The notes under the pieces: model-generated
What the model was told of the DNA's origin: nothing
Seen by the model: only the letters and a program-made list of their open reading frames with translations
The model's database searches: none
Program-made: the position numbers and the translations under genes
Shown: positions 1 to 64,000 of the stretch, one piece after another
How the letters are laid out: each line of letters opens with the position of its first letter
Position numbering within the stretch: the stretch's first letter is position 1
DNA from: Candidatus Roizmanbacteria bacterium
Lineage (GTDB): Bacteria; Patescibacteriota; Microgenomatia; UBA1406
Reading direction: 5' to 3'
DNA length: 64,000 nt
NCBI GenBank assembly: GCA_024654535.1
Contig: JANLHL010000038.1
Location: 105,581-169,580 of the forward strand

Positions 1-568
1 ATATGCCTGATAATAGTGCAAACCGAAAACGTTGTGTTTTGCCATAGCGTATCGTCATGTACATGTGTATAACAAGAGCAAGGAGTTGTGGAAGATCTAG
101 CATTGTAAACTTTATCTGTGCTACTGCAAGTGGACTCGTGCAGAATAGCAGGCATACAAGGGCTGATTGTCTTTTATTTTGTGTAATCTCAAACGCGAGT
201 AAATAGACAAGAAATGTCGCTGTAATAAATAACGGTAACGTGAATACATATGCGTTGTTTGTGAGAACAATAGAAAGACCATACATATATTTTGCCAATG
301 GTGGAGCTTCAGGATTAATTGTAAAAAGCTTGCCGGTGGTAACTGCAATATAACCTGCGAGCTGGTATAGTTTTTCGTCTCCTATTGAACGAATATTTAT
401 TGGCATTGCCCATTGTGAATGATCATACAAATCTTGGGCATATATATTATCGTAGGGTATTTGATATATATTTCGAAATGCATAAATCGCACTACCTATG
501 AATAGTAAACATAAAAATATCCATGCATATTTTTTTAAAATTGAAGACCACCGTATGAAGTTATTCAT
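1..568 (-). CDS. GT-C-type polytopic membrane glycosyltransferase (PMT_2/ArnT-like), 5' part only; gene continues past the left edge
   Basis: Absent from the ORF track because no stop lies in-window. Hand translation of the minus strand from ATG (complement of 566-568) down to position 2 shows no stop: MNNFIRWSSILKKYAWIFLCLLFIGS...SIGDEKLYQLAGYIAVTTGKLFTINPEAPPLAKYMYGL... It has an N-terminal TM helix, an acidic first-loop motif and a PPLAKY motif as in PMT/ArnT proteins. ATGA overlap with the upstream gene at 565-568. Confidence 0.6.
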   Translation of the reverse strand, partial: MNNFIRWSSILKKYAWIFLCLLFIGSAIYAFRNIYQIPYDNIYAQDLYDHSQWAMPINIRSIGDEKLYQLAGYIAVTTGKLFTINPEAPPLAKYMYGLSIVLTNNAYVFTLPLFITATFLVYLLAFEITQNKRQSALVCLLFCTSPLAVAQIKFTMLDLPQLLALVIHMYMTIRYGKTQRFRFALLSGI

Positions 569-1941
569 TGTCTCTTGAGAATTTCCTTCGGTATAGTTAT
601 ACCATATATACCAACTGCGAAGTCGTTTGGTTTTATTGGTATGTGAACGCCTATCATGGGTACCGTTGGATCTTCAGAAACAGGATATCTATATAGTTTG
701 AGTAAATAACGGAAGCCTGTATCCGTATTTGGTGGCCCATCGAACGATACAGAATAGGGAGTATTCTTTACGAGCACACCAATATTTCGAATCACCCTAT
801 CTTTTTGTTGCATTCCATTTCTGTTTGACTGAAAAAGAGGAATTATTTGAGGAACATTTATTAACACAAATAAACAAAGTAGTGCAATGATGAAACCCTT
901 TTGTATATATGTTTGTAAAAAATAAGAAAGTAATATGTAAACAAAAGGGAACAGAATTAGAAAGTAATATTCTGATGGTCGCCTACCGTAAGCAGCAAAC
1001 ACAAAAGGGAGTGTTATCCAAAGTATTTCTGTTGCCAGAAAAAAACTTTTTTTAAATTTATCTTCCTCTTTTCTAATTGTATATACGGCGATGATGTGTA
1101 TCAATCCATAGAATAGCCATGCAAGTAGACCATTGCGGATGTAAGTGAATGGTTGAACTGCATTGGTGAATACAATTTGCCATACAAATAAGTCTTTTGG
1201 ATCGCCAGATCCTTTCAAAAAATAGTTAATGAATAATGTACTATTAAGAAAATTGTGACGTAAATCAAAAGCGGCAAGAGGAATGAGTAAGAGAAGTATT
1301 GTGAGGACAGAAGCTATTGAGTAGAAATACCATTTTTTTGGTTTTATTATTAGGATGAAAACAGCTGTAAATAAATAGGCAAAAATAAACTGGAAATGCA
1401 TATGTATAAAAAATCCCAAAACCAACCCTAAAATAACCCAGTTTTTAAGAGTGTTTTTCTTGTAAATACACCACAAACTCCACCATGTCAAGAGTGCTCC
1501 TAAAGGTAACATAATGGGCCACCACGGTATAACGTCGTAACTAGCATGGTATGCACTGAAAGTCCACAACGTAAGAAATAACATTGCTGTTTTCCATCCA
1601 AACATTTTGGTTATTAATCTGTACGATAGGCCGAAAAACAAAATATTTATGAATGCGACAAACAATACCAACGCAATAGGGTGAAGTCGAGTGAAAGCAA
1701 AAAAAGGAATGAGTATATACGTGAAATACGGTGCGAGAAAAAATCCTCTGACGTCGGTAACACGAGGGCCCAACAGTGTAAATTTGCCGTTTCGAAGTAT
1801 ATCCATAACCTGACTTGAGAACTGTTCCTGATCCCAATCGAAGATTATTCTGGCATTTATGTTATAGAGGCGGATATATAGAAAAATGGCAAGAAGCACT
1901 AAAAATACAACAGTTTTTTTGTATCTTAAAAATGTTTTCAT
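565..1941 (-). CDS. GT-C-type polytopic membrane glycosyltransferase (ArnT/COG1807-like)
   Basis: 458-aa ORF made almost entirely of hydrophobic helices. First-loop motif IFDWDQEQF...LLGPRVTDVRGFFLAPYFTY is paralogous to 1938-3428 and 16241-17731. ATGA coupling on both sides. Confidence 0.7.
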   Translation of the reverse strand: MKTFLRYKKTVVFLVLLAIFLYIRLYNINARIIFDWDQEQFSSQVMDILRNGKFTLLGPRVTDVRGFFLAPYFTYILIPFFAFTRLHPIALVLFVAFINILFFGLSYRLITKMFGWKTAMLFLTLWTFSAYHASYDVIPWWPIMLPLGALLTWWSLWCIYKKNTLKNWVILGLVLGFFIHMHFQFIFAYLFTAVFILIIKPKKWYFYSIASVLTILLLLIPLAAFDLRHNFLNSTLFINYFLKGSGDPKDLFVWQIVFTNAVQPFTYIRNGLLAWLFYGLIHIIAVYTIRKEEDKFKKSFFLATEILWITLPFVFAAYGRRPSEYYFLILFPFVYILLSYFLQTYIQKGFIIALLCLFVLINVPQIIPLFQSNRNGMQQKDRVIRNIGVLVKNTPYSVSFDGPPNTDTGFRYLLKLYRYPVSEDPTVPMIGVHIPIKPNDFAVGIYGITIPKEILKRQ

Positions 1942-3428
1942 CTGAAAATTAGTGATTGTATAAGGTTAGGATCAGAATTTTGTGATTGTTCTTTTTGCGT
2001 TAGTACATATTTTTCAACCCGAAAACCGTTTTTATATGTAAAAACTTTTGTCGGTTTTTTGTTTATTTTTACTTGATTATTTTTCCACCATACACCGTCT
2101 AAAAAGAGTCTATCACTTGGTGGTGGCGCTATAACAAGGTACGTAATACGTTTTTTTTCAAAGGCAAATGCCCGTTTATTTGGAAATAGTTTATTTTCGT
2201 ACATAATAGCATAGCGGGGTGAGTAACCAAATAAATCGGGTGTAAAGACATAGTAACCGAACTCATTTGGTGCATCTTTAAATAATGATTGTGCGACTTT
2301 TTCTTGAAAAATCCATGAACTTGCATCCGTTTGCATCTTGGCTCCCTGGAGTAGTCGAAACTGGATAAAGCACGTACCTATTCCAAGAATACTATAGAAA
2401 AGTATTCTTTGGAATTTTGGAACATATCTGAGAAGTTCAACAACCACCACGATGAGTACTGGAAAAAATGGCCAAAAATAGTATTGCCAAATAGTGCCTT
2501 TATAGAAAAGTGTTATAAGCCAATAGCCAACAAAGAAGTACGAGAACAAAAGAAATATATTTTTCCCACGAGTTATTTTTTTGTTTCGCAAAAGAAGATA
2601 ACTGGCAAGTACTGTAATAAAGTTTGCCCACCAGTATGGGAATAGTTGCAGGCTTTCAAGAATATTTTTTGTACGATCGAGAGGGAATGTGTACCAAGGT
2701 ATAAGCTGACCATCATGAGGCGCGCGTATATAATTAAGCACTGAGTGTGTTTGTAAAAAACTGTGACGAATCTCAAATACAATGTAGGTACTTAATGGTA
2801 TAAGAAGTATAAAGAAAAAAAATATATGCATATATTTTTTAGAACGTAATATATGTCTGAGCACAATTAGAAGAGTTAAAATGAGAATGGGTGCGCCGAA
2901 TGCTATTTGAAACTGAATTATCATTCCGAGTAGGAAAAGCGCAATACATAAAAGAACTCCTCGAGATGTTTGTAAATATTTATAAATGAAATAAAAAAAT
3001 GGGCCAAATAACAAAACAGCACCAAACGGATTAAATAAATTACGGGTATAGGTAATTGCATAGAGACTATAAAGCGAAACAGCCCACAATGCAGTTACTT
3101 TGCCAAAGAGCAAATATCCTACTTGCCACACAACATACATAGAAATTAAAACCAATAGTAGCCAAAATGTGCCGACTACCCAAGGATTCCCTCCTCCAAG
3201 TACAAATGCAGGAATATTCAAATATAGCCATGCTGGGCCGTGGAAAACACCAGAGATCCCGCCAGACCGTGGACCTATAAGTGCCAAATGGTGATTGGTA
3301 ACAATATCGTCAAATAATAGGAAATCTCGTGCAATATCTGTGTGAAAAAAAATCCCACCGGTATAGAATGAGTAAATATTTGTTACAATCCCTATCGCTA
3401 AAAAAAAGAGTGGGAGGTAGATACTCAT
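1938..3428 (-). CDS. GT-C-type polytopic membrane glycosyltransferase (ArnT/COG1807-like) with C-terminal soluble domain
   Basis: 496-aa ORF. Loop motif FFHTDIARDF...LIGPRSGGISGVFHGPAWLY matches the paralogs. Many TM helices, then a hydrophilic tail of about 130 aa. Confidence 0.7.
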   Translation of the reverse strand: MSIYLPLFFLAIGIVTNIYSFYTGGIFFHTDIARDFLLFDDIVTNHHLALIGPRSGGISGVFHGPAWLYLNIPAFVLGGGNPWVVGTFWLLLVLISMYVVWQVGYLLFGKVTALWAVSLYSLYAITYTRNLFNPFGAVLLFGPFFYFIYKYLQTSRGVLLCIALFLLGMIIQFQIAFGAPILILTLLIVLRHILRSKKYMHIFFFFILLIPLSTYIVFEIRHSFLQTHSVLNYIRAPHDGQLIPWYTFPLDRTKNILESLQLFPYWWANFITVLASYLLLRNKKITRGKNIFLLFSYFFVGYWLITLFYKGTIWQYYFWPFFPVLIVVVVELLRYVPKFQRILFYSILGIGTCFIQFRLLQGAKMQTDASSWIFQEKVAQSLFKDAPNEFGYYVFTPDLFGYSPRYAIMYENKLFPNKRAFAFEKKRITYLVIAPPPSDRLFLDGVWWKNNQVKINKKPTKVFTYKNGFRVEKYVLTQKEQSQNSDPNLIQSLIFR

Positions 3429-3481
3429 CTATTTATGATATCACATACCTAAGTATCTACCCAACATGTATACTTATACGT

Positions 3482-4930
3482 ATGAAGCTTGCGCAGTTTT
3501 TTAAACGTTATAACCAGCTACTCATTCCTCTAAGTCTCTGCATTGGCGCTTCATTTATTTTTCTCTTTCGTCTGGGAATGCCAACTTTGCAGGCATGGGA
3601 TGAAGCGTGGTATGGTACTGTAGCTCAGACAATTATTAAGAGCCATAATTGGGTTTTTCTAAAATGGGGAGGCGAGCCATTTATGGATCACCCACCTATG
3701 GGGATGTGGCTTATGGCGCTTTCATATATAGTATTTGGGGTGACTGAGTTTTCAACACGTTTACCTTCAGCTTTAGCAGGAATATTTACGATACTTTTTG
3801 TCTACCTGACTGGAGTACATTTATATAAAAAACGGAGCATAGGTGTCGCAGCTGCCGTTATTGTGGCCACTAGTGTTTGGTATGTTCTGAGAGTGCGGTC
3901 TGGGAATTTGGATGCATTATTGGCATTTTTTTTTGTAGCAACTTTTTATAGTTCGATTCGCTCAAAAGACGAAAGTATATGGTTTCCTATAAGTATGTTA
4001 TTTTTTGGGTGCTTAATGATGACTAAGGCACTTGTAGGAATATCGATGATACCCGTGGTAGTGTTTTTAAATTGGCGGCATATCTTTTTTAGAAAAAGTT
4101 GGATATATATTGTCATTGGATTATTAGTTTTTGCTTCTGTAGTAGTTCCATGGTACCATGCACAATTTTCGCATTACTCAAATTTTTTCGACTATCACTT
4201 CAAAAATATCGGGTTAAGGAATCAGAATATTTGGTCATATTTTAATATTCAACCGAAACAACCCCTCTACTATTTACACATGGGCGTTCGAAAGTGGTAC
4301 TATCTGTGGGTTGTTGCTCTTGTATACTCATCGCTTAGTTTACGATGGAAATCGGCAAAAACAGCAAGCGTTTTCTTATGGTTCGGTTGTATGTTATTTC
4401 CATTCTTCGGATCTGAAAGAACTGAGTTGTGGCATTTGATTCCGGTGTATTTACCGCTATCTTTAATCACTTCGTCAGGTTTATATTATATGGGTAATGA
4501 TATCCGTCGTTTTATTGTTTCGGTGAAAAATCGTGGTATACGTCCTGTCATTATTTTCCTATCACAAAAGAACGTCAATATTCTATACGTGAGTATATTT
4601 TTGTTTATCGGTTTATTTCAATTATACAAATTCTATCCCGAAGTATATCCTCAATATCCATATATTTCGGACATAGTTGATGTAGGTAAGAATGCAAAGA
4701 TATATGCCCGTGGGAAGTTATATTTAAATGAATCGTTCTTACCAGTCATTGCATTTTATTCAGGTAGAGATACCTATAGCGCTGGAGATATAATAGATTT
4801 TTGGAAGTCAAATGAAAGCGCAGACACTTCGACTATAGTGGGCAAGTGGGGAATTGATAGATTAAAAAACGAAAATATACACTTCAAAACTTTATATCAT
4901 AATAGCTCATACTTTATTATTATGCATTGA
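3482..4930 (+). CDS. PMT_2/ArnT-family (GT39/GT83-like) membrane glycosyltransferase
   Basis: The track ORF starts at 3329, but the ATG at 3482 (MKLAQFFKRY...) precedes the first TM helix and avoids overlap with the divergent gene. LQAWDEAWYG and FMDHPPMGMW are the canonical first-loop signatures of the family. Confidence 0.75.
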   Translation: MKLAQFFKRYNQLLIPLSLCIGASFIFLFRLGMPTLQAWDEAWYGTVAQTIIKSHNWVFLKWGGEPFMDHPPMGMWLMALSYIVFGVTEFSTRLPSALAGIFTILFVYLTGVHLYKKRSIGVAAAVIVATSVWYVLRVRSGNLDALLAFFFVATFYSSIRSKDESIWFPISMLFFGCLMMTKALVGISMIPVVVFLNWRHIFFRKSWIYIVIGLLVFASVVVPWYHAQFSHYSNFFDYHFKNIGLRNQNIWSYFNIQPKQPLYYLHMGVRKWYYLWVVALVYSSLSLRWKSAKTASVFLWFGCMLFPFFGSERTELWHLIPVYLPLSLITSSGLYYMGNDIRRFIVSVKNRGIRPVIIFLSQKNVNILYVSIFLFIGLFQLYKFYPEVYPQYPYISDIVDVGKNAKIYARGKLYLNESFLPVIAFYSGRDTYSAGDIIDFWKSNESADTSTIVGKWGIDRLKNENIHFKTLYHNSSYFIIMH

Positions 4931-6015
4931 TGTACATATTATATTTTATACTAGTAGGAGCTCTGAGTGTCTATTCCTATGTGCTTGTTGACCCAAATTT
5001 CACATTGTTTAACCATCCATTTTGGGAAATGTTTAGAAATAGTGTCGTATTACTCGGTTATTACAATAGGCTGAATTCTTGGTATATCTATTTCTCGATC
5101 GTAGTTTTATTATTCATAGCTCAGTACTTTTTTATGCGCTCATGGAAAAAACATAACCCTTTACGCATAAGCATTATAGTGGCATTAATACTGTTGGTCG
5201 CATACCCACTATTATCTCATGATTTTTTCAATTATTTATTTGACGCAAAAATTGTAACGTATTACCAGGGAAATCCATACATCTTGCGAGCGCTTGATTT
5301 TCCTACAGACCCTTGGGTGCGTTTTATGCACTGGACGCATAGAACATACCCATATGGTCCTAGTTTTCTTATCGTCTCACTTATTCCATCTTTTCTTGCC
5401 GGTGGCAAGTTAGTTCTTAACTATATTTTTTTTAAATTGATGTTTGCGTCTTGCTATGTAGGTTCAGTATGGGCACTCTCAAAAATAAATAAAAAATATG
5501 CGCTTTTTTTTGCAACATCACCATTAGTATTGATTGAAGGATTAGTAAATACGCACAACGATATGGTAGCACTTTTTTTTGCATTTATTGGTATTTCCTT
5601 ACTATGGAATAGCAAAAAATATAGTGCGCGCATACTGTTTACGCTATCCTTTCTTACAAAATACATTTCACTCCCCATACTTTTTGTGACCCGTAAAAAA
5701 AGTATTTGGACGTTTGCCTCATTCATTGTACTTCACCTCTTACTTATCTATTTGGGCATACAACAGGAAATACAAGCATGGTACTTTCTCAACTTACTTA
5801 TCTTTATTCCGTGGTATTTCAAATATATACAGTCGTTGACTATTCTGTATATCGGTTTATTGTTATCATACTATCCTTACATAAGGCTGGACTCATGGAA
5901 TGGGCCAAGCGTGTATATAAAGCATGTAATTGTCCTTGTCGCCCTTGGTACAACAATATTGTATTTGTTTTATGACAATCGTAAATATCTCAGCGCTTCG
6001 TTTTTCAAAAGATGA
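4930..6015 (+). CDS. polytopic membrane protein, GT87/PimE-like (DUF2029-like) glycosyltransferase candidate
   Basis: About 361 aa and polytopic. TGATG overlap with the upstream gene (the track start at 4927 is TTG; ATG is at 4930). Loop motif SHDFFNYLFDAKIVTYYQGNPY resembles the Asp-containing first loop of polyprenol-P-mannose-dependent transferases. Family assignment is tentative. Confidence 0.5.
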   Translation: MYILYFILVGALSVYSYVLVDPNFTLFNHPFWEMFRNSVVLLGYYNRLNSWYIYFSIVVLLFIAQYFFMRSWKKHNPLRISIIVALILLVAYPLLSHDFFNYLFDAKIVTYYQGNPYILRALDFPTDPWVRFMHWTHRTYPYGPSFLIVSLIPSFLAGGKLVLNYIFFKLMFASCYVGSVWALSKINKKYALFFATSPLVLIEGLVNTHNDMVALFFAFIGISLLWNSKKYSARILFTLSFLTKYISLPILFVTRKKSIWTFASFIVLHLLLIYLGIQQEIQAWYFLNLLIFIPWYFKYIQSLTILYIGLLLSYYPYIRLDSWNGPSVYIKHVIVLVALGTTILYLFYDNRKYLSASFFKR

Positions 6016-6803
6016 ACTTTTGTTCTGAGAGGTGCATAACGTAAACCAAAAAGTAATCTACTTCTGTTCATAAATTTTTCTTGTATACGTGAGCCAGAAC
6101 CACCACTTGATTGTGCGTTTTTATGCCAGATAATGATTGAAGGATCGTAGATAAGCGGAATATTTTTTTGTTTTGCTCGTATACAATAATCAGCGTCTTC
6201 GAAATACATAATATATTTTGTATCCCAAGTGCCAAGAATGGATGCGGTTTGTTTTGTATAACACATGAGACAGCCGGTAATAAAACCTGTGTTTTCTTTA
6301 GTACTAAATTGGTCCACGTCCACACAATCTACTCCACGATGTATCGCCAAAACATTGTTCCAATCTATGTATCCGCCTGCATACCAGAATACATGACCAA
6401 GATCTTTCGGTTCGTACCGTGTTTCGTGATATTCATACCCAGGTGCATAGTAAATTTTGCCACCGACAAGTGATTTTTGGTTTTTTGCAAGGCTTTGAAT
6501 TACATTTCCAACAAAATGTGTATCGAAAATAATATCACTATTCACAACTGCAAAGTAATCATGCTTTTTTTTTGCTGCTGAATACGCAGTTTTTATACCA
6601 TTGGCATATCCTTTATTATCTCCTTGTATACGTTCGGCATACGGAGGTAAGTCGATCGGTTCTTTCTCAGGAGAACCATCAAATATGTATACATGGAAAT
6701 CCTTCGACGTTTGTTTAGATAAGCTATCGAAAAAGTCTTTTAGGGTGGTATAATTCTGATATACAACAGTAAGAATAGCCAGAGTATGCGACATATACAA
6801 CAT
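5970..6803 (-). CDS. soluble family-2 glycosyltransferase (rhamnosyltransferase/WbbL-like)
   Basis: 277 aa with no TM helices. Motifs LAILTVVYQNY, FAVVNSDIIF, FITGCLMC and FEDADYC are typical of COG1216-type GT2 enzymes. The start may be Met4 (6794). Confidence 0.75.
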   Translation of the reverse strand: MLYMSHTLAILTVVYQNYTTLKDFFDSLSKQTSKDFHVYIFDGSPEKEPIDLPPYAERIQGDNKGYANGIKTAYSAAKKKHDYFAVVNSDIIFDTHFVGNVIQSLAKNQKSLVGGKIYYAPGYEYHETRYEPKDLGHVFWYAGGYIDWNNVLAIHRGVDCVDVDQFSTKENTGFITGCLMCYTKQTASILGTWDTKYIMYFEDADYCIRAKQKNIPLIYDPSIIIWHKNAQSSGGSGSRIQEKFMNRSRLLFGLRYAPLRTKVHLLKNEALRYLRLS

Positions 6804-8450
6804 TATAGCAATTTGATTACAAAAGCAATACGAGCAAACTGGCTCCTTATAGTGATTTTTGCTTTATTTATCACTAATACACTCTATGTCAGTTATCCTG
6901 ATGAATTTGTCAATATATTTGGCGGTGTCTTTATTAATCAAGGAAAAATACCGTATAGTCAATTTTTTGACCATCATCTACCACTTGCGTGGTACTTGGC
7001 TGCATTGATGCTTCGTATTTCAATGGGCTCGTTTGTGTTATTCAGGGTATGGTGGGGGATATTGTTGTTTGTAGTTTTGTTTGTGTTGTCGCGCATTATA
7101 CGACGAGAAAATTCATCAATGTATCCATATTACATGGCATTCTTTTTCTTGTATCCATGTATAGCGGTCTATTTTTGGCTCCATTTATATTTGGCTGATA
7201 GTTTAGCCGCGCTGTGGTTTTCGGTCGTTTTTTGGCTTCTTATATCTCAGACGTACAAGCCCTTTATTAATAATAAAATAATTATCATCTCATCCATTGC
7301 GACATCACTCTTAGTGTTTTCTTCGCTTACCTATGTGTATGTGGCCTTGGTGCTCTATGCGTGGCAGATATATTTGCTGAACAGAAATAAAGTACAAGTG
7401 CTCGAAACTTTACGTTTCTCATTGATAAGTAGTGTGCCCTATGTTTTGTTTTTATTATTTTTGGTAGTAACTGGATCGTGGAAAGATTTCTATATTTCAA
7501 ATGTTGTCTATAATACAGAGCACTATATAAGTATCCCTAATTACACACGAGGAAGATTTTTTAACCCGATTAAATTTGCTCTCACTCTTTTGTACAATTT
7601 TCATCAGCACTACATACCGCTTCTTACCCAGATCAAAGATTTCGATTTGTATACACCAATCGCAACAACGGTAGGGTGGGGAAGTTTTTTGTTACTTGCA
7701 GTTCTTGCAACTGAACATCCAGCTGCTGCCGTTTTATTTTTTTTAGTGCTTTCATTTTCCTCTCCACGTTCAGAAATACGCCAACTAGATGAAACTAATT
7801 ATCAAGCAGGTTTGTTTATTATCTTAGGTTTTTCAGCGAGTTTTATAGCACTGTGGAGAGTGAACGCTCTGAAACTAGTACATGCTGCGAAAGATGCGTT
7901 TCGGGTAGCGCAGATTATCTTGGTATTCTTCCTCCTATTTTCCGCTCTTTTTTTAGTAAAGAATACCTACGAAAAATGGTATCTGCGATATACACAAAAA
8001 ATGCCAGGAATATATGATCTATCCTATACAGCAGATTTTCTTGCAAAAGTGCTTCCCCAAAATGATTATTATTGGGTTGGACCTTATGAACCAAATGAAG
8101 AATTTTTTGTTAAAAACGGGCGGCTCCCTGGCAAATATATCACACTTCTACCACAATTTAGAGAGAGTGAATATTTCACTCGTACTTTTATAGAGCAATT
8201 CAAAACACATCCACCTACGATTGTTATTTTTAAGCACATGGCCTCTATATTTGGTACTCCGTCAGAGCAATTTGGTGCATTTTTTCTACAGTGGCTCGAT
8301 AAACGCTACGTGCGACTTAATGATTTATCCATAGTTGGCATAAACAGCCCCTCAACTTTCGATATAAATAGTGATCTATATATTCGTAAAGATAAATCGA
8401 AAGAAGTCCTTTTGTTATTAAAGGAAAACGGGTATAGTAAACAGAAATGA
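6786..8450 (+). CDS. GT-C-like polytopic membrane protein with C-terminal soluble domain
   Basis: 554 aa. First-loop motif YPDEFVNIFGG...FFDHHLPLAWYL, about 11 hydrophobic helices, then a hydrophilic C-terminal domain of about 170 aa. Overlaps the downstream GT2 start (ATGATG). Confidence 0.6.
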   Translation: MRHIQHYSNLITKAIRANWLLIVIFALFITNTLYVSYPDEFVNIFGGVFINQGKIPYSQFFDHHLPLAWYLAALMLRISMGSFVLFRVWWGILLFVVLFVLSRIIRRENSSMYPYYMAFFFLYPCIAVYFWLHLYLADSLAALWFSVVFWLLISQTYKPFINNKIIIISSIATSLLVFSSLTYVYVALVLYAWQIYLLNRNKVQVLETLRFSLISSVPYVLFLLFLVVTGSWKDFYISNVVYNTEHYISIPNYTRGRFFNPIKFALTLLYNFHQHYIPLLTQIKDFDLYTPIATTVGWGSFLLLAVLATEHPAAAVLFFLVLSFSSPRSEIRQLDETNYQAGLFIILGFSASFIALWRVNALKLVHAAKDAFRVAQIILVFFLLFSALFLVKNTYEKWYLRYTQKMPGIYDLSYTADFLAKVLPQNDYYWVGPYEPNEEFFVKNGRLPGKYITLLPQFRESEYFTRTFIEQFKTHPPTIVIFKHMASIFGTPSEQFGAFFLQWLDKRYVRLNDLSIVGINSPSTFDINSDLYIRKDKSKEVLLLLKENGYSKQK

Positions 8451-9385
8451 TGTACAGCATAATATTACCGGTATATAACGAATCTGAAAACATACATGCA
8501 TTGTACGATCGCTTGAGTACTGTCATGAAAAATATGGGAAAACCATATGAGGTTCTATTTGTTAATGACGGATCTATAGACGAGACACAACAGATGCTAA
8601 CTCGTATACACGAAAATGATCGATGTATAAAAGTAATCAATTTTTCACGAAATTTTGGCCATCAAATGGCTGTTACCGCTGGTCTTTCCTACTGTAACGG
8701 AGAATATATTGCGGTCATAGATGCAGATTTACAGGATCCTCCCGAAATTCTCCCACGTTTTTTTGCAAAGCTTGAGGAAGGTAACGACGTTGTGTATGCT
8801 GTTCGAACCCATAGGAAAGAGGGAATGATAAAAAGACTATCGTACTTTTTGTTCTACCGTATTTTACGTAAGGTAGCAAATATTTCTATTCCACTCGATA
8901 GTGGTGACTTTTGTGTAATGAGAAGACGTGTAGTTGAGGCTATAAATACGATGCCAGAGCGCAATCGTTTTATTCGAGGGCTTCGTAGTTATGTTGGATT
9001 TACTCAGATAGGTCTTGAATACGAACGAGATGCTCGTATAGCTGGAGAAAGCAAGTATACGTTTAGAAAACTTATGCGTCTTGCGTTTGATGGGATCGTA
9101 TCCTTTTCATATGTTCCATTGCAGATACTAACCTTTGTAGGTTTTTCTTTTTTTATCCTTTCCATTATTGGTAGTTTGGCAACAGTGTATTTCAAACTCT
9201 TCACCAGTGTCTACATTCCAAGAGGTTTTCCAACAACGATAATCACAATTTTATTTATTGGTGGAATGAATATGTTGTCGCTGGGGATAATAGGTGAATA
9301 TATTGGTCGTATTTACGATGAAGTTAAACGCAGACATCCATACATAATAGAATCAAGTCTTGGCATAGAAAAGTCGAAAGACTAA
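8447..9385 (+). CDS. polyprenol-monophosphate sugar synthase, GT2 (GtrB/ArnC/DPM1-type)
   Basis: Motifs IILPVYNESENI, FVNDGSIDET, DADLQDPPE and RFIRGL, two C-terminal TM helices, and GEYIGRIY. This is the full signature of bactoprenol-P glycosyltransferases. Confidence 0.85.
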   Translation: MMYSIILPVYNESENIHALYDRLSTVMKNMGKPYEVLFVNDGSIDETQQMLTRIHENDRCIKVINFSRNFGHQMAVTAGLSYCNGEYIAVIDADLQDPPEILPRFFAKLEEGNDVVYAVRTHRKEGMIKRLSYFLFYRILRKVANISIPLDSGDFCVMRRRVVEAINTMPERNRFIRGLRSYVGFTQIGLEYERDARIAGESKYTFRKLMRLAFDGIVSFSYVPLQILTFVGFSFFILSIIGSLATVYFKLFTSVYIPRGFPTTIITILFIGGMNMLSLGIIGEYIGRIYDEVKRRHPYIIESSLGIEKSKD

Positions 9386-9443
9386 CCTGTAATTCCTCTT
9401 ATTTTTGGTAATAGCGCTTCAAACGTTGAGAGACGTTCAATTG

Positions 9444-10892
9444 TTACGCTTCTTTTGTTCGAAGAATGGTTATTATATCCTTAATAAATTCTCCCTTTGT
9501 CATGGAAAGTATCACGAAAATGTATGTTCCTGCACCGAGTGCGAAGGTAGCGACAAGCTTGAGGGTAGGGCTAAATTGTACAGTGGACAGTGCCCACAAC
9601 ATAAGCACCATGTAGAATGTTGCTATCAGAGGATGGTATACAGCGCGTAAAAAACGAAAATGAACATATTTATTTAGCTCATAAAGCACGAGTATAAATG
9701 ACAATGAATTAATAGCGAAGGCAATAGAAACACCAGTAAATCCATAGGTTGTAACTAACAGTGGTACTGTAAACCAGTTGAGAAATATCCAAAGAAGCAT
9801 GAATCCAACAGAAGTTTTTACTTTTCCTATTGCATTGAATACATTAATACACGGGGTGATAAAGCTTACAAAGAGAGAAGATAAGAGAAAAAAAGAGAAA
9901 GAGGATATGGCTATTTCCCATTTTTGATAACCAGGGAATGCCTGTACAAAAATTGGCATCGCAAAAAATGATCCGGCAAAAACAGGCATAAGTATAAGGG
10001 AATTATAAAATATATTTTTTTCAATCATACCAGCTACTTTGTCTTTTTGATCTTGGAACATAGATAAGATGGGAAAAAGTACACGATTGGTATTATCTAA
10101 GATAATTCGAAGCGGTGCTTCGGCCCATTTTTTTCCCCATGCCATATAGCCAAAGTTTGTCAACCCTAAGCGTGCTGCAAGATATAAATTTAAAAGATCA
10201 TCTTTGATAAATGCGAGCATGACATTCGACTGGAATGGGATACCAAATTTTAGGATTGATCTTGCATGTTCTTTACTGAATAGTAATTTTGGTTTCCAGC
10301 GGGTAAAATAGTACATGAAAAAGGTACCGACAAACGATCGTGCTACTAAACCAATAGCAAGTGCATATATTCCAAAATTAGAAAACAAGAAGGCAACACT
10401 GACAACATTAAAGAAAGTGCTTTCAATAGCTTGTGTTAATACAATTTTTGAGTATTCCAGTTTTCTTTCAAGCCGCGTTGAGGGAATGGACTTAAAGGAC
10501 AGTACAAATAATGATATAAGCATTGCTCGATACAATGCTATTCCCTCGCTTGATAAGTGATAGAAGTATATTATCAACGGTGTTAATAGAAAACCAAGTA
10601 ATACGACACTGGTGACGAGTGCAAGTTGAATGGTGAATGCAGTAAAAAACTCTTCTTCTTTTGGATCTTTTTTTTGAACAAGCGATGCTGCCAATCCAAG
10701 ATCGGTAAAATAGCCAAATATAGTCATAATTGACAATACGATAAAATACAACCCATATTCAGCAGGCTTCAAGAAAATAGTGAAGGCTAGATTTGCAGCG
10801 AGTCCTAAAATAGCAGAGTAAGTACTATTGCCTAAAAAATAAATCACACCGAAAAGACCTTTTTGTTTAATGTTTGGTATTTGGCTCTGCAT
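9444..10892 (-). CDS. MOP-superfamily polysaccharide/lipid-linked sugar flippase (Wzx-like)
   Basis: 482 aa with about 12-14 TM helices. The N-terminal segment GNSTYSAILGLAANLAFTIFLKPAEYG and the overall architecture are typical of polysaccharide biosynthesis (Wzx/RfbX) proteins. Confidence 0.7.
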   Translation of the reverse strand: MQSQIPNIKQKGLFGVIYFLGNSTYSAILGLAANLAFTIFLKPAEYGLYFIVLSIMTIFGYFTDLGLAASLVQKKDPKEEEFFTAFTIQLALVTSVVLLGFLLTPLIIYFYHLSSEGIALYRAMLISLFVLSFKSIPSTRLERKLEYSKIVLTQAIESTFFNVVSVAFLFSNFGIYALAIGLVARSFVGTFFMYYFTRWKPKLLFSKEHARSILKFGIPFQSNVMLAFIKDDLLNLYLAARLGLTNFGYMAWGKKWAEAPLRIILDNTNRVLFPILSMFQDQKDKVAGMIEKNIFYNSLILMPVFAGSFFAMPIFVQAFPGYQKWEIAISSFSFFLLSSLFVSFITPCINVFNAIGKVKTSVGFMLLWIFLNWFTVPLLVTTYGFTGVSIAFAINSLSFILVLYELNKYVHFRFLRAVYHPLIATFYMVLMLWALSTVQFSPTLKLVATFALGAGTYIFVILSMTKGEFIKDIITILRTKEA

Positions 10893-10909
10893 CTTATTAT
10901 AATATCATC

Positions 10910-12634
10910 ATGAAGCGCTTTATTTGGGTAATTCCCATTGTGCTGGTAATTATACCATTACTGCGTCTACAGTACTTTCCGATGCACGATGCACAGCATA
11001 TTGCTCGGCTTTTTGTTTTCGATCAGGCACTTCGTCAAGGAGCGTTGTATCCTCGATGGGTGGAAGGATTAGGGTTTGGTTTTGGTTACCCACTGTTCAA
11101 TTTTTATCCCCCACTCATCTATTACGTAGCCGAAGTGTTTCACCTAATAGGTTTCGGGCTTGTGTGGTCTATGAAGATGATGTTAATAGTAGGGTTTACA
11201 CTATCTTTCTGGGGAGTATATGCCCTTGTTTATAAAAAGACGAAGGACGTATATTCGAGTATGTTAGGTGGTTTTATGTACCTTATGGCACCGTATCACG
11301 CTGTTTTGGTATACATACGTGGCGCGTTTGCAGAATTTTTTGCATATGCGATTATTCCTTGGGTATTTGTAGGCTTTGAAATGATTCAGGCAAATGGTGG
11401 AATAAGTTTATTTTCAGCTGCCTTTGCACTCTTGATTGTGAGCCATCCGTTAATTGCGTTTCCTTTTGTGCTCTTATTTATAGGTTATTTTATAGGTATA
11501 TTCGTGATTTCTCTTCAAAAGCGGGTATTGATTACAAAAACGGCTATCGGAAGCTTACTAGGGTTGGGTTTGTCCGCTTTTTTTTGGATGCCTTCCATGT
11601 TCGAACGTCATTTTACTTTAGTAGATAAAATCCTTACACATGGCTTAGCAGACTATAAAATGCACTTTCTCTATATACGTCAGTTGCTCTATTCGCCGTG
11701 GGGTTACGGTGGTTCAATTTACGGATTAGAAGACGGCATGTCTTTCCGTGTTGGTGAAGTACATATTATTCTTGCCATCATTGCAACTATCACATTGGTA
11801 TTTATATTTTTTCGTAAAAAAACACAGAGATTGGACATTTTGAAGATATATATATTTTTGGGCATGGGTTTGTTGAGTGCCTATCTCACTATATTTAAAT
11901 CTCAGTTTATTTGGGACTTTATCAGCTATCTTTGGTATTTGCAGTTTCCTTGGAGACTTTTAACGTTTGTAGTATATTTTTTGTCTGTCGGTGTCGCATT
12001 ATGGGTATATCTGTTGAAAAAAATGAATCGCATAATAATTGTTGTTATTGCAGCACTATTCATCTATGTACTCTATACTCCGCTATTTGAACCCGCATAC
12101 TATATAACAGGTCAAGATAACCACTATATATCGAAGAATCAATTGACCTGGGAGGTGAGTAAAACTTCATATGAATTTATGTACAAGGATATTAAACCGA
12201 AGCAGTCTGGACTATTCTTTTCATTTCCTTTAGAAAAAAGTCAATTACCTACGACACTCGTTAATGCAAAAAATAATGTTGACATAAGAATACTGACAGA
12301 TAAAGTCACTATGAAAGAAATATCAGTACGCACACAAAGCAAAACTACATTAACTTTAAATAGATCCTATTTCCCTGGGTGGAATGCCTATATAGACGGC
12401 GTTCCGGCAACGGTACTGCATAGCGATTCTGTACAGCGTATGTTTATCGATGTTCCGAAGGGTACTCACACTGTATTATTTAAATTCGAAACAACAACTA
12501 TTCGTAAAATATCTTGGTTAATCACATTCATATCTTTACTATTCTGGCTGTACTTTGTACAGATAGAGACCGTGTGGGCCAAAAGGTTTGGGATATTTTT
12601 TCACAAGAGAAATAGGCCAATCAGTGGGAAATGA
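10910..12634 (+). CDS. large polytopic membrane protein, COG5617/YfhO-like GT-C candidate
   Basis: ATG at 10910 (MKRFIWVIPIVL...); the track start at 10874 would overlap the divergent flippase. Motif QYFPMHDAQHIARLFVFDQALRQGALYPRW...GYPLFNFYPPL matches the '6-pyruvoyl-tetrahydropterin synthase-related' membrane protein family. Soluble beta-rich C-terminal domain. Confidence 0.6.
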   Translation: MKRFIWVIPIVLVIIPLLRLQYFPMHDAQHIARLFVFDQALRQGALYPRWVEGLGFGFGYPLFNFYPPLIYYVAEVFHLIGFGLVWSMKMMLIVGFTLSFWGVYALVYKKTKDVYSSMLGGFMYLMAPYHAVLVYIRGAFAEFFAYAIIPWVFVGFEMIQANGGISLFSAAFALLIVSHPLIAFPFVLLFIGYFIGIFVISLQKRVLITKTAIGSLLGLGLSAFFWMPSMFERHFTLVDKILTHGLADYKMHFLYIRQLLYSPWGYGGSIYGLEDGMSFRVGEVHIILAIIATITLVFIFFRKKTQRLDILKIYIFLGMGLLSAYLTIFKSQFIWDFISYLWYLQFPWRLLTFVVYFLSVGVALWVYLLKKMNRIIIVVIAALFIYVLYTPLFEPAYYITGQDNHYISKNQLTWEVSKTSYEFMYKDIKPKQSGLFFSFPLEKSQLPTTLVNAKNNVDIRILTDKVTMKEISVRTQSKTTLTLNRSYFPGWNAYIDGVPATVLHSDSVQRMFIDVPKGTHTVLFKFETTTIRKISWLITFISLLFWLYFVQIETVWAKRFGIFFHKRNRPISGK

Positions 12635-14041
12635 ATCCCGTTCAGCAAATACGAAATAGACAGGGTATTTCTTTGCAAGATCTTGTGCATATATAAAATC
12701 ATCGCTTTTTACTGGCCAGCGTGGTTCATAATGTATGGGTAGGGAAGTATAGGCCGTATATATATCAAACGCATATGGCAATAGCCCAAACGTACCTTCT
12801 GTAAAAACATAAATATCTTCCTTTGCGGACTGTTTTTTAAATCTTGCAACCATATCATTGATACCGTATCCAGCTGTGTACCCCTCTATATATTGTCCTC
12901 TATCTATTGGCGGGAAAGGTATCTTTGATGGTGAAAAAAGTATAGCCCAATTCATATAAGCTGTAGAAAGTAGAAATGCAATGATAATATATATTCCTAT
13001 TTTTTTTTGCCCAGCAAGATATATCAAGCCAGTAAAAAATGGAATAGTAAGAAATATAAGATAGCGAGGAAATATCACCATAGCAAGACAAGCAATTGTA
13101 AGAAAAGGAATGAAGAATGATGTAAATAATAACAAGACAAGCCCAGGCCTTTTCTTATACAAAAGCAACAATCCTACCATTCCAACAATCGGCCCAAGTA
13201 GCGCACTTTCTGAAAGAGCATACAGTGGTATGATGCGTAAGTTATGTAGTAGAGGATTAAGTGGATGAGAAAGAAACTGAGGAATACTTAAAATAAACGT
13301 TGTATTTTTTTGCTCTATAAACTGCATAAAGGGAGAAAGCCTTTGTATATTATACAGAACGAGTGACAACGCAATGACGATGGCCATTAATGTATAGTAG
13401 GTTAAAGCTCGTGTTTTGAAATCTTTTTTTTCGTACATAAAAAATGGCAACAAAAAGAGTAAGGGGAAAAAGACTCGTATTGTCGACTTACTCAACAGTG
13501 CCATACCTGCGATCAATCCGAACACAAGGGCGGTGTCAAGTCGTCTATATTTCCAAATAACTATACCACCAATCAAAAACCATATGAAAAACCCATTCAC
13601 CAATGCATCGACCAATGCCATTCGTTCGTAAAATAAAAAATAGGGATTGAATATGTAGAGTAAGGCACTTATATATGCATAGCGTTTCCCAAAAAGAAGT
13701 GCAATAAGTGTAAAAAATCCGGCAAATGAGAATATTCCCGATACGACACCGAACATACGTCCTGCGAAAAGAGGATCTTCAAATAGCTTCAGTAGAGGAA
13801 TGGTTGCCCAAGTCTGCAATGGTTGTCGCCCATCCGTGAGAGATACGAACCGCCAGCCGGCATCCTTCCATGCTAGTTTTGCCCAGTGTATATAAATAGC
13901 CTCGTCGGTAAAAATAGGCAATTTGGTGAGATTTATTACTCTGGTAGTAATAAATATACTAAGCAATAAAATACAGAATAGAACGTCTTGCTTCGATATG
14001 CGCTTTTTGATGCTAGAAATAATATCGAGAATATCAATCAT
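12539..14041 (-). CDS. PMT_2/ArnT-family membrane glycosyltransferase
   Basis: 500 aa. Motif LPIFTDEAIYIHWAKLAW...GRQPLQTW (acidic first loop) and about 11 TM helices. ATGA coupling to the upstream gene. Confidence 0.7.
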   Translation of the reverse strand: MIDILDIISSIKKRISKQDVLFCILLLSIFITTRVINLTKLPIFTDEAIYIHWAKLAWKDAGWRFVSLTDGRQPLQTWATIPLLKLFEDPLFAGRMFGVVSGIFSFAGFFTLIALLFGKRYAYISALLYIFNPYFLFYERMALVDALVNGFFIWFLIGGIVIWKYRRLDTALVFGLIAGMALLSKSTIRVFFPLLFLLPFFMYEKKDFKTRALTYYTLMAIVIALSLVLYNIQRLSPFMQFIEQKNTTFILSIPQFLSHPLNPLLHNLRIIPLYALSESALLGPIVGMVGLLLLYKKRPGLVLLLFTSFFIPFLTIACLAMVIFPRYLIFLTIPFFTGLIYLAGQKKIGIYIIIAFLLSTAYMNWAILFSPSKIPFPPIDRGQYIEGYTAGYGINDMVARFKKQSAKEDIYVFTEGTFGLLPYAFDIYTAYTSLPIHYEPRWPVKSDDFIYAQDLAKKYPVYFVFAERDSFPTDWPISLVKKYPKPFGPHGLYLYKVQPE

Positions 14042-15486
14042 GGATGTATCTTATACAAAGTGCTATCATCAAAAATGGACACTATGCTCGCATGTTTAAG
14101 AGAAGTTTTTACGTCATCGCCATGCATAAGGGCACAATCGTAGTTCTTATTCTGAGTTAAAAACATACTTTTATCATAGAAGAAATGGATCGGTTTTGCA
14201 AAGTAATATACCATACTCGGATGGTCGCCCCACCAATCTGATGTAGTTATAGTAAGGTTCATAGCATGGAGGGTATCATAGGTGGTGCGTGTTTGAGTGT
14301 CTACTAAGACGGCCAGCGTATTGCATGAACCGCGAGCATAGAGTGCTGCATAGATATGAGGAGCTGAGGTTGAATAATACGTATTCATCAGATCTTTTTT
14401 TACAAAACTAATGTATATGATTATGACAAAACATAGTACAACGGCCATTCGTAATATTTTCGGAAATTTCTTGAGCAAAATAAGTGGATAGAATGACAAA
14501 AACATAAATTGTGGAATAACAGGGTAGAGGTACCATGCGATTTTTGTTTTTGTAAGATTCAAAAAAATAAACCAAGGTATAAACACCGTTGCAAAAAACA
14601 TTTTTTTATCGTCGATAATCCCTTTGTACCATTGGTATGCCAATATTCCAACACCCAATAGTGCGCTTATCTTTAACCATCCTAATTGTTCGATGAGTAG
14701 GTCTAGATAAAAGGTACGTTGTCCAAAGTGTGATTCTATGGACGAGCTTACTCTCTTGAAATGACTTTCTATTATGTGAGCTGTCCAAAACTGGTTGCCA
14801 TAGATTATAAACATAGCTATATACCACAACGAAAGTATGGCGAATTGTATAAGTACTATACGAATAAGTAAAATGAATTCTTTTTTTGTTATTTTTTTTC
14901 TAAAAAGTTCAAACAGGACGAATAGGCCCTGCATAACGAGTGGATAAAATCCGAGCAATGATTTACTTTGTATAGATAAAAAAAGAAACGGCGTGCTAAT
15001 AAGTAGATTTTTTTGAAATACAAAGTACCCAATCCATCCAATAAGTAGAAATACATCTAAACTTACCACTTGTGAACGTTGAAGAAAGATAGGTGCTAAT
15101 GCGGTTCCTACTACTGCGAGAGTTGCAACGGATGCATATTTAGTAATACGATAGTAGAAGACATAAAATAACGTGAGTATGGAAGAAGAGATACTCAAAG
15201 CCAACATTCGAGTCGTAACTTCTGCAGGAAAAGGTAAATATGTTACTAATCCGTAAAAAAGAGATGATAGTGGCGGCTTGTCAAACCATATATGTCCCTG
15301 CCACAGAGGAAATAGAAAATAATTATTACGTAGCATTTCAATACCTCCTTGCACATAGAGAGGCTCGTCCCAGTCAAAAAATGGGGTAGGATTGGCTATA
15401 AGTTTATAAGAGAGTGTGCTTAGATAAAAAGCAATAAAGCATATAAAAAGAGCATGTTTACGAAACATTACGCGTATATTTTTCAC
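14038..15486 (-). CDS. PMT_2/ArnT-family membrane glycosyltransferase
   Basis: 482 aa. Motifs FFDWDEPLYVQGG and WFDKPPLSSLFYG are canonical for the family. The track start at 15486 is GTG (GTGA overlap); Met7 is an alternative. Confidence 0.72.
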   Translation of the reverse strand: MKNIRVMFRKHALFICFIAFYLSTLSYKLIANPTPFFDWDEPLYVQGGIEMLRNNYFLFPLWQGHIWFDKPPLSSLFYGLVTYLPFPAEVTTRMLALSISSSILTLFYVFYYRITKYASVATLAVVGTALAPIFLQRSQVVSLDVFLLIGWIGYFVFQKNLLISTPFLFLSIQSKSLLGFYPLVMQGLFVLFELFRKKITKKEFILLIRIVLIQFAILSLWYIAMFIIYGNQFWTAHIIESHFKRVSSSIESHFGQRTFYLDLLIEQLGWLKISALLGVGILAYQWYKGIIDDKKMFFATVFIPWFIFLNLTKTKIAWYLYPVIPQFMFLSFYPLILLKKFPKILRMAVVLCFVIIIYISFVKKDLMNTYYSTSAPHIYAALYARGSCNTLAVLVDTQTRTTYDTLHAMNLTITTSDWWGDHPSMVYYFAKPIHFFYDKSMFLTQNKNYDCALMHGDDVKTSLKHASIVSIFDDSTLYKIHP

Positions 15487-16241
15487 GAATATTTTCCTCT
15501 TATATAATTCAGCTTCACACGAAAAAGATCTCTGATAGCTTCAAATGAATCGGTAAGGAAGTTGACATTTTTTGTTTCTACATGACGCCAGATTACAGGC
15601 ACTTCTTGAATTTTGTACCCGAGTTTATGAGCAACAAATAAAAATTCCAAATCAAATCCTGCGCTTACAGATGAACGATCTAGTTCTAACTCTTTTTTAT
15701 ACACTTTTAAGTGAGAAATAGTATCAAGCGCCGCTTTCTTCTTAAATGCTTTGAATCCACACTGAGTGTCACGAATAGTTGGTAAACCAATAAGATAACT
15801 TCGGAATAAAATAAAACCATATGCCATAAATTTCCGTATCAGTGGTGCTCCCTGACGTTCTTTTGTTCGTGATCCTATGACAATATCACATCCATTTACA
15901 ATTTCGTCTATTAATTTTTGTGCTTCTTCAATGGGAGTTGCTAAATCTATATCAGAAAAAAGTACTATATTTCCCTTAGCATGTTTTATTCCAGCAATGA
16001 CGCTAAAAGCTTTTCCAGAGTGTTTTTTTTCAAGTACATGTAGTTTGGGATATTTACCTATATATTCTTTTTTTAAAATTGACAGACTTTCATCTGTTGA
16101 ACCATCATCAACGATGAGTACTTCGATAACATTTTTTTGACTACGTGCATAGTTGAGGACTTTGTCTAAAACGCCTTTTTGAAGATTTTTTACCTCATTA
16201 TATATTGGAAATATAATGCTTATATGAATAAGATCTGCCAT
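15483..16241 (-). CDS. GT2, dolichyl/polyprenyl-phosphate beta-glucosyltransferase-like (Alg5/DPG-synthase-like)
   Basis: 252 aa. Motifs ISIIFPIYNEVKNL, IVDDGSTDES, FSDIDLATPIEE and TQCGFKAF. Confidence 0.8.
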   Translation of the reverse strand: MADLIHISIIFPIYNEVKNLQKGVLDKVLNYARSQKNVIEVLIVDDGSTDESLSILKKEYIGKYPKLHVLEKKHSGKAFSVIAGIKHAKGNIVLFSDIDLATPIEEAQKLIDEIVNGCDIVIGSRTKERQGAPLIRKFMAYGFILFRSYLIGLPTIRDTQCGFKAFKKKAALDTISHLKVYKKELELDRSSVSAGFDLEFLFVAHKLGYKIQEVPVIWRHVETKNVNFLTDSFEAIRDLFRVKLNYIRGKYS

Positions 16242-17731
16242 TATTGGTGTATTGTAACACGTTTATGAACGAGTTTATATATAGTTATATTCTGTACAGT
16301 AAACACTTCTTGAACGTGTTTATCCTTAAATGATGCTATCACCCATTGAGCATCATCTACCGCTCTGCAAGGTTCAAAACAGAGCACAAATAATTCTGAG
16401 GGCTGTTCCAACGAGCGCTCATCAAGCTGTTTAAATGCTACTTCATGAGTAAGAAAATAACGGTATTGTTCATCTGCCTCTGTAAATGGAATAGTGGCAA
16501 GCTGGTATGGACCTTTGTCTATATGTGGAGCAATATCACGGGCTATATCTTGTGCATGTTTTATCTGATTGCTCCCCGTGTTGAATAGGAAATTGAAACG
16601 AATTGCATTAATAAGTACAAATGCAGCTATGGCAATAACACCGCCAACCTTGCAAGGCATGCACTTCGTGTTGAAAAATGGATAGAGTAATACTAAGTAA
16701 AAACTTAAAATTATGGAACCGTAATAATGCGGGAATTTTTCTACTTTAACCAATGTAAATAAGAGGATATACAGCATGACAATACATAGATGCATAAGAA
16801 TAAATCTATTTTTCTCTCTAATAGATCGATTTATAGACTGATATAGAATATAGGCAATGGTAGGCAATACCACTGGATTGTAGTTATTAGTAAAAGGCAG
16901 TGCTATATAGAATAGTTTGTACGTTGTTTGCCAAAAAGATGAGAGTGTAATGCTAATTTTTGTTGCAGAATTAGAATGGAACAAGCTTATAAGGCTGTGC
17001 GTGTTTATAAAATTGTGCCGAAGGTCAAAAATAATGAGTGGAGCTGTCGCAAGGGTGAATCCGACAATTGCAACTAATATGAGTGTCAATATTTTTTTAT
17101 CCTTTGTACGTAATAAGGAAATAAATACACCCAAGACTAGTCCGACAGCAGTAAGGAGTACTAATGGATGTAGTTGCAACGAGAATCCAAAAAGTAGTCC
17201 TGTCAGAAACGCTGCTGCGTAATTTCTTTTAACAATCATTTCATAATAGAAATAGAATGTTGCAAAAGCAAAATAAGGTAATAGATTGGGGTTCCACGCA
17301 AACTTTGCCGCATCGGTGAGAAACGATGAAATGGCAAGCGCAAGCATGCACAGTGAAGCTGTAGTCTTGTTCGTATAACGCTGAGTCATTAATCCTACAA
17401 TAGCGAGCCCTATGAGTGAATAAAGAGCAGTCCCTATAGCTGGTCCTAGTGGGTTAAAGTTTGCTATAAGTAAGAATGGTGCAATGAGATAATAAAAAAA
17501 AGGTCCCATGTATATAAGGCCAACAGAGGTAGGAGGACCGATGGCAGGAAAATGCTTTAAGGTCACTATATCCTGCATTATGAGAGCATCTCTCCCTTGG
17601 TCGCCGAGAAATGTTGCAAAACTTGAGATATTATAGAAGCGCAAAAAAGCTGCGATAGCGATAATTATTAGCCATCTTGCATCAAACTGTTTATAAACCT
17701 TTGTTACAATAGATGATATGTGGAAACGCAT
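16241..17731 (-). CDS. GT-C-type polytopic membrane glycosyltransferase (ArnT/COG1807-like)
   Basis: 496 aa. Motif FLGDQGRDALIMQDIV...AIGPPTSVGLIYMGPFFYY is paralogous to 565-1941 and 1938-3428. C-terminal soluble domain. Confidence 0.7.
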   Translation of the reverse strand: MRFHISSIVTKVYKQFDARWLIIIAIAAFLRFYNISSFATFLGDQGRDALIMQDIVTLKHFPAIGPPTSVGLIYMGPFFYYLIAPFLLIANFNPLGPAIGTALYSLIGLAIVGLMTQRYTNKTTASLCMLALAISSFLTDAAKFAWNPNLLPYFAFATFYFYYEMIVKRNYAAAFLTGLLFGFSLQLHPLVLLTAVGLVLGVFISLLRTKDKKILTLILVAIVGFTLATAPLIIFDLRHNFINTHSLISLFHSNSATKISITLSSFWQTTYKLFYIALPFTNNYNPVVLPTIAYILYQSINRSIREKNRFILMHLCIVMLYILLFTLVKVEKFPHYYGSIILSFYLVLLYPFFNTKCMPCKVGGVIAIAAFVLINAIRFNFLFNTGSNQIKHAQDIARDIAPHIDKGPYQLATIPFTEADEQYRYFLTHEVAFKQLDERSLEQPSELFVLCFEPCRAVDDAQWVIASFKDKHVQEVFTVQNITIYKLVHKRVTIHQ

Positions 17732-18854
17732 ACAGCCTTATTGTAGTATAACTTTCGTTGTTTTGTTAAGCACATTTATTTTGTGGGCACCTTTTTTGTT
17801 CAAATGGAATAGTGCTGGGTATGTATACGTGCCCAAGGGCTTGTCTATGCTTGACTTATACAAGCATTGGGATGGCCCTCTCTATATTGTTGTTGCAAAG
17901 ACATTCTACAATACATCCTCTACAATCTTGAAAGGGTCATTCTTGGGTCTCTCTCCTGGGTATTTTGCTGCTCATCTACCGCTCTATCCATTATTCATTC
18001 GTTCAACAGCATGGTTAGTAGGATATTTGCCATCAATGCTTCTATGGCCAGTTATTGGGGCGGTAGCATACACTAATTTTTTCTATTTCTTTGTAAGAAA
18101 ATATACACTATCGAGTAGACCACTTATTTTAACTATTGTTGCGGCGTTTATAACTCCACGTTTTTTTGTTGTGCGATCAATTGGTGCTCCAGAGACTTTG
18201 TTTTTATTTTTTATGTTAGTATCTGTGCATTTTTTTATTCAAAAGAAGTATTTATATGCTGGCGTTGCGGGTGGTTTGACTATATTAACAAAAAGTCCAG
18301 CGATTTTGTTGTTTGGTGCTTACGGACTATGGATTATTGCAGAGTATATCCGTACCAAAAAGATACATAGTACATGGATAAGTTTGTTACTCATTCCACT
18401 TTCACTAGTCGGATTGTTTGGATGGTTTGCATATAGTTCGGGTGATTTTTTTGCCTACTTTCACAGTGGAGATAATATCCATTTATTTTTCCCTCCTTTT
18501 CAAGTATTTGACGTAAATGCACGGTGGGTTGGAACTGGTTGGTTGGAGGATATCCTATTTATATATATGTTTTATTTATCGACACTGTTTTCTTTGTACT
18601 CCATTAAAAAGTTAAGAGCAGTGTTTTACTTTGCCTTGTTATTTTATATAGCAATTATTTCTGTGCAGCATAGAGATATCGCTCGATATAGTTTACCGCT
18701 ATTGCCTTTTGGTTTAATAGCTCATGAGCAATTCTTCACTTCAAAAAAATTTATGATTGCGATGGTCATTCTTTTGCCAGCGCTGTATATGTATGCGTGG
18801 AACTTTATTTTATTTAATCAAGCTCCTATTACGGATTGGGCAGTATTGCGGTAA
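17718..18854 (+). CDS. polytopic membrane protein, PIG-V/GT-C-like mannosyltransferase candidate
   Basis: 378 aa with about 9-10 TM helices. First-loop motif YKHWDGPLYIVVAKTFY resembles the WDxxxY...IA..GY loop of PIG-V-like/DUF2029-like transferases. Tentative. Confidence 0.5.
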   Translation: MWKRIQPYCSITFVVLLSTFILWAPFLFKWNSAGYVYVPKGLSMLDLYKHWDGPLYIVVAKTFYNTSSTILKGSFLGLSPGYFAAHLPLYPLFIRSTAWLVGYLPSMLLWPVIGAVAYTNFFYFFVRKYTLSSRPLILTIVAAFITPRFFVVRSIGAPETLFLFFMLVSVHFFIQKKYLYAGVAGGLTILTKSPAILLFGAYGLWIIAEYIRTKKIHSTWISLLLIPLSLVGLFGWFAYSSGDFFAYFHSGDNIHLFFPPFQVFDVNARWVGTGWLEDILFIYMFYLSTLFSLYSIKKLRAVFYFALLFYIAIISVQHRDIARYSLPLLPFGLIAHEQFFTSKKFMIAMVILLPALYMYAWNFILFNQAPITDWAVLR

Positions 18855-19997
18855 TTAGCTGTTGCTTTTTTTCCAGACAACTTTATTATAGAGAAGGTAA
18901 GAGTAAGGGATGATTATAAACGCAATAATGAATATTTTATAGACGATCCAGGATTGAATAGAAATGATTCCTATGTTCAATTGACGATCACCCAGTAATT
19001 TTAGTAATAAGCCAAGTCCACCTCCCTGAATAAGTATGGAACCTGATGCTATGAGATTAAATACGAAAAATTGTTTCAAAAATGAAAGCGTTGTACCCTT
19101 GATACGTTTGTGACTAAAGCTCCATAAATTGTTCCAAGTGAAATTTGAAATAATTGCAATCTCTGCACTGATCATATTTGCAATGACTTTTGAAACCACA
19201 TGGAATGAAATAAAGAGGTAAGCAATCATAAAATCAATACTAAAGCCAACAATACCAACAAGCATATAGCGAATAAAGCTTGAATGAGTAAGTACATAAT
19301 GGATAATGTGCCAAACATATTGAGGTGCATTTATTTTTGATTCACCTTGATTCCTATCTGTGAAATGTACGGGTATTTCGCTTATTCGTGCTCCTAGTTT
19401 TAGTGTTTTGTCGAGGAAAGCTATTTGGAAAACATAGCCATTGTATAAACCCATAGAGGGCAAATTTTTTTCCACAACCCAACTTCGAATTGCTCTATAG
19501 CCATTAGTCCACTCTTTTTGTGACAGGTGCATAAATCCGATACGGACAAAGAGATTGCTCATAATAGAAAAAATCTTACGATACCATGCCCAGTTTTGAG
19601 GTATAGATCCCCCTTTCATATAGCGCGATCCAATAACCATGTCGCTTCCATTATCTATTGCCTGTAAAAATATAGGTATCTTTTTAGGATCATGTGACCA
19701 GTCGGCATCCATTTCAAATAATACGTCGGGTGAAAATTCCTTTAATGCGTAGGCAAATCCTCGTTGATAGGCTTTACCCAATCCTTCCTTCTTTCCAGAA
19801 ATAAGAAAGAGCTGAGGAAATTTTTTTTGCATCACAGCAACCGCACCGGCAGTTTTGTCAGGTGAATTATCGTCAACAACGAGCACTGATAGATGCCAGT
19901 TTTTTAAAAGTTTTTGTATAGAAAATAAGGCAGGAACCAATGTTAATATATTTTCTCTTTCGTTGTATGTAGGAAGGACAATGACTGCTTTTTTCAT
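18855..19997 (-). CDS. polyprenol-phosphate sugar synthase (DPM1-like GT2) fused to a C-terminal GtrA-like 4-TM domain
   Basis: N-terminal motifs VLPTYNERENI, VVDDNSPDKT and EMDADWSHDP. The C-terminal region FIRYMLVGIVGFSIDF...ISNFTWNNLWSF is the GtrA signature. Confidence 0.85.
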   Translation of the reverse strand: MKKAVIVLPTYNERENILTLVPALFSIQKLLKNWHLSVLVVDDNSPDKTAGAVAVMQKKFPQLFLISGKKEGLGKAYQRGFAYALKEFSPDVLFEMDADWSHDPKKIPIFLQAIDNGSDMVIGSRYMKGGSIPQNWAWYRKIFSIMSNLFVRIGFMHLSQKEWTNGYRAIRSWVVEKNLPSMGLYNGYVFQIAFLDKTLKLGARISEIPVHFTDRNQGESKINAPQYVWHIIHYVLTHSSFIRYMLVGIVGFSIDFMIAYLFISFHVVSKVIANMISAEIAIISNFTWNNLWSFSHKRIKGTTLSFLKQFFVFNLIASGSILIQGGGLGLLLKLLGDRQLNIGIISIQSWIVYKIFIIAFIIIPYSYLLYNKVVWKKSNS

Positions 19998-20950
19998 CTC
20001 GTGTAAAATTTTTGTGTAAAATAGAGAATTGTTTTTTCCAATCCTTTAGCAATTGTAATAGTTGGTTGCCATGAAAGTTCATGCCTGGCTCTGGTAATGT
20101 CAGGTTTTCTTCTACGAGGATCATCCTCAACCGCAGGTTTATGTACGATGGTAGACGTTGTATTGGTCATTTTCTGTACCAGTAGTGCGATATCTCTGAT
20201 ACTTTGTTCATTTGGATTCCCAATATTGAAAATGAGCTCGGTTGAAGTTGTCTCCATTATTGCTATAAGTGCGTTTACAGTATCAGTTACAAAGCAGAAT
20301 GATCTTGTTTGTTGACCGTCTCCATGAATGGTTATAGGAATTTTAGCAAGGCTCTGCACAATAAAATTTGATATTACGCGCCCATCATTACGTTCCATGT
20401 TAGGACCGTAGGTATTGAACAAACGAGCAATTTTTACATCTATACCATGTTTGTGAATGAACGTATAACAGAGGGCTTCTGCAAAACGCTTTGCTTCATC
20501 GTAACATGAACGAGGTCCAAACGAGTTAACATTTCCCCAATAGGTCTCTTTTTGTGGATGTTCTAGTGGGTCTCCGTACACTTCTGATGTTGAAGTAAAA
20601 ACAACACGTTTGACGTCTGTTTCCTCTGCAAATACTAAAACATGTTTTGTGCCTTGAGAATTAACCATAAGTGTTTCCATGGGGTAATTTGCATATTGAA
20701 CGGGGGACGCGGGTGATGCTAGATGGAATATGCCATCTACATTTTTTGGTAATGCGTTGAATGTTTTAGGATCGCAAATATCTGCTTGTATAAAGTGGAA
20801 TCGTGAAGAATCAAGTAAATCTGCTAAATTATCTCTATTACCAGTAAGCAAATTATCAATTGCCCACAGAGTATGACCTTGATTTGATAATTCATGACAC
20901 AGATTTGAGCCTATAAATCCAGCAGCACCTGTAATGATGTAAGTGCTCAT
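19994..20950 (-). CDS. uxs: UDP-glucuronate decarboxylase (UDP-xylose synthase), SDR family
   Basis: Motifs TGAAGFIGSNL and YGDPLEHPQKETYWGNVNSFGPRSCYDEAKRFAEAL (the UXS-specific block), plus RLFNTYGP. Confidence 0.82.
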   Translation of the reverse strand: MSTYIITGAAGFIGSNLCHELSNQGHTLWAIDNLLTGNRDNLADLLDSSRFHFIQADICDPKTFNALPKNVDGIFHLASPASPVQYANYPMETLMVNSQGTKHVLVFAEETDVKRVVFTSTSEVYGDPLEHPQKETYWGNVNSFGPRSCYDEAKRFAEALCYTFIHKHGIDVKIARLFNTYGPNMERNDGRVISNFIVQSLAKIPITIHGDGQQTRSFCFVTDTVNALIAIMETTSTELIFNIGNPNEQSIRDIALLVQKMTNTTSTIVHKPAVEDDPRRRKPDITRARHELSWQPTITIAKGLEKTILYFTQKFYTR

Positions 20951-22242
20951 GTGTTCGTTCTGCCAACAGACATATAGGAGAATCCCAAGGTATTCATTGT
21001 TGAGGGATCGTATATATTACGTGCGTCAACTATATTTTTTTGTGCCATTTGCGCATATACTTTTTGCAAATCAACCTGTTTGAATTCATTCCATTCGGTA
21101 AGAATTAAAAGTAAATCAGCTTCCTTTACAGTTTCATAGGTTGAACTTGCGTACGCAATCCCACTTGGCAACAGTGCGCGAAATGTTGAAACTGCTTCAG
21201 GATCGTAGGCTGTGATTGTAAATCCTTTTTTCACGAGTTCAGATAGAATATAAAAAGCAGGGGCTTCTCTCACATCATCTGTATCAGGTTTGAATGCTAA
21301 TCCCCATACCGCTATTTTCTTAATATTTTTATGAGATACTACTTTGCTGACAACTTCTTCACGCATATGTTTATTAATTTGCTCAACAGATTGTAAAAGT
21401 GACATATCGACACCGTATTCGTGCCCCATATGGATGAGAGCTTTGACATCTTTGGGTAAGCAACTGCCTCCATAGCCTGCGCCAGGGTACAAATAGCGAG
21501 ATCCAATTCGATTATCCATTCCGACAGCGTTTAAAACTTCTTCAACATTTGCACCTGTTTTTTCGGCAAAAAGTGCGATCATATTTGCAAACGAAAGGCG
21601 AGTTGCGAGCATCGCATTTGAGGTGTACTTTATAAGTTCTGCAGAAGCGAGATTAGTGATTATTCGCTGACCCTTGAGTGGTTTATGAAGTTCGAGTAAT
21701 GTTTCTATAGCTTTTTGAGAGTTTGATCCAATGACAATTCTATCTGGAGACAATGTGTCTTGCAGTGCGGTCCCTTCACGTAAAAATTCTGGGCAAGACG
21801 CTACATCTATGCGCACGTCCTCGTTTTTAGTTTCTTCGATAATAGCCTGTACTTTTTTATTAGTACCTACGGGGACGGTACTTTTACACGACACTACTGT
21901 GTAGCCTTTTGATAGATGTGTACCGATTTCTTTTGCAACGTTCAATACTGCGGTGAGATCTGCCTGACCGTTTTGTTTTGGAGGTGTTCCTACAGCAATA
22001 AAGACTATATTTGAACCAGATAAACCTTCTTTGTAATCGAGAGTAAAATGCAATCTCTGTGCGTTAAGATTCTTTTTGAGCACCTCTTCCAATCCAGGTT
22101 CGTAAATAAGAGGAATCCCTCTTTTTAACTTATCCACTTTTTCTTGTGTGTGTCCTACAACCCAGACATCGTTTCCTAGATCTGCAAAAACACATGCAGT
22201 TACTAGTCCTACGTATCCGTGCCCAATAAACGTAATGCGCAT
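20947..22242 (-). CDS. ugd: UDP-glucose 6-dehydrogenase
   Basis: The ATG at 22242 gives MRITFIGHGYVGLV (Rossmann GxGxxG). Also GGSCLPKDV (catalytic Cys) and AFKPDTDDVREAP. The 12 extra N-terminal codons in the track look spurious. Confidence 0.9.
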   Translation of the reverse strand: MRITFIGHGYVGLVTACVFADLGNDVWVVGHTQEKVDKLKRGIPLIYEPGLEEVLKKNLNAQRLHFTLDYKEGLSGSNIVFIAVGTPPKQNGQADLTAVLNVAKEIGTHLSKGYTVVSCKSTVPVGTNKKVQAIIEETKNEDVRIDVASCPEFLREGTALQDTLSPDRIVIGSNSQKAIETLLELHKPLKGQRIITNLASAELIKYTSNAMLATRLSFANMIALFAEKTGANVEEVLNAVGMDNRIGSRYLYPGAGYGGSCLPKDVKALIHMGHEYGVDMSLLQSVEQINKHMREEVVSKVVSHKNIKKIAVWGLAFKPDTDDVREAPAFYILSELVKKGFTITAYDPEAVSTFRALLPSGIAYASSTYETVKEADLLLILTEWNEFKQVDLQKVYAQMAQKNIVDARNIYDPSTMNTLGFSYMSVGRTNT

Positions 22243-22390
22243 GTCAAGAATAATATACCATATGACAGATAAATGCAATGCAGTTACCTATGCACAAGTT
22301 TAGTATTTATGGGGATAGTGAAGGAGTTTTGTTATTTCCAAAACCCTTTTACGATTTCGAATTGAGCTTGTGAGTACAGTAAGTTTTCCC

Positions 22391-23224
22391 TTATGACTTA
22401 TCAAAAAACGAAGCTAATCCTTGCTCAAAAGTCTTCATCGTGTAAAAGGTATTTTTAGTACTTTGTATATTGGAATACTGCGGTCGTTTAGCTTTATTCT
22501 GAAAAAAATCTATGAAAGTAGTAGGTTCTATAAGACGTTCGTTCAATCCAAATGCTCGAGCAATTTGAATTGCTGCATTGTAGGGTGAAAGTGCATTAGC
22601 GCCGACGATATGGAATAGAGATGGAGAGAAATGCTCAATTAAATAGTGTAATGCATAGGCGATATCATCGATATAGGTCGGTGTTATTAACGAATCGTTT
22701 ACCATGCGTAGTGTATTTCCATCTTTTAAATGATCCTTGATTTTATGGACAAAATCTTTTTTCTCTAGTGAGTATTTTTTGTATGGATAGCTAATGCGTA
22801 CAATCATTGCATATTGTTCGACTATTTTTTCTGCTTCGTATTTTGTTGTTCCATATTCAGAGAGTGGATTAGGGGTAGCGCTTTCAGTTAAAGGTGGGTG
22901 TAGGCCATCAAAAACGAAGTCGGTTGATACATATATCATTTGTTTCTGTTGCTCGTATGCGATGGTAAATATATTTTTTGTTCCAATCACATTTACTTTG
23001 TAAGCGCTCTCTTGTTCGTGTTCTGCCTCATCAACCTTTGTATACGCAGCAAGGTGGAGAATAGTATCATATTCGAGACTTGTGAGCGCGTTTTTTACGT
23101 CTGTTGCATTGGTAATATCTACTATAGATTGCGAAAGTGGGATAAAATGAACCTTTTCATGCAAAAGTTCCACAATGCGTGAACCGACTAATCCAGTGGA
23201 GCCAGTAATAATAACTCTTTTCAT
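22391..23224 (-). CDS. rmlD: dTDP-4-dehydrorhamnose reductase
   Basis: 277 aa. Motifs ITGSTGLVGSRI, YVSTDFVFDG and YGTTKYEAEK. Last gene of the rml string. Confidence 0.8.
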   Translation of the reverse strand: MKRVIITGSTGLVGSRIVELLHEKVHFIPLSQSIVDITNATDVKNALTSLEYDTILHLAAYTKVDEAEHEQESAYKVNVIGTKNIFTIAYEQQKQMIYVSTDFVFDGLHPPLTESATPNPLSEYGTTKYEAEKIVEQYAMIVRISYPYKKYSLEKKDFVHKIKDHLKDGNTLRMVNDSLITPTYIDDIAYALHYLIEHFSPSLFHIVGANALSPYNAAIQIARAFGLNERLIEPTTFIDFFQNKAKRPQYSNIQSTKNTFYTMKTFEQGLASFFDKS

Positions 23225-24228
23225 GTACCGTACTGACGAAGGTAGTATTTTTTATACTCACCTGATTTTATATTTTTCCACCAATTTTTATTTTGTATAT
23301 ACCAAGTAATGGTTTTTTCAAGACCAGTTTCAAGAGTATGTTTTGGCTGCCAACCAATCTTATTTGTACTTGACGGGTCAATAGCATACCGATGGTCGTG
23401 ACCGGGACGATCTTTAACGAAGTCAATATACTCCTTGCCCTTATGCATAAGCACAAGTATTTTTTTCAAAAGATCCAGATTAGTTATACTCTTTGCCATG
23501 CCACCAACTAAATACGTTTTTCCTTCAACTCCTTTGTGCAAGATCATATCAATAGCTTCGCAGTGATCTTCCACATATAACCAATCGCGGATGTTAGCAC
23601 CATCTCCGTAGACGGGCACTTTTTCGCCTTCTAGAATATTGGTAATTGCGAGAGGAATGAATTTTTCTGGGAATTGATACGGGCCATAGTTATTAGAACA
23701 ATTAGATATGGTAATAGGGAGTCCGTATGTTGTGTGATATGCTCGAACCAGGTGGTCTGACCCTGCCTTACTTGCTGCGTACGGACTTCTCGGGTCATAT
23801 GGAGTATTAAGTGTAAATACGTCATCTGACATAATCGGGAGAGAGCCAAAGACTTCATCTGTTGATATATGATGAAAACGCGTTATCTTGTGTTTTAATG
23901 CGGCTTTCAATAGTACACCGGTCCCAAGTACATTCGTCGTTATAAATGGAGCAGGGTCGAGAATAGAGCGATCAACATGTGATTCTGCAGCAAAATGTAC
24001 AACCGTATCAACACCCTTCATATGACTATCTACAAATTCACTATCGAGAATATCGCCTTTTTCGAAGGAATAGTGTGGATTATTTTCGATACTTTTTAAG
24101 TTTTCTAAATTTCCCGCATAGGTCAGCTTATCGATGTTCACAACTGTATCCTGAGGATATTTTTTTACCCAATGCAGAATAAAATTTGAACCGATAAACC
24201 CACATCCACCAGTCACTAAAAGCTTCAT
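23221..24228 (-). CDS. rmlB: dTDP-glucose 4,6-dehydratase
   Basis: Motifs VTGGCGFIGSNF, HFAAESHVDRS, HISTDEVFG, YAASKAGSDHL and GHDHRYAID. Confidence 0.92.
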   Translation of the reverse strand: MKLLVTGGCGFIGSNFILHWVKKYPQDTVVNIDKLTYAGNLENLKSIENNPHYSFEKGDILDSEFVDSHMKGVDTVVHFAAESHVDRSILDPAPFITTNVLGTGVLLKAALKHKITRFHHISTDEVFGSLPIMSDDVFTLNTPYDPRSPYAASKAGSDHLVRAYHTTYGLPITISNCSNNYGPYQFPEKFIPLAITNILEGEKVPVYGDGANIRDWLYVEDHCEAIDMILHKGVEGKTYLVGGMAKSITNLDLLKKILVLMHKGKEYIDFVKDRPGHDHRYAIDPSSTNKIGWQPKHTLETGLEKTITWYIQNKNWWKNIKSGEYKKYYLRQYGT

Positions 24229-24704
24229 GTTCTTGGCGGATCTTGTAACCAGTCGTATCCAACTGTTATATCGTCATATGGGATGCGACCTTCTTCTTGA
24301 GGGTCGTATATTTTAGACGTTATATACATAAGCTCTGAGGGTCCTTGCAGTACTTTTACTCCGTGTGCCACATGATGGGGGATTTTTAATATAATATGAT
24401 CTGCATTTTCGCCCATAAAGAATTCGTTTGTCAAACCAAACGTCCCGCTATCTTTGCGGGTATCATAAAGCACTGCTTTCACTGTGCCTCGTGCTATATA
24501 CCACCAATCTATTTGTGTTTTGTGTATATGCCACGCCTTGATAACATTTTGATTCATGAGAGAGTGTGACCATTGGCCAAAACCTTCTTTAAAAAATGGA
24601 TCATCTGCACGGATAAACTCTTCAAAAAATCCACGTTCATCTTTGTGCTGTACAAGCTCTTTAACCATAACTCCTGAAATAAGTTTCTCGTTTTGTTTTG
24701 TCAT
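24225..24704 (-). CDS. rmlC: dTDP-4-dehydrorhamnose 3,5-epimerase (cupin, short form)
   Basis: 159 aa. Motifs HKDERGFFEE, WHIHKTQIDWWYIARG, LYDTRKDSGTFG. Sits between rmlA and rmlB. Confidence 0.75.
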   Translation of the reverse strand: MTKQNEKLISGVMVKELVQHKDERGFFEEFIRADDPFFKEGFGQWSHSLMNQNVIKAWHIHKTQIDWWYIARGTVKAVLYDTRKDSGTFGLTNEFFMGENADHIILKIPHHVAHGVKVLQGPSELMYITSKIYDPQEEGRIPYDDITVGYDWLQDPPRT

Positions 24705-25459
24705 GTGTTTTTAATTAACGTATCCGTTTGAGGACTAATTTTTTTTGCCCAATAAATATTTGCCATAAGTAACGTATCGAATGTGCCTGCATCTAACCAA
24801 TAACCGTTTAATTCGGCCCATCGCAGAGCACCCTTTTTTACATAGAAATTATTTACTTCGGTTATTTCAAGTTCTCCACGTCCCGCAGAGTTAGGATCGC
24901 ATTGCTTAATGTAATCAAAAACATTTTTGTCATACATATACAATCCTGTTACCGCATAATCTGAAGGTGGGTCTTTCGGTTTTTCTATAATTTCTGCTAT
25001 TTTTGAAGGGTCGTTTGCATCAAATCGTGGGACTCCAAATCTTGCAGGATCAGATACTTTTTTCAAAAAAACATACGCTCCACTTTCGAAAGAATTGACA
25101 GCCTGTGATATGTCCGCATCCGTTGTGTTGTCGCCAAGGATAACGGTAATGGGCTTATTGTCGGCAAAATCCTCTGCGAGAGATAGTGCGTCTGCTATAC
25201 CTCCTTTGGGATTTTCTTGATACGCGTACTCAAGATGTTTCAAGCCAAGCTCTTTTCCATTTTTAAGAATTTGAATAAACTGACCCGAATGTGGACCTGA
25301 GACAATAATCATAATCTCTGTTATACCTGCTTTTACCAATGTTTCTATTGGATAATAGATCATCGGCTTGCTATATATAGGCAATAAATGCTTATTTGTA
25401 GCATGTGTTAGGGGATAAAGTCGCGTTGCAAGTCCACCGGCAAGTATGACGCCTTTCAT
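24701..25459 (-). CDS. rmlA: glucose-1-phosphate thymidylyltransferase (short-form sugar nucleotidyltransferase)
   Basis: The ATG at 25459 gives MKGVILAGGLATRLYPLTHATNKHLLPIYSKPMIYYPIETL. The 39 extra codons in the track ORF (to 25576) overlap the next gene and look spurious. Confidence 0.8.
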   Translation of the reverse strand: MKGVILAGGLATRLYPLTHATNKHLLPIYSKPMIYYPIETLVKAGITEIMIIVSGPHSGQFIQILKNGKELGLKHLEYAYQENPKGGIADALSLAEDFADNKPITVILGDNTTDADISQAVNSFESGAYVFLKKVSDPARFGVPRFDANDPSKIAEIIEKPKDPPSDYAVTGLYMYDKNVFDYIKQCDPNSAGRGELEITEVNNFYVKKGALRWAELNGYWLDAGTFDTLLMANIYWAKKISPQTDTLIKNT

Positions 25460-25698
25460 AGAGATGTAATAAATAAAACTTGTAATGCTGCTACAGCTAT
25501 TGCAGCCAGCAAAAAGTATTCTAACACAATTTTTACCGAAAGTGTTTTTGTACGTGCGTGTACCGTGAGTGACCATACAACATAATATGCGGCATATAAG
25601 TACAGTGATACTTTTTTCGTTTGTGTAGGAGCAACAAATAGTACGATAATCTCAACAATTGTGATGAGCATAAGAAGTATAAAATCAATTTGTTTCAT
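25456..25698 (-). CDS. small 3-TM membrane protein, unknown function
   Basis: 80 aa with three hydrophobic segments. 4-nt overlaps with both neighbours fit a translationally coupled operon member. No recognisable motif. Confidence 0.4.
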   Translation of the reverse strand: MKQIDFILLMLITIVEIIVLFVAPTQTKKVSLYLYAAYYVVWSLTVHARTKTLSVKIVLEYFLLAAIAVAALQVLFITSL

Positions 25699-26558
25699 AT
25701 TATGGCACCTGTATTAATAACGAAAATTCCTACTATAACGACAAATAGGAAAATAATATGGAATACAGATTTACCTGTAGAGCGATACATTTTCTGCTTT
25801 TCAAATATATACATATCTATTGCTAGTGCACTTATAAGTACGGCAAGCACAAATAGCATAGCATTTCTACCCCAAACTGCAGTATTTATTAACTTTGTTT
25901 TCTGTACCGATGGTGCGCTATACGCATTGAGGGCATTTGATTTCTGTTGAGGGGCAGTATCTTTTATTGGAACATATGACGGATCGGGAGTAGCTAAAAG
26001 CTGCACGACTAATACGGTTGGTTTGCCTTGGAGAATACCTTCTTCTACTGCAAAACCAATTTCTGTATATTCCGATCGTAAAATATTTTCACGGTGTTTG
26101 GGTGACTGCATCCAGGCATGTACAACTTTTGAGCTGTCGCTAAAATCTTTTGCAAGATTTTCACCTGCATACAAATAGTGATAATCGTGTTTTGTAAAGA
26201 AATACCATGGAGAAGTACCTGTTGGGCTGTAATGATTCCAGTAATCGTGTGCGAACATGTCATGTGCTTTATCTGCAGCTGCCTCTGATAGTTGTTTGTT
26301 GAGCGTTAATGCACCAAGTCCATTTTGGGCGCGTTCTTTGTTTGTGTCTAGAAGTAATGCCTGTGTTTGAATATTAAGACTAGCACCCAAAACTTTGTGA
26401 AAAGATGTTGTTGCAGAGGTGCGAAAAATGAGTACAGTGATGAGTAGTAACCCCATGATGTATGTGAGCGAATCGTGATGGAGAACCTTTGCACGATAGT
26501 TATTTCCTTGGTGTGGTAAAAAAACGTGTTTTAAATACTTCATAATTGAGCGCATCAT
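25695..26558 (-). CDS. membrane-anchored CAP/SCP/PR1-like (YkwD-type) domain protein
   Basis: N-terminal TM helix, then NKERAQNGLGALTLNKQLSEAAADKAHDM...YAGENLAKDF...AWMQSPKHRENIL...YTEIGFAV (CAP domain blocks), then two C-terminal TM helices. Confidence 0.75.
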   Translation of the reverse strand: MMRSIMKYLKHVFLPHQGNNYRAKVLHHDSLTYIMGLLLITVLIFRTSATTSFHKVLGASLNIQTQALLLDTNKERAQNGLGALTLNKQLSEAAADKAHDMFAHDYWNHYSPTGTSPWYFFTKHDYHYLYAGENLAKDFSDSSKVVHAWMQSPKHRENILRSEYTEIGFAVEEGILQGKPTVLVVQLLATPDPSYVPIKDTAPQQKSNALNAYSAPSVQKTKLINTAVWGRNAMLFVLAVLISALAIDMYIFEKQKMYRSTGKSVFHIIFLFVVIVGIFVINTGAII

Positions 26559-26573
26559 GCAAACATTGTATAC

Positions 26574-27707
26574 TCATTTGCGCTTAAATTGCAGTGCAAA
26601 TAGACTACCCGAAACACACGAACTTGCACAGGAAAGCAGAGCAAAGAAATAAAAAAGAGAAGGTAATTGAGCTGTGCTTGCACCGAGTACATAGGGAGTA
26701 TTTGCCTGTTGGTTTGATTTTTTTACGTATTTGAGAGAGAGAGTGATCGCGGGATAACTATGATTTGAATTACGAGTGGAAATAGCTGGAGGCTCTTTAC
26801 TAGGAGTAGGTGATATTTTAGTCGCTATTGCCGTATCTACACTGATACAATCGTCATTTTCATATCCATGTGTTGCATTTGTAGTACACCATGCTCCGCT
26901 TACTTGTTTACTGATACTTTTATCTTCTTCAGAAGCGGTGTAGTTAATCGTGTCTACTTCTTGTTTGAGTGGATCGAGAAGCCGTACCGTGTCACCAGTG
27001 TTATTCAACATGGCACTTTTAAGTTGAACAGTAGCAAAACTTTTTTTTCCAATTGAAACAGAAAATAAGTAAGGACTTGAACCGGCGTTTTCAGCGTCAT
27101 CTATATACCAATTAGTGAGAGAAACATCAGTATCATTTCCATTGTATAGCTCTACCCATTCGGGTCCGTCTGACGGGTTGGGCATAAATTCATTCAGATA
27201 TATATTTTGTATTTGTATATAGGGAGTTGGTGTCGGTGTAAACATTTGTGTTGGGACTATGGTTGATAGTACCGTTGGTGTTGGAGAGGCTGTTATACAA
27301 GGGATATTTTCAGACCCTTGAGTGGCAGTTTGTACTGTCCAAAGTGTTTTTTCGCAGAACGTATAACTGTGAGTAGAGTCTATATTAGCTGGATAGATAA
27401 CTCGTTCCATTTCGTTACCAGAAGTAGTTTTGAGTATTACCGTATCGCCAGAATTATTGAGCACGCCGGATGATGTAGCTGTTATGTAGCTATGTACTTG
27501 GGCACTATTTGTAGCAAAAAAAAGTGTTTTGCCGGTCTCATCGGTGAGTTCAAAGTCAAGTAAATTTATTACTTGATCACTTTCATTGTACAGCTCTACC
27601 CACTCGAAATTACCTTGCGGAGGTGCCGGATATATCTCGTTTATTCGTAATGCATAGACGCTCTGATAAAGAGTGAAAAATAAAAAAATAAATACAACTG
27701 TTCGCAT
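26574..27707 (-). CDS. secreted/anchored protein with two lamin-tail domains (LTD)
   Basis: The ATG at 27707 gives the signal peptide MRTVVFIFLFFTLYQSVYA. Two LTD repeats: RINEIYPAPPQGNFEWVELYNESD...GDTVILK and YLNEFMPNPSDGPEWVELYNGND...GDTVRLLD. Thr/Pro linker and a C-terminal hydrophobic anchor. The track start at 27725 is TTG. Confidence 0.75.
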   Translation of the reverse strand: MRTVVFIFLFFTLYQSVYALRINEIYPAPPQGNFEWVELYNESDQVINLLDFELTDETGKTLFFATNSAQVHSYITATSSGVLNNSGDTVILKTTSGNEMERVIYPANIDSTHSYTFCEKTLWTVQTATQGSENIPCITASPTPTVLSTIVPTQMFTPTPTPYIQIQNIYLNEFMPNPSDGPEWVELYNGNDTDVSLTNWYIDDAENAGSSPYLFSVSIGKKSFATVQLKSAMLNNTGDTVRLLDPLKQEVDTINYTASEEDKSISKQVSGAWCTTNATHGYENDDCISVDTAIATKISPTPSKEPPAISTRNSNHSYPAITLSLKYVKKSNQQANTPYVLGASTAQLPSLFYFFALLSCASSCVSGSLFALQFKRK

Positions 27708-27877
27708 AGTAGAGAACAATAGCAAAGGAAAAGTAGTAATTTCAACGGACTATGGTCGACATAATTAACCCCTTCTCGGAAGGGCAAGCTCGCACTTTCG
27801 TGGAGGGGAACTTAAAAGGGTGAACTGTATTGTTTTAATTTGAATATACGTGGAGATAATAGGTGGGAAATGTTTTC

Positions 27878-29125
27878 CTATGTGATTATTTCAGCAGAAA
27901 AAATTTTATCTTTAGTATAGTGTTCCGAAAACTTAATATTAGGTCCGAATAACGGGTCATACATCATCCAGTCATCTCCATCAACTTTTTTTAATACTAT
28001 GAAATGTTGACCACCCCATGAAGGATAAAGCCCTACTATGACGGGTTCTCCACCGTCTAATTTATTATTAATATCAGAGGTTGAAATATTACCAGAAAAT
28101 GAAGAAAACCTACGGTGCCCTCCAGGTAAGTCAACGCTAAACTTCATATATGCAGTTGTACAGAGGTCAAAGTAGCACGAATTGGCAGCTATATCGGTCG
28201 GTGTAACATCAGTTCCTTTTGATTTCAAGACCATAGCTACAGAGGTAACGAGGCAGCCTACGCTTCCTATTGATTCGCTTGAGTTTCCAATATTAGTGTA
28301 AGCCCATCGCTCATCTCTCTGAGAGTAATAGCTACCGTCTCCTGTTCCGAGACTGTTAGCGCCAATTACTCCACCAACTCCAGAGTTAACGGCTGAGGTC
28401 TTGAATGCTGAAATCTGAGTTCTAGCTCTAGATAATATCTGCTGATATGTTTTTTCATCATTTTGAGTTTCAGAAAGTATCACTTCCTTATCACGTTGTT
28501 GTGCCGCAAGAGAAATCTTATAGCTCGCCAGCTGGTCGTTTAATATATTTAGTTCTGTTTCTTTTTCTTCGCGTAGCGTTTTTTGTTCATTGAAATTAAC
28601 CTTTGTATCTTGCAGACGAAGCAGAATATTGCGGTCGTTTTCCTGTGTACGTTTCAGATACTGTACAGACCTCAGAAGTGTCGTAAGGTTGTCAGAAGCG
28701 AGCGTTGAAAGCATAGGGTTTCTACGTTGGCGCTTATACATAGCCCGTATCTTATCTGTTGTGGTTTCGGATATATGAGTGAGGGTAGAATTCAGCTCAC
28801 CAATCCGTTCTCCGAGCGATGTGATTTCCTTTTTTATTCTTTCTACTGATTGTTGATTCTCTTGAATATTCAATTCGGTCAGATAAATTTGCGAATCCAT
28901 GTATTGAATTTGTTTCGTGAGTGTGTTTCTTTGTTGTCCAAGGTCATTTACCTGTTTTGTACACGCATCTATTATAGATTGTAGCTCTTCTTGACTTGCT
29001 GAATCCTTCCTTTCGCACACAACTCCCCATGTTTGTTTAGGGGTAAATAGGATGGAGAGGGTAAAAAAAATCGCTACCCATAAACCGAGAGTCGTGAACA
29101 ATTTCGAAGACGCATGGAACTTCAT
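27878..29125 (-). CDS. coiled-coil + C-terminal C39-like (papain-fold) cysteine peptidase; PcsB/EnvC-analogous putative FtsEX-controlled cell-wall hydrolase
   Basis: ATG at 29125 (MKFHASSKLFTTLGLWVAIFF, signal/TM); the track start is TTG at 29155. About 200 aa of heptad-rich sequence rich in Q/E/L/K. The C-terminal region YYSQRDERW...SVGCLVTSVAMVLKSKG...GGQHFIVLKK...MYDP matches the Cys/His/Asp pattern of Peptidase_C39_2. Lies directly downstream of ftsX. Confidence 0.6.
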   Translation of the reverse strand: MKFHASSKLFTTLGLWVAIFFTLSILFTPKQTWGVVCERKDSASQEELQSIIDACTKQVNDLGQQRNTLTKQIQYMDSQIYLTELNIQENQQSVERIKKEITSLGERIGELNSTLTHISETTTDKIRAMYKRQRRNPMLSTLASDNLTTLLRSVQYLKRTQENDRNILLRLQDTKVNFNEQKTLREEKETELNILNDQLASYKISLAAQQRDKEVILSETQNDEKTYQQILSRARTQISAFKTSAVNSGVGGVIGANSLGTGDGSYYSQRDERWAYTNIGNSSESIGSVGCLVTSVAMVLKSKGTDVTPTDIAANSCYFDLCTTAYMKFSVDLPGGHRRFSSFSGNISTSDINNKLDGGEPVIVGLYPSWGGQHFIVLKKVDGDDWMMYDPLFGPNIKFSEHYTKDKIFSAEIIT

Positions 29126-29129
29126 ATAC

Positions 29130-30023
29130 TTATTGTATGTATTTTGACGCGGCAATGAAAGTGCTGATCGTGGTAATTATCCCCCCGATTATCATAGTTG
29201 ATAATCCGAGTAGTGCAAAGAAATATATATTGGCTGGCCAAATTGTTATTGAAATTGGTAGGTTTTCTATAAGCTCGAGTGTCGGTATTCCAAATAAAAA
29301 TGTTCGTATATAAGGGAATAAATAGAGGTATCCTCCAACAAACATAGCTATACTCACGATACTTGCTAGAACATTAATAAATAAACCTTCTTTGAGGATG
29401 GGGCGTGCGACAAAATATTTTGAGGCGCCTAGTAACCGTAGAATATCAATTTCTTGTTTTCTGCGCATAATTTTAAACGTTGTAGTCATAAAAAGTACAA
29501 AAAACACCACTAAAAATTGCGAACCTAAAAAGACGAGTGCTCCAGCAGTGATGCTATTGGTAATACGTATGAGGTTGTCAACGATATCCTTTTCATAATC
29601 CACATTCTCAACTGCGGGATTTTTTTTTGCTAGTTTTGCAAGTCCTTCAAGTTTAGAGGGATCTTTTGCATATATTTCAAGAGATTGAGGAAGTGCTTCT
29701 TTGCTGACCATTTCTAAAATTTCTGGATCGTTTTTATTCAGCTGTTTATAGTACGATAACGCTTGTTCCTGTGAGACATACCCAACGTCACGCGTTTGTC
29801 CTGTGTTGACGAGATCTTCTCGGAGTTTGAATATAGTCGCTTTTTTCGTGTCTTTAACGAAATAGACGGTTGCCTGAGGTTGGGTTTTAATATAGCCAAC
29901 TATTCTTGTGAGGAGTAATATTGAACCGGCGAAAATAAAAAGCATAGTAAAACTAAATATGAGCGTTCCTAATACCATTAGCGATTGATACGGCGTTCTT
30001 CTTATCGATGAAAATATGTTCAT
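29130..30023 (-). CDS. ftsX: cell-division ABC transporter permease-like protein FtsX
   Basis: 297 aa. One TM helix, an extracytoplasmic domain of about 110 aa, then three TM helices. Motif ILRLLGASKYFVARP is typical of FtsX. Lies immediately after ftsE. Confidence 0.8.
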   Translation of the reverse strand: MNIFSSIRRTPYQSLMVLGTLIFSFTMLFIFAGSILLLTRIVGYIKTQPQATVYFVKDTKKATIFKLREDLVNTGQTRDVGYVSQEQALSYYKQLNKNDPEILEMVSKEALPQSLEIYAKDPSKLEGLAKLAKKNPAVENVDYEKDIVDNLIRITNSITAGALVFLGSQFLVVFFVLFMTTTFKIMRRKQEIDILRLLGASKYFVARPILKEGLFINVLASIVSIAMFVGGYLYLFPYIRTFLFGIPTLELIENLPISITIWPANIYFFALLGLSTMIIGGIITTISTFIAASKYIQ

Positions 30024-30024
30024 A

Positions 30025-30705
30025 TTATAAATCCAAACTATAACTGCCTCTTTGTTTATCTTTCACAATTTTGCCTTTCTTAATAGTAATAACTCTTTGT
30101 TTGAGCGCATTCACTATTTCTGCATTATGAGTGGCAAATATAATAGTACGTTTATCGTCATGGATTTTTCTAAACAAGTGTACTATTTCCCACATAGTTA
30201 CTGGATCGACGTTACCCGTTGGCTCATCTGCTAAAATAAGTTGACGTCCTCCCGCGATTGCCCGAGCTATTGCAAGGCGCTGCTGTTCTCCCGCAGATAG
30301 TTGTAGAGGGAAAAATCCTGCTTTTTTTTCAATTCCGGCAAGTGAGAGTGCGTTCATTGCCTCTTCTTTTGGATTTTTGTGATGCACAATTTCCAAACCA
30401 ACCATTACATTTTCCAAGGCACTTCGGTCTTGGATAATTTTAAAATCCTGAAAAACTGTTCCAATCTTTTTTCTAAGCTCATCCGATGACTTAAAATTTC
30501 GTGATGAAACTTCTTCGTCCTCAACGAAAACGGAGCCTTCGTCTGGAATGAGTTGCCGCATTATGAGGCGTAACAAGCTTGTTTTTCCAGCGCCAGATGG
30601 CCCGATAAGAAATACAAACTGACCTTGCTCAATTGTGAAAGATATATCGTTCAGGGAAAAAGTTCCTGACGAGTACTGCATTGAAACGTTTTCGAACCGT
30701 ATCAT
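30025..30705 (-). CDS. ftsE: cell-division ATP-binding protein FtsE
   Basis: The ATG at 30705 gives MIRFENVSMQY. Walker A GPSGAGKTS, signature LSAGEQQRLAIARA, Walker B LILADEPTGNVD. Confidence 0.88.
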   Translation of the reverse strand: MIRFENVSMQYSSGTFSLNDISFTIEQGQFVFLIGPSGAGKTSLLRLIMRQLIPDEGSVFVEDEEVSSRNFKSSDELRKKIGTVFQDFKIIQDRSALENVMVGLEIVHHKNPKEEAMNALSLAGIEKKAGFFPLQLSAGEQQRLAIARAIAGGRQLILADEPTGNVDPVTMWEIVHLFRKIHDDKRTIIFATHNAEIVNALKQRVITIKKGKIVKDKQRGSYSLDL

Positions 30706-30707
30706 AC

Positions 30708-31172
30708 TTATTGTAGTTCCAAATAGCCTACATCCATAAGCCATCCGGCAGTTTGTGCGGAGTATGTTTTACCCCACACTTTTACTTTTTTATTGACAAA
30801 CTGATCTAAATTTACCGCTGATGAGGTGAGATAAACGTTTTGTGATGGACCGCCTTTTCGCTCTAAGTGATGTGTTCCTTCTCCTTCAACACCACCTTTT
30901 TTGAGTAATCCTTCAGCAGCATCTGGAAATCTCTTTTCATTTTTTGTACCAAAAGCATTTTTATTGACTCCAGTTCCTTGTTTCATCTCTACGCCTGTTG
31001 TCTGGGTTTTAGAAGAAACTCTATAATTTGCCACTGCAACTCCAGATAGACTACCGGTAACGCAAGCTAGGATAACAATAACTACAATAGGAAAAATAGA
31101 AGAATTCTTTCTTTTCGAAATAGGTTCGTATTGTTTTTGTGGTTCTAGTGTATGGAATGTTGGTTGTGCCAT
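30708..31172 (-). CDS. membrane-anchored hypothetical protein
   Basis: 154 aa. A single TM helix (IFPIVVIVILACVTGSLSGVAVA), then a Gly/Lys-rich extracytoplasmic domain. No recognisable motif. Lies between prfB and ftsE. Confidence 0.45.
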   Translation of the reverse strand: MAQPTFHTLEPQKQYEPISKRKNSSIFPIVVIVILACVTGSLSGVAVANYRVSSKTQTTGVEMKQGTGVNKNAFGTKNEKRFPDAAEGLLKKGGVEGEGTHHLERKGGPSQNVYLTSSAVNLDQFVNKKVKVWGKTYSAQTAGWLMDVGYLELQ

Positions 31173-31190
31173 TATAGGTATTGTAACCAG

Positions 31191-32198
31191 TTATGAAATT
31201 TTTAGCAAATACGCTTTTATGAAATCATCTAAATCGCCGTTTAAAACCCTATCTGGATTACTCGTTTCATGATTTGTACGAAGGTCTTTGACCATGCGAT
31301 AAGGGTGCAGAACATAGGAGCGAATCTGAGTACCCCAGCTTGCCATTATATTTTTTTTAAATGTATCTTCTTTTTTCATCCGTCTAGTTTCTTCTTGCTG
31401 CCACAATTTGCCACGTAATATCTGCAGTGCAAACTGTCGATTTTGTTGCTGTGAACGCTCTTGTTGACAGGTAACAATAGTGCCGCTTGGTACATGTGTC
31501 AATCGTACAGCGGTTGCTACCTTATTTACATTTTGTCCTCCGTGGCCGCCACTGTGAAAAAATTGCCACAAAAGATCTGATTCCTTAATATCTATGACCG
31601 CCTCCTTTAATATTGGAAACACTTCGACGAGTGCAAAAGAGGTTTGACGTAAATTACTTGCGTTGAAGGGGGATAATCGCACGAGACGGTGAGTTCCAGC
31701 TTCTGCTTTTAAGTGACCGTATGCGTACTCGCCAAGTACGTTAACGGTAATAGTTTTAAGCCCAGCTTCTTCTCCAGCGATTTCATCTACCATTTCTACT
31801 TTCCATCCTTTGAGATGGAAGTATTTATCGTACATTCGCCATAACATTTGGGTCCAATCCATAGCTTCGGTTCCCCCTTGTCCTGCATGTATAGTAAAGA
31901 TGACATCATGATCATCATATTGACCAGAAAATAAGAGTAGTGTTTCATATTTATCGAGTAGTGTCGCAAGTTCCTTTTCCTCTCCTCCTTCATAGAGAAG
32001 CTGCATCATTTCAATTTCTTCTATCTTTGTTTGTAAACGGTGCTGTTCTTGTGTTATCTCTTTAGCACGTGAGATGTCTTGCCAAAGAGCAGGGTCTTCC
32101 ATCTGTTTCGTCAGAACTGCCAGTCTCTCTTTCTTCTGAGGCATAGCAAATTTTTGGGTAAGTTGTGTATATTTTTCTGTGGTTTCTGGAGAAATCAT
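31191..32198 (-). CDS. prfB: peptide chain release factor 2
   Basis: SPF tripeptide (RLSPFNASN), GGQ (SGGHGGQNVNKV), IRSYVLHPY. Aligns along its length with E. coli RF2 from recall. ATG at 32198; the track start at 32213 is TTG. One continuous frame with no +1 frameshift site. Confidence 0.9.
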   Translation of the reverse strand: MISPETTEKYTQLTQKFAMPQKKERLAVLTKQMEDPALWQDISRAKEITQEQHRLQTKIEEIEMMQLLYEGGEEKELATLLDKYETLLLFSGQYDDHDVIFTIHAGQGGTEAMDWTQMLWRMYDKYFHLKGWKVEMVDEIAGEEAGLKTITVNVLGEYAYGHLKAEAGTHRLVRLSPFNASNLRQTSFALVEVFPILKEAVIDIKESDLLWQFFHSGGHGGQNVNKVATAVRLTHVPSGTIVTCQQERSQQQNRQFALQILRGKLWQQEETRRMKKEDTFKKNIMASWGTQIRSYVLHPYRMVKDLRTNHETSNPDRVLNGDLDDFIKAYLLKIS

Positions 32199-32243
32199 AT
32201 ATGTATTATACAATCTTGTTACAGAGAAGGGAGTGATGATAAA

Positions 32244-33668
32244 CTATTTTGAGTCTGCACCCAATATAATTGTTGTCGTTGAAGAAGTTACTTTTTCATA
32301 TGTTGGCTTGTCTGAAAGGTACGATGATAAATCTTTTGCTATACGATCGAACGCTTCTTTTGAATTTGTTTGAATAACTGTTTTAGTATATTCATAATTA
32401 TCTGCATTATCTAACCGTGTTATTGTATAGCCCTTTTCTTCGAGCCGAACTTTATATGTATTTGCGAGTCCGGCAGATCCCTCACCGTTTTCAAGTATTA
32501 TAGGTATGTCCTTAGCGGAAACACTCGGCGTTGGTGAATTTTTTGGGACTGTCGTTGGTAGAGGTTTTGGTGTCGCTGTTGGTTTTTTGCTGAACAACAT
32601 AGGTATTTTGACAGTAGGTACGCTCAGTGTAATAGGATGTGTTAGAGCTATGCGTAAAACAAAGAAACTTAAACCAGCAGAAAAGAATAACAAGACAGCG
32701 ATTGTAAGAATTTTTTTTATGTGGATATTCGATCGTATACGAATGTGTTGCGATTTTTGCACTTTTTGAGTGGGAATGATAGCAATCGCATGAGATGTCT
32801 TTTTTTCTAAATGCGATAACAGTACGATCTCACGAGAGAACGTTACAAGGCTTTCTTCAAGAAGGTGCTGCTGTGCTGTTATTAATAACGGAGAGTCAGT
32901 GAGTATTCTATGCAACGGATTTGTCCATATTCCAATTGTTTTTGTAAAACTATCTTGACGAATATCGAGTGATTTTGCACCACTTAAAATGAGGCGGGTC
33001 GGCTTATTTGCACTTTTATTAAGTGTTTTAAGGTCTTTTTCTATATCTGCAGAGCTAATAATTTGGACGGCATTTTCTACAAGACCATAGGCATCAAAAT
33101 ACAATCCTGTGCTTGTTTGTGGTTCATACTCGAGAAAAAATACGTGTTCTTTTTTTGTTGTGTTGAGCGTGTGATTAAATGTTTCAAACAGAAGGAGTGA
33201 CTCTGGATAAAAGGCCTGTATATCTATATCAAAAAAGTCTAAAAGTGTGCTGACTGTTTGTTTATTTTGACCCGTTAATACATACACGCTCGCTGTTGTT
33301 TTACCTCGTACTGTGGAAAGAAAATATCTATGTGAGTCTGCAGAAGAAAGATCGGGAAAGAGTGTGTGTAATTGTTTTTCTACATAGTCGTCCATTGTTT
33401 CTGGAGCAATGTCGAGTGGGATATCTAGCCGAGCAAAATTGAAAAAACGCTCTGCAAGTATGACCTGTGCGCGGAGTTTTCTCATTTTTGGCAGTCCACT
33501 TTCTTCGAGCAGTTTCTTCAGGTAGAGAGCCCATATATCGATGTCAAAATTTTCTGCCTTATCTATTGGGATATTAACACTTGCGTGTAATTCTTGTTTT
33601 TTCCCAAGGAAGGAAGATGTGCTCGACGCTATCTGCAGACGATTATGGAGTAAGCTTATGATAATCAT
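32244..33668 (-). CDS. bitopic protein: PilM/FtsA-like cytoplasmic N-domain (tentative) - TM - Pro/Thr linker - LytR_C domain
   Basis: The C-terminal region IPIILENGEGSAGLANTYKVRLEEKGYTITRLDNADNYEYTKTVIQ is a clear LytR_C domain. TM helix ILTIAVLLFFSAGLSFFVLRIAL. The N-terminal ~320 aa starts MIIISLLHNRLQIA, resembling the first strand of PilM-type actin-like folds (weak call). ATG at 33668; the track start is TTG at 33704. Confidence 0.55.
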   Translation of the reverse strand: MIIISLLHNRLQIASSTSSFLGKKQELHASVNIPIDKAENFDIDIWALYLKKLLEESGLPKMRKLRAQVILAERFFNFARLDIPLDIAPETMDDYVEKQLHTLFPDLSSADSHRYFLSTVRGKTTASVYVLTGQNKQTVSTLLDFFDIDIQAFYPESLLLFETFNHTLNTTKKEHVFFLEYEPQTSTGLYFDAYGLVENAVQIISSADIEKDLKTLNKSANKPTRLILSGAKSLDIRQDSFTKTIGIWTNPLHRILTDSPLLITAQQHLLEESLVTFSREIVLLSHLEKKTSHAIAIIPTQKVQKSQHIRIRSNIHIKKILTIAVLLFFSAGLSFFVLRIALTHPITLSVPTVKIPMLFSKKPTATPKPLPTTVPKNSPTPSVSAKDIPIILENGEGSAGLANTYKVRLEEKGYTITRLDNADNYEYTKTVIQTNSKEAFDRIAKDLSSYLSDKPTYEKVTSSTTTIILGADSK

Positions 33669-33776
33669 CACCCTAATGATGACACATTTTTTGATAAGTG
33701 GCAAGTGGTTTGTTCCAAGGCGATATTACTAATTTGTTAGTTTCACTATCAATAGATACTTCTGATACTCGGAACG

Positions 33777-34262
33777 TTATGTCTGTTTTTCTTCTCTCAA
33801 ACGTTTTAGAATGGAAGTTGTAGCGTGCTGAGGATCTCTTGCAATGACTATTTTAACTTGTGCATGTATGCTACGGGCTTGTTTACGTTTTTGAGATAGA
33901 TAAGGGTCATTTTCAGTGACAGCGATAATACGAGGACATATTGCTTTAACTAGTCTGAAATAGTCTTCATAACCAGACAGCTGAGGTAAGGAAACAACTG
34001 AATCGACCGTACGAATTTCTTTCAGAATAGCGGCTCTTTCTTGTACTGTATGAAAAGGCTCCCTCTCTTTTTGTGAGCGTATAAAAGCATCATTTTCGAG
34101 GGCCACGACTAAAAAATCTCCTGTCTTTTTAGCTCGTTTTAAAAAAGATATATGTCCAAAATGCAGAATATCAAAACAGCCACCCACAAGTACAATACTT
34201 TTTTGTCTTAGATGTTCAAATTCTTTTTCAAGTGCGTTAAAAAAAAGGTCGTTAGTACTCAT
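33777..34262 (-). CDS. cytidylyl/adenylyltransferase-family nucleotidyltransferase (TagD/RfaE-domain-II-like)
   Basis: 161 aa. GGCFDILHFGHISFLKRAK carries the HxGH motif of the CTP_transf_like family. ATGA-coupled to the upstream GT2. Confidence 0.7.
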   Translation of the reverse strand: MSTNDLFFNALEKEFEHLRQKSIVLVGGCFDILHFGHISFLKRAKKTGDFLVVALENDAFIRSQKEREPFHTVQERAAILKEIRTVDSVVSLPQLSGYEDYFRLVKAICPRIIAVTENDPYLSQKRKQARSIHAQVKIVIARDPQHATTSILKRLREEKQT

Positions 34263-35188
34263 GCATTTGTCGTTTCTTTTAGAAGATAAGGTGGTCTATT
34301 CTGAGATTCTTGATATGTCTTTCCGATATATTCACCAATAATGCCTATGGTGATTAGCTGGATACCTCCCATAAATAGCACTGCGATAAAGAGAGTAGTC
34401 CATCCAGTAATCCAAAATTCATGAGGTAAAAATATACGTCTATAGAGCGCGTAGGTAATGCCTAAAATCCCCAGCATTGCCGTAACAAATCCGATGTACA
34501 TAGCGACGCGAAGCGGTTTTATAGAAAAAGAGATTAACCCATCGAGTGCGAGATTGAGCATTTTGGAGAACGTATAGTGTGTGGTGCCAGCAAAGCGCTC
34601 ATCGCGATTATATTCTACTTGATCCCATGAAAATCCACCCCATGAAACCAGGCCCCGAATATATTTGTTGTGCTCTGGTAAATTTTTTATATACGTCACT
34701 ACTGTTTTATCGAGTAGACGAAAGTCTCCAACATCTGTAGGAATCCGAACGTCTGAAAGTATATTGAGAAAACGATAAAAAATATATGCAGTCAGTTTTT
34801 TAAATGGTGAGTCTTTTCTTTTTTGTCGTCTCGCATAGACAATTTGTGTTCCTTTTTCCCATTTTTTTACCATAGTTGGGATAATTTCTGGAGGATCTTG
34901 TAAATCAGCATCTATGCTAATAACGCAATCTCCTTTTGCTTTTTGATATCCGCAAAAAAGTGCATTTTGATGGCCAAAATTACGAGTAAATGAATATATC
35001 TTTAATAACTTATTTGTTGCCGCACTGTTTTTAAGAATGGAGAGAGTGCTATCCGTAGATCCATCGTCTATAAACAGTATTTCGTATGTATAATTTTGAA
35101 CTGCCTTTGAAAGACGCTCAACCAATATGGGGATATTTTTTTCCTCGTTGTGCACTGGAACTATGATGGATAATAGAAATTTATTCAT
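34259..35188 (-). CDS. polyprenol-monophosphate sugar synthase, GT2 (GtrB/ArnC-type)
   Basis: The ATG at 35188 gives MNKFLLSIIVPVHNEEKNI. Also FIDDGSTDST, DADLQDPPE, two C-terminal TM helices and GEYIGKTY. The track extension to 35260 runs through a tRNA gene. Confidence 0.85.
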   Translation of the reverse strand: MNKFLLSIIVPVHNEEKNIPILVERLSKAVQNYTYEILFIDDGSTDSTLSILKNSAATNKLLKIYSFTRNFGHQNALFCGYQKAKGDCVISIDADLQDPPEIIPTMVKKWEKGTQIVYARRQKRKDSPFKKLTAYIFYRFLNILSDVRIPTDVGDFRLLDKTVVTYIKNLPEHNKYIRGLVSWGGFSWDQVEYNRDERFAGTTHYTFSKMLNLALDGLISFSIKPLRVAMYIGFVTAMLGILGITYALYRRIFLPHEFWITGWTTLFIAVLFMGGIQLITIGIIGEYIGKTYQESQNRPPYLLKETTNA

Positions 35189-35197
35189 AGATAATAT

Positions 35198-35269
35198 TGG
35201 TTGCGGAGCTGGGAGTCGAACCCAGTCTAAAAGGTTATGAGCCTTTTGTGCGCCGTACACTACTCCGCA
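35198..35269 (-). tRNA. tRNA with anticodon CAT (elongator Met or lysidine-modified Ile2), CCA encoded
   Basis: Minus strand: TGCGGAG TA GTG TACGGCG CAC A AAAGG CTCATAA CCTTT TAGA CTGGG TTCGACT CCCAG CTCCGCA A CCA. The cloverleaf folds by hand and the T-loop is TTCGACT. There is no GGG/CCC anticodon stem, so it is not an initiator. Confidence 0.8.
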
Positions 35270-35333
35270 CTTGGGAAGTATACACGTACAGTATAACGTA
35301 ATGAGGGTACAAACACAAGAAATGATGAATAAA

Positions 35334-36254
35334 TTAGTTTCTCTTAATCCAGTTTATTATTGCAGTATTTAATTCGCTTTCTTTTCCATCAAACCCATGG
35401 TTTGCTTGCGGAATGATAGTGAATTTGAATTGGGTAGAATTAGATACTTTTTTTTTGAGTAGTGCGACTATTTCTGGAACTTTGTTGTAGCAATATTCGT
35501 CTTCTTCGCCGTATACGACAAGTGTCGGTAGGGTAATAGAACGAAATTCCCGAAACAAACTCTTTTTTGATAAATGTAGGTTGTTAAAGTGTTCATAATA
35601 TGGAAAAATATTATAGTCACCATCTGGATGTATAGTGTCGTAGAGAGAAGTATAGGTCAGTATCATGCCATCAGTGTAATCAAGTGGGGCATAGGTATCT
35701 CCTTTTCCTTTTCTGATTACGTTGTAAGAATTTTTGAGCGCCTCATTGTATTTTTTTTCACCAAGCGCATTATAAAAAAGCCCAGCGTCATCGCCTCCTG
35801 AAATAAGAATATACCCTGCGCATGGGTTTGTAGATGTATAGTAGTTATATATACATATTTTATTTGCTCCTGTCGATGAGCCAGCGAGATAAAAAGTGGT
35901 ATACCCTTTTTTTCGTAAAAAATCTATAGCGCCATCAATGTCATAAACACACTCTTTTATTTGTTCGTATGCCATTCCAGCGAGAATTCTTGTTTCAGGA
36001 TAGGTATTTTTTCGCAATTTTTTTATGTAGTGAGCGCCTCTATTGTTAAAAGGAAAATAGGAAATTTGTTCTTTGTTTAGTTGTTGACCAAGTGAATTTT
36101 GTTTCGAAGGGGAGTAGAAGACAGACGAGCTACCGTTACCGTGAATGTACAGACATGCTTTTTTTGTGGGAGTAGTAGGTTCATATAATAATCCTGGGAG
36201 TAGTACGCCGTCTGTTGCCTCAAGTTCTACAAGCGATACGGTTGATGGGGTCAC
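35334..36254 (-). CDS. alpha/beta-fold hydrolase
   Basis: 306 aa. Motif ACLYIHGNGSSS, nucleophile elbow LAGSSTGANK (G-x-S-x-G-like), C-terminal His (ANHGFDG). GTG start with GTGA overlap. Confidence 0.6.
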   Translation of the reverse strand: MTPSTVSLVELEATDGVLLPGLLYEPTTPTKKACLYIHGNGSSSVFYSPSKQNSLGQQLNKEQISYFPFNNRGAHYIKKLRKNTYPETRILAGMAYEQIKECVYDIDGAIDFLRKKGYTTFYLAGSSTGANKICIYNYYTSTNPCAGYILISGGDDAGLFYNALGEKKYNEALKNSYNVIRKGKGDTYAPLDYTDGMILTYTSLYDTIHPDGDYNIFPYYEHFNNLHLSKKSLFREFRSITLPTLVVYGEEDEYCYNKVPEIVALLKKKVSNSTQFKFTIIPQANHGFDGKESELNTAIINWIKRN

Positions 36255-36907
36255 TTCTCATCAATGGCAACTGATTGTATATGCACTGGGTTTACGGGCG
36301 AAGACCCTTCTCCACCAGTTTGCATAGGCGCAGTTGCTATTTTATCGACTACGTCCATACCCTCAAGCACGTGGCCGAAGATAACATATGACTTTGGTAG
36401 TTCAGTGTCGGCGTGCATTATAAAAAATTGACTTCCGTTTGTGTTTGGTCCACTATTAGCCATGGCGACAGTTCCTCTGGTGTAGCTGCCTGCTATAGGT
36501 TCATCAGCAAATGTATAGCCCGGGCCACCAGTGCCATCTCCGCTAGGATCTCCTCCTTGGATCATAAAACCTTTTATGACACGATGGAAGATAGTATTTG
36601 CATAAAACCCCTTTTTTGCCAAATATACAAAATTATTTACGGTGATGGGAGTATCTTTTGTGTCCAAATTAATAGTGATGTCTCCTTCGGTTGTTGTGAC
36701 TGTGGCGGTATATGTTTTATTAACGTCGATGGTCATTGGGGGCTGTTTAGTATTTTTTTTTGTCATTTCTTCTGTTGGTTCAACTGGTATTTGAGAAGTT
36801 TGGCTTGTTGTTGTAGACTTTTGTGAGAAAAGATTATTCCATCCAAAAAGTACTATTACGATAAGTGCAGATCCCGCAAGTAATAAATATGCTACTTCTT
36901 TTTTCAT
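36251..36907 (-). CDS. cyclophilin-type peptidyl-prolyl cis-trans isomerase with N-terminal membrane anchor
   Basis: ATG at 36907 (MKKEVAYLLLAGSALIVIVLF). Motifs FHRVIKGFMIQGGDP, GTVAMANSGPNTNGSQFFI. Confidence 0.88.
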   Translation of the reverse strand: MKKEVAYLLLAGSALIVIVLFGWNNLFSQKSTTTSQTSQIPVEPTEEMTKKNTKQPPMTIDVNKTYTATVTTTEGDITINLDTKDTPITVNNFVYLAKKGFYANTIFHRVIKGFMIQGGDPSGDGTGGPGYTFADEPIAGSYTRGTVAMANSGPNTNGSQFFIMHADTELPKSYVIFGHVLEGMDVVDKIATAPMQTGGEGSSPVNPVHIQSVAIDEK

Positions 36908-37007
36908 GATCTGTAGTATAGTAACGCATATATTGGAACATGTCAAAGCATGTATTGCAAATTACGCACAAAGTTGGCACAATTGAACTGAAAGGAGATG
37001 AAAATAA

Positions 37008-37214
37008 ATGGCAGTATCATTCTACGATGTAAAAAACAAAGCTTCAGTCGAAGTAGCAGATGACAAACTACGCAAGACAAAGTATGAAAGAACGACCAAA
37101 TCTGGTTCTGTGCAAGTACGATATGCACTTCGCGGGACACTTGCAGATGGTCGCAAGGTCACAAAATTTGTGAGCAAAGAAACATGGGATCAACACAGTG
37201 TTCCTATGGAATAA
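37008..37214 (+). CDS. small basic protein (68 aa), unknown function
   Basis: Strong SD (AAAGGAG, about 10 nt upstream of the ATG), followed by a 10-bp stem-loop. Lys/Arg-rich sequence that looks beta-strand-like (MAVSFYDVKNKASVEVADDKLRKTKYERTTKSGSVQVRYALRG...). Sole plus-strand gene in a minus-strand context. Confidence 0.5.
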   Translation: MAVSFYDVKNKASVEVADDKLRKTKYERTTKSGSVQVRYALRGTLADGRKVTKFVSKETWDQHSVPME

Positions 37215-37226
37215 GATTGAATAATA

Positions 37227-37255
37227 CGTGAAGGCCTGCCTTTGGGGCCTTCACG
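37227..37255. terminator. GC-rich stem-loop between convergent transcription units
   Basis: cgtgaaggcc (37227-37236) pairs perfectly with ggccttcacg (37246-37255) around a 9-nt loop. It starts 13 nt after the stop of the 68-aa gene. There is no clean U-tract, so function as an intrinsic terminator is uncertain. Confidence 0.4.
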
Positions 37256-37438
37256 AGAAGCTAGACAATCTTTAATTTTTGTTTGTTTGGTCAGTTTTCG
37301 GAAAGAATAAAGAATGGGCCAATTCTCGTTCCTCGAAAAGTAGCTGTCCGTCTTCGCCCCATTTATGATGCTTGAACGTGGCTTCGGCCGGACACGAAGA
37401 GCTTCTAAACTCACATTCGTTCGCTAAGAATCTCTAGT

Positions 37439-37457
37439 GTCGGGATGGCCGGACTTG
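37439..37457 (-). repeat. exact 19-nt copy of the tRNA-Pro 3' end (T-loop 3' half to discriminator)
   Basis: The plus-strand string gtcgggatggccggacttg occurs at 37439-37457 and inside the tRNA gene at 37547-37565. The adjoining aaccgg of the T-arm recurs at 37531-37536. Confidence 0.85.
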
Positions 37458-37544
37458 CTCAACTGACAGTTTACGAACGTACGTAAGTAATTACTGTCAG
37501 TTAGTCCGCCGAAGCTTGAGCGAAGGCGGAAACCGGTTGTTTGT

Positions 37545-37621
37545 TGGTCGGGATGGCCGGACTTGAACCGGCGACCTTACGCACCCCATGCGTACGTTCT
37601 AGCCATCTGAACTACATCCCG
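37545..37621 (-). tRNA. tRNA-Pro (anticodon GGG), CCA encoded
   Basis: Minus strand: CGGGATG TA GTTC AGATGGCTA GAAC G TACGC ATGGGGT GCGTA AGGTC GCCGG TTCAAGT CCGGC CATCCCG A CCA. All four stems are perfect. Confidence 0.9.
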
Positions 37622-37697
37622 AGTATATGTATTTTATCATGCGCACGAATATCTTAGGCAAGGTATACTATGTGTGTTATACGTTATAAAAAGAACC

Positions 37698-37958
37698 ATG
37701 GATGAAAAGAAAAAACCAGACATGTCTATAAACATAAATTTGGATACCACACCTATTTTGTATACCGATAATATTTTCATGACGGTGAATGAAGATGGCG
37801 TGGTGTTGGATATAGCCCAAAAACTGGGGCCAACTAACCAAGTGCGTATAGTCTCGCGTATCGGCATGAGCAAAGACCACGCACAAAAATTCCTAAAAGA
37901 AATGGGAAAACTGTTGGTCATGAACCAGGGGCAGATAGAAACGGGAAGAAAGAATTAA
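37698..37958 (+). CDS. small cytoplasmic protein, DUF3467-like
   Basis: ATG at 37698 (MDEKKKPDMSININLDTTPILYTDNIFMTVNEDGVVLDIAQKLGPTNQVRIVSRIGMSKDHAQKFL...). The pattern YTDNIFMTVNEDGVVLDI resembles the DUF3467 core. The track start is GTG at 37674. Confidence 0.5.
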   Translation: MDEKKKPDMSININLDTTPILYTDNIFMTVNEDGVVLDIAQKLGPTNQVRIVSRIGMSKDHAQKFLKEMGKLLVMNQGQIETGRKN

Positions 37959-38266
37959 AACGTGCTGCGCATGCCACTCATTTGAGCTGCGCCAGCGCCA
38001 GCACCACCGAGAGCCATGGCTAGCAAACCAAATCCTTCTGCCAAATTTGCCGCTACGTCAGGCATTTTGTTTGTCTCGGTAATTGGAACGCCATCCGTGA
38101 GTGTGTTTGCCGGTACACCTTGATTTATTTTATACAATACTCCCGCACCAGTGAGGGCTAATGCAATGCTTCCTACAGTAATTGCATATCTCAATTTATC
38201 ACCCGGCGATAACCGATTATGATTACTTGCTATCTGATGTGGAATTCGTCTTATAGTATCTAACAT
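37955..38266 (-). CDS. small 2-TM membrane protein
   Basis: 103 aa with two Gly/Ala-rich hydrophobic segments. Stop codons of the convergent pair overlap (ttaa at 37955-37958). No recognisable motif. Confidence 0.4.
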   Translation of the reverse strand: MLDTIRRIPHQIASNHNRLSPGDKLRYAITVGSIALALTGAGVLYKINQGVPANTLTDGVPITETNKMPDVAANLAEGFGLLAMALGGAGAGAAQMSGMRSTF

Positions 38267-38309
38267 ATGCTGTTATTATATCATATTTCCAAGGGAAATT
38301 ATGCATGGT

Positions 38310-39752
38310 TTATATCTTTTTACGTTTGTTCTTTGGTACGAGCTTCACGACGACTCCCTGATACTGATCGGGGCCGTTATATATGCTGAGAGTTTCTTTC
38401 TGATTCTTTTCTAGGTACTGTGGTAAGAAATCTCCATATACATAATCATAACTGCCATTGTATATAACGTAGTCAGAATCATCGAGCATCTGTATATATA
38501 TTTCTTTGAACCCTGGCAATCCTAAGAATTGATATATGTTGATTGTTGGATCTTTTTTGAGAGCAAAATAGGGATCGGGAATACTCGAGATAAGAACAGT
38601 ACTGTGCGATGGAATTGAGCGCGCCACACTTTCTGTATAGACAGCGTATGAAAAACTTGATCCTCCATACTGTCCGATAGTACGCCAGACTAATACTATG
38701 CTTGCGAGGCTCATGAGAGCAAAAACAGATAGAATTTGTAGAAAATTTTTAGATTTTTTTTGTATTTTCTCAGATAAAATACTGCCATAACCGAGAAGTA
38801 AAAATGGTACCACGTAGACTTCGTACCAAAACTGTTTTCCAACGAGTATAAAGACCCATGAAACAATCAAACCTACCACTATAAAGGGGTGGACTGCTAT
38901 AGGTTCTAATAGTGCAAATACAAGTACCAAGATTGAGCCAAGAACCAAGGATAATTGTACATACGCCCTCATTCTATCTGAATCGTGAGTTATTTGATAA
39001 AAAAGGTTGGTCTCCAACTGCTTCCTCAGTGTTTGAATGTGCATTCCCTTTGAAAATATTTCAAAATCGAAGTGCAGTACAGAGAACCACCACAGAATGC
39101 ATATTGCTATAGGAATGGCAAAGAGCAATATGGATGTTAACAGCGATTTTTTGTTTTTAATGTTAATGAGCATGTATATGCCTATAACAAAGCCACCAAT
39201 AATACCATACGGTTGGAGTAGTACAGACAAACCTATACTCAATCCTGCAATACTATACCTCCACCATTTCTTTGTGCCAAGAATAAGTGTATATGCGATT
39301 GAATGGAGAAAGAGAATATATATCTCTGGTCTGCCAAAATGAGAGGCTCGCATAAACGTAAAATTAGTAAAGAAAAACAAGGCCAAGAGAGATAGCGAAA
39401 GTGGGCTAAACTTAAATATTTTCTTACCAAGATATATGATGCTTACATATAACACCCCTAGACTGGCAATAAACGCGAAAGTACGCTGTACATATGGTCC
39501 AAATCCAAACAGTTTATATAGTGCTGCATAGATATGAAACAAAAGGGGAGGGTACATAGTTATAACCGTATTACTACTCAGTACGTTTCCTAATAAGGAA
39601 GTTCCATAGACAGTATGATGCAATAGATTGTAGGCAACGTCTGCATACCATGTTTCATCCGGCCATATTTGGGGAAAATTCATAAACAGAAGCACATTAA
39701 TCAAGAAGTATATCGATGCGCCAACTATACTAACAATGAAGTATTTTTTCAT
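38310..39752 (-). CDS. PMT_2/ArnT-family membrane glycosyltransferase
   Basis: 480 aa. Motifs IWPDETWYADVAYNL and MYPPLLFHIYAAL, about 11 TM helices, C-terminal soluble domain. ATGA-coupled to the ArnC-like GT2 upstream. Confidence 0.72.
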   Translation of the reverse strand: MKKYFIVSIVGASIYFLINVLLFMNFPQIWPDETWYADVAYNLLHHTVYGTSLLGNVLSSNTVITMYPPLLFHIYAALYKLFGFGPYVQRTFAFIASLGVLYVSIIYLGKKIFKFSPLSLSLLALFFFTNFTFMRASHFGRPEIYILFLHSIAYTLILGTKKWWRYSIAGLSIGLSVLLQPYGIIGGFVIGIYMLINIKNKKSLLTSILLFAIPIAICILWWFSVLHFDFEIFSKGMHIQTLRKQLETNLFYQITHDSDRMRAYVQLSLVLGSILVLVFALLEPIAVHPFIVVGLIVSWVFILVGKQFWYEVYVVPFLLLGYGSILSEKIQKKSKNFLQILSVFALMSLASIVLVWRTIGQYGGSSFSYAVYTESVARSIPSHSTVLISSIPDPYFALKKDPTINIYQFLGLPGFKEIYIQMLDDSDYVIYNGSYDYVYGDFLPQYLEKNQKETLSIYNGPDQYQGVVVKLVPKNKRKKI

Positions 39753-40687
39753 GAACGCGTTTTTCGTTCAATTTTTTTCACTATATATTGCGGTCTCTTT
39801 TTTACTTCTTCAATTATCTTACCTATATATTGTCCGATAATACTTATTGCAAAGAGCTGTAGTGAGCACGCTGCTAGTATGGCGAGAAATACACTTATTT
39901 CAAATATAGAATCATGAGGGTGGGCATACTTCCATATAATCGTTGAACCAGCACCTATAAGAAACAATCCGAGAATAACAACAGATAACAACGTAATAAA
40001 CTCAAGCGGTGCGGTAGAAAATGAAAAAATTGCTTTGAATGCCCATTGTATATTTTTGCCAAAATTATTTGTCGTCTTGCCAAACATGCGTTCGGGTCGT
40101 GTATAAGCAATACCTTTTTGGCGAAAACCCACCCATGCCCGAAGCCCTCGTAAAAAATAATCTCGTTCAGGAAACGTAGTCAGGATATCAACGACGCGTC
40201 TATCTATTAGAGAGAAATCTCCTGCATCGTTCGGAATATTAATGAATGCTAAGCGCTTAAAGATACGGTAAAATAATTTATACGAGAACTGCATAAGCAA
40301 CGGTGCTTGGCGTTTTGTACGTACTCCATAGATCACGTCATAACCTTTTTTCCAGTGCGTATAGAACGTAGCGATGAGTTCTGGTGGATCTTGTAAATCT
40401 CCATCTAAAAGTACGACAGCTTTACCTTTTGATACACGCATTCCACTTAAGAATGCCATTTGAGAACTGAAGTTTCGAGAGTGGTGCACTGCGATAACAT
40501 GTGGATCTTTATTGACAAGCGTGTGTAGTATTGTCCCAGTTTTATCAGGGCTGCCATCATTAACAAATATTATTTCGTAGGGTATTTTTAGTTTTTTCAA
40601 AACAACGCTGAGTCTTTTGTACATTATTTCAATAGCTAGTTCGTCTTTATAGCATGCGATGATGGCAGAGATTATTGGTGTGCGCAT
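39749..40687 (-). CDS. polyprenol-monophosphate sugar synthase, GT2 (ArnC/GtrB-type)
   Basis: Motifs ISAIIACYKDE, FVNDGSPDKT, DGDLQDPPE, YFLRGL, two C-terminal TM helices, GQYIGKII. Confidence 0.85.
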   Translation of the reverse strand: MRTPIISAIIACYKDELAIEIMYKRLSVVLKKLKIPYEIIFVNDGSPDKTGTILHTLVNKDPHVIAVHHSRNFSSQMAFLSGMRVSKGKAVVLLDGDLQDPPELIATFYTHWKKGYDVIYGVRTKRQAPLLMQFSYKLFYRIFKRLAFINIPNDAGDFSLIDRRVVDILTTFPERDYFLRGLRAWVGFRQKGIAYTRPERMFGKTTNNFGKNIQWAFKAIFSFSTAPLEFITLLSVVILGLFLIGAGSTIIWKYAHPHDSIFEISVFLAILAACSLQLFAISIIGQYIGKIIEEVKKRPQYIVKKIERKTRS

Positions 40688-40689
40688 TT

Positions 40690-41175
40690 TTATCGTTCAA
40701 GATTAATATAACAGGGAGCATTATTTTTAACGACTTCCTGTACTAGAAGCGGTATCTCTTCGTCTTTTATCGGCCAATAGCCATTGATATTGTGTAATAC
40801 TCGGAGCACCTCTTTGTCTTCAGGTGCCCAATGTGAAAATCCATCACGCTCATAATCTTTATTTCTACCAGAACCTATTATCTTTACCGGAATATGCTCG
40901 TGATGTATATAGTTTCTGATAGTTTCAAAAGCTCGGTACAGCACAAAGCTAGAAATCGAATAGACAAAAGGAATTTTCCCCTTCAGTGCTAATCCCACGC
41001 CAATTCCCATCATGGCTTGTTCTGCAGCACCGACATTAATAAATCGTTCTGGAAATGAATCACGTATTTCATCCCACATTTTGTACCCTAAATCGCCCGT
41101 CACGATCCATATGTTGGTATTTTTCTCCATTGCTACATACAGTTCATCCGCAAACAACCGCTTCATATGTCTCAT
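40690..41175 (-). CDS. transketolase-like ThDP enzyme, pyrimidine-binding (Pyr) domain subunit, lacking the usual C-terminal TK domain
   Basis: About 161 aa from Met13 (41175). Motifs FINVGAAEQAMMGIGVGLALKG and PFVYSISSFVLYRAFETIRN match the transketolase/DXS Pyr domain. The protein ends straight after this domain. Confidence 0.7.
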   Translation of the reverse strand: MRHMKRLFADELYVAMEKNTNIWIVTGDLGYKMWDEIRDSFPERFINVGAAEQAMMGIGVGLALKGKIPFVYSISSFVLYRAFETIRNYIHHEHIPVKIIGSGRNKDYERDGFSHWAPEDKEVLRVLHNINGYWPIKDEEIPLLVQEVVKNNAPCYINLER

Positions 41176-41176
41176 A

Positions 41177-41884
41177 TTATGAATATATTTTTTTAGCCAA
41201 CAAATAATCACTATCAGTCATGACATAATAATGTGCATCTTGACCTTTGAGAAAAGGTAGTTGTTCATTTTTTGTACGCGAAATAATGATAGTCGGTTCT
41301 TTCCGTTTTTTTTGAATTTCTTGTGTAAGGTTGGACAAGTCGTGTCCATTGACATGCACTGTTTTTAGTCCAAAACCAGCAATTTGTGCATATAGTTTGG
41401 TCAATTCAATCTCTTGGTACGCCCCCCACCCATTTGCATTGAGAATGATAGTTAAATTGGTCATCTTCCTTTCACGAATAATACGAAAACTTTCCCATAT
41501 ACTACCCTCACTACATTCTCCGTCTGAGATCATGCAATATACTTGTTTGTTTTTATCTGCAAGCGCCATACCAATGGCAATAGGGAGACCTTGTCCGAGA
41601 CTGCCAGTTGATACGTTTATTCCATATTTATTACATCGATCAGGGTGAACGAATAACTTTTCAAGAACCGCCGTTGGTAAAATACCGAGGGACTCAAGTA
41701 CGACATATTGCGCTACCCCTGCATGTCCATTTGAAAGAACAAATGGTTCATCTGGTTTTTTAATTGAATACAGTACCCACAAGGCATCAATGGCTGTTAA
41801 GCAGGATCCTAAATGTGACGAGTGCCACATATGAGATACTTCAATAATTCGTGCACGAAGTTTTTTTTGAGTTACGTTAAGCAT
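41177..41884 (-). CDS. transketolase-like ThDP enzyme, N-terminal diphosphate-binding (PP) subunit
   Basis: Motifs SSHLGSCLTAIDALWVLY, GSLGQGLPIAIGMALA, ISDGECSEGSIWES (GDG-type ThDP/Mg motif variant). ATG at 41884; the track start is TTG at 41896. Confidence 0.75.
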   Translation of the reverse strand: MLNVTQKKLRARIIEVSHMWHSSHLGSCLTAIDALWVLYSIKKPDEPFVLSNGHAGVAQYVVLESLGILPTAVLEKLFVHPDRCNKYGINVSTGSLGQGLPIAIGMALADKNKQVYCMISDGECSEGSIWESFRIIRERKMTNLTIILNANGWGAYQEIELTKLYAQIAGFGLKTVHVNGHDLSNLTQEIQKKRKEPTIIISRTKNEQLPFLKGQDAHYYVMTDSDYLLAKKIYS

Positions 41885-42779
41885 GTTTTTGTGCAATTAT
41901 ACAGATATTTCCTAAAGGTAACCATAGGGATACTTTTAGTACAGCCTGCAAGGGTCTTGATCGGTGCAAAAGAACATATTTTTTAAATGATTTGGGCAGT
42001 GGAGCTAAGTGCAGTATGTGGCGCAGAGATACATAGTTAAATGGCTTATGAAGAGAGATTACTGAGAATTTATTTTTTTTGACGAGCGTGGTTAACGTGG
42101 AGGGCGAATACAAAAAAGTATGTTCAATGTCTATGATTGGGCTTTTTTCTTTTAATAAACGTGCTGATACGCTCTGTACATTGTGTAAGAAGAATATAAT
42201 CATTCCGTTTTCTTTGAGCAACGAATGGCAGATTGATAAAAATGTATTTGGATCGGGGATATGGTCGAGTGTTTGAAAACAGAGTATATAGTCAAAGAAT
42301 TTCTCAGGAAATGTATCTCTTTTTAAGAGACCTCTTGTAATGTTATTACGAATTTTAGGTTCTGCTTTCGCGATTGCGTTTCTACTTGGTTCAATACCAA
42401 ATACCTGTTTGAATCCCTTTTTTCGAAGTGCGGATAACATGAACCCATTTCCACAGCCTATTTCAAGAATTGATGCTTTTGTACGGGTAGAAAGTACAGG
42501 GAGAACCTCGTGTAAGTATGTAGTTGTGAGTTGTTCAAGCTCACCTGTATACGTGAACTCACTTTTATTGTAAAGAGACTCCAGTATTCTCGTATCCATA
42601 ATGGGGTTTGACCGAACGAGCCCATCTTTTTTACATTGCACAATTTGGTAATGTATGCGATCGGGAAGTCTTCGTGCAGAGAAAGTTTTGACGTTAATAT
42701 CTGACTTGTTAAAATTAGCTTTGTATAGCACCGTATAATTGTCCTTAGAATTACAGAGGGGGCAACTCGTTTTATTCAT
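41877..42779 (-). CDS. class I SAM-dependent methyltransferase with N-terminal Cys4 zinc ribbon (sugar C/O-methyltransferase-like)
   Basis: CPLCNS...CKKDG zinc ribbon. Motif I is ILEIGCGNGFM. FDYILCFQTLDHIPDP. The architecture recalls NDP-hexose methyltransferases with a Zn-binding N-domain. Confidence 0.72.
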   Translation of the reverse strand: MNKTSCPLCNSKDNYTVLYKANFNKSDINVKTFSARRLPDRIHYQIVQCKKDGLVRSNPIMDTRILESLYNKSEFTYTGELEQLTTTYLHEVLPVLSTRTKASILEIGCGNGFMLSALRKKGFKQVFGIEPSRNAIAKAEPKIRNNITRGLLKRDTFPEKFFDYILCFQTLDHIPDPNTFLSICHSLLKENGMIIFFLHNVQSVSARLLKEKSPIIDIEHTFLYSPSTLTTLVKKNKFSVISLHKPFNYVSLRHILHLAPLPKSFKKYVLLHRSRPLQAVLKVSLWLPLGNICIIAQKHA

Positions 42780-43713
42780 GTAAGTAAAGAATGTGATTTT
42801 TTTTGTACCACTGCCAAAATAATAGTAGGCCTTTTGTTAGACTTGTCTGTGGCTTCCATTGCAAAAGTTTTTTTGACTTTGCTATATCTGCTACCCACGT
42901 TGTAGCATCCCATATACGTTTTGGCATGCTGCCCCAATCGCATACTGTTGATACTTTGGTTATTTTAAAAGCTTTTTGTACGACTGTTTCTAAAGATGAT
43001 TGTATGCCTGTACCAATGTTAAAAACTTCTCCTGGATATTTTTGTAAATATGAAACAGCCATATAGGCGTCAAGAATATCATCGATATATATAAAATCGC
43101 GCGCTATAGATGGGTCGACAAGTTTCATCGTTTTTTGAGAATACAGACAATTCATGAGTTGTGGCATAAATCGAGTAGGTTCTTCGTATGGTCCATATAC
43201 TGAAAATGGTCGAATAGTCACTATTGGTTTGTTGAGCTTTCTTGCTTCATAGGCGCACATGAGTGTTTGTGCAGCTTTCGTTGTCGCATAGTAGCTTGCA
43301 GGTTCGAGTATATCTGTTTCTTTCATAGGCTTATCCTTAAAGCCATACTCAGACGAACTACCAGTGTTAACAAATAATTCATAGTCATATTTTTCAGTAG
43401 CTTTTAACAAATTCCATGTACCTTCGATATTTGTTTTAATAGCGCTCCTTCCATCTTGTTGATTGGGATACGCGCCGTAAGCGGCAAAATGATAAATTAT
43501 TGAAGGACGTGACTTTTTTATAATTCTGACAAGTTCTTTTTCTTTTGAAAAATCCGCTGAGTGTACAGTAACTTGACTTAGAATATCCTGTATCCTCCAC
43601 AGATTTGCTTGTGGTCTGAGTAGAATGTGGACATTGTTTCCTTCATTTACAAGCCTTCGAACCATGCATGAACCAATAAATCCAGAAGCTCCCGTAACGA
43701 AGTATGTTTTCAT
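42772..43713 (-). CDS. NAD-dependent epimerase/dehydratase (extended SDR)
   Basis: Motifs VTGASGFIGSCMV, GSSSEYG, YYATTKAA (YxxxK), RPFSVYGPYE. Confidence 0.8.
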   Translation of the reverse strand: MKTYFVTGASGFIGSCMVRRLVNEGNNVHILLRPQANLWRIQDILSQVTVHSADFSKEKELVRIIKKSRPSIIYHFAAYGAYPNQQDGRSAIKTNIEGTWNLLKATEKYDYELFVNTGSSSEYGFKDKPMKETDILEPASYYATTKAAQTLMCAYEARKLNKPIVTIRPFSVYGPYEEPTRFMPQLMNCLYSQKTMKLVDPSIARDFIYIDDILDAYMAVSYLQKYPGEVFNIGTGIQSSLETVVQKAFKITKVSTVCDWGSMPKRIWDATTWVADIAKSKKLLQWKPQTSLTKGLLLFWQWYKKNHILYLHE

Positions 43714-43719
43714 AGTGAC

Positions 43720-45825
43720 TTAATGAGCGAGTATAGCAAAATTAATACTTTTATTAAATCGAGGAAAGAAAGCTGTTCCGATATGTTCTCCTGGAGAAAT
43801 ATGGACATAAGACGATTCTTGTTTCAATGTTCCTGAAATAGTTGCACTTGAATATGGCTCAATCACAAGAGGGACTATGATATCTGTTGAAATCTTTGTA
43901 TCACCGACTTGTATATGGGAGGTGAGATATCGTTTATCATAGAGACTTTGTATAACACATCTCTCTTTGTTTGTTATGGTAAGTGTATACGGTAATAGAG
44001 TCAATTGTGGAACTGCATTTGGAAAATTTATCGAAATAGAAACGTTAGGTTTTACACATAATGGAGGTATTGAAGACTCTTTACTGGTACTCAGTATCAA
44101 AGTTTTTTCATCTTTATACACGGTAAGAGTTTTAGCATACGTATTGTCGAGTATTTTTTTCTGCAGCTTTTCGGTAAGTGAATCAAGGTGCACAATGACA
44201 TATTGAACACCGATACTTCCTAGGTAACGAATAAACGTATCGTTAATTGTTTTACTTTTTTCCAAAATATTTTGATATTCAATGGGTGTGAAAGCACTAT
44301 AGCCATTTACTGTTTTTTCATGGGTATATAGTGCCCAATTAACATAACCTAGCTCTTTCCATTGCACATCTTTTGTATACATAGGTAGGTGCAGGGTCGG
44401 AATATCGTAAAGCTTTTGAAAAGTCCTTGGATTTTCTCTTAAATACGTCTGTATCTGGGCAATTCGTTGGGATTGTTCGGTAAAGGTTATTTGGACAATA
44501 TTTTCTGCAACAATAACAGACATTAGTATTGCTGTGGCAAAAGAGTACAGCCAGTGTCTATTTATATTCTTTTTAATAAAAAGCATGCCATATGCACATA
44601 CGAGAGAGAAAGGAATGTAAAAGATGTGTTGAAACCGAGTTGGTACACGCAGAGCGCGAAGAGGAAATAGTAGATCATACATATAGTAATAAAGTAATGG
44701 GTGAGGGACTGTGTTTGGTGGATCATTCCATCCAGTATAAACTGGACCGAAGGTAAGCAAAGCACTAACAATAAAAACGGCACCAAAACCTATCGCAGCA
44801 TTTTTGCTAAGTGCACCTTTTTTTATTTTAATAACGTAGAGGAGCCCAAATATGAGTAAGAGTGATGGAACAATATTAAGAAACAGCGTGTGTTCACTGT
44901 AGTTGAAACCTACTATGTCTTTTGGAAAGCGGTTGTCGTTTACATGAGTATGATCTTGAACGTAGAGCATATTTCGCGGATCTGGCGATACCCAATCTAT
45001 ACCCCTGGCAGAAAAATGGATTGTTTCTATTATACTGCGAGTAATGGACTCTTTGTGAGAAAATGATAAGTATGGTTTAGTGATAAAGTAAATAAATGGG
45101 ATATAGATAATAACAACAATACTTGTTATAAGGAGCTTATGTATATAGGGTAATCCTTCTTTAAATTTACTAAAGAGAATTGGAGCACAGAAAATAGGTA
45201 TGAAAATTAAGGTGAAAACCCCGTAGTAAACTGCAGTAAGCCAATTGAGTGTTAAAACTCCATAAAATATAATTGCAGAGCGCCACGATGGGGAACGTAT
45301 ATATCTATAGCCCCACAAAAACACGAGCGGCAAAAAATATCGTTGCAGCAGATCAGCATGGTGCGGAAAGCTTGCAAATACCAGTGGGTTATAGGTAAAT
45401 ATAAGTGCACCAATCAACGATGCGTATGTATTTTTTACAAAGTATCGAATCGTTACAAAAGAGCTTATATACGTTAATACAAAGGACAGCACAATAACGA
45501 GATTGAAGGATAGAATAATATGATTTGTTAAAATATAGAGTGGAGTAAATAAAACAAGGCCAGGGAAAAACATATGGTCAGAATAGGCAAACGAATTCGA
45601 GAAAGGATAAAATTGATTACTCGTAAAAAATTGTTGCATATTGAAGAGTGATCCATTTTTTAATGCCTCGGCGATATGCCACATCGTCCACCCTCCATAG
45701 GCGTGGTCGGAAGCGTCTGAGTAGTAGGTTGAGAGGTGTGCAGACAGAGGCCATGTTAATATGACTGCTAACACTAGGGCAAGTATACATAGATATAGCC
45801 AGTGAAATTTGTATAGTTTTGCCAC
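43720..45825 (-). CDS. large (701 aa) polytopic membrane protein, COG5617/YfhO-like GT-C candidate with C-terminal soluble domain
   Basis: GTG start. The N-terminal region YYSDASDHAYGGWTMWHIAEAL...FYPFSNSFAYSDHMFFPG resembles 10910-12634. About 13 TM helices and a C-terminal domain of about 230 aa. Confidence 0.55.
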   Translation of the reverse strand: MAKLYKFHWLYLCILALVLAVILTWPLSAHLSTYYSDASDHAYGGWTMWHIAEALKNGSLFNMQQFFTSNQFYPFSNSFAYSDHMFFPGLVLFTPLYILTNHIILSFNLVIVLSFVLTYISSFVTIRYFVKNTYASLIGALIFTYNPLVFASFPHHADLLQRYFLPLVFLWGYRYIRSPSWRSAIIFYGVLTLNWLTAVYYGVFTLIFIPIFCAPILFSKFKEGLPYIHKLLITSIVVIIYIPFIYFITKPYLSFSHKESITRSIIETIHFSARGIDWVSPDPRNMLYVQDHTHVNDNRFPKDIVGFNYSEHTLFLNIVPSLLLIFGLLYVIKIKKGALSKNAAIGFGAVFIVSALLTFGPVYTGWNDPPNTVPHPLLYYYMYDLLFPLRALRVPTRFQHIFYIPFSLVCAYGMLFIKKNINRHWLYSFATAILMSVIVAENIVQITFTEQSQRIAQIQTYLRENPRTFQKLYDIPTLHLPMYTKDVQWKELGYVNWALYTHEKTVNGYSAFTPIEYQNILEKSKTINDTFIRYLGSIGVQYVIVHLDSLTEKLQKKILDNTYAKTLTVYKDEKTLILSTSKESSIPPLCVKPNVSISINFPNAVPQLTLLPYTLTITNKERCVIQSLYDKRYLTSHIQVGDTKISTDIIVPLVIEPYSSATISGTLKQESSYVHISPGEHIGTAFFPRFNKSINFAILAH

Positions 45826-45826
45826 T

Positions 45827-46366
45827 CTAGATATTTACTTTATAACGGTGTGCATATTTTTTACGTAAAGACGAGATCTTTGGTGAAATAATTATTTGGC
45901 AGTACGGCTGGTTGGAATTTTTTATGTAATACTTTCTATGATAACTTTCAGCCTCGTAGAACTTTATCAGAGGTTTAATCTCTGTTACTATATGCCCTGA
46001 AAATTCATCTTTGTTCAACTTTTCCATTATGCTCCTTGCCTCTTTTTTCTGTGTCTTACTTGTGTACAAAATAATTGAACGATATTGACTTCCAACATCG
46101 TTTCCTTGTCTATTTTTAGTAGTGGGATTATGAATATGAAAAAAAATATCGAGCAGATTTTCGTATTGAATTGTCATTGGGTCAAATTCTATACGTGTAA
46201 CTTCAGCGTGTCCAGTGTCTCCAGAACAAATTTGCTCATAGGTAGGGTCAATGCTTTTTCCACCTGCATAGCCTGGAGATACTGAGACAACTCCTTTCAA
46301 TCTGCTAAATAGGGCTTCTGTGCACCAGAAACAACCAGCTCCAAAGATAGCAATATCTTTGTTCAT
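45827..46366 (-). CDS. msrA: peptide-methionine (S)-S-oxide reductase
   Basis: GAGCFWCTEALF (catalytic Cys motif), GHAEVTRIEFDP, DVGSQYRS. Confidence 0.9.
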   Translation of the reverse strand: MNKDIAIFGAGCFWCTEALFSRLKGVVSVSPGYAGGKSIDPTYEQICSGDTGHAEVTRIEFDPMTIQYENLLDIFFHIHNPTTKNRQGNDVGSQYRSIILYTSKTQKKEARSIMEKLNKDEFSGHIVTEIKPLIKFYEAESYHRKYYIKNSNQPYCQIIISPKISSLRKKYAHRYKVNI

Positions 46367-46743
46367 TTTTTAGGTACAAACTGTAGTGACAGAGAGTTCA
46401 CGCAGTGACGAGTATTTTTTTTTGTAAAATTCTCACCTACAAACACGTGTCCAAGATGAGCCTTGCAGGTTGAACATTGTATTTCTGTACGTATACCATC
46501 GGAATCTGGAATATGTATAACTGCATCTTTTATTTCCTGGTCAAAGCTTGGCCATCCACATCCAGAATGGAACTTGTTATTTGAAATATAAAGCGGTGCG
46601 TTGCATCTGCGGCAAGCATAGATACCTTCCTCAAAAAAAGCATCAAATTTACCGCTGAATGGTTGCTCTGTGCCTTTATGAATTATTATTTTTTCTTCTT
46701 CTTCGGTAAGTGAATTGAGCAGCATTACGTTACTATACTGCAT
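46363..46743 (-). CDS. msrB: peptide-methionine (R)-S-oxide reductase
   Basis: CRRCNAPLY, GCGWPSF, CSTCKAHLGHVF, RHCVNS (catalytic Cys). Confidence 0.9.
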   Translation of the reverse strand: MQYSNVMLLNSLTEEEEKIIIHKGTEQPFSGKFDAFFEEGIYACRRCNAPLYISNNKFHSGCGWPSFDQEIKDAVIHIPDSDGIRTEIQCSTCKAHLGHVFVGENFTKKNTRHCVNSLSLQFVPKK

Positions 46744-46805
46744 TGAAATGGTTATAACAACTTTAGTAGCTGCACTATTTTAGATACTGTGATAGTATTA
46801 TCCTT

Positions 46806-47141
46806 ATGAAGGGGATCGTCATAATTTTAATGCGTGCGTTAGCTGTCGTCATAACTTCTTATGTTATTCCTGGTGTACAAGTTGAAAATTTTCTTACCGC
46901 TATCGCCGTTGCGGTTGTTTTAGGCATTTTAAATACGCTTATTCGTCCGCTATTGGTACTACTTACACTTCCTATCACCGTTTTAACATTTGGTCTATTT
47001 ACATTAGTTATTAATACGCTACTCATATATTTTACGAGTGTACTCGTACCGGGATTTAAAGTTGATAGTTTCTTAACGGCATTCTTTTTCGGTATAGTCT
47101 TGTCTATTACAAACTGGTTTCTGAATACATTAACTCGCTGA
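46806..47141 (+). CDS. YvlD/DUF360 (phage-holin-4_2 family) 4-TM membrane protein
   Basis: 111 aa. VIPGVQVENFLTAIAVAVVLGILNTLIRPLL...LTFGLFTLVINTLL...VPGFKVDSF is the family pattern. Confidence 0.7.
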   Translation: MKGIVIILMRALAVVITSYVIPGVQVENFLTAIAVAVVLGILNTLIRPLLVLLTLPITVLTFGLFTLVINTLLIYFTSVLVPGFKVDSFLTAFFFGIVLSITNWFLNTLTR

Positions 47142-47151
47142 GGAGTCTTTC

Positions 47152-47643
47152 ATGAAAATAGCAATTCTGTCCGACTCCCATGATAATTGGGAAAAGCTTA
47201 AACAGGGGGTGGAATCGGCAAATAAAAACAAATGCAGACAACTTTTTTTTGTCGGCGATCTCATTTCTCCTCCTGGTGTATCTATACTTGAGCAATTTAA
47301 GGGGAAAGTATTTATGGTATTTGGGAATAATGAAGGAGAAAAAGTGGCCCTAACACGTCTGATAGATACTTCTGAGACGATTACGCTTACAGGTGATATC
47401 TATGAAACGACTGTCGATGGAATCCGTTTTTTTATGAATCATTATCCCCGAATAAGTGAGCTTGCAGCACTTTCAGGTGAGTTTGACGTATGTATCCACG
47501 GACATAATCACGAATATAGAAATGAGAAAGTAGGTAATACAAGATTATTAAATCCTGGAGAAATTCAAGGATATAAGACTGGTGTATCTACATATATTAT
47601 TTTTGATACAAAAGTTCGTACAGTTCAAAAAATAACGTTATAA
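47152..47643 (+). CDS. YfcE/MJ0936-family metallophosphoesterase
   Basis: IAILSDSHDN, VGDLISP, GNNEG, HGHNHE: the four metal-binding blocks. Confidence 0.8.
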   Translation: MKIAILSDSHDNWEKLKQGVESANKNKCRQLFFVGDLISPPGVSILEQFKGKVFMVFGNNEGEKVALTRLIDTSETITLTGDIYETTVDGIRFFMNHYPRISELAALSGEFDVCIHGHNHEYRNEKVGNTRLLNPGEIQGYKTGVSTYIIFDTKVRTVQKITL

Positions 47644-47730
47644 ATAGTATAAAAAAGTATGTTGCGAGGTGTTTTTATTGGTAGACTACCAACCCATTTT
47701 CAGGTTAACCCCTTGATTAAGGTCTATATA

Positions 47731-48270
47731 ATGGCAGAAACTATTCTATTTTCTGCGTACAATGCTGTTGTCCCTATATTTGCTGTTTTTGTTACCAACA
47801 ATATCTCAGGAGGAAGCGTAGAGATTGCAGCATCGAGTTACAGTACCTACCTTATTTTCCGTGTTTTATTTGAAATTGTAAGTGGTATGAAAATAGCTAA
47901 GATTAGTGAGAAGGCAAAAATAGTGGTAACTATGCTCGGCATAACTATAGTCTCTGTATCTTATATAGGATTTGCCTTAAGTACAACGATATGGATGATT
48001 TTTATATTTTTTGCTGTAATGGGCATAGGTTTAGGAATTGCTTCTCCTGCAAAAAACTCATTATTTTCAACTCATTTAGACAAACACAGAGAATCAACAG
48101 AATGGGCAATGCTTGATGCGGCTGTATTTACCGGTATGGCACTTTCAGCAAGCTTGGGTGGGTTTATTGCCATGCGCTATGGATTTCCACTTTTATTCTA
48201 TGTTGTTGCCGGAATAACCACCCTGTCTCTCATACCTTATGGTGCATATCTGGGTTCGAGCAAGACATAG
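47731..48270 (+). CDS. six-helix MFS-like half-transporter (or truncated MFS gene)
   Basis: About 180 aa from the ATG at 47731 with 6 hydrophobic helices. It resembles a single MFS half (GIGLGIASPAKNSLFS...). No partner half lies upstream; 47152-47643 is unrelated. Confidence 0.4.
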   Translation: MAETILFSAYNAVVPIFAVFVTNNISGGSVEIAASSYSTYLIFRVLFEIVSGMKIAKISEKAKIVVTMLGITIVSVSYIGFALSTTIWMIFIFFAVMGIGLGIASPAKNSLFSTHLDKHRESTEWAMLDAAVFTGMALSASLGGFIAMRYGFPLLFYVVAGITTLSLIPYGAYLGSSKT

Positions 48271-48347
48271 ATCAAGCGTTTGACAAATATTTTTATTACT
48301 TATTTTCATGTGGTATTATATCTATAATTAATCATTACCTATAATCT

Positions 48348-48638
48348 ATGCCACCAAAAAAAAGCACCAGCAAAAGAAAGCCGTATGCGCAGCCAGATGA
48401 ATTCAGGGTACGCGGGGAACAGCTCGTCACAAAAGTAAAAAGTCTTATTCAAGAGGGGAATGTACGACGTATTTCTATTCTAGATAGCAAAGATAATGTT
48501 ATTGTGGAATTTCCATTAACGTTGGGGATAGCAGCTGCTGTTATTGCACCAGTCTTAGCTGCCCTCGGTGCGTTGACCGCTCTATTGACAGAGTGCACCA
48601 TAAAAGTAGAAAGAAAGAAAAGCAAAAAGCTGAAATAA
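48348..48638 (+). CDS. DUF4342-like small protein
   Basis: DEFRVRGEQLVTKVKSLIQEGNVRRISILDSKDNVIVEFPLTLGIAAAVIAPVLAALGALTALLTECTIKVER matches the DUF4342 pattern from recall. Confidence 0.6.
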   Translation: MPPKKSTSKRKPYAQPDEFRVRGEQLVTKVKSLIQEGNVRRISILDSKDNVIVEFPLTLGIAAAVIAPVLAALGALTALLTECTIKVERKKSKKLK

Positions 48639-48687
48639 CTTTTCAGACTATCCGGTTTTTTTTTATCGATTGAGTTATAATCCCACT

Positions 48688-49893
48688 ATGTCAGCTTCAA
48701 TAATAACGTGTCCGCATTGCCATAAAGAAATAGAACTTTCCCAAGCTTTTTCTCACCAGCTCGAGGATCAATATAAGAATAAATTCGAACAGGACAAGCA
48801 AGCGTGGGAAAAAGAAAAAGAACAGCTGCAAAAAAACCTGACCCGCCAGACAGAGCAAATCAAAAAAGAGATGTGGGAAAAGGCAAAAGTTGCTGCTGGT
48901 GATAAAAATAAACAAGAGCTTTCAGTCCTTAAACAAGAGCTTCTTGATCGTGATAAAGAGCTTGATGAAAAAAGAAAAGAAGAATTGGAACTGCGCAGAG
49001 AAAAAAGAAGACTTGAAGACGAACGGAAAGAACTGGAGCTTACCGTTGAGAAAAAATTAGATACAGAACGCAGACAAATTCAAGAGGATGTGGCCAAACA
49101 AATACGGGAAGAAAATAAACTGAGGAATATGGAGCGAGAAAAACAGCTCGAAGATGCTCGGCGTGCGAATGAAGATTTACGTAGAAAACTTGAACAAGGA
49201 TCACAGCAGATGCAAGGAGAGGTATTAGAGCTGGAATTGGAAGAAATGCTTCGAAATGAATTTGTCTATGATGAAATCAACGAGGTGCCAAAGGGTGTAC
49301 GTGGTGCAGATGTTCTTCAGATAGTACGTGATAGAAGTGGTCGGAAATGTGGCACGATTGTATGGGAATCGAAGCGTACCAAAGCATGGACAGATTCATG
49401 GATAGCAAAGTTGAAAGAAGATCAGAGAGCGGTAAAAGCAGAGCTAGCTGTGATTGTCAGCAACATATTACCAAAGGATATTAAGTATTTTGGGGTGAAA
49501 GATACTATTTGGATATCAAGTTACGAAACTGTTCTTGCAGTATCTGCTACTCTGCGTTCAACTCTTATTAAAGTTGCTGCAGCTCAACAATCTCAGGTTG
49601 GAAAAAATGAAAAAACGGAGCTTTTATATCAGTATTTAACAGGTACAGAGTTTAAGCAACGAGTTGAAGGTATTGTTGAATCGTTTATTCAGATGAAAGA
49701 TGATTTAGAACGTGAAAAACGTGCCTTTACAAAGATGTGGGCAAAGAGAGAAAAACAAATAGAACAAGTAGTACACAATACTGTTGGAATGCATGGCGAT
49801 TTGCAAGGTTTCATGGGTGCGTCATTACCAGAGATTCGCAATTTAGAACTGCCGAGTGGAGAAGAGAGTATGGATGAAGATAAGCTGTTTTAA
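48688..49893 (+). CDS. DUF2130-like protein: N-terminal zinc ribbon, long coiled coil, C-terminal PD-(D/E)xK-like domain
   Basis: ITCPHCHKEIEL, then about 170 aa of E/K/R/L-rich coiled coil, then GADVLQIVRDRSGRKCGTIVWESKRTKAW (D...ExK-like). ATG at 48688; the track start is TTG at 48670. Confidence 0.62.
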   Translation: MSASIITCPHCHKEIELSQAFSHQLEDQYKNKFEQDKQAWEKEKEQLQKNLTRQTEQIKKEMWEKAKVAAGDKNKQELSVLKQELLDRDKELDEKRKEELELRREKRRLEDERKELELTVEKKLDTERRQIQEDVAKQIREENKLRNMEREKQLEDARRANEDLRRKLEQGSQQMQGEVLELELEEMLRNEFVYDEINEVPKGVRGADVLQIVRDRSGRKCGTIVWESKRTKAWTDSWIAKLKEDQRAVKAELAVIVSNILPKDIKYFGVKDTIWISSYETVLAVSATLRSTLIKVAAAQQSQVGKNEKTELLYQYLTGTEFKQRVEGIVESFIQMKDDLEREKRAFTKMWAKREKQIEQVVHNTVGMHGDLQGFMGASLPEIRNLELPSGEESMDEDKLF

Positions 49894-51659
49894 TATATAT
49901 CGTACTCTTGAAGCAATTTCTTGTTTCCCTCAAGTTGGTATTTGAGTAAATCTGAATAAATACCAGGTCGCTTTGCTAAATCTTTTGGACTACCTTGATC
50001 TGCAATACCATCCTCATCGAGGACTATAATTCTGTCAACACTTTGAATTGTTGATAGTCTATGCGCTATCATGATTACCAATTTTTCTTTCATAAGATTT
50101 TCTAGACCGGTCTGTACTTCATGTTCTGAGTGAGAATCAAGATTACTTGTTGCTTCGTCGAGGATTAATATGGGTGCGTTGGCGAGTATGGCACGGGCAA
50201 TTTGTATACGCTGTTTCTGCCCGCCAGATAAACGTACTCCACGCTCTCCAATTGCAGAGTGTAGCTTCTTAGGCAATTTCATAACAAAATCATACGCATT
50301 CGCTAGCTTGAGTGCCTGTACTATAGATTTTTCCGACGCATCTGATTTTCCATATGCAACATTCTCTTGTATAGTTGTTGAGAAGAGTTCGCTTTCTTGG
50401 AAGACGAGTGACATATTGTGTCGGATAAAATTGTGGGTTAGTTGACTATATTCCTTATTATCTAACAATATTGACCCTTCTGTTGGTTCATAAAGCTTTA
50501 AAATAAGATTTATGAGAGTTGTTTTTCCAACACCACTGTGACCGACGAGTGCAATCTTTTCATTTTTATTAATAGTAAAAGATATATTTTTTAATACTAT
50601 GTTTGAATCTTGATAAGAAAAACTGACATTGCGAAACTGTATTGTAGGACGTTTCACATAGTTATGTGGATATGGTTTATCAAACAGTTCTGTCGATGGG
50701 AGGTCAAGTATTTCTAAAAATTCTTTCGAACCACTCTCTGCTGTTTGTATTTGTGTGAGAATAAACGACATAGCAAATAGTGGGCGCCTCGCTTGATTTA
50801 AAAGCTGAATTATAAGCACCATTTCTCCTAAAGTGAGCAATCCATTGAATGTTTGATAAAAAACTATGTATGTTACTATACCGAGTACAGATATAAGACT
50901 TAAGTTCCTTAGAAAATCGAATATGTGAAATGTTGTACTCTGGCGAGCATAAATTTCATTTATATCTATCAGTTTTTTAGATACCGTTTTGTATTCTCTT
51001 GACTGTGTATTAAATCCTTTTACAAGCCGTATATTTCCTATCACTTCTCGAATACGACCACGAGTATAATCTTCTATTTTATTTTTTTTAACTTCTTCGA
51101 CACCCCATTTTTTTGTGGAATAATAACTAAGTGTCAGATATATAGGGAATATAAGTGCGGTGAAGAGTGCGATGCTAAGGTTGTAGTAAGCCATAAGAGC
51201 TATAGTGAAAACCGTTTGTACAATGGTGGGCAGCATAAAATTTGACGCAGTATTTGCAAAACTCTGTATTGTTACAATACCGCGATTTAATTGGTTTACT
51301 ATTTTTCCGGATATTTCAGAATCGAAATACGTTTGTGGCAGCGTGAGAATTTTAAAATAAAATTTTTCAGTAAGAAATTGTCTGAGTTTACCTGCAAAGT
51401 GATCTCCTAAACGATCTGTCAACGTACCCACAATAGTAGATATTAAGCTCATTGCAAAAATTGCTAGAACCAATTGAATGAGTGAATTAATAGTACCCCC
51501 GTGTCCACTTATTTTCGCACCAATTATATCAACCGCATATTTTGAGAGTATGGGGCTTATAAGATCGAGAACGGCACCTATTAAAATGAGACACGCTAAT
51601 AGATATGCCAATTTATGTAATGGTTTTGATAGTCGTATAATTTTTGCAATATTTCTCAT
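49890..51659 (-). CDS. ABC exporter, fused permease/ATPase (MsbA/ABCB-type half transporter)
   Basis: Six N-terminal TM helices. Walker A GHSGVGKTT, signature LSGGQKQRIQIARA, Walker B ILILDEATSNLD. ATG at 51659. Confidence 0.85.
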   Translation of the reverse strand: MRNIAKIIRLSKPLHKLAYLLACLILIGAVLDLISPILSKYAVDIIGAKISGHGGTINSLIQLVLAIFAMSLISTIVGTLTDRLGDHFAGKLRQFLTEKFYFKILTLPQTYFDSEISGKIVNQLNRGIVTIQSFANTASNFMLPTIVQTVFTIALMAYYNLSIALFTALIFPIYLTLSYYSTKKWGVEEVKKNKIEDYTRGRIREVIGNIRLVKGFNTQSREYKTVSKKLIDINEIYARQSTTFHIFDFLRNLSLISVLGIVTYIVFYQTFNGLLTLGEMVLIIQLLNQARRPLFAMSFILTQIQTAESGSKEFLEILDLPSTELFDKPYPHNYVKRPTIQFRNVSFSYQDSNIVLKNISFTINKNEKIALVGHSGVGKTTLINLILKLYEPTEGSILLDNKEYSQLTHNFIRHNMSLVFQESELFSTTIQENVAYGKSDASEKSIVQALKLANAYDFVMKLPKKLHSAIGERGVRLSGGQKQRIQIARAILANAPILILDEATSNLDSHSEHEVQTGLENLMKEKLVIMIAHRLSTIQSVDRIIVLDEDGIADQGSPKDLAKRPGIYSDLLKYQLEGNKKLLQEYDIY

Positions 51660-51778
51660 GTGACAAGTATACCGCGAAAACGTATTTATAGAGAAAGCCA
51701 TTTATTTGAGTATACTCATACTGGTTTGCACAGAATTGTGGAGTATAATTGAATTAGTTATTAAAAATTAGTAAAAAA

Positions 51779-52276
51779 ATGAAACTACTAAAACTGATCG
51801 GAGTAATGATTATTGTTAGCTTTATTGTAGGTGCAACAAATGTTCGAGCACAAGGGATGATGGGAGGCTACGTATCAGATACTAAGGAGGCAACCACAAG
51901 TAGCGCAAAGTGTGATAAACCAGATTCGTATTACGAAAATATAGGCGACAAATATATGAGTGGTATGATGGGAGAAGAAGCAGATAAAGCAGCAGAAGAT
52001 CGAATGGGGAAGGACATATCAAGAGATATGCATATTCGTATGGGGAAGTCTCAAGACGGTTGTTTGGTTGGTGCAAATACCGATGGTACTTGGATGAGGG
52101 ATTTAACCCATGGACTGGGGTATCCTATGATGGGGGGCGCGGCGGGATATAGATTTGCATATCCAGACCATAGTTGGGTCATGGGAATATTTTGCTTTGC
52201 TACTTGGGTCGCGCTTCTATCGTTTCTTGTGAGCGGCACGCTGTTCTTTGTGCACTCAATGCAGAAGAAAAAATAA
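51779..52276 (+). CDS. secreted Met/Gly-rich protein with C-terminal TM anchor
   Basis: Signal peptide MKLLKLIGVMIIVSFIVGATNVRA. Repeated MMGG / MSGMMGEE / YPMMGGAAGY motifs. C-terminal TM helix plus KKK. Confidence 0.45.
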   Translation: MKLLKLIGVMIIVSFIVGATNVRAQGMMGGYVSDTKEATTSSAKCDKPDSYYENIGDKYMSGMMGEEADKAAEDRMGKDISRDMHIRMGKSQDGCLVGANTDGTWMRDLTHGLGYPMMGGAAGYRFAYPDHSWVMGIFCFATWVALLSFLVSGTLFFVHSMQKKK

Positions 52277-52303
52277 AGCGAGCGCACTTGCTATACTGTT
52301 TTT

Positions 52304-53125
52304 ATGTCGAAGATACTTGTCATGAAATCGGATGGAACAACAGAACATTTTAGCGCAAATAAGGTTCGACATGCTATAGAACGTGCCGGTATTCCTGCGT
52401 CAATGAGCGAGCGGGTTTTGGACCATATTAGGAGTATTGCCTATCAGAATATTACGACAACCGAGATTCATAGACACATTGTTGAATTTCTATCGTATTC
52501 ATATCCTCAAGGAGTATGCCGATTTAACTTAAAAAATGCCATAATGCGTCTTGGTCCGACCGGGTTTCCATTCGAGCGTTTCGTGGCACGGTTACTTGAA
52601 AAGCATGGGTACAAGACAGAAGTTGATATATATGTCTTGGGTCAGTGTGTGAAACATGAGGTAGATGTTTTAGCAACGAAAGAAAACGATACGTATTTTG
52701 TAGAGTGTAAGTATCATAATCATAGCGGCATTCGATCAGATATAAAAACAGCACTTTACGTGTATGCGCGCGGTGAAGATTTGAAGCAAGGTAAAAAAGG
52801 TACTGACGGCACGTACGAACCGTGGCTTTTTACCAACACTAAGCTTACAGGAGATGCGATAGCATTTGGTGAATGTCGATCGATGCGTATCACTGGTTGG
52901 GGATACCCTACACACAACAATTTGCAGGATATGGTAGAAGAAAAAAAATGTTATCCCATAACTGTACTTTCTTCTATTTCACTTATTCACATGCAACAGT
53001 TGCTGAAGGAAAACATTGTGATGATACAGGATATTACCCAAAGTCCTGCTGTTTTAGAAACGTTAGACATTGGATATATACGACGACATGCGCTTTTGGA
53101 AGAAATTGAACAATTGAGCGCTTAG
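52304..53125 (+). CDS. ATP-cone domain fused to Mrr-like (PD-(D/E)xK) restriction-endonuclease-fold domain
   Basis: The N-terminal region KILVMKSDGTTEHFSANKVRHAIERAGIP is an ATP-cone. The middle region FERFVARLLEKHGYKTEV...HEVDVLATKENDTYFVECKYH carries the Mrr_cat D...ExK core. Confidence 0.7.
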   Translation: MSKILVMKSDGTTEHFSANKVRHAIERAGIPASMSERVLDHIRSIAYQNITTTEIHRHIVEFLSYSYPQGVCRFNLKNAIMRLGPTGFPFERFVARLLEKHGYKTEVDIYVLGQCVKHEVDVLATKENDTYFVECKYHNHSGIRSDIKTALYVYARGEDLKQGKKGTDGTYEPWLFTNTKLTGDAIAFGECRSMRITGWGYPTHNNLQDMVEEKKCYPITVLSSISLIHMQQLLKENIVMIQDITQSPAVLETLDIGYIRRHALLEEIEQLSA

Positions 53126-53176
53126 TAACGAAAACCTCAAATTGCATTCTAACCTATAGTATTATATAATTTCTTT

Positions 53177-54064
53177 ATGAAATTCAGTGAAACTATGCCT
53201 TATACAGGATGGCCTGTAAATTCTTCTTTTAGGTGGAGATATGCTATGGAGATAGGCCCAGAGACTTACGTTCCGAAAACTGAAAGTATACTCTGTAATC
53301 ACACAGGTGATTATGGAACAGATGTACTTTGCAATGAACACGCAGACTCTTTACGATTACTCGAACCTCTCACACTCTCAGAAATGTTTCCGCTACATGG
53401 ATTGGAGCAATTATACATGCAGCGGATCAATGAGTTATTAGAGCAAGGAAAAAACGAATCGCCAGTTGTTGTACTTGATGTGGGAGGTATGCTCGGACAC
53501 TCATGGGCACGCTTAGCTCATGTTTTTAGAGAAGAAGTCCAACAATCGAAAGTTGCCTTTGTTGTTTCGAATGCCCGTTTTTATCCTGAATTTGATATTA
53601 CAGATTTTGTTACCCCGCGTGAAAGACATTTCTTAGAGTTCTTTGATATTACCAAACAATATATGCATTATGTTGTTGGAACAGTGAGCAAACTTAGACA
53701 TCTCGAAATAACTCTACCAAACGGCAAGAGTCTTCCCTTAGCAAAAAATGTAGATATTATTAATGAACGTAAAGCTGCCTCGTTTTGGACAAATGTACCG
53801 GAACTTGTAGTACCACAAATTGCCTCAATGCTTAGTGATGACGGACTTTATATTGCCGATAGTGGGCTGCATATATTGGGAGATCAATTACCTATAGATG
53901 CACCTCCTCATGAAAAAAGGTTGTTTCATGCATTTACTTTGGCACAGGAAAATTTATGTTTGGATAGAGTATCAAGGATAGAAGCGGGGAACTATATAGG
54001 TAGCCACATACCTAACAGAATGGTTCTTCGGAAGGAAAATGCACCACTAGTAAGTTTGAGCTAG
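53177..54064 (+). CDS. hypothetical protein, possibly a degenerate Rossmann/methyltransferase-like fold
   Basis: 295 aa and soluble. The only suggestive motif is VVVLDVGGMLGHSW (resembles SAM motif I), with LSDDGLYIAD later. Weak call. Confidence 0.35.
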   Translation: MKFSETMPYTGWPVNSSFRWRYAMEIGPETYVPKTESILCNHTGDYGTDVLCNEHADSLRLLEPLTLSEMFPLHGLEQLYMQRINELLEQGKNESPVVVLDVGGMLGHSWARLAHVFREEVQQSKVAFVVSNARFYPEFDITDFVTPRERHFLEFFDITKQYMHYVVGTVSKLRHLEITLPNGKSLPLAKNVDIINERKAASFWTNVPELVVPQIASMLSDDGLYIADSGLHILGDQLPIDAPPHEKRLFHAFTLAQENLCLDRVSRIEAGNYIGSHIPNRMVLRKENAPLVSLS

Positions 54065-54127
54065 TGTTGCAAGACTGTTCAAAACACTTCGAGCTTAGGA
54101 GTATAGAAGATTTGATATCATGAGTAT

Positions 54128-55978
54128 ATGAACGAGAAAAAACTCATCGCTATTTCAAAACTTCTGCGTTACTACATACTCGTTTCAACAACTGCCGCTG
54201 GTTCTGGACATGTCTCATCTTCTTTATCTGCGGTTGAGCTTATGGCGACACTTTTTTTTAATTTTTACCGCTATGATCTGCAAAATACGAAAAATGTTGC
54301 TAATGACCGTCTTATTTTTTCAAAGGGTCATGCATCTCCTCTGTTCTATGCTCTTTATGCTGCGATAGGTGAATTATCAGAAGCAGACTTGTTGAAACTG
54401 CGAACATTTGATTCATCACTTGAAGGTCACCCGAGTATGCGATTTGCCTATACCGAAGCAGCCACTGGCAGCTTGGGTCAGGGCATATCTATTGCGCTTG
54501 GTATGGCATTGGCTAATCGTTTACAAGGCGTTACTCCTGAACCATATATATATGTGCTATTAGGCGATTCTGAGATGGCAGAGGGACAAGTGTGGGAGGC
54601 GCTTCAGGTTGCTTCATACTACAAACTTTCTCATATAGTAGGTATTGTTGATGTGAACAGACTCGGTCAACGAGGAGAAACTATGCTTGGGTGGGATGTT
54701 AAGACATACGCTGCACGTGCTGAAGCTTTTGGATGGAATGCAATTATTGTGAACAATGGTCACGAAAGTAAACAAATACAAACCGCATATAATAATGCCC
54801 TTTCACAAGAAAAAAAGCCCTCATTAATTTTTGCAAAAACAATAAAAGGCAAAGGCATTTCACTATTAGAAAACAAAGAGGATTGGCATGGAAAATCCTT
54901 GAGTGTACAAGAATTAAGAGAAGCACTTGAAGAGATAGGAGATATAGATACCCATGTATCAGAGCGTATTCATAAGCCCAAGAAAGTACTCATAAAGAGA
55001 GTAGAAAAACAGAGTAGTGAACAATTGTTCACTAAATATAAAAAAGGAGACACCATAGCAGTTCGTGAAGCATATGGTTATGCGCTTAGAATGCTTGGTC
55101 AACGTTATACTGACGTTGTTGCACTCGACGCTGAAATGTCTAATTCAACCTCTTCGGAAGAATTCAAAAGAGGTTTTCCAGCGCGTTTTTTTGAAATGTT
55201 TATTGCAGAACAAAATATGGTCAGTACCGCTGTTGGTATGGCACGGAGTGGCTATAAACCATTCGTATCCACATTTGGTGCTTTTCTTACTCGCGCGTTT
55301 GATCAGATTCGTATGGCACAGTATTCAAATGCAAATATTAAGCTTGTGGGTTCACATGTAGGCGTTTCGATAGGAAAAGATGGCCCTTCGCAAATGGCAC
55401 TAGAAGATATAGCAATGATGCGCAGTATTAATGAAAGTGTGGTGCTGTACCCATCTGACGCTGTATCTACTAGTCAAATTGTGAAAGCAATGTACAAACA
55501 TGTTGGTATTTCCTATTTACGTATGACTCGGGAAAAGACAAGAGTATTGTATGATAATAAAGACACTTTCTTTATTGGGGGTTCACATATTTTTCCGGCA
55601 GACGGTAGTGCTGATGCGCTCGTAGTGGCTGCTGGTATTACCTTGCATGAAGCGCTCTTTGCACAGGAAAGATTAAAAAAAATAGGTGTCTTCATAACTG
55701 TCATGGATTGCTATAGTATAAAGCCACTCGACAGGAGCACTCTTCGAGTACATGCCCGAGAAGCTCGATGTGTCGTTACCGTAGAAGATCACTATGTGTG
55801 TGGCGGTTTGGGAGAAGCGGTACAAAATGAGCTCTCCGGTTTACCAATTCATATTATTCAACTTGCTGTACGAAAACGGCCTAGAAGCGGCAGTATGGAC
55901 GATCTGTTGGCGTATGAAGGAATAAATGCTGATGCAATAGTAAACAGTGTTATAAGTTTAACGGGATTACATGAATGA
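54128..55978 (+). CDS. tkt: transketolase (full-length, three domains)
   Basis: 616 aa. Motifs AAGSGHVSSSLSAVELMATLFF, GSLGQGISIALGMALA, LGDSEMAEGQVWEA, FIAEQNMVSTAVGMA, plus a C-terminal domain. Confidence 0.85.
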   Translation: MNEKKLIAISKLLRYYILVSTTAAGSGHVSSSLSAVELMATLFFNFYRYDLQNTKNVANDRLIFSKGHASPLFYALYAAIGELSEADLLKLRTFDSSLEGHPSMRFAYTEAATGSLGQGISIALGMALANRLQGVTPEPYIYVLLGDSEMAEGQVWEALQVASYYKLSHIVGIVDVNRLGQRGETMLGWDVKTYAARAEAFGWNAIIVNNGHESKQIQTAYNNALSQEKKPSLIFAKTIKGKGISLLENKEDWHGKSLSVQELREALEEIGDIDTHVSERIHKPKKVLIKRVEKQSSEQLFTKYKKGDTIAVREAYGYALRMLGQRYTDVVALDAEMSNSTSSEEFKRGFPARFFEMFIAEQNMVSTAVGMARSGYKPFVSTFGAFLTRAFDQIRMAQYSNANIKLVGSHVGVSIGKDGPSQMALEDIAMMRSINESVVLYPSDAVSTSQIVKAMYKHVGISYLRMTREKTRVLYDNKDTFFIGGSHIFPADGSADALVVAAGITLHEALFAQERLKKIGVFITVMDCYSIKPLDRSTLRVHAREARCVVTVEDHYVCGGLGEAVQNELSGLPIHIIQLAVRKRPRSGSMDDLLAYEGINADAIVNSVISLTGLHE

Positions 55979-56378
55979 AGAATGCATATTCTGCAAAATT
56001 GTGAAGCACGAAATTCCAAGTTACTGCGTTTATGAAGACGCGAATTTTTACGGATTTTTAGATATAAGGCCATTAAACCTTGGGAACAGTTTGCTTATTC
56101 CAAAAAAACACTACCAATGGGTATATGACGTCCCCAATTTTGGGCATTTTTGGGAAGCGGCAAAAAAGATTGCGTTAGCAACTCAAAAAATTGTGAACAG
56201 TCACTCAGTAAATTTTTTAACACTTGGGTACGAAGTCCCTCATGCACACATACGAATTATTCCTCGTTTTGACAATGATGGACACACCGACGGTATACGG
56301 CTTAGCGCTGTCAAAGATATTTCAAAAAAAGAGATGTTAAAAGTTTCAAAAACTATTTATGAAGAAACTACACAATAA
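55971..56378 (+). CDS. HIT-family (histidine triad) nucleotide hydrolase/transferase
   Basis: CIFCKIV...; histidine triad VPHAHIRIIPR. Confidence 0.85.
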   Translation: MNEECIFCKIVKHEIPSYCVYEDANFYGFLDIRPLNLGNSLLIPKKHYQWVYDVPNFGHFWEAAKKIALATQKIVNSHSVNFLTLGYEVPHAHIRIIPRFDNDGHTDGIRLSAVKDISKKEMLKVSKTIYEETTQ

Positions 56379-56646
56379 AAGCCAAGAAGTTTTTGATTTC
56401 ATTGCTCGTGTTCCAAAAGGAAAAGTTACTACCTATGGCACAATTGCAGAACGGTTAAAAACTAGTGCGCGTGCTGTTGGTACAATCCTTCATAATAATC
56501 CCGATCCACAAAAATATCCGTGCCATCGTGTGGTACGTTCGGATGGTTCACTTGCAACGGGGTACGCGTTTGGAGGCAAGCAAGAACAAATGAAGAAATT
56601 GAAGGAAGAAGGTGTTGTTTTTAAACATGGAAAAGTAGTTCTATAA
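56359..56646 (+). CDS. MGMT-family protein (methylated-DNA-protein-cysteine methyltransferase DNA-binding/active-site domain only)
   Basis: 95 aa. VPKGKVTTYGTIAERL...ARAVGTIL..NP...PCHRVV (PCHR active-site motif). Confidence 0.8.
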   Translation: MKKLHNKSQEVFDFIARVPKGKVTTYGTIAERLKTSARAVGTILHNNPDPQKYPCHRVVRSDGSLATGYAFGGKQEQMKKLKEEGVVFKHGKVVL

Positions 56647-56703
56647 GGTAGCCCACCTTTAATGTAGGATACCTATACGTGTATGGTAAAATTGAAATGA
56701 AAT

Positions 56704-56775
56704 GCCAATGTAGCTCAGGGGTAGAGCAATCGTTTCATAAGCGATCGGTCGCAGGTTCGATTCCTGCCATTGGCA
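56704..56775 (+). tRNA. tRNA with anticodon CAT (elongator Met or Ile2), CCA not encoded
   Basis: GCCAATG TA GCTC AGGGGTA GAGC A ATCGT TTCATAA GCGAT CGGTC GCAGG TTCGATT CCTGC CATTGGC A. The cloverleaf folds by hand. It lacks initiator features. Confidence 0.8.
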
Positions 56776-56792
56776 CAGGTTTATTAGACTAA

Positions 56793-57917
56793 TCAGGTGA
56801 TACGCTGAATATTGTTTTTAATAATACACAAACCCTTTTTTATTTCTTTTTTTGTTACAGCTCCAAAACCGAATCTCCCCCAATTTTTCCATTTATTTCC
56901 AAAATAAATTCCTGGAATAAAACTTACTCTGGATTCTCTCAATAATTTTTCGTTCAATACGGTTGCATTAGTACGAAGGTTTATAAAGAAAACACTTCCT
57001 GCTTGCACCGGTGCTAAATACTCTAATTTTTCTATTTGCAATATTCTTTCCATATATTTTTTTTTGTTTTGTAGTTCTTGTAAGGATTTTGTTAACTTAT
57101 TATTATTTTTTTTCAGTTGTTCATAAGCAAGTATCTGTTGTGGCATACCTATAGCAACCTGTGACACGGCAATAATTTTTTTATATTTTTTTATCAACTG
57201 TTCATTTGCTACCATCCACCCGAGGCGTACACCGGGAAGATAGAAATTTTTAGTTACAGAATTGAGAGTGACCAATCTAGATAAGTCAATATATTGACTT
57301 GGTGCAATCCACTCAAATGGACTATATATTCTTTGGTTATTCACTTCATCAGAAATCACAGTGATTTTATACGTACGTGCCAGTGTATTCAGTTTTGAAA
57401 GAAAATATTTGTCGAAAATTTTGCCAGAGGGATTTTCTGGTGAATTAAGTATCAATACTTTTGCACCTGTTTTCTTTAGAGCTACTTCCAGCTGAAAAGT
57501 ATTTTGAAAGGAAACCATAATTGGTTTTAAGCGTAATGATTTTAATAAAGTTAAAATTCCTTCGAAGACAATGCAATTTACAATTATTGGATCACCAGTA
57601 TTGGTTATGATTAATAGTAAGTAAAACAATGACGACAGCACTCCATTTGTAAGAGCTATATTTTTATTCTGTACTCTTCGATTGTTACTGTTTCGTTCAA
57701 TCGATTGGATAACTTGTATTAAAGGTTTAAATCCATCGATAGGAGGGTGTATAGAATAGTCATTCATATATTTTTTTATAAGAGTGAGCTTCAATTTTGC
57801 AAGCTCATTTTCTGAGAAAGTTAGCGTAGGAGAGCCTTTGTCAAAGCGTATTGCTTTTTGTTGTGCCGCTCGCATATTTAGAGCTAATATTTTGCTTGTA
57901 ATAGGTTTGAGTATCAT
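56793..57917 (-). CDS. PLP-dependent aminotransferase, class I/II (fold type I)
   Basis: 374 aa. NSPENPSGKIF, ISDEVNNQ, NSVTKNFYLPGVRLGW (PLP-lysine block SxxK...GxRxG). Visibly more AT-rich than its neighbours. ATGA-coupled to the upstream 1106-aa gene. Confidence 0.75.
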   Translation of the reverse strand: MILKPITSKILALNMRAAQQKAIRFDKGSPTLTFSENELAKLKLTLIKKYMNDYSIHPPIDGFKPLIQVIQSIERNSNNRRVQNKNIALTNGVLSSLFYLLLIITNTGDPIIVNCIVFEGILTLLKSLRLKPIMVSFQNTFQLEVALKKTGAKVLILNSPENPSGKIFDKYFLSKLNTLARTYKITVISDEVNNQRIYSPFEWIAPSQYIDLSRLVTLNSVTKNFYLPGVRLGWMVANEQLIKKYKKIIAVSQVAIGMPQQILAYEQLKKNNNKLTKSLQELQNKKKYMERILQIEKLEYLAPVQAGSVFFINLRTNATVLNEKLLRESRVSFIPGIYFGNKWKNWGRFGFGAVTKKEIKKGLCIIKNNIQRIT

Positions 57918-60900
57918 GTTTTTTGATCTTTTGATAATGTATCAAGTGAAATTTCACCAGTGTATGGATCATAAGCTAGTCTATAAATGGCAATGTCTTG
58001 TAAACCAGCTATCCGTAGACTGAGGTATTGAAGGAGTGCTTTATATTTTTTTCCTTGTTCACCGAAAAATCCCTCAAGAATTTGTACTGGTATTACTGAT
58101 TGATTTTTCCCGGTTGATCCAATCAAAGATTCTAATATTGAAGAAGCATCTTCTGACATATAACCCTCAAGACTTTTTCCAAGTTGGTTTGAAAGCTCGT
58201 CCTTAATAGCCTCACGCTTCGCCGGATCTGCTTCTTGCGCTAAAAGATTAAGATAAAACTGTTCATAACGCAGTCCGCTTGTAACAAATGCCTGAGCTAT
58301 TGGTGATTGTGGGTAATACTTTGATAAATAGTTTCTGAAAGCATTATTTGCACCTTCAGGATTTAAACGATAAAGATCATTTGTTATGTGGTTAAGCACA
58401 CAAGCCTGAGTAGCAATACCGTCAATACCAGTATAAAGCTCTACTTCAACGTAATCATTAACCTTAAAATATACATTATCACCCCTCTGAACTAAACGTT
58501 CTGGCTCTATATACTTATAGAGCTCATCTCCTATTTTCTGCATAAGCAAACTTCCCTCGAATATGACTTCTGGCACTTCAACACCTTGACTTTGTACGTC
58601 TTGAATGTATTGTCGGTAATCAATACGATCAGTCACGTGAGCGTTATCTACAACAGGCATACCTACAACGGTAGTGTTTGTTCCCTCACATGTCTTTTGT
58701 ATAGCGCGTACTATCATGGCACTCATATATTGTGTGTCAGTTGCGTTAGGTTCATCGGCGTGGATGTGAAAAAATTCACAATTGAGGGTCATTGGATTAA
58801 CTTGTGAGCCTTTGGCAAGGATTCTACGTAGAGGTTCCTGTACAGCTACTCTAGCAATTTCATCACTCCAGCTTACAGCAATACGCTGATTCATTTCTTG
58901 TGGAAGAGCGACTTGTTTTTTGTATTCTGTATTTGGATTTCCGGAACGTAATGAAAAACCAGGATTACTACTTTGCAAAATTGCAGTGGCTCCATATGTT
59001 TTATTTTTTGAAAAAGGATCTCTTGTAAGATCTATACTTATATTATTTGAAATTTGTACAGCACCTTCTCCAATAATGTAGCACTTCAACTTGCGTGGAT
59101 CTGTACCATTTTCGTATCCCTGTGTTAGGACACCGTTTATATCAATATCGCCATATTGTTCATAAAGTGTGTACAAGAGAACTGGAACAGCAAATTCAAG
59201 AGGATATTTCATGATAAGTGCATTGAAGAAGCGGGAAACTTCTTGCGTATTTATTCCTGGAATATTTAATAAAGTTTGGATATAGGGGTAGTTTTTTCGA
59301 TTATTGTATATAGTCCACACATCCAACTGCTCAGAATTATCCTCATAAGACTCTGCGTCGTATGGAGGTGGGCATATGTCAGTTCTTTTCAAAGCACCGC
59401 GGGCAATTTTTTTATTAGTGACAACCTCTATCATTTTTAAGAATTGTTTATTAATATTCCTCACTCTGAGACTAGATTTGCCATCAACTCTCGGTTCAAA
59501 TCGAAGTCCTGTTACGACACGAATAAAGTGGTTAATTTCGTCAAAGGTCTCACAAGAAGATGCTAATCTTTGTTCATTAGGTGTTAAATCTTGAAATGGA
59601 ATACCATATTCAATTAGCGCCGATGCATCATTTCTTAGCCGTTCGGTTAAATAAGATGTATTACTTGTTTGATTTATTAAGCTGAAAAAACTATTTCGAC
59701 CACCTGCTTTATTACATTCAGCAATAGTAGCCAATGCCATGATATACCGGTAAAAAATACTCTTTCTTTTATCTTCTGGAAGTTCATCTAGATAGGAAGC
59801 TTCAAAAGGGGAAAGGGCGCCAAGAATATTCGTTTGTTGTTCTATAGTTAGAGCTTCTTCCATCATTTCGTCTGGAACAAATTTTTTGTAGGACTGTACA
59901 GTCTTATCTCCCTCTAGGGAGAAAGCTTTGCGTTTTCGACCGAGTATTTTGCCTAAATAATCATTAAATATAGTTGCAATATTTTCCGTGGTTGATTCCT
60001 TCTGCTGAGTGTACCGTACAAGGAAAACTTCAACCATTTCAATCATTTCCAGAGGAATATTGCCTGAAGCAATATCTCTTTTTAAAACATCTCTGGTAAG
60101 CTGTAGCTCTCCGATACTTGAGGCGGTTCTATAAACAACTGTTTTGAGTACGGAGAGTATGTCTGAGGGTACAAGTGGTAATGTATTAAGTGCAAGAGGA
60201 TCATTTGATTCTGGTAAGTTAAACTTGGCCGCTCTATCAACAACTACTTCTTGCGGCTCAATTGATTCGTCTTCTGATAGAAGTAATGCATCTACGATCT
60301 CACGAAGTATTTTTCCTTCACCAATAGTTAAACCTCGGTTTGTTCTTGATTGTATTTTTTGCCGTAGCAAATCCGTGATAACTTTGCTCGTTGGTGATGC
60401 GGTGTCTGCTTTTTGAATCATATTCCATGCAAGTGAAAAATTTGGATCTTCGCACTCTTTTGCCCATACCCGAACAGTCCTTCCACCTTTTAAAGAGGTT
60501 TTTGCCCTTTTTTTGGCATCAATAATCGGTGCTATACGTTCTCTCGTGTAGTCGGGGAGTGCTGCACTTATTATTTTTTGTTCTGTTTCCAAGGTATTTA
60601 TTGAAGTCGGTGATTGAAAGATAGTCTCAAGTATTAATTCTGGATATTCAGTAAGTGTTTGGATAATTTGCTGTTTTGCTTGTGGTAGGTTGAAATATGG
60701 CTCTTCTTTACGATTTGGCTTTTGAGATTTTTCAAATCTACTATCCACTCTTTTTTTTTGAAGTACCATCCCTGCTGCAAATCCGGACAGACATATTTGT
60801 TTGACAAGCTCAAGTTTATTAGGGGAATCATCTTTAGTTAATAATGTGACTGTATCTTGAGGTAGATATACCACTCCTTCATCTGTTATTTCTTCGATAG

Positions 60901-61234
60901 GTAAAAGAGTATTTACATAAATTTGATTACTAGCTTCTATGAGAGCCAACACTATCTCCTTATCGTAGGTATAGGGAGCGTTAACTCCTTGTGAATATGC
61001 CTGCTCAAATATCACTTGTGGGTCAACTGGACGACCTGCCACAAAGTCAAATAGTGTCTGTTTCATTGTATTTACACTTGTATTCACTGTGCCATTCCCT
61101 CGTGATTTGTCACTCGTTGTAATGAGCGTAAAAAGATCTTCTTCTGAAATAGAGGGACTACCCTGTGACAATCTAAAACTGTCGGGCAATAGCAAGGCTC
61201 TGTTCAAAAAATATGTACTGTCTTTTGTTTCCAT
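57914..61234 (-). CDS. 1106-aa soluble protein of unknown function (no motif recognised)
   Basis: Uninterrupted 3.3-kb ORF with normal-looking composition. By eye there are no TM helices, no signal peptide, no Walker A, no HExxH, and no Cys clusters. The start follows the upstream terminator hairpin by about 16 nt. Confidence 0.6.
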   Translation of the reverse strand: METKDSTYFLNRALLLPDSFRLSQGSPSISEEDLFTLITTSDKSRGNGTVNTSVNTMKQTLFDFVAGRPVDPQVIFEQAYSQGVNAPYTYDKEIVLALIEASNQIYVNTLLPIEEITDEGVVYLPQDTVTLLTKDDSPNKLELVKQICLSGFAAGMVLQKKRVDSRFEKSQKPNRKEEPYFNLPQAKQQIIQTLTEYPELILETIFQSPTSINTLETEQKIISAALPDYTRERIAPIIDAKKRAKTSLKGGRTVRVWAKECEDPNFSLAWNMIQKADTASPTSKVITDLLRQKIQSRTNRGLTIGEGKILREIVDALLLSEDESIEPQEVVVDRAAKFNLPESNDPLALNTLPLVPSDILSVLKTVVYRTASSIGELQLTRDVLKRDIASGNIPLEMIEMVEVFLVRYTQQKESTTENIATIFNDYLGKILGRKRKAFSLEGDKTVQSYKKFVPDEMMEEALTIEQQTNILGALSPFEASYLDELPEDKRKSIFYRYIMALATIAECNKAGGRNSFFSLINQTSNTSYLTERLRNDASALIEYGIPFQDLTPNEQRLASSCETFDEINHFIRVVTGLRFEPRVDGKSSLRVRNINKQFLKMIEVVTNKKIARGALKRTDICPPPYDAESYEDNSEQLDVWTIYNNRKNYPYIQTLLNIPGINTQEVSRFFNALIMKYPLEFAVPVLLYTLYEQYGDIDINGVLTQGYENGTDPRKLKCYIIGEGAVQISNNISIDLTRDPFSKNKTYGATAILQSSNPGFSLRSGNPNTEYKKQVALPQEMNQRIAVSWSDEIARVAVQEPLRRILAKGSQVNPMTLNCEFFHIHADEPNATDTQYMSAMIVRAIQKTCEGTNTTVVGMPVVDNAHVTDRIDYRQYIQDVQSQGVEVPEVIFEGSLLMQKIGDELYKYIEPERLVQRGDNVYFKVNDYVEVELYTGIDGIATQACVLNHITNDLYRLNPEGANNAFRNYLSKYYPQSPIAQAFVTSGLRYEQFYLNLLAQEADPAKREAIKDELSNQLGKSLEGYMSEDASSILESLIGSTGKNQSVIPVQILEGFFGEQGKKYKALLQYLSLRIAGLQDIAIYRLAYDPYTGEISLDTLSKDQKT

Positions 61235-61249
61235 AGTTATTATTAACCA

Positions 61250-61279
61250 ATAAAAAACCCTTCTCTCTCGAGAAGGGTT
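61250..61279 (-). terminator. intrinsic terminator downstream of the TrpR/YerC-like gene
   Basis: Minus strand: AACCCTTCTC GAGA GAGAAGGGTT followed by TTTTTTAT. A 10-bp perfect stem (61256-61265 / 61270-61279), a 4-nt loop and a U-tract. Confidence 0.7.
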
Positions 61280-61309
61280 CGTGGGAACTTGTCTTTTATT
61301 ACAAAGCTA

Positions 61310-61639
61310 TCACGAGCTATCCTCGAGCGAGGGTAGTGATTCGTGATGCGTATGGGAAATACGGTTTAACAATAGAAGATAACCGTTCATGCCTTTAGAA
61401 AGCCACTTGCTTATGCGCGCTATAGTTGTTGAACTCATACCTGTTTGTTGTGCAATGACTGTATATGATCTTTTTTTTGACAACATACGCGCAACCTTCC
61501 AACGATTAGCAAATTCTGCTATTTCATTTTCAGTAAGTAAATCACGAAAGAAGCACTGCGCTTCTCTGCGAGTTCGAAGCAAAAGTATTGCATCAAATAA
61601 CTTATTTGTATCCGGTCTAATCCAGTTTTGTTTTTTCAT
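61310..61639 (-). CDS. TrpR-like / YerC-YecD family helix-turn-helix regulator
   Basis: 109 aa. LFDAILLLRTRREAQCFFRDLLTENEIAEFANRWKVARML...SYTVIAQQTGMSSTTIARISKWL matches the Trp_repressor/YerC pattern. Confidence 0.75.
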   Translation of the reverse strand: MKKQNWIRPDTNKLFDAILLLRTRREAQCFFRDLLTENEIAEFANRWKVARMLSKKRSYTVIAQQTGMSSTTIARISKWLSKGMNGYLLLLNRISHTHHESLPSLEDSS

Positions 61640-61653
61640 GTGCTTTATTATAC

Positions 61654-61665
61654 TAAAGTACTTTA
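61654..61665. promoter_or_regulatory. perfect 12-bp palindrome TAAAGTACTTTA in the divergent regulator/pflB promoter region (candidate operator)
   Basis: The string reads the same on both strands. It lies 15 nt upstream of the regulator ATG (61639). AAAGTA recurs three times in 61655-61678. Confidence 0.35.
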
Positions 61666-61667
61666 TT

Positions 61668-61746
61668 AAAGTAAAGTATACAAGGGTAATCCTCTCCTGT
61701 CAAGCCATATTTGATTCATGTATATGTGTAGGTTATACTTTACTTT
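61668..61746. promoter_or_regulatory. 13-bp perfect inverted repeat (aaagtaaagtata ... tatactttacttt) bracketing the pflB upstream region
   Basis: 61668-61680 is the exact reverse complement of 61734-61746, with a 53-nt spacer. The right arm abuts the first possible pflB start (GTG at 61747). Confidence 0.35.
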
Positions 61747-61764
61747 GTGCATAAACATAAACTC

Positions 61765-64000
61765 GTGAAAACAGACTTTGTACAGGGTCCGTGGATAGAT
61801 ACTATAGATGTGCATAATTTTATTACCAGAAATACGGTTGCCTATAGTGGCGATGAACAGTTTCTTTCTTCAGCAACGAAACGCACCAAAGAATTGTGGG
61901 AGAAAGTATTGCTGCTTATGCGACAGGAACAGAAGAAAGGTATTCTCGATTTAGATGTAGAAACTCCTTCTACTATTCTTTCTCACCTACCAGGTTATAT
62001 CGATAAGAAAAATGAAATTATCGTCGGTCTACAGACTGATAAACCACTGAAACGTGCAATTAAACCGAAAGGTGGTATACAGCTTGTACAAAAAGCGGCT
62101 GAGGCATACGGATATCACATTCCTCAACATATTATTGATACGTATACGAATGAGTGTACTACTCATAATGACGCGGTATTTAGTGCCTATACTCCTTTGC
62201 AAAAGTTACTTCGCAGTAAACACATTATTACTGGCCTACCCGACAATTACGGTCGAGGCAGAATTATAGGTGATTATAGAAGAGTCCCACTTTATGGAAC
62301 TAAGAAACTTATAGAAGAACGTCTAAAATATTTAGAGAACGATAGTGCCACTCTCGATGACGATGCAATTCAACTTCGTAGAGAAGTCTTTCTGCAAATA
62401 CAAGCGCTCAGAGACCTTACAACTATGACGAAAAATTATGGATGTGATATTTCTGTCCCAGCAAAGGATAGTAAAGAGGCTGTGCAGTGGCTTTATTTTG
62501 CATACCTTGCTGCAGTCAAGGAACAGGATGGAGCAGCTATGTCTTTGGGTAGAATAGATGCATTTTTAGATTGTTATTTTGAACGAGATTTACAGAGCGG
62601 GTTTTATTCAGAACAAGAAATTCAAGAGATACTTGACGATTTTGTCATAAAACTTCGGTTAGTGCGTCATCTGCGTCATCCAGAATACGATGCATTATTT
62701 GCAGGAGACCCCACATGGGTTACGCTAGTATTGGGAGGGAGTACGATTAATAACAAATCATTAGTAACCAAAACTTCGTATAGATTTTTGCATACATTGA
62801 CAACGCTTGGACCAGCTCCAGAGCCGAATTTAACGGTACTGTGGGGGAAAGAGCTCCCCTTAGCATGGAAGAAGTATTGTGCAAAACAGTCTATAGATAC
62901 CAGCTCAATTCAGTATGAAAACGATGATCTTATGCGGGGGTATTTTGATGATGACTATGCAATAGCGTGCTGTGTATCGGGTATGAGTATTGGAAAGGAT
63001 ATGCAATATTTTGGCGCGCGGGCAAATCTTGCAAAGGTACTCTTACTTGCTATAAACGGAGGTAAAGAAGAACCTTATGGCAATAATAAAGGAGGAGATA
63101 CTATTGTTCCTGGAATGAAATCAATAAAGAGCGGGAGGTACTTGCACTATGAAGATGTATGGAAGCAATTTACACATCTTTTAGATTGGTTAGCCAAAAA
63201 TTATGTCGATACCATGAATATTATTCACTTCATGCATGATAGATATAATTACGAATCCGAACAAATGGCACTGCATGATATTACGGTGCGCAGATTCATG
63301 GCGTTTGGTTTGGCTGGTTTGTCGGTAGTTGCTGATTCTCTCAGTGCAATTAAATATGCACGTGTTAAACCTGTTTGGAATAAAAGGGGAGTCGCTGAAC
63401 ATTTTATACGTACAGGCACCTACCCTGCATTTGGCAATGACGATGACCGTGTAGATTCGATTGCTATTGCCGTTATTCACGAGTTTATGCGTGCGCTTCG
63501 TCGGTATAGTACCTATCGAGAGTCAATCCCAACCTTATCTATCCTAACCATTACTTCGAACGTGGTGTATGGATCTATGACGGGAGAAACTCCAGATGGC
63601 AGAAGCGCTGGAGCTCCATTTGCACCCGGTGCAAACCCTCTACATGGTAGAGATACCTGTGGAGCGATTTCTGCGCTCAATTCTGTAGCGAAATTGCCAT
63701 ATAAAGATTGTTTAGATGGCATTTCTAATACTATGTCCTTTGTGCCTCATTCGCTGGGAAGAACTTTACCGGAGCGATTAAATAATCTTGTACAACTATT
63801 TGATGGCTATTTCGTAGGAAAACATGGACATCACCTCAACGTTAATGTATTGCAAAAAGAGACGCTGCGCGAAGCACAAAAGCATCCAGAACAGTATCCC
63901 CAACTCACTATACGCGTGAGTGGTTATGCCGTCTTGTTCAATCGACTCAGCAGTGAACAACAAGAGGAAGTTATCGCGCGCACCTTTCATGAAAATCTTT
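61765..64000 (+). CDS. pflB: formate C-acetyltransferase (pyruvate formate-lyase), runs to the right edge (only the last few codons missing)
   Basis: Absent from the track because there is no in-window stop. The frame starting with GTG at 61765 (or GTG at 61747) is open to 63999. It aligns with E. coli PflB from recall: [49 protein letters not shown] (Cys-Cys active site), [41 protein letters not shown] (glycyl-radical motif). Confidence 0.93.

Follow-up and report, generated by a model that had tools for sequence, protein, structure and literature searches.

The 73-nt insert that interrupts a second copy of a tRNA-Pro 3′ end in the 64,000-nt stretch of Candidatus Roizmanbacteria DNA analysed here (the window) is probably one copy of a family of non-coding, gene-less two-hairpin insertion elements of Microgenomates (CPR), which are non-autonomous and apparently mobile. 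The grounds for this reading are constant ends, colinear flanks, a target motif, compensatory changes in the hairpins, occurrence at several tRNAs, and local differences in presence and absence. The insertion position shared across tRNAs points to an undescribed tRNA-loop-specific insertion mechanism. To our knowledge, a gene-less element of 60–108 nt at one exact phosphodiester bond of the T- or D-loop, in several tRNAs and CPR lineages, has apparently not been described, and a full-text literature search found nothing comparable to a two-hairpin element in a tRNA loop.

Anatomy of the tRNA-Pro locus

The intact tRNA-Pro(GGG) gene lies on the minus strand at 37545–37621 (ARAGORN; Rfam RF00005, 62 bits), encodes its CCA at 37545–37547, has the T-loop TTCAAGT, and is identical to that of the related locus L005 at 77/77 positions. 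Its positions 56–74 (37547–37565, minus strand) form the proximal copy of an exact 19-nt direct repeat, CAAGTCCGGCCATCCCGAC. An 8-nt spacer defined by alignments, ACAAACAA (37537–37544, minus strand), leads from the CCA to a displaced tRNA fragment. This fragment begins with the inner piece CCGGTT (37531–37536, minus strand; AACCGG on the other strand), which corresponds to tRNA positions 50–55, i.e., the 5′ strand of the T-stem plus T54 and T55, and is colinear with the tRNA after removal of the insert. The insert itself (37458–37530, minus strand) reads 5′-TCC..GGA (hairpin 2)–CT–hairpin 1–GAG-3′ on the tRNA strand, and its ends recur in 10 of the 10 copies compared below. It is followed by the displaced tRNA-Pro 3′ end, positions 56–74 (37439–37457, minus strand), with no CCA behind it. 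On the plus strand, this displaced end terminates in the target motif GGACTTG, immediately 5′ of the insert; the bottom strand of the T-arm reads ..GGCCGGACTTG|AACCGGC... The acceptor 3′ strand in the displaced fragment has no 5′ partner of its own.

The initial annotation had described a copy of the tRNA-Pro 3′ end 8 nt downstream of the gene, split by a 73-nt insert, and ARAGORN, Rfam, and a repeat search reproduced this arrangement to the base. The sequence GTCGGGATGGCCGGACTTG, which is CAAGTCCGGCCATCCCGAC on the tRNA strand, had exactly two exact matches in the window (37439–37457 and 37547–37565) and none in shuffled sequence, even when three mismatches were allowed. The two repeats are 108 nt apart and define a gene-free unit of 108 bp; that this unit ends with CTTG in the T-loop of the intact tRNA is a consequence of the tRNA being intact. 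The spacer ACAAACAA is not conserved across lineages (L005 and L001 differ in length and sequence), and a motif resembling ACAAA(T/C)A is recurrent in it. A promoter and terminator scan found neither, including no terminator between tRNA-Pro and the insert. In our best reading, the insert occupies a displaced and dead duplicate of tRNA-Pro positions 50–74, the 3′ end, 8 nt behind the gene; the 19-nt repeat would be the former end of the gene, moved outward, and the end now found on the intact gene would be a replacement.

Hairpins of the insert

Hairpin 2 (37505–37530, minus strand) has a 14-nt loop and the stem TCCGCC/GGCGGA, which extends the CCGCC/GGCGG pairing reported earlier; its TCC/GGA base is kept in the family and its interior is variable. 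Hairpin 1 (37458–37504, minus strand) consists of a 10-bp stem, AACTGACAGT/ACTGTCAGTT (37461–37470 and 37493–37502), an AA bulge, the inner extension TTAC(G)/(C)GTAA, which had likewise been recognised, and a variable apex. Pairing of the linker CT with the AG of the terminal GAG lengthens this stem by two pairs, leaving one bulged G. Across copies, 98% of cells in hairpin 1 were paired and four pairs were altered on both sides; the pair between linker and end is C-G in four copies and U-A in five. Nearly all of its pairs are Watson–Crick, and it folds equally well on either strand. The apex varies between 11 and 24 nt depending on the copy, and the arms lie 22–34 nt apart.

The DNA fold of the insert had a free energy of −16.9 kcal/mol (z = −5.4 against shuffles), the DNA folds of the copies ranged from z = −3.9 to −7.1, and the RNA fold gave z = −3.0. 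Hairpin 2 begins at the first base of the insert and hairpin 1 stops 1–3 nt from the opposite end; the termini, TCCGCC.. and ..CAGTTGAG, are not inverted repeats of each other. The search of the region for a known RNA that had been proposed, made against Rfam 15 (including tRNA-like elements, tmRNA, ribozymes, and sRNAs) at the gathering score and at E values up to 10, matched only the tRNA itself.

Conservation at orthologous loci

Comparison of the orthologous tRNA-Pro locus, also proposed at the outset, revealed the same arrangement in alignments with two related lineages (L005 and L001). L005 agreed with the window at every stem position (42/42) and throughout the tRNA-derived flanks (25/25), whereas the loops matched at 17 of 26 positions; for hairpin 2, these values were 12/12 for the stems and 9/14 for the loop. 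In L001, hairpin 2 has a wholly different interior but is still a hairpin (CCCGAT..ATCGGG), and the same applies to L097 and L094. The distal 19-mer was identical (19/19) in L005 and L001, and the sequence past it had diverged. The inner tRNA piece is 10 nt long in L005 and 12 nt in L001, each with one mismatch, and in the tRNA-Pro and tRNA-Leu copies, it matches the cognate tRNA (GGAGGTT at the tRNA-Leu copies). The match of the inner 6-mer in the window is weak alone, yet it is real because of these comparative data.

As judged from the aligned sequences, invariant stems and flanks with drifting loops mean that a vertically inherited copy undergoes purifying selection or concerted evolution, and this pattern fits a host or RNA function as well as a still-active element. 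The hairpin 1 apex of L001 resembles that of a tRNA-Leu copy (L093), not those of the orthologous copies in the window and L005. Locus L100 was identical to L001 at 389 of 390 positions until 5 nt beyond the inner end, after which the two were unrelated. Homologues of the convergent 68-aa neighbour gene were syntenic at L100 only. A scan of genome contigs with the DUF3467 neighbour gave 77 Microgenomates loci; tRNA-Pro was syntenic at none of them, and no orthologous locus was gained. At L003, a foreign tRNA-Pro 3′ end is installed at this very locus.

Copies at other tRNAs and the target rule

Metagenome contigs were scanned with the exact hairpin 1 pattern, unconditioned on context, and seven loci were obtained. 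All copies found in this way abut a tRNA fragment, have an intact tRNA adjacent, and belong to distant Microgenomates genomes. They lie at tRNA-Leu(GAG) (two in tandem in L093, where an extra proximal module is present, and one in L096, which lacks this module), tRNA-Val(CAC) (L097), and tRNA-Leu(TAG) and tRNA-Leu(CAG) (L094/L099 and L095). The insert, whose uniqueness to this locus and lack of covariation had been considered signs of a chance scar, has copies elsewhere, with the four hairpin 1 pairs changed on both sides. In blastn of the window against L093–L097, the insert alone matched, and the proteins of L099 were ca. 45% identical to those of the window. The window holds a single copy of the insert in 64 kb. 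No further diverged copy was found by nhmmer with a profile of the 10 copies in ca. 400 kb of sequence, viral contigs gave zero matches with three patterns, and blastn against phages and plasmids gave no match.

We compared 10 copies, including those of the window, L005, and L001, with inserts of 60–108 nt. Every copy splits its tRNA fragment at 55|56 in the T-loop or, in inverted orientation, at 18|19 in the D-loop, and excision of the insert in silico restored ungapped tRNA sequence in nine of the 10 copies, with no target duplication. The outer junction was always ..GAR|CA(A/G/T)(G/T/C)TCC, i.e., GGANNTG| on the opposite strand (10/10 copies) and usually GGACTTG. The tetranucleotide at the target was CTTG in seven of the copies and GTTG, ACTG, or AATG in the others. 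The inner end of the insert was always GGA|, and no crossover sequence is common to its two junctions. With respect to the tRNA, the D-loop copies are inverted, but their polarity with respect to GGANNTG is unchanged; copies upstream of tRNA-Leu lie on the strand opposite to tRNA transcription and keep the same polarity to the DNA motif and the displaced fragment. The natural flank of tRNA-Leu recurs in diverged form in the spacer of L093a, which would be expected if donor DNA had been co-mobilised.

Search for an enzyme

Of the 55 window ORFs of at least 110 aa, 53 were examined; none was identified as an integrase, transposase, or reverse transcriptase, nor as a HUH-Y2 transposase or TnpA/TnpB. 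When the window was searched by tblastn with the Xer, serine-recombinase, and GIY-YIG proteins of other loci, no homologue was detected. The absence of an integrase noted initially holds for the whole 64 kb. No recombinase lay between the repeats in any of the 10 copies. Two other copies have a recombinase next to them, which in L094 is an Xer-like tyrosine recombinase and in L095 a large serine recombinase. GIY-YIG cassettes occupy analogous places in L093 and L029, with small hairpins accompanying the GIY-YIG ORF of L093. The old tRNA-Asp copy in L029 is likewise cut behind the TT of its T-loop.

Proposed mechanism of insertion

The element would enter DNA in one polarity, directly 3′ of GGANNTG, and the target would not be duplicated. 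GGACTTG is the bottom strand of a TTCAAGTCC T-loop, which would place the insertion between tRNA positions 55 and 56; in tRNA-Leu D-loops, the top strand contains GGAACTG or GGAAATG, which would place an inverted element between positions 18 and 19. Movement would proceed via single-stranded DNA with a trans-acting HUH-type enzyme, by analogy with IS200/IS605-PATE or IS91 elements. A unit extending from hairpin 1 to the next CTTG, in the adjacent tRNA T-loop, would bring with it a spare tRNA 3′ end, so that the gene it entered would be rebuilt. Neither an autonomous copy nor a candidate enzyme was found in the loci examined, and the HUH-type mechanism is proposed from the anatomy.

The 7-nt motif, two positions of which are free, is not sufficient to confine the copies to tRNA-derived DNA; recognition must include more than this motif, perhaps the T-arm or D-arm hairpin. 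Such one-ended transposition reproduces the arrangement and leaves its first origin at each new tRNA species unexplained. In L094, the displaced 5′ and 3′ fragments (GGGCGAG and CTCGCCC) are complementary to one another but do not pair with the present-day tRNA, which calls for replacement of the whole gene, beyond what the proposed model specifies. Two further points speak against this reading: about 10 copies are known, a single one of them in the 64-kb window, whereas PATE and REP families usually have many dispersed copies, and the two hairpins differ from each other, whereas IS608-type ends are alike.

Comparison with known systems

PATEs are palindrome-associated transposable elements of Haloquadratum, terminal-only derivatives of IS200/IS605-type transposons, which can be as short as 52 bp and are flanked by a short (4–6 nt) targeting sequence at one end with fixed polarity (PMC3119063). 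The insert resembles them in its non-coding size, lack of terminal inverted repeats, palindromes at or near both ends, lack of target duplication, short targeting sequence at one end, and fixed polarity. However, no related IS605-type transposon or TnpA/TnpB was found in the window, the hairpins are dissimilar and reach the very ends, and the copy number is apparently low. Moreover, all known copies lie in tRNA-derived DNA and are not dispersed, with the targeted loop within a hairpin-forming arm of the tRNA gene.

IS91 elements, which are rolling-circle (HUH) insertion sequences, insert next to 5′-CTTG without duplication (CTTG/GTTC being the tetranucleotide at the ori end), have subterminal palindromes, and carry adjacent DNA by one-ended transposition; their mini-derivatives need about 82 + 89 bp of end sequence (PMC13181058). 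Among the described features of this family, the insert shares the lack of target duplication, CTTG directly beside one end (7/10 copies), and palindromes at both ends, and a single-strand intermediate with carriage to a surrogate end would explain a unit that has hairpin 1 at one end and CTTG in the T-loop next to it at the other, and that includes a spare tRNA 3′ end. In contrast, it is only 73 nt long and has no transposase gene, the T at position 2 reported for IS91 is not present in all of GTTG, ACTG, and AATG, and its inner end is GGA| versus CTCG or GTTC in IS91.

Other systems are comparable in part. Elements that an integrase inserts into tRNA genes, tycheposons among them, share the direct repeat of a tRNA 3′ end, with the intact tRNA proximal and the displaced end distal, and the locus family also resembles them in the stacked older remnants farther out (the element M2 described below, and L093) and the foreign 3′ end in L003. 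Unlike these elements, the insert belongs to a 108-bp gene-free unit, its tRNA copy (positions 44/50–74) is split at 55|56, D-loop copies exist, and no integrase is present. Gene-less derivatives of integrase-type tRNA-integrated elements are known as CIMEs. Free-standing homing-endonuclease genes bring along a substitute end for the gene into which they insert, and mitochondrial double-hairpin elements offer a further comparison. A displaced gene-end fragment beside a restored gene is common to such endonucleases and our locus, but the insert has no ORF, the window has no GIY-YIG gene, and the proximal and distal 19-mers are identical, so that the restored site has no obvious immunity. Phages with tyrosine integrases undergo tRNA-dependent lysogeny (PMC10865867), and L094 and L095 resemble this case in that the former tRNA-Leu is cut and encloses a complete tRNA-Leu of another kind; in the window, unlike in such lysogeny, the tRNA is rebuilt and not replaced.

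Alternative explanations

An enzyme of an undescribed tRNA-gene-specific system might read the folded T- or D-arm in single-stranded DNA and cut at the tRNA-elbow positions 18|19 and 55|56; the element would bring a spare tRNA end, rebuild the essential gene, and spread as a drive, and the conserved tRNA-derived flanks (the 19-mer and the inner 6–12 nt) would be a recognition or guide segment and not dead DNA. We consider this full scheme distinctly unlikely. tRNA genes are classic landing sites of integrases, and a gene-less integrase-type mini-element, i.e., an integrated bare attP similar to a very small cis-mobilisable element with its recombinase acting in trans, is an unlikely alternative. 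Here, the T-arm and 3′ end of the tRNA would be attB, the tRNA 3′ end the P′ arm, hairpins 2 and 1 the P arm, and the 19-nt repeats attL and attR, with later integrations displacing older copies. As at many integration sites in tRNAs, the repeat extends from T-loop to 3′ end, frequent excision would account for the intact distal 19-mer, and partial tRNAs and tandem accretion beside tRNAs are documented for tycheposons (bioRxiv 10.1101/2020.12.28.424599). The tandem modules of L093, the proximal one of which is missing in L096, the foreign tRNA-Pro 3′ end in L003, and the recombinases beside the L094 and L095 copies also agree with it. The attL/attR framing of the initial annotation thus explains the 19-nt repeat, but it does not account for the 6–12 further tRNA bases across the insert, which leave the partial tRNA split where attR should be contiguous, nor for the equal, inverted split anatomy of the D-loop copies, nor for the absence of a common crossover sequence at the insert's own junctions. 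Additionally, the window and the intervals between the repeats of the 10 copies contain no recombinase, and a spacing of 22–34 nt between the hairpin 1 arms is ill-suited to a double-stranded DNA binding site.

Alternatively, the insert could be transcribed together with tRNA-Pro and belong to a functional structured RNA, a 3′ trailer that mimics the T-arm and acceptor and bears two added hairpins. Such an RNA could affect processing or stability, act as a decoy for binding, or give rise to a free small RNA. No terminator lies between the insert and the gene, the RNA fold has z = −3.0, and the invariance of stems and tRNA-like flanks between the window and L005 with drifting loops and a compensatory C-G to U-A change is compatible with such a role. 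We nevertheless regard it as very unlikely because the polarity of the copies follows the DNA target motif and not the direction of tRNA transcription, as seen in the antisense copies upstream of tRNA-Leu. Hairpin 1 is near-exclusively Watson–Crick and folds equally on both strands, Rfam gave no match at E values up to 10, unrelated tRNAs of distant genomes are accompanied by the same element, which also occurs in tandem, and the acceptor 3′ strand lacks a 5′ partner of its own. A chance duplication or deletion scar, neither functional nor mobile, would agree with the single copy in the window and the lack of a nearby enzyme; it deserves almost no credence, because the insert is present with constrained stems and compensatory changes at the orthologous loci of two other lineages, and the same 60–108-nt insert occupies equal tRNA positions in other genomes and at other tRNAs. 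Among the three readings that had been left unranked, the miniature non-autonomous T-loop element is therefore favoured by the 55|56 copies in tRNA-Leu and tRNA-Val and the inverted 18|19 copies, the structured RNA is disfavoured, and the decayed scar is contradicted.

Several further candidates were rejected. A retro-copy of the mature tRNA did not fit, as CCA is encoded in the proximal copies of tRNA-Pro and the L093 tRNA-Leu but not in tRNA-Val (L097) or L094. As for an omega-RNA-like scaffold with a guide, the conserved 19-mer is on the target-motif side, opposite to where a TnpB-type guide would be, and it is not preceded by a motif that stays constant in both contexts. Neither attP half-sites of large serine recombinases nor an integron attC-like site agrees with the sequences at the junctions. 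Insertion into pre-existing partial tRNA copies left by other elements was set aside because, in a small sample, none of the other tRNA genes in the loci examined had an insert-free duplicate of its 3′ end.

Implications and older remnants downstream of tRNA-Pro

If the insertion element is mobile, some enzyme must recognise the hairpin loop of a tRNA gene with single-base precision, which would be a new site-specific, possibly structure-guided DNA insertion activity; if the RNA reading is true instead, the insert would belong to a new conserved tRNA-linked RNA module. The finding would explain why assemblies of these genomes break inside tRNA genes and how tRNA 3′ ends are swapped between lineages, as in L003, and the insert together with a split tRNA fragment provides a recognisable signature for annotators.

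It would also explain the layered hairpin remnants at tRNA flanks in small CPR genomes. In the window, a second, decayed hairpin element, M2 (37256–37438, minus strand), recognised by homology and outer-stem covariation, starts right after C74 of the displaced end. M2 is missing from L001 and truncated in L005, and it is homologous to a segment of ca. 150 nt located after tRNA-Leu (L093/L096) and after tRNA-Pro (L003), with a covarying outer stem; it explains the extra ca. 150 nt of the window in alignments with related loci. The outer limit of the tRNA-Pro downstream region is a 10-bp GC-rich hairpin (37227–37255, inverted repeat, strand undefined) after the convergent 68-aa gene, which was not called by the terminator scan and is conserved with compensatory changes in L001 and L005.

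A split, displaced tRNA end downstream of tRNA-Pro

The tRNA-Pro(GGG) gene, identified by gene calling and Rfam at 37545-37621 on the minus strand, encodes its own CCA. On this strand, it is directly followed by an 8-nt spacer (ACAAACAA, 37537-37544), CCGGTT corresponding to tRNA positions 50-55 (37531-37536), a 73-nt insert (37458-37530), and CAAGTCCGGCCATCCCGAC, an exact copy of tRNA positions 56-74 (37439-37457), after which more non-coding DNA follows. This 19-mer occurs twice in the window and was absent from shuffled sequences with three mismatches tolerated. All coordinates in the initial annotation were correct on re-examination, and its description of the insert as two hairpins (hairpin 2, 37505-37530; hairpin 1, 37458-37504) was borne out by folding. 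No Rfam family matched the insert.

Conservation at orthologous loci

Homologues of the upstream DUF3467-like gene led us to syntenic contigs from two related lineages. Their flanking genes share 95% protein identity and ca. 77% DNA identity (contig L001) or 88% protein identity and 79-87% DNA identity (contigs L005-L014) with those of the window, and both lineages have the same arrangement as the window downstream of tRNA-Pro. Between the window and L005, the hairpin stems (42 of 42 positions) and the tRNA-derived flanks (25 of 25) were identical, whereas the loops and the stretch beyond the 19-mer matched at 17 of 26 and 16 of 21 positions, respectively, and the spacer changed in both length and sequence. 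In all, 67 constrained positions remained unchanged in a vertically inherited copy whose loops drift. The linker and the end changed together (CT..GAG in the window and TT..GAA in L005), and hairpin 2 of L001, with an interior unrelated in sequence, still folds as a two-tier hairpin. Because of this segment-wise conservation, the co-change of linker and end, and the retention of hairpin 2 in L001, a neutral scar is excluded; the initially proposed random or decayed scar did not withstand the comparison with these sister loci, which share the arrangement, the invariant stems, and the tRNA flanks.

The tRNA at this locus in L001 (2850-2926) has the anticodon GGC and was called tRNA-Ala by ARAGORN. 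A C-to-A change disrupts one of its T-stem pairs, and the displaced 19-mer has the unmutated sequence. The anticodon is GGG at the tRNA-Pro locus of L003 and L004, sister contigs of L001.

Copies of the insert at other tRNAs

We scanned metagenome contigs with the hairpin 1 pattern only (AACTGACAGTAATTAC N5-35 GTAAACTGTCAGTT), leaving the context unconditioned. The scan yielded seven loci and, with one variant obtained using a relaxed pattern, 10 copies in all. The insert is located downstream of tRNA-Pro (window, L005, and L001), tRNA-Leu(GAG) (two tandem copies in L093, and L096), and tRNA-Val(CAC) (L097), on both sides of tRNA-Leu(TAG) (L094/L099, one copy downstream and one upstream), and upstream of tRNA-Leu(CAG) (L095). 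DNA similarity between the window and the loci at other tRNAs (L093-L097 and L099) was confined to the insert, and the proteins of L099 show ca. 45% identity with those of the window. The insert sits in a dead partial tRNA copy beside a live tRNA and recurs at different tRNAs in distant genomes.

All copies, 60-108 nt in length, have the one-strand anatomy 5'-TCC..GGA (hairpin 2, interior variable)-YT-hairpin 1-GAR-3'. In the downstream copies, the flanks consist of the T-stem 5' strand plus TT and of CAAGT plus the remaining tRNA 3' end, both matching the neighbouring tRNA. Copies located upstream have the element in inverted orientation; their outer flank corresponds, in reverse complement, to the first 18 nt of a tRNA-Leu that breaks off in the D-loop. 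In silico removal of the insert gave an ungapped tRNA sequence in nine of the 10 copies; the insertion points were between positions 55 and 56 (T-loop) and between positions 18 and 19 (D-loop). No duplication was observed at the insert's own ends in the 10 copies. Among the readings first offered, these comparisons favour the miniature element targeting T-loops, with the insert at one T-loop position of several tRNAs and, inverted, in D-loops.

On the strand leading into hairpin 1, GGANNTG precedes the insert in every copy (GGACTTG in seven, and GGAGTTG, GGAACTG, and GGAAATG in one each). Since this holds also for the inverted upstream copies, polarity follows a DNA motif and not the way in which the tRNA is transcribed. 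Despite the shortness of the motif, every known copy lies in tRNA DNA, which suggests that the target includes the arm hairpin.

Pairing of hairpin 1 was scored on an alignment of nine distinct copies. Its 17 pairs were 98% paired; they comprise the stem of 10 bp, TTAC/GTAA, and, further out, two to three pairs that include a bulged G. Both sides changed at four pairs, and as linker/end pair four copies have C-G and five have U-A; neither shuffles nor slid registers came near these values. With DNA parameters, every insert folded into two abutting hairpins (z -3.9 to -7.1), about equally on either strand. The insert is a discrete, non-coding unit that ends in hairpins. Its ends are constant and its polarity is fixed, and it has a specific target, which it does not duplicate.

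Indications of movement and instability at tRNA loci

The insert differs locally in presence and absence. The module adjoining tRNA-Leu is present in L093 and not in L096, while the outer module is common to both. The hairpin 1 apex of L001 resembles that of L093, unlike those of the window and L005. Contigs L100 (276-705) and L001 (2440-2940) are identical at 389 of 390 positions over a stretch that covers a 68-aa gene, the displaced end, and the two hairpins, and are unrelated from 5 nt past the insert's inner end. A structural breakpoint thus lies at this end of the element in a single population. L003 has the upstream gene and the tRNA 5' part as in L001, and its tRNA-Pro (322-396) carries a foreign 3' end (GCCAGTTCGAGTCTGGCCACCCCGAC) from ca. 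position 52, resulting in an A5.C68 mismatch. Its T-loop, TTCGAGT, is without the CTTG target, and a different hairpin element, similar to M2 described below, then follows. Four contigs from independent assemblies (L002, L004, L012, and L015) break off within tRNA-Pro, at distances of 109-134 nt upstream of the DUF3467-like gene, which suggests strain heterogeneity downstream of the T-arm.

L094 11640-11925 is the same sequence as L099 12157-12442. The displaced tRNA-Leu fragments of L094 (first 18 nt and last 19 nt) pair with each other as an acceptor stem (GGGCGAG/CTCGCCC) and not with the tRNA-Leu now between them. Two inverted inserts and a complete tRNA-Leu(TAG) with the acceptor stem GTCAGAG/CTCTGAC lie between these fragments; in the 3' insert, hairpin 1 is of a variant form that includes two compensatory pairs. 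The old tRNA-Leu of L094/L099 appears to have been gutted and the gene replaced as a whole.

In the window and all loci, most tRNA genes of these CPR contigs do not encode CCA. It is encoded by the insert-bearing tRNA-Pro genes and by the tRNA-Leu of L093 with the proximal module; the same tRNA in L096, without this module, does not encode it, and the tRNA-Val of L097 is an exception.

Nature of the insert and a possible mode of movement

The insert is most likely a miniature hairpin-ended insertion element, set apart from others of this kind by its specificity for tRNA loops and by the replacement of gene ends. Full-text literature searches revealed no earlier account of an element like this. 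The insert has the structural features of PATEs, which are terminal-only derivatives of IS200/IS605-type elements (PMC3119063), and likewise those of IS91-family rolling-circle elements, which enter DNA beside 5'-CTTG or GTTC and leave no duplication, carry palindromes in subterminal position, move through a single-strand circle, and overrun their own end in 1-14% of events, taking adjacent DNA (PMC13181058). This is a likeness by structural criteria rather than a demonstrated membership of either group.

By analogy, we infer an HUH-type enzyme, a single-strand intermediate, and a one-ended step. Such a trans-acting single-strand enzyme would nick after GGANNTG in the hairpin loop of the T-arm or D-arm of a tRNA gene. 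The mobile unit would span the stretch between hairpin 1 and the following CTTG, which is the T-loop of the adjacent intact tRNA, and would comprise the insert together with a tRNA 3' end, a spacer, and the inner piece of tRNA. On entering another T-loop, this unit would rebuild the gene and displace the old 3' end outward, giving the observed arrangement. Such a unit would also account for the diverged natural tRNA-Leu flank copy in the L093 spacer.

A bare attP mini-element of the integrase type partly explains the data: it accounts for the 19-nt repeat, initially likened to an attL/attR footprint, for tandem stacking, and for the swapped 3' end of L003, in line with the known behaviour of tRNA-targeting elements. 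However, it leaves the D-loop copies and the tRNA-derived bases at the insert's inner end unaccounted for, as well as the lack of a shared crossover sequence and of a recombinase. Pfam searches of 53 of the 55 window ORFs of at least 110 aa revealed no integrase, transposase, or reverse transcriptase, and tblastn of the window with recombinases and GIY-YIG proteins from other loci gave no match. A structured RNA co-transcribed with the tRNA, as the initial annotation had considered, is supported by how strongly the stems and tRNA-like flanks are constrained, but is disfavoured because upstream copies are inverted, the two strands fold equally well, copies occur in tandem, and no Rfam family matches. 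A chance scar is contradicted by conservation at the orthologous loci and by the same insert at other tRNAs in other genomes.

M2, other hairpin elements, and neighbouring genes

M2, a second, decayed hairpin element (37256-37438, minus strand), starts directly after C74 of the displaced end. Its homologues, behind tRNA-Leu in L093 (about 1110-1225) and L096 (230-345) and behind tRNA-Pro in L003 (about 150-321), likewise start directly after C74 of a tRNA or displaced tRNA end. The long hairpin of M2 has a covarying outer stem (AGAGATTCT/AGAAGCTCT; AGAATTTCT/AGAAATTCT; ATCTCAGT/ACTGAGA) enclosing a conserved TTA(A/G)CGAG..GAGTTT, followed by a further T-loop/T-stem-like stretch (TGTCCGGCC in the window). 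It is M2 that makes the window ca. 150 bases longer here than L001 and L005. A 74-aa ORF at 37190-37414 (minus strand) overlaps M2, has no Pfam match, and is not found in relatives; it is most likely not a gene.

No constant protein partner was found across loci, and the neighbours vary from locus to locus. L094 encodes a Xer-like tyrosine recombinase (12069-13043) at a distance of 140 nt past the 3' module. L095 has an ORF for a large serine recombinase (11837-13006; Recombinase and Zn_ribbon_recom) that runs into the 3' half of tRNA-Leu(CAG), which has the inverted insert on its 5' side. Small GIY-YIG ORFs (PF01541) in L093 (1464-1715 and 1915-2148) and contig L029 (1055-1309) separate the intact tRNA (tRNA-Leu and tRNA-Asp) from a displaced 5' fragment of a tRNA. 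The old tRNA-Asp copy of L029 is cut after GAGGGTT, at the same T-loop position as the window insert, and the GIY-YIG cassette of L093 starts with two TC..GA hairpins similar to hairpin 2.

Further small tandem hairpin repeats are present in L093 (about 2320-2480 and 2150-2245) between tRNA-Val, tRNA-Phe, and the second of the GIY-YIG genes. Among them are a ca. 55-nt unit with TCGCGTACGACGCGA and a repeated GGTGCTAGCGCGTATAACGCGCCACCGCATAGAATGAC; short palindromic elements thus crowd this cluster of tRNA genes. Of the window genes at 52304-53122 and 48670-49890 (both plus strand), one ORF combines an ATP-cone with an Mrr-type restriction endonuclease domain, and a DUF2130 protein is encoded nearby. 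The window from 1 to 45 kb is mostly a large cluster of glycosyltransferase and sugar-nucleotide genes.

Follow-up and report, generated by a model that had tools for sequence, protein, structure and literature searches.

The characterised enzymes of the GtrB family use UDP- or GDP-sugars, and PgfE supplies the sugar to PgfS. Enzymes acting on lipid-linked sugars include DprE1/DprE2, which epimerise decaprenyl-P-ribose, and ArnD, which acts on Und-P-Ara4FN. Transfer of a hydroxyacetyl group to a keto sugar by split transketolases (TKs) has so far been proposed but never shown, and the 13 candidates listed are all from Streptomyces (PMC12247030). Here, we describe a split TK-like pair encoded among glycosylation genes of a Candidatus Roizmanbacteria bacterium; the window, the whole stretch of DNA that was analysed, is 64,000 nucleotides in length.

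Organization of the cassette

As depicted by the ORF listing of the window, seven co-directional minus-strand ORFs are the entire content of positions 38310–45825 (Table 1); the domains of the encoded proteins were assigned by Pfam and NCBIfam searches. The 701-aa ORF and the SDR gene are separated by 6 nt, and the SDR and methyltransferase (MT) genes overlap by 8 nt. The overlap is 8–20 nt at the MT/PP junction, followed by a gap or overlap of about 1 nt (PP/Pyr), a 2-nt gap (Pyr/GT2) and a 4-nt overlap (GT2/480-aa ORF). With every junction overlapping or no wider than 6 nt, the seven genes form one tightly packed operon, as the preliminary description had stated. msrA and the 701-aa ORF are 1 nt apart; the distance becomes about 52 nt if the NCBI-annotated 684-aa start is used. 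The adjacency of msrB/msrA to the cassette was found again only in one close relative (L087), indicating that the msr–cassette arrangement is lineage-specific.

Table 1. Coordinates of the cassette, its flanking genes and other relevant genes in the window
Feature	Positions	Strand	Size	Assignment or remark
701-aa ORF	43720–45825	-	701 aa	GT-C fold glycosyltransferase
Extended SDR	42772–43713	-	313 aa	Pfam Epimerase
Zn-ribbon SAM methyltransferase	41877–42779	-	300 aa	Methyltransf_23
Mini-transketolase PP subunit	41177–41896	-	239 aa from TTG	Transketolase_N/DXP_synthase_N; from the ATG used by orthologs, 41177–41884, 234–235 aa
Mini-transketolase Pyr subunit	40690–41211	-	173 aa	Transket_pyr; from the conserved MRxxF start, 40690–41175, about 161 aa
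GtrB/PgfS-like GT2	39749–40687	-	312 aa	GT2
GT-C glycosyltransferase, PMT_2 (ArnT/PMT-like) family	38310–39752	-	480 aa	Weak PMT_2 match
msrB	46363–46743	-		Directly upstream of cassette
msrA	45827–46366	-		Directly upstream of cassette
Canonical three-domain transketolase	54128–55978	+	616 aa	Housekeeping enzyme, contrast to split pair
rmlA	24701–25576	-		Size, N-terminal sequence, motifs
rmlC	24225–24704	-		Size, N-terminal sequence, motifs
rmlB	23221–24228	-		Size, N-terminal sequence, motifs; T-D-E present
rmlD	22391–23224	-		Size, N-terminal sequence, motifs
UDP-glucose dehydrogenase	20947–22278	-		Pfam
UXS-like SDR	19994–20950	-		Pfam

Conservation, fusion and distant viral relatives

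The close clade was counted in those 22 related metagenome loci that have 4 kb or more of flanking sequence on either side. The PP subunit is accompanied by the Pyr subunit in 21 of them and by an SDR in 21; an orthologous GtrB-like GT2 is present in 18. A large membrane protein (at least 380 aa and at least seven TM segments) occurs in 17 of the loci, and 15 contain the MT, which is an optional module of the cassette. The extended SDR is swapped for an adh_short protein in four of the 22, and the SDR gene lies ahead of the MT and TK genes in most loci. Pfam-annotated cassette loci come from Daviesbacteria, Omnitrophota, another candidate phylum and a Patescibacteria MAG (L007); MT homologs assigned by name to Gottesmanbacteria, Elusimicrobia and Ratteibacteria were found as well. 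In the co-occurrence test that had been set beforehand, the five enzymes were found together in Daviesbacteria, other Patescibacteria and Omnitrophota. Since the arrangement recurs across phyla, it is not a chance juxtaposition. The cassette is adjoined by a UDP-glucose dehydrogenase (UGDH) gene in L005, L007 and L110.

In Dyadobacter luteus, SDR and GT2 are parts of a single 664-aa protein, whose gene is located between the TK_N and TK_pyr genes, beside a PMT_2 GT-C. The SSSEYG motif is present in its SDR domain, and its GT2 domain shares 52% identity with the GT2 of the cassette. This protein is a Rosetta-stone fusion, which we count in favour of the route proposed below.

A distant TK pair was found in 80 viral loci, together with RfbH (51 loci), a T-D-E 4,6-dehydratase (56) and an RmlD-like reductase (53). 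The RfbH (E1 3-dehydrase) of locus L148 scored 460 bits, above its cut-off. The dehydratase/RfbH and the RmlD-like reductase flank TKN-TKP in fixed order; the gene logic is the same as that of the yersiniose pathway, with the TK sitting in the place of YerE. Pfam scanning of ten neighbours in L148 revealed no YerE-type (ALS/decarboxylase-family) ThDP enzyme. The YerE-type role first suggested for the TK-like enzyme agrees with the position that its distant family members hold in yersiniose-type gene sets. In a further 13–14 loci, nucleotidyltransferase-SDR-TKN-TKP genes lie beside a terminase and a portal gene; no GT2 is present in these phage loci, which argues for soluble NDP-sugar substrates.

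The two-subunit mini-transketolase

The top PDB match of the PP subunit, which is 100% identical to a protein (P0001) of a Candidatus Roizmanbacteria MAG, is the split TK 6yak (90 bits); the Pyr subunit matched 6yaj with 82 bits. His23, His53, His79 and His217 of the PP subunit are invariant and correspond to His26, His66, His100 and His261 of E. coli TK; GSLGQG, Asp120 and Asn150 are also invariant. The Pyr subunit retains the Glu that activates ThDP (AAEQ), an Asp (in xDG), a His (in SHW) and the Arg at either terminus; it has lost the Ser (GDLGY) and His (SGR) of the phosphate site, two of the four phosphate-site residues. In the Pfam search, Transket_pyr is its sole domain and Transketolase_C is absent; the sequence stops exactly at the final Arg of the Pyr domain, and the subunit therefore has no TK C-terminal domain. 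In contrast, the resident 616-aa TK matched Transketolase_N, Transket_pyr and Transketolase_C (158, 145 and 75 bits, respectively), and the split pair is only about 28% identical to it. With the cofactor and catalytic residues all kept, the pair should be catalytically competent but is not the housekeeping enzyme, in line with the original view that it is no ordinary transketolase.

The methyltransferase and the SDR

The MT is a class I SAM methyltransferase (Methyltransf_23, 88 bits in Pfam). Cys6, Cys9 and Cys49 of its Zn-ribbon are invariant, with either Cys or Asp as the fourth ligand. The top Foldseek matches of its AF2 model (pLDDT 92) are KijD1, MtmC and TcaB9, with TMq values of 0.60–0.65 compared to 0.43–0.53 for generic MTs; the DIEH motif aligns with Glu224/His225 of TcaB9. 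The MT is of the same structural type as TcaB9/KijD1/MtmC (TylC3), although most of their C-terminal domain is missing, and the expected kinship with NDP-4-keto-sugar C-methyltransferases was confirmed in structural terms. We propose that it C-methylates beside the sugar keto group. The fold of NDP-4-keto-sugar C3-methyltransferases, together with the E-H dyad, independently implies a 4-keto-sugar intermediate.

The SDR (Epimerase, 155 bits) has an invariant NTGSSSEYG motif and the YxxxK pair. In the PDB it matched UDP-GlcA and UDP-Glc 4-epimerases best, and its family profile scored 189 bits with UDP-GlcA 4-epimerase, 165 bits with UDP-Glc 4-epimerase and 145 bits with the Rmd ketoreductase. 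Overall sequence places it closest to the 4-epimerases rather than to known ketoreductases, which counts against the branched-sugar route proposed below. By residue alignment, neither the T-D-E dehydratase triad nor the NAD-binding Asp at the β2 end was found in the SDR; the β2-end position is Arg or Lys in 25 of the 31 family members. This basic residue and Glu122 are shared with the RmlD-like reductases encoded after the TK pair in the viral loci. An SDR supplying the keto-sugar, as claimed in the preliminary description, is probably wrong; we propose that the enzyme is an NADPH-dependent ketoreductase acting after TK branching.

The glycosyltransferases

The GT2 contains a DGDLQDPPE motif and two C-terminal TM helices. 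Its score was 226 bits with GtrB of Synechocystis (5ekp), compared to about 110 bits with ArnC structures; the NCBIfam scores were 219 bits for PgfS and 131 bits for ArnC, both under cut-off. Its identity as a polyprenyl-phosphate glycosyltransferase stands, but it is more similar to GtrB/PgfS than to ArnC. The protein is 61–64% identical to cassette GT2s of other phyla and 34–39% identical to GtrB paralogs in the window, and constitutes a distinct orthogroup travelling with the TK pair.

The 701-aa protein has about 13 TM helices and a C-terminal extracytoplasmic β-sandwich. It gave no Pfam or NCBIfam match; some of its homologs carry DUF6311. The top 22 Foldseek PDB matches of its AF2 model (pLDDT 89.2, pTM 0.90) are all GT-C (probability 1.0, TM 0.40–0.46), and the GT-C matches include STT3, AftD, AftA, DPY19, PglB, ArnT and ALG12. 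Its first loop contains two nearly invariant residues, Asp37 and Asp40. What had been described simply as a membrane protein is more precisely a second GT-C transferase, by the model comparison. The 480-aa protein matched PMT_2 with E = 3.4e-4; 35 of the 42 members of its family match PMT_2 (best 7e-16), in agreement with its earlier GT-C assignment. Its loop-1 motif W30-P-D32-E33 is invariant, and 533 cluster representatives match at E ≤ 1e-3.

Proposed pathway

We propose, with about even confidence, that the cassette combines a Gtr-type (lipid-monophosphate) module for surface glycosylation with a short C-branched-sugar tailoring pathway. The pathway would start from an NDP-4-keto sugar, most likely dTDP-4-keto-6-deoxyglucose from rmlAB 15–20 kb off, or another NDP-4-ketosugar, and the TcaB9-like Zn-ribbon MT could optionally C-methylate it beside the keto group. 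The mini-transketolase would add a ThDP-borne two-carbon unit to the sugar carbonyl, yielding a tertiary alcohol with a keto branch of two carbons. Since none of the TK histidines has been lost, glycolaldehyde is the probable unit; pyruvate-derived hydroxyethyl may be the alternative. In a YerF/RmlD-like role, the SDR would reduce the new carbonyl with NADPH. The dedicated GtrB-like GT2 would load the finished sugar onto polyprenyl phosphate at the inner membrane face and, after flipping, both GT-Cs would attach it to extracytoplasmic protein or glycan acceptors. The preliminary description had suggested a branched or methylated sugar delivered through a lipid-monophosphate carrier; gene content, folds, conserved residues and synteny agree with most of this, the role of the SDR being the one point that we correct, and we infer the chemistry.

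The minus-strand genes at 19994–25576, outside the cassette, are likely the precursor supply, a link that we infer, and RmlB is a more likely source of the keto-sugar than the cassette SDR. Of 27 close-clade loci, just one has a T-D-E dehydratase as a neighbour, and we therefore assume that the precursor is supplied from outside the cassette. Against the branched-sugar route count the lack of any clear keto-sugar-forming enzyme and of a GtrA-like flippase in the cassette, and the two adjacent quaternary carbons that C3 methylation plus C4 branching would create, which is chemically demanding. The characterised GtrB-family members use UDP/GDP-sugars, in contrast to the dTDP-sugars used by TcaB9-type MTs and RmlB, and this mismatch counts against the route too. 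So does the lack of an in vitro demonstration of TK-catalysed ketone addition (PMC12247030).

Alternative readings

The first step might instead be catalysed by the SDR, as an NAD(P)+-dependent 4-oxidase that may also decarboxylate UDP-GlcA and that releases an NDP-4-keto-sugar to the MT and TK, the order originally envisaged; the branch carbonyl would be left unreduced or be reduced by another enzyme. We consider this rather unlikely. It would make the cassette self-sufficient, fitting the 26 of 27 loci with no adjacent dehydratase, and it agrees with the SDR gene being ahead of MT and TK in most loci, with the resemblance to the UDP-GlcA-acting SDRs MoeE5 and BcUGAepi and with UGDH nearby in several loci; however, the basic β2-end residue and the shared Glu fit reductase partners and not the oxidising or dehydrating SDRs of the data set, the fusion of an N-terminal SDR to GT2 in Dyadobacter better fits the last soluble step, and viral pathways put the reductase after the TK. 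Pgf/Gtr-like glycosylation with an ordinary sugar is unlikely as well. The SDR would then be a UDP-hexose/hexuronate 4-epimerase feeding Gal, GalNAc or GalA to the GT2, by analogy with PgfE, and the TK and MT would be only co-regulated, acting on a non-sugar substituent or metabolite. Its nearest solved relatives (UDP-GlcA 4-epimerases, GalE and MoeE5), the top NCBIfam match of the GT2 to PgfS, and UGDH beside the cassette in three loci and in the window are consistent with this; yet the SDR family is without the β2 Asp that holds NAD+ in the compared epimerases MoeE5 and T. maritima GalE, an adh_short protein can replace the SDR, phage loci without GT2 keep the SDR next to the TK pair, the fold of the MT is that of NDP-ketosugar C-MTs, and the SDR-GT2 fusion is nested within split TK genes.

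Tailoring could also be lipid-linked, with the GT2 making polyprenyl-P-hexose before the SDR, TK and MT act at the membrane face, as in the DprE1/DprE2 and ArnD analogies. An SDR-GT2 fusion would tether the SDR to the membrane, a 250-aa classical SDR, like DprE2 in size and class, is present in some loci, and the cassette is without a keto-forming NDP-sugar enzyme. This is very unlikely, however, given that in phage and viral loci the SDR and TK genes are accompanied by a nucleotidyltransferase or by NDP-sugar dehydratases but by no GtrB-like GT2, that the nearest MT structures bind dTDP-sugars, and that TKN, TKP, MT and the cassette SDR were unflagged in a hydropathy scan (flag, at least three TM segments). 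An ordinary pentose-phosphate split transketolase with incidental glycosylation neighbours was already disfavoured, and its probability is very low: clear TK-family homology and the complete set of catalytic histidines are set against the canonical TK of the same window and the low identity to it, the missing C domain and phosphate-site Ser and His, and a glycan-gene context kept across well over 100 loci.

No part of the proposed branched-sugar pathway has been characterised previously. If the proposal is true, a candidate-phylum bacterium would build an unusual carbon-branched surface sugar with a stripped-down transketolase, encoded in an operon that is kept across several phyla.

Organization of the cassette and its surroundings

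The region 38310–45825 is filled by seven co-directional minus-strand ORFs, whose junctions range from a 6-nt gap at one extreme to a 20-nt overlap at the other. In Pfam and NCBIfam searches, Epimerase (155 bits) was assigned to the SDR, followed by a class I SAM methyltransferase (MT), Transketolase_N in the PP subunit (TKN), Transket_pyr without Transketolase_C in the Pyr subunit (TKP), and GT2. ORF number, strand, packing and domains are all as the preliminary description had given them, and its claim of one seven-gene operon was borne out. The msrB and msrA genes are located upstream on the same strand; as their adjacency to the cassette was seen again solely in the near-identical relative L087, a functional tie between msrAB and the cassette was dropped. 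A promoter and terminator scan gave 34 sites, compared to 34.4 expected, which is background.

The first 46 kb of the window are mostly a glycosylation island (positions 1–20000 and 34259–35260), which holds at least eight polytopic proteins of 450–590 aa; of five that were scanned, two gave weak PMT_2 matches and three gave none. Smaller GT2s are also found within the island. The many polytopic proteins and the membrane-anchored GT2s imply that one small genome encodes several lipid-monophosphate glycosylation systems in parallel. A 333-aa GT2 ORF, called from GTG at 35260, overlaps at its 5′ end with a tRNA-Met gene; owing to this overlap, the true start of the GT2 is probably an internal MNKFLLSIIVPV methionine. 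The GC maximum of the window is at 36000–38300 (0.42 versus ∼0.37). The public annotation of the MAG apparently starts the MT late, giving a 254-aa protein in which the conserved zinc ribbon and N-terminus are lost; the longer start is backed by the orthologs, which are ∼300 aa in length. For the 701-aa protein, a putative GT-C enzyme, the annotated start is 17 codons later (684 aa).

Coordinates of the cassette genes and of neighbouring features
Feature	Position	Strand	Remark
480-aa membrane protein	38310–39752	−	cassette
Cassette GT2, 312 aa	39749–40687	−	cassette
Pyr subunit (TKP)	40690–41175	−	cassette
PP subunit (TKN)	41177–41884	−	cassette
Methyltransferase (MT), 300 aa	41877–42779	−	cassette
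SDR, 313 aa	42772–43713	−	cassette
701-aa membrane protein	43720–45825	−	cassette
Further membrane-anchored GT2	8447–9385		
Further membrane-anchored GT2	18855–19997		fused to GtrA_DPMS_TM domain
UGDH and UXS-like SDR	19994–22278		
rmlA, rmlB, rmlC, rmlD	22391–25576		rmlB with T-D-E
Further membrane-anchored GT2	34259–35260		
tRNA-Met	35198–35269	−	
tRNA-Pro(GGG)	37545–37621	−	just downstream of cassette
Antisense 94-aa ORF pair	37637–37921, 37674–37958	−, +	fully overlapping
103-aa Gly/Ala-rich ORF	37955–38266	−	immediately downstream of cassette
Canonical three-domain transketolase, 616 aa	54128–55978	+	short mammalian-like length class; 8 kb from cassette
tRNA-Met	56704–56776	+	

A minimal two-subunit transketolase

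The best solved relatives of the TKN-TKP pair are the structures of the split transketolase of Carboxydothermus hydrogenoformans (6yak, 90 bits; 6yaj, 82 bits), with which the pair has the superfamily, the cofactor motifs, the catalytic histidines and the activating Glu in common. The family residues were compared by alignment with the canonical transketolase of the window. The PP subunit keeps four histidines, H23, H53, H79 and H217, which correspond to H26, H66, H100 and H261 of E. coli transketolase; it also keeps GSLGQG and the Mg2+ ligands D120 and N150. The Pyr subunit keeps the ThDP-activating Glu (AAEQ), the Asp of xDG and the His of SHW.

Different from the canonical and split transketolases, the window pair has no C-terminal domain. 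Transketolase_C was not detected in the pair by Pfam, and every Pyr subunit of the mini-transketolase family, 158–175 aa in size, terminates precisely at the closing Arg of its Pyr domain; 2 nt further on, the cassette GT2 gene begins. The PP subunit, ∼235 aa in size, is also shorter than that of the split enzyme (309 aa). In the four-residue sugar-phosphate pocket (Arg, Ser, His and Arg), both Arg are kept, whereas the Ser and His are replaced in all members; the Ser site of the Pyr subunit reads GDLGY and the His site reads SGR. New Arg, Tyr and Trp residues are conserved in the family, whose best matches alone form at least 120 clusters (90% identity) and which is also found on 296 viral contigs. 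The preliminary description had weighed an ordinary split transketolase against its own proposal; the lack of the C domain, the loss of the phosphate-site Ser and His, the glycan-biosynthesis neighbours and the canonical enzyme elsewhere in the window all argue against it. Because that canonical transketolase is present, the pair is not the pentose-phosphate transketolase of the cell.

The best-matching families of the pair are Transketolase_N, DXP_synthase_N and Transket_pyr. A weak match to the cofactor motif of TPP_enzyme_C was observed, and the pair does not have the TPP_enzyme_N/M/C homology of YerE and acetolactate synthase. Phosphonopyruvate and sulfopyruvate decarboxylases are of similar two-subunit size, yet they were rejected, as the Pfam and NCBIfam matches are to the transketolase and DXS families. 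The score for the sulfopyruvate decarboxylase beta subunit is 25 bits, and no match to the PEP mutase family (PEP_mutase/ICL) was found among the annotated recurrent neighbour-gene clusters. Since the transketolase histidines that contact the C1-hydroxyl of the donor are kept, the transferred group would be a glycolaldehyde (ketol) unit; DXS-like use of pyruvate may be the alternative.

The methyltransferase resembles NDP-4-keto-sugar C-methyltransferases

The preliminary description had named the TylC3-type C-methyltransferases as the comparison for the MT. In a Foldseek search with the AF2 model (pLDDT 92), KijD1, MtmC and TcaB9 were the top matches, with TMq of 0.60–0.65 over ∼318 columns; the values for generic methyltransferases are 0.43–0.53. 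The predicted structure thus has the zinc-ribbon and SAM-domain fold of the TylC3/TcaB9-type enzymes, and the proposed relationship held in the model. Like TylC3, TcaB9, KijD1 and MtmC, the MT has an N-terminal zinc ribbon, a Rossmann SAM domain and an E-H dyad. Its DIEH motif aligns with E224/H225 of TcaB9; E219 is nearly invariant and H220 is invariant. Three of the zinc ligands, C6, C9 and C49, are invariant in the family; the fourth is either Cys or Asp. However, compared to those enzymes, which are ∼410–420 aa in size, the MT is of 300 aa and shares only ∼15% sequence identity; its C-terminal domain is largely missing and no Methyltransf_14 (PF08484) match was found. In addition, Y222 of TcaB9 is not conserved, and the fourth zinc ligand of the window protein is Asp. 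As the predicted fold is that of NDP-4-keto-sugar C3-methyltransferases, it independently implies a 4-keto-sugar intermediate.

The SDR and the source of the keto-sugar

The SDR was compared column by column among groups of the same data set. True 4,6-dehydratases have Asp at the β2 end and the T-D-E motif (47/47 for both). The RmlD-like reductases encoded after TKP carry Arg at the β2 end (42/47) and the motif S-G-A-E. In the cassette SDR, the β2 end is hydrophobic (L, T or V) followed by Arg or Lys (25/31) and the motif is S-S-S-E; its Glu, conserved in 31/31, is located in the same column as the Glu of the RmlD-like reductases. In SDRs, an acidic residue at the β2 end indicates NAD and a basic one NADP; by this rule, the cassette SDR looks like an NADPH-using reductase. 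A final, soluble keto-reduction fits the N-terminal fusion of an SDR to GT2 in Dyadobacter, the replacement of the SDR by adh_short proteins at some loci and the presence of a reductase after the transketolase in viral loci.

The preliminary description had regarded the SDR as the supplier of the keto-sugar. This is probably not the case: the T-D-E triad and β2 Asp of RmlB-like dehydratases are lacking, the β2 end is basic, and the Glu is common with the partner reductases. If the SDR is a reductase, the keto-sugar-forming step is not encoded in the cassette. A T-D-E dehydratase is next door in 1 of 27 close-clade loci; in the window, the NDP-4-ketosugar-type MT and the SDR are adjacent, and rmlB is ∼17 kb away. 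The source of the keto-sugar is the weakest link of the pathway model, and for this reason two other readings of the SDR are kept. It may oxidise the sugar first, in which case it would act before the branching step. Or it may be a plain epimerase, which agrees with its overall similarity, as in the family profile its nearest relatives are UDP-GlcA/UDP-Glc 4-epimerases (6zl6, 189 bits; 4zrm, 165 bits). The column comparison points to the reductase.

One lipid-sugar synthase and two putative GT-C transferases

The cassette GT2 matches the polyisoprenyl-phosphate glucosyltransferase GtrB (5ekp) with 226 bits over residues 6–304, and ArnC with ∼110 bits. It has the GT-A domain of GtrB-type enzymes, and its translation contains their DxDLQDPPE signature as DGDLQDPPE, as well as two C-terminal hydrophobic helices. 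Its scores are below the NCBIfam equivalog cut-offs for PgfS (219 versus 500 bits) and ArnC (131 versus 529 bits). Of the earlier assignment as an ArnC-like GT2, the polyprenyl-phosphate glycosyltransferase type stands, whereas the closeness to ArnC does not, since GtrB is the nearer relative. With its counterparts in other phyla, the GT2 shares 61–64% identity, but with the two other GtrB-like paralogs of the window only 34–39%; it thus forms an orthogroup of its own, which accompanies the transketolase pair.

The window 480-aa protein scores below the PMT_2 gathering threshold (21.3 versus 26.1 bits). Through its family, in which 35 of 42 members match PMT_2 and the loop-1 W-P-D-E is invariant, its earlier description as an ArnT-like GT-C is supported. 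The 701-aa protein has no Pfam or NCBIfam match, and eight of its large membrane neighbours and homologs have no Pfam match. The model of this protein (pLDDT 89, pTM 0.90) ends in a CARDB-like β-sandwich, and its top PDB matches are all GT-C enzymes (STT3, AftD, AftA, DPY19, PglB, ArnT and ALG12). With D37 and D40 nearly invariant, the predicted fold and the acidic first-loop residues suggest that it is also a GT-C enzyme. Taken together, these assignments give an operon in which a single lipid-sugar synthase is combined with two GT-C transferases. No GtrA-family flippase gene is found within 38310–45825, and the GtrA_DPMS_TM domain of the window is present only on a GT2 outside the cassette.

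Conservation of the gene set

Homologs of the PP subunit, 235–265 aa in size and 53–59% identical, are abundant; a protein of 100% identity is encoded in a Candidatus Roizmanbacteria (CPR/Patescibacteria) MAG. In three Pfam-annotated neighbourhoods, from Daviesbacteria, Omnitrophota and another candidate phylum, the same partners flank TKN-TKP. A metagenome scan with family-specific motifs gave 80 loci, in which ORFs were called and searched with the window proteins, and the remainder was clustered. Partners were counted in the 22 close-clade loci (score against the window PP subunit ≥225 bits) with at least 4 kb on both sides. The Pyr subunit is present in 21/22, as is an SDR, which is the orthologous extended SDR in 17 and adh_short in 4. 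The orthologous GT2 (at least 200 bits) is encoded in 18/22, a membrane protein (≥380 aa, ≥7 TM segments) in 17/22 and the orthologous MT in 15/22. These counts indicate that the core is SDR-TKN-TKP-GT2 plus at least one large membrane protein, and that the MT is a frequent option. Co-occurrence outside this genome had been set beforehand as the test by which the proposal could fail; the same partners do surround TKN-TKP elsewhere.

The genome contigs were scanned with the full PP-subunit alignment, which is keyed on the generic transketolase motifs GSLGQGLPIA and FVLSNGH. Among the matches listed, most are ordinary or split transketolases of ∼30% identity, and locus L007 is the only true member. 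The alignment was trimmed to family-specific motifs before the metagenome and viral scans. The genome-contig scan, which served as out-group, also gave variants from Dyadobacter and Bradyrhizobium. In the cultured bacteroidote Dyadobacter luteus RS19 (L015:7786–17320, NZ_QNUL01000007.1), the order is PMT_2 GT-C, TK_N, a 664-aa SDR-GT2 fusion, TK_pyr+C, a 564-aa protein, an acyltransferase (Acyl_transf_3) and GT2. The 664-aa protein is a single SDR-GT2 polypeptide whose gene separates the TK_N and TK_pyr+C genes of a full-length split transketolase, and its SDR domain contains the SSSEYG motif of the cassette SDR family; the 564-aa protein has no Pfam or NCBIfam match. A similar-looking locus in a Cytophagales MAG (L014) is cut by the contig end. 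D. luteus offers a culturable organism for a genetic test of the system. In Bradyrhizobium diazoefficiens SZCCT0138 (L008:5954–13048), a GDP_Man_Dehyd-like SDR gene is clustered with those of a 375-aa protein not matched by Pfam, a 309-aa SDR and a full-length split transketolase, and with a 444-aa GT2 gene in divergent orientation. The split transketolase of this cultured alphaproteobacterium may likewise be sugar-linked.

Distant relatives in viral contigs

The family-specific motif scan of IMG/VR gave 296 matches, the viral members being 35–45% identical; gene contexts were counted in the best 80 of these loci. In one context (context A), TKN-TKP is flanked by an RfbH/E1 3-dehydrase (51 loci) and a 4,6-dehydratase (56 loci), and an RmlD-like reductase follows directly after TKP (53 loci). 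The distant members are thus encoded with enzymes for the formation and subsequent reduction of an NDP-4-keto-sugar, as are the ThDP-dependent enzymes for C-branching of NDP-keto-sugars, a functional class that contains YerE, AviB/alpha-KADH2 and the proposed transketolases. At locus L148, the RfbH match (460 bits) is above the NCBIfam cut-off, and no YerE-type enzyme was found among ten Pfam-scanned neighbours. The gene set of context A follows the logic of yersiniose biosynthesis (4,6-dehydratase, RfbH 3-dehydrase and reductase; PMC12247030), with the mini-transketolase taking the place of YerE. L148, which is also L173 (IMGVR_UViG_3300012953_000014, 156,635 bp), and ∼50 other IMG/VR loci are on large marine ‘viral’ contigs with a whole glycan cluster, which contains GT4 and GT2 glycosyltransferases, RfbH, the 4,6-dehydratase, the mini-transketolase and the RmlD-like reductase; these contigs may be mis-binned cellular DNA.

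In the other context (context B; 13–14 of the best 80 viral loci), a nucleotidyltransferase, SDR, TKN and TKP are encoded beside the terminase large subunit and portal genes. It is found on phage-like contigs (L137, L139, L144, L164 and ∼13 of L167–L246, e.g. L169, L174 and L199), with the terminase large subunit and portal genes following one or two genes downstream, and with no GT2 or MT. Since any GtrB-like GT2 is absent from context B, the SDR and transketolase would act on soluble NDP-sugars. A tblastn search of GenBank phage records gave no member of the family, so that no cultured phage in GenBank carries one; none of the matches exceeds 35% identity, and they appear to be ordinary transketolases or mis-binned bacterial DNA. 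The IMG/VR loci suggest that the core enzymes are present in many phages, where they may serve to modify glycans of the host or the virion.

Proposed pathway and comparison with known systems

Based on homology, residue patterns and gene context, from which every catalytic step is deduced, we propose a pathway whose chance of being correct we put at about even. An NDP-4-keto-sugar, optionally C-methylated, would receive a C2 branch from the mini-transketolase, and the branched sugar would be reduced by the SDR. The GtrB-like GT2 would then load it onto polyprenyl phosphate, and the two GT-C enzymes would transfer the sugar outside the membrane.

The proposed chemistry is like that of YerE/YerF in yersiniose A synthesis, where a ThDP-bound C2 unit is added to CDP-3,6-dideoxy-4-keto-D-glucose and the product is then reduced. 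However, YerE is a ThDP enzyme of the decarboxylase (acetolactate-synthase-like) superfamily, whereas the window enzyme is a two-subunit member of the transketolase superfamily; the mini-transketolase is therefore at most a functional analogue of YerE. Different from the yersiniose system, the window cassette has no 3-dehydrase or dehydratase, and its product would go to a lipid-monophosphate carrier instead of an O-unit.

Split transketolases of the same superfamily have been invoked for C2 ketol (hydroxyacetyl) addition to keto-sugars in miharamycin and amipurimycin synthesis, as a proposal only and uncharacterised in vitro; a 2025 review gives 13 candidate split transketolases, all in Streptomycetes and none characterised (PMC12247030). 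Ketone-accepting transketolases are still a proposal; no transketolase has been shown to add an acyl-anion equivalent to a sugar ketone (PMC12247030). The Streptomyces transketolase-like pairs among our genome-scan matches listed (L046–L063), which may not be the miharamycin or amipurimycin genes, score only ∼46–56 bits to the window PP subunit. Their Pyr proteins are ∼293–322 aa, or 534–669 aa when fused, long enough for the transketolase C-terminal domain that the mini-transketolase Pyr subunits lack. The range also differs: the mini-transketolases occur in CPR and Omnitrophota and on hundreds of viral contigs, the proposed split transketolases in Streptomyces. With subunits of ∼235 and ∼160 aa, the mini-transketolases are a compact family, and one far larger than the 13 candidates of the review. 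As the gene context names candidate substrates, the question of ketone-accepting transketolases becomes directly testable.

In the Gtr (GtrA/GtrB/GtrX), Pgf (PgfS-PgfE-PgfM of Streptococcus mutans) and ArnC-ArnT systems, a GtrB-like GT2 makes the polyprenyl-phosphate sugar and a GT-C enzyme uses it outside. The cassette resembles them in its GtrB-like GT2 and two GT-C partners, and, as in Pgf, in the SDR within the operon; however, it has no GtrA flippase, and its GT2 is not assigned to the PgfS or ArnC equivalogs. To our knowledge, a ThDP enzyme has not been described in any Gtr, Pgf or Arn system. Its occurrence in the cassette, together with that of a C-methyltransferase, implies that the sugar is heavily tailored. 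We found no published description of the mini-transketolase family or the cassette, and literature on transketolase with O-antigen, polyprenyl or RfbH does not describe a system of this type. The cassette is new wiring of known kinds, namely ThDP branching, TylC3-type C-methylation and Gtr-type delivery, around a so far undescribed transketolase subfamily.

A broader reading, which we hold tentatively and at somewhat below an even chance, is that this large, so far unrecognised family of minimal two-subunit transketolases in CPR, Omnitrophota and viral contigs represents the second main way in which nature makes C-branched sugars, next to the YerE type. Full-length split-transketolase versions of the gene set occur in Bacteroidota and, possibly, in Bradyrhizobium. 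In CPR and Omnitrophota, the product, sometimes C-methylated, would be loaded onto polyprenyl monophosphate by a dedicated GtrB-like enzyme and installed at the surface by GT-C enzymes. If true, this lipid-monophosphate/GT-C delivery route would be one not known for any branched-chain sugar. The mini-transketolases would also be on offer as small new biocatalysts for tertiary-alcohol synthesis. The envelope chemistry of CPR and Omnitrophota is almost unknown; our results suggest that their surfaces are decorated with an unusual branched sugar through the lipid-monophosphate/GT-C route.
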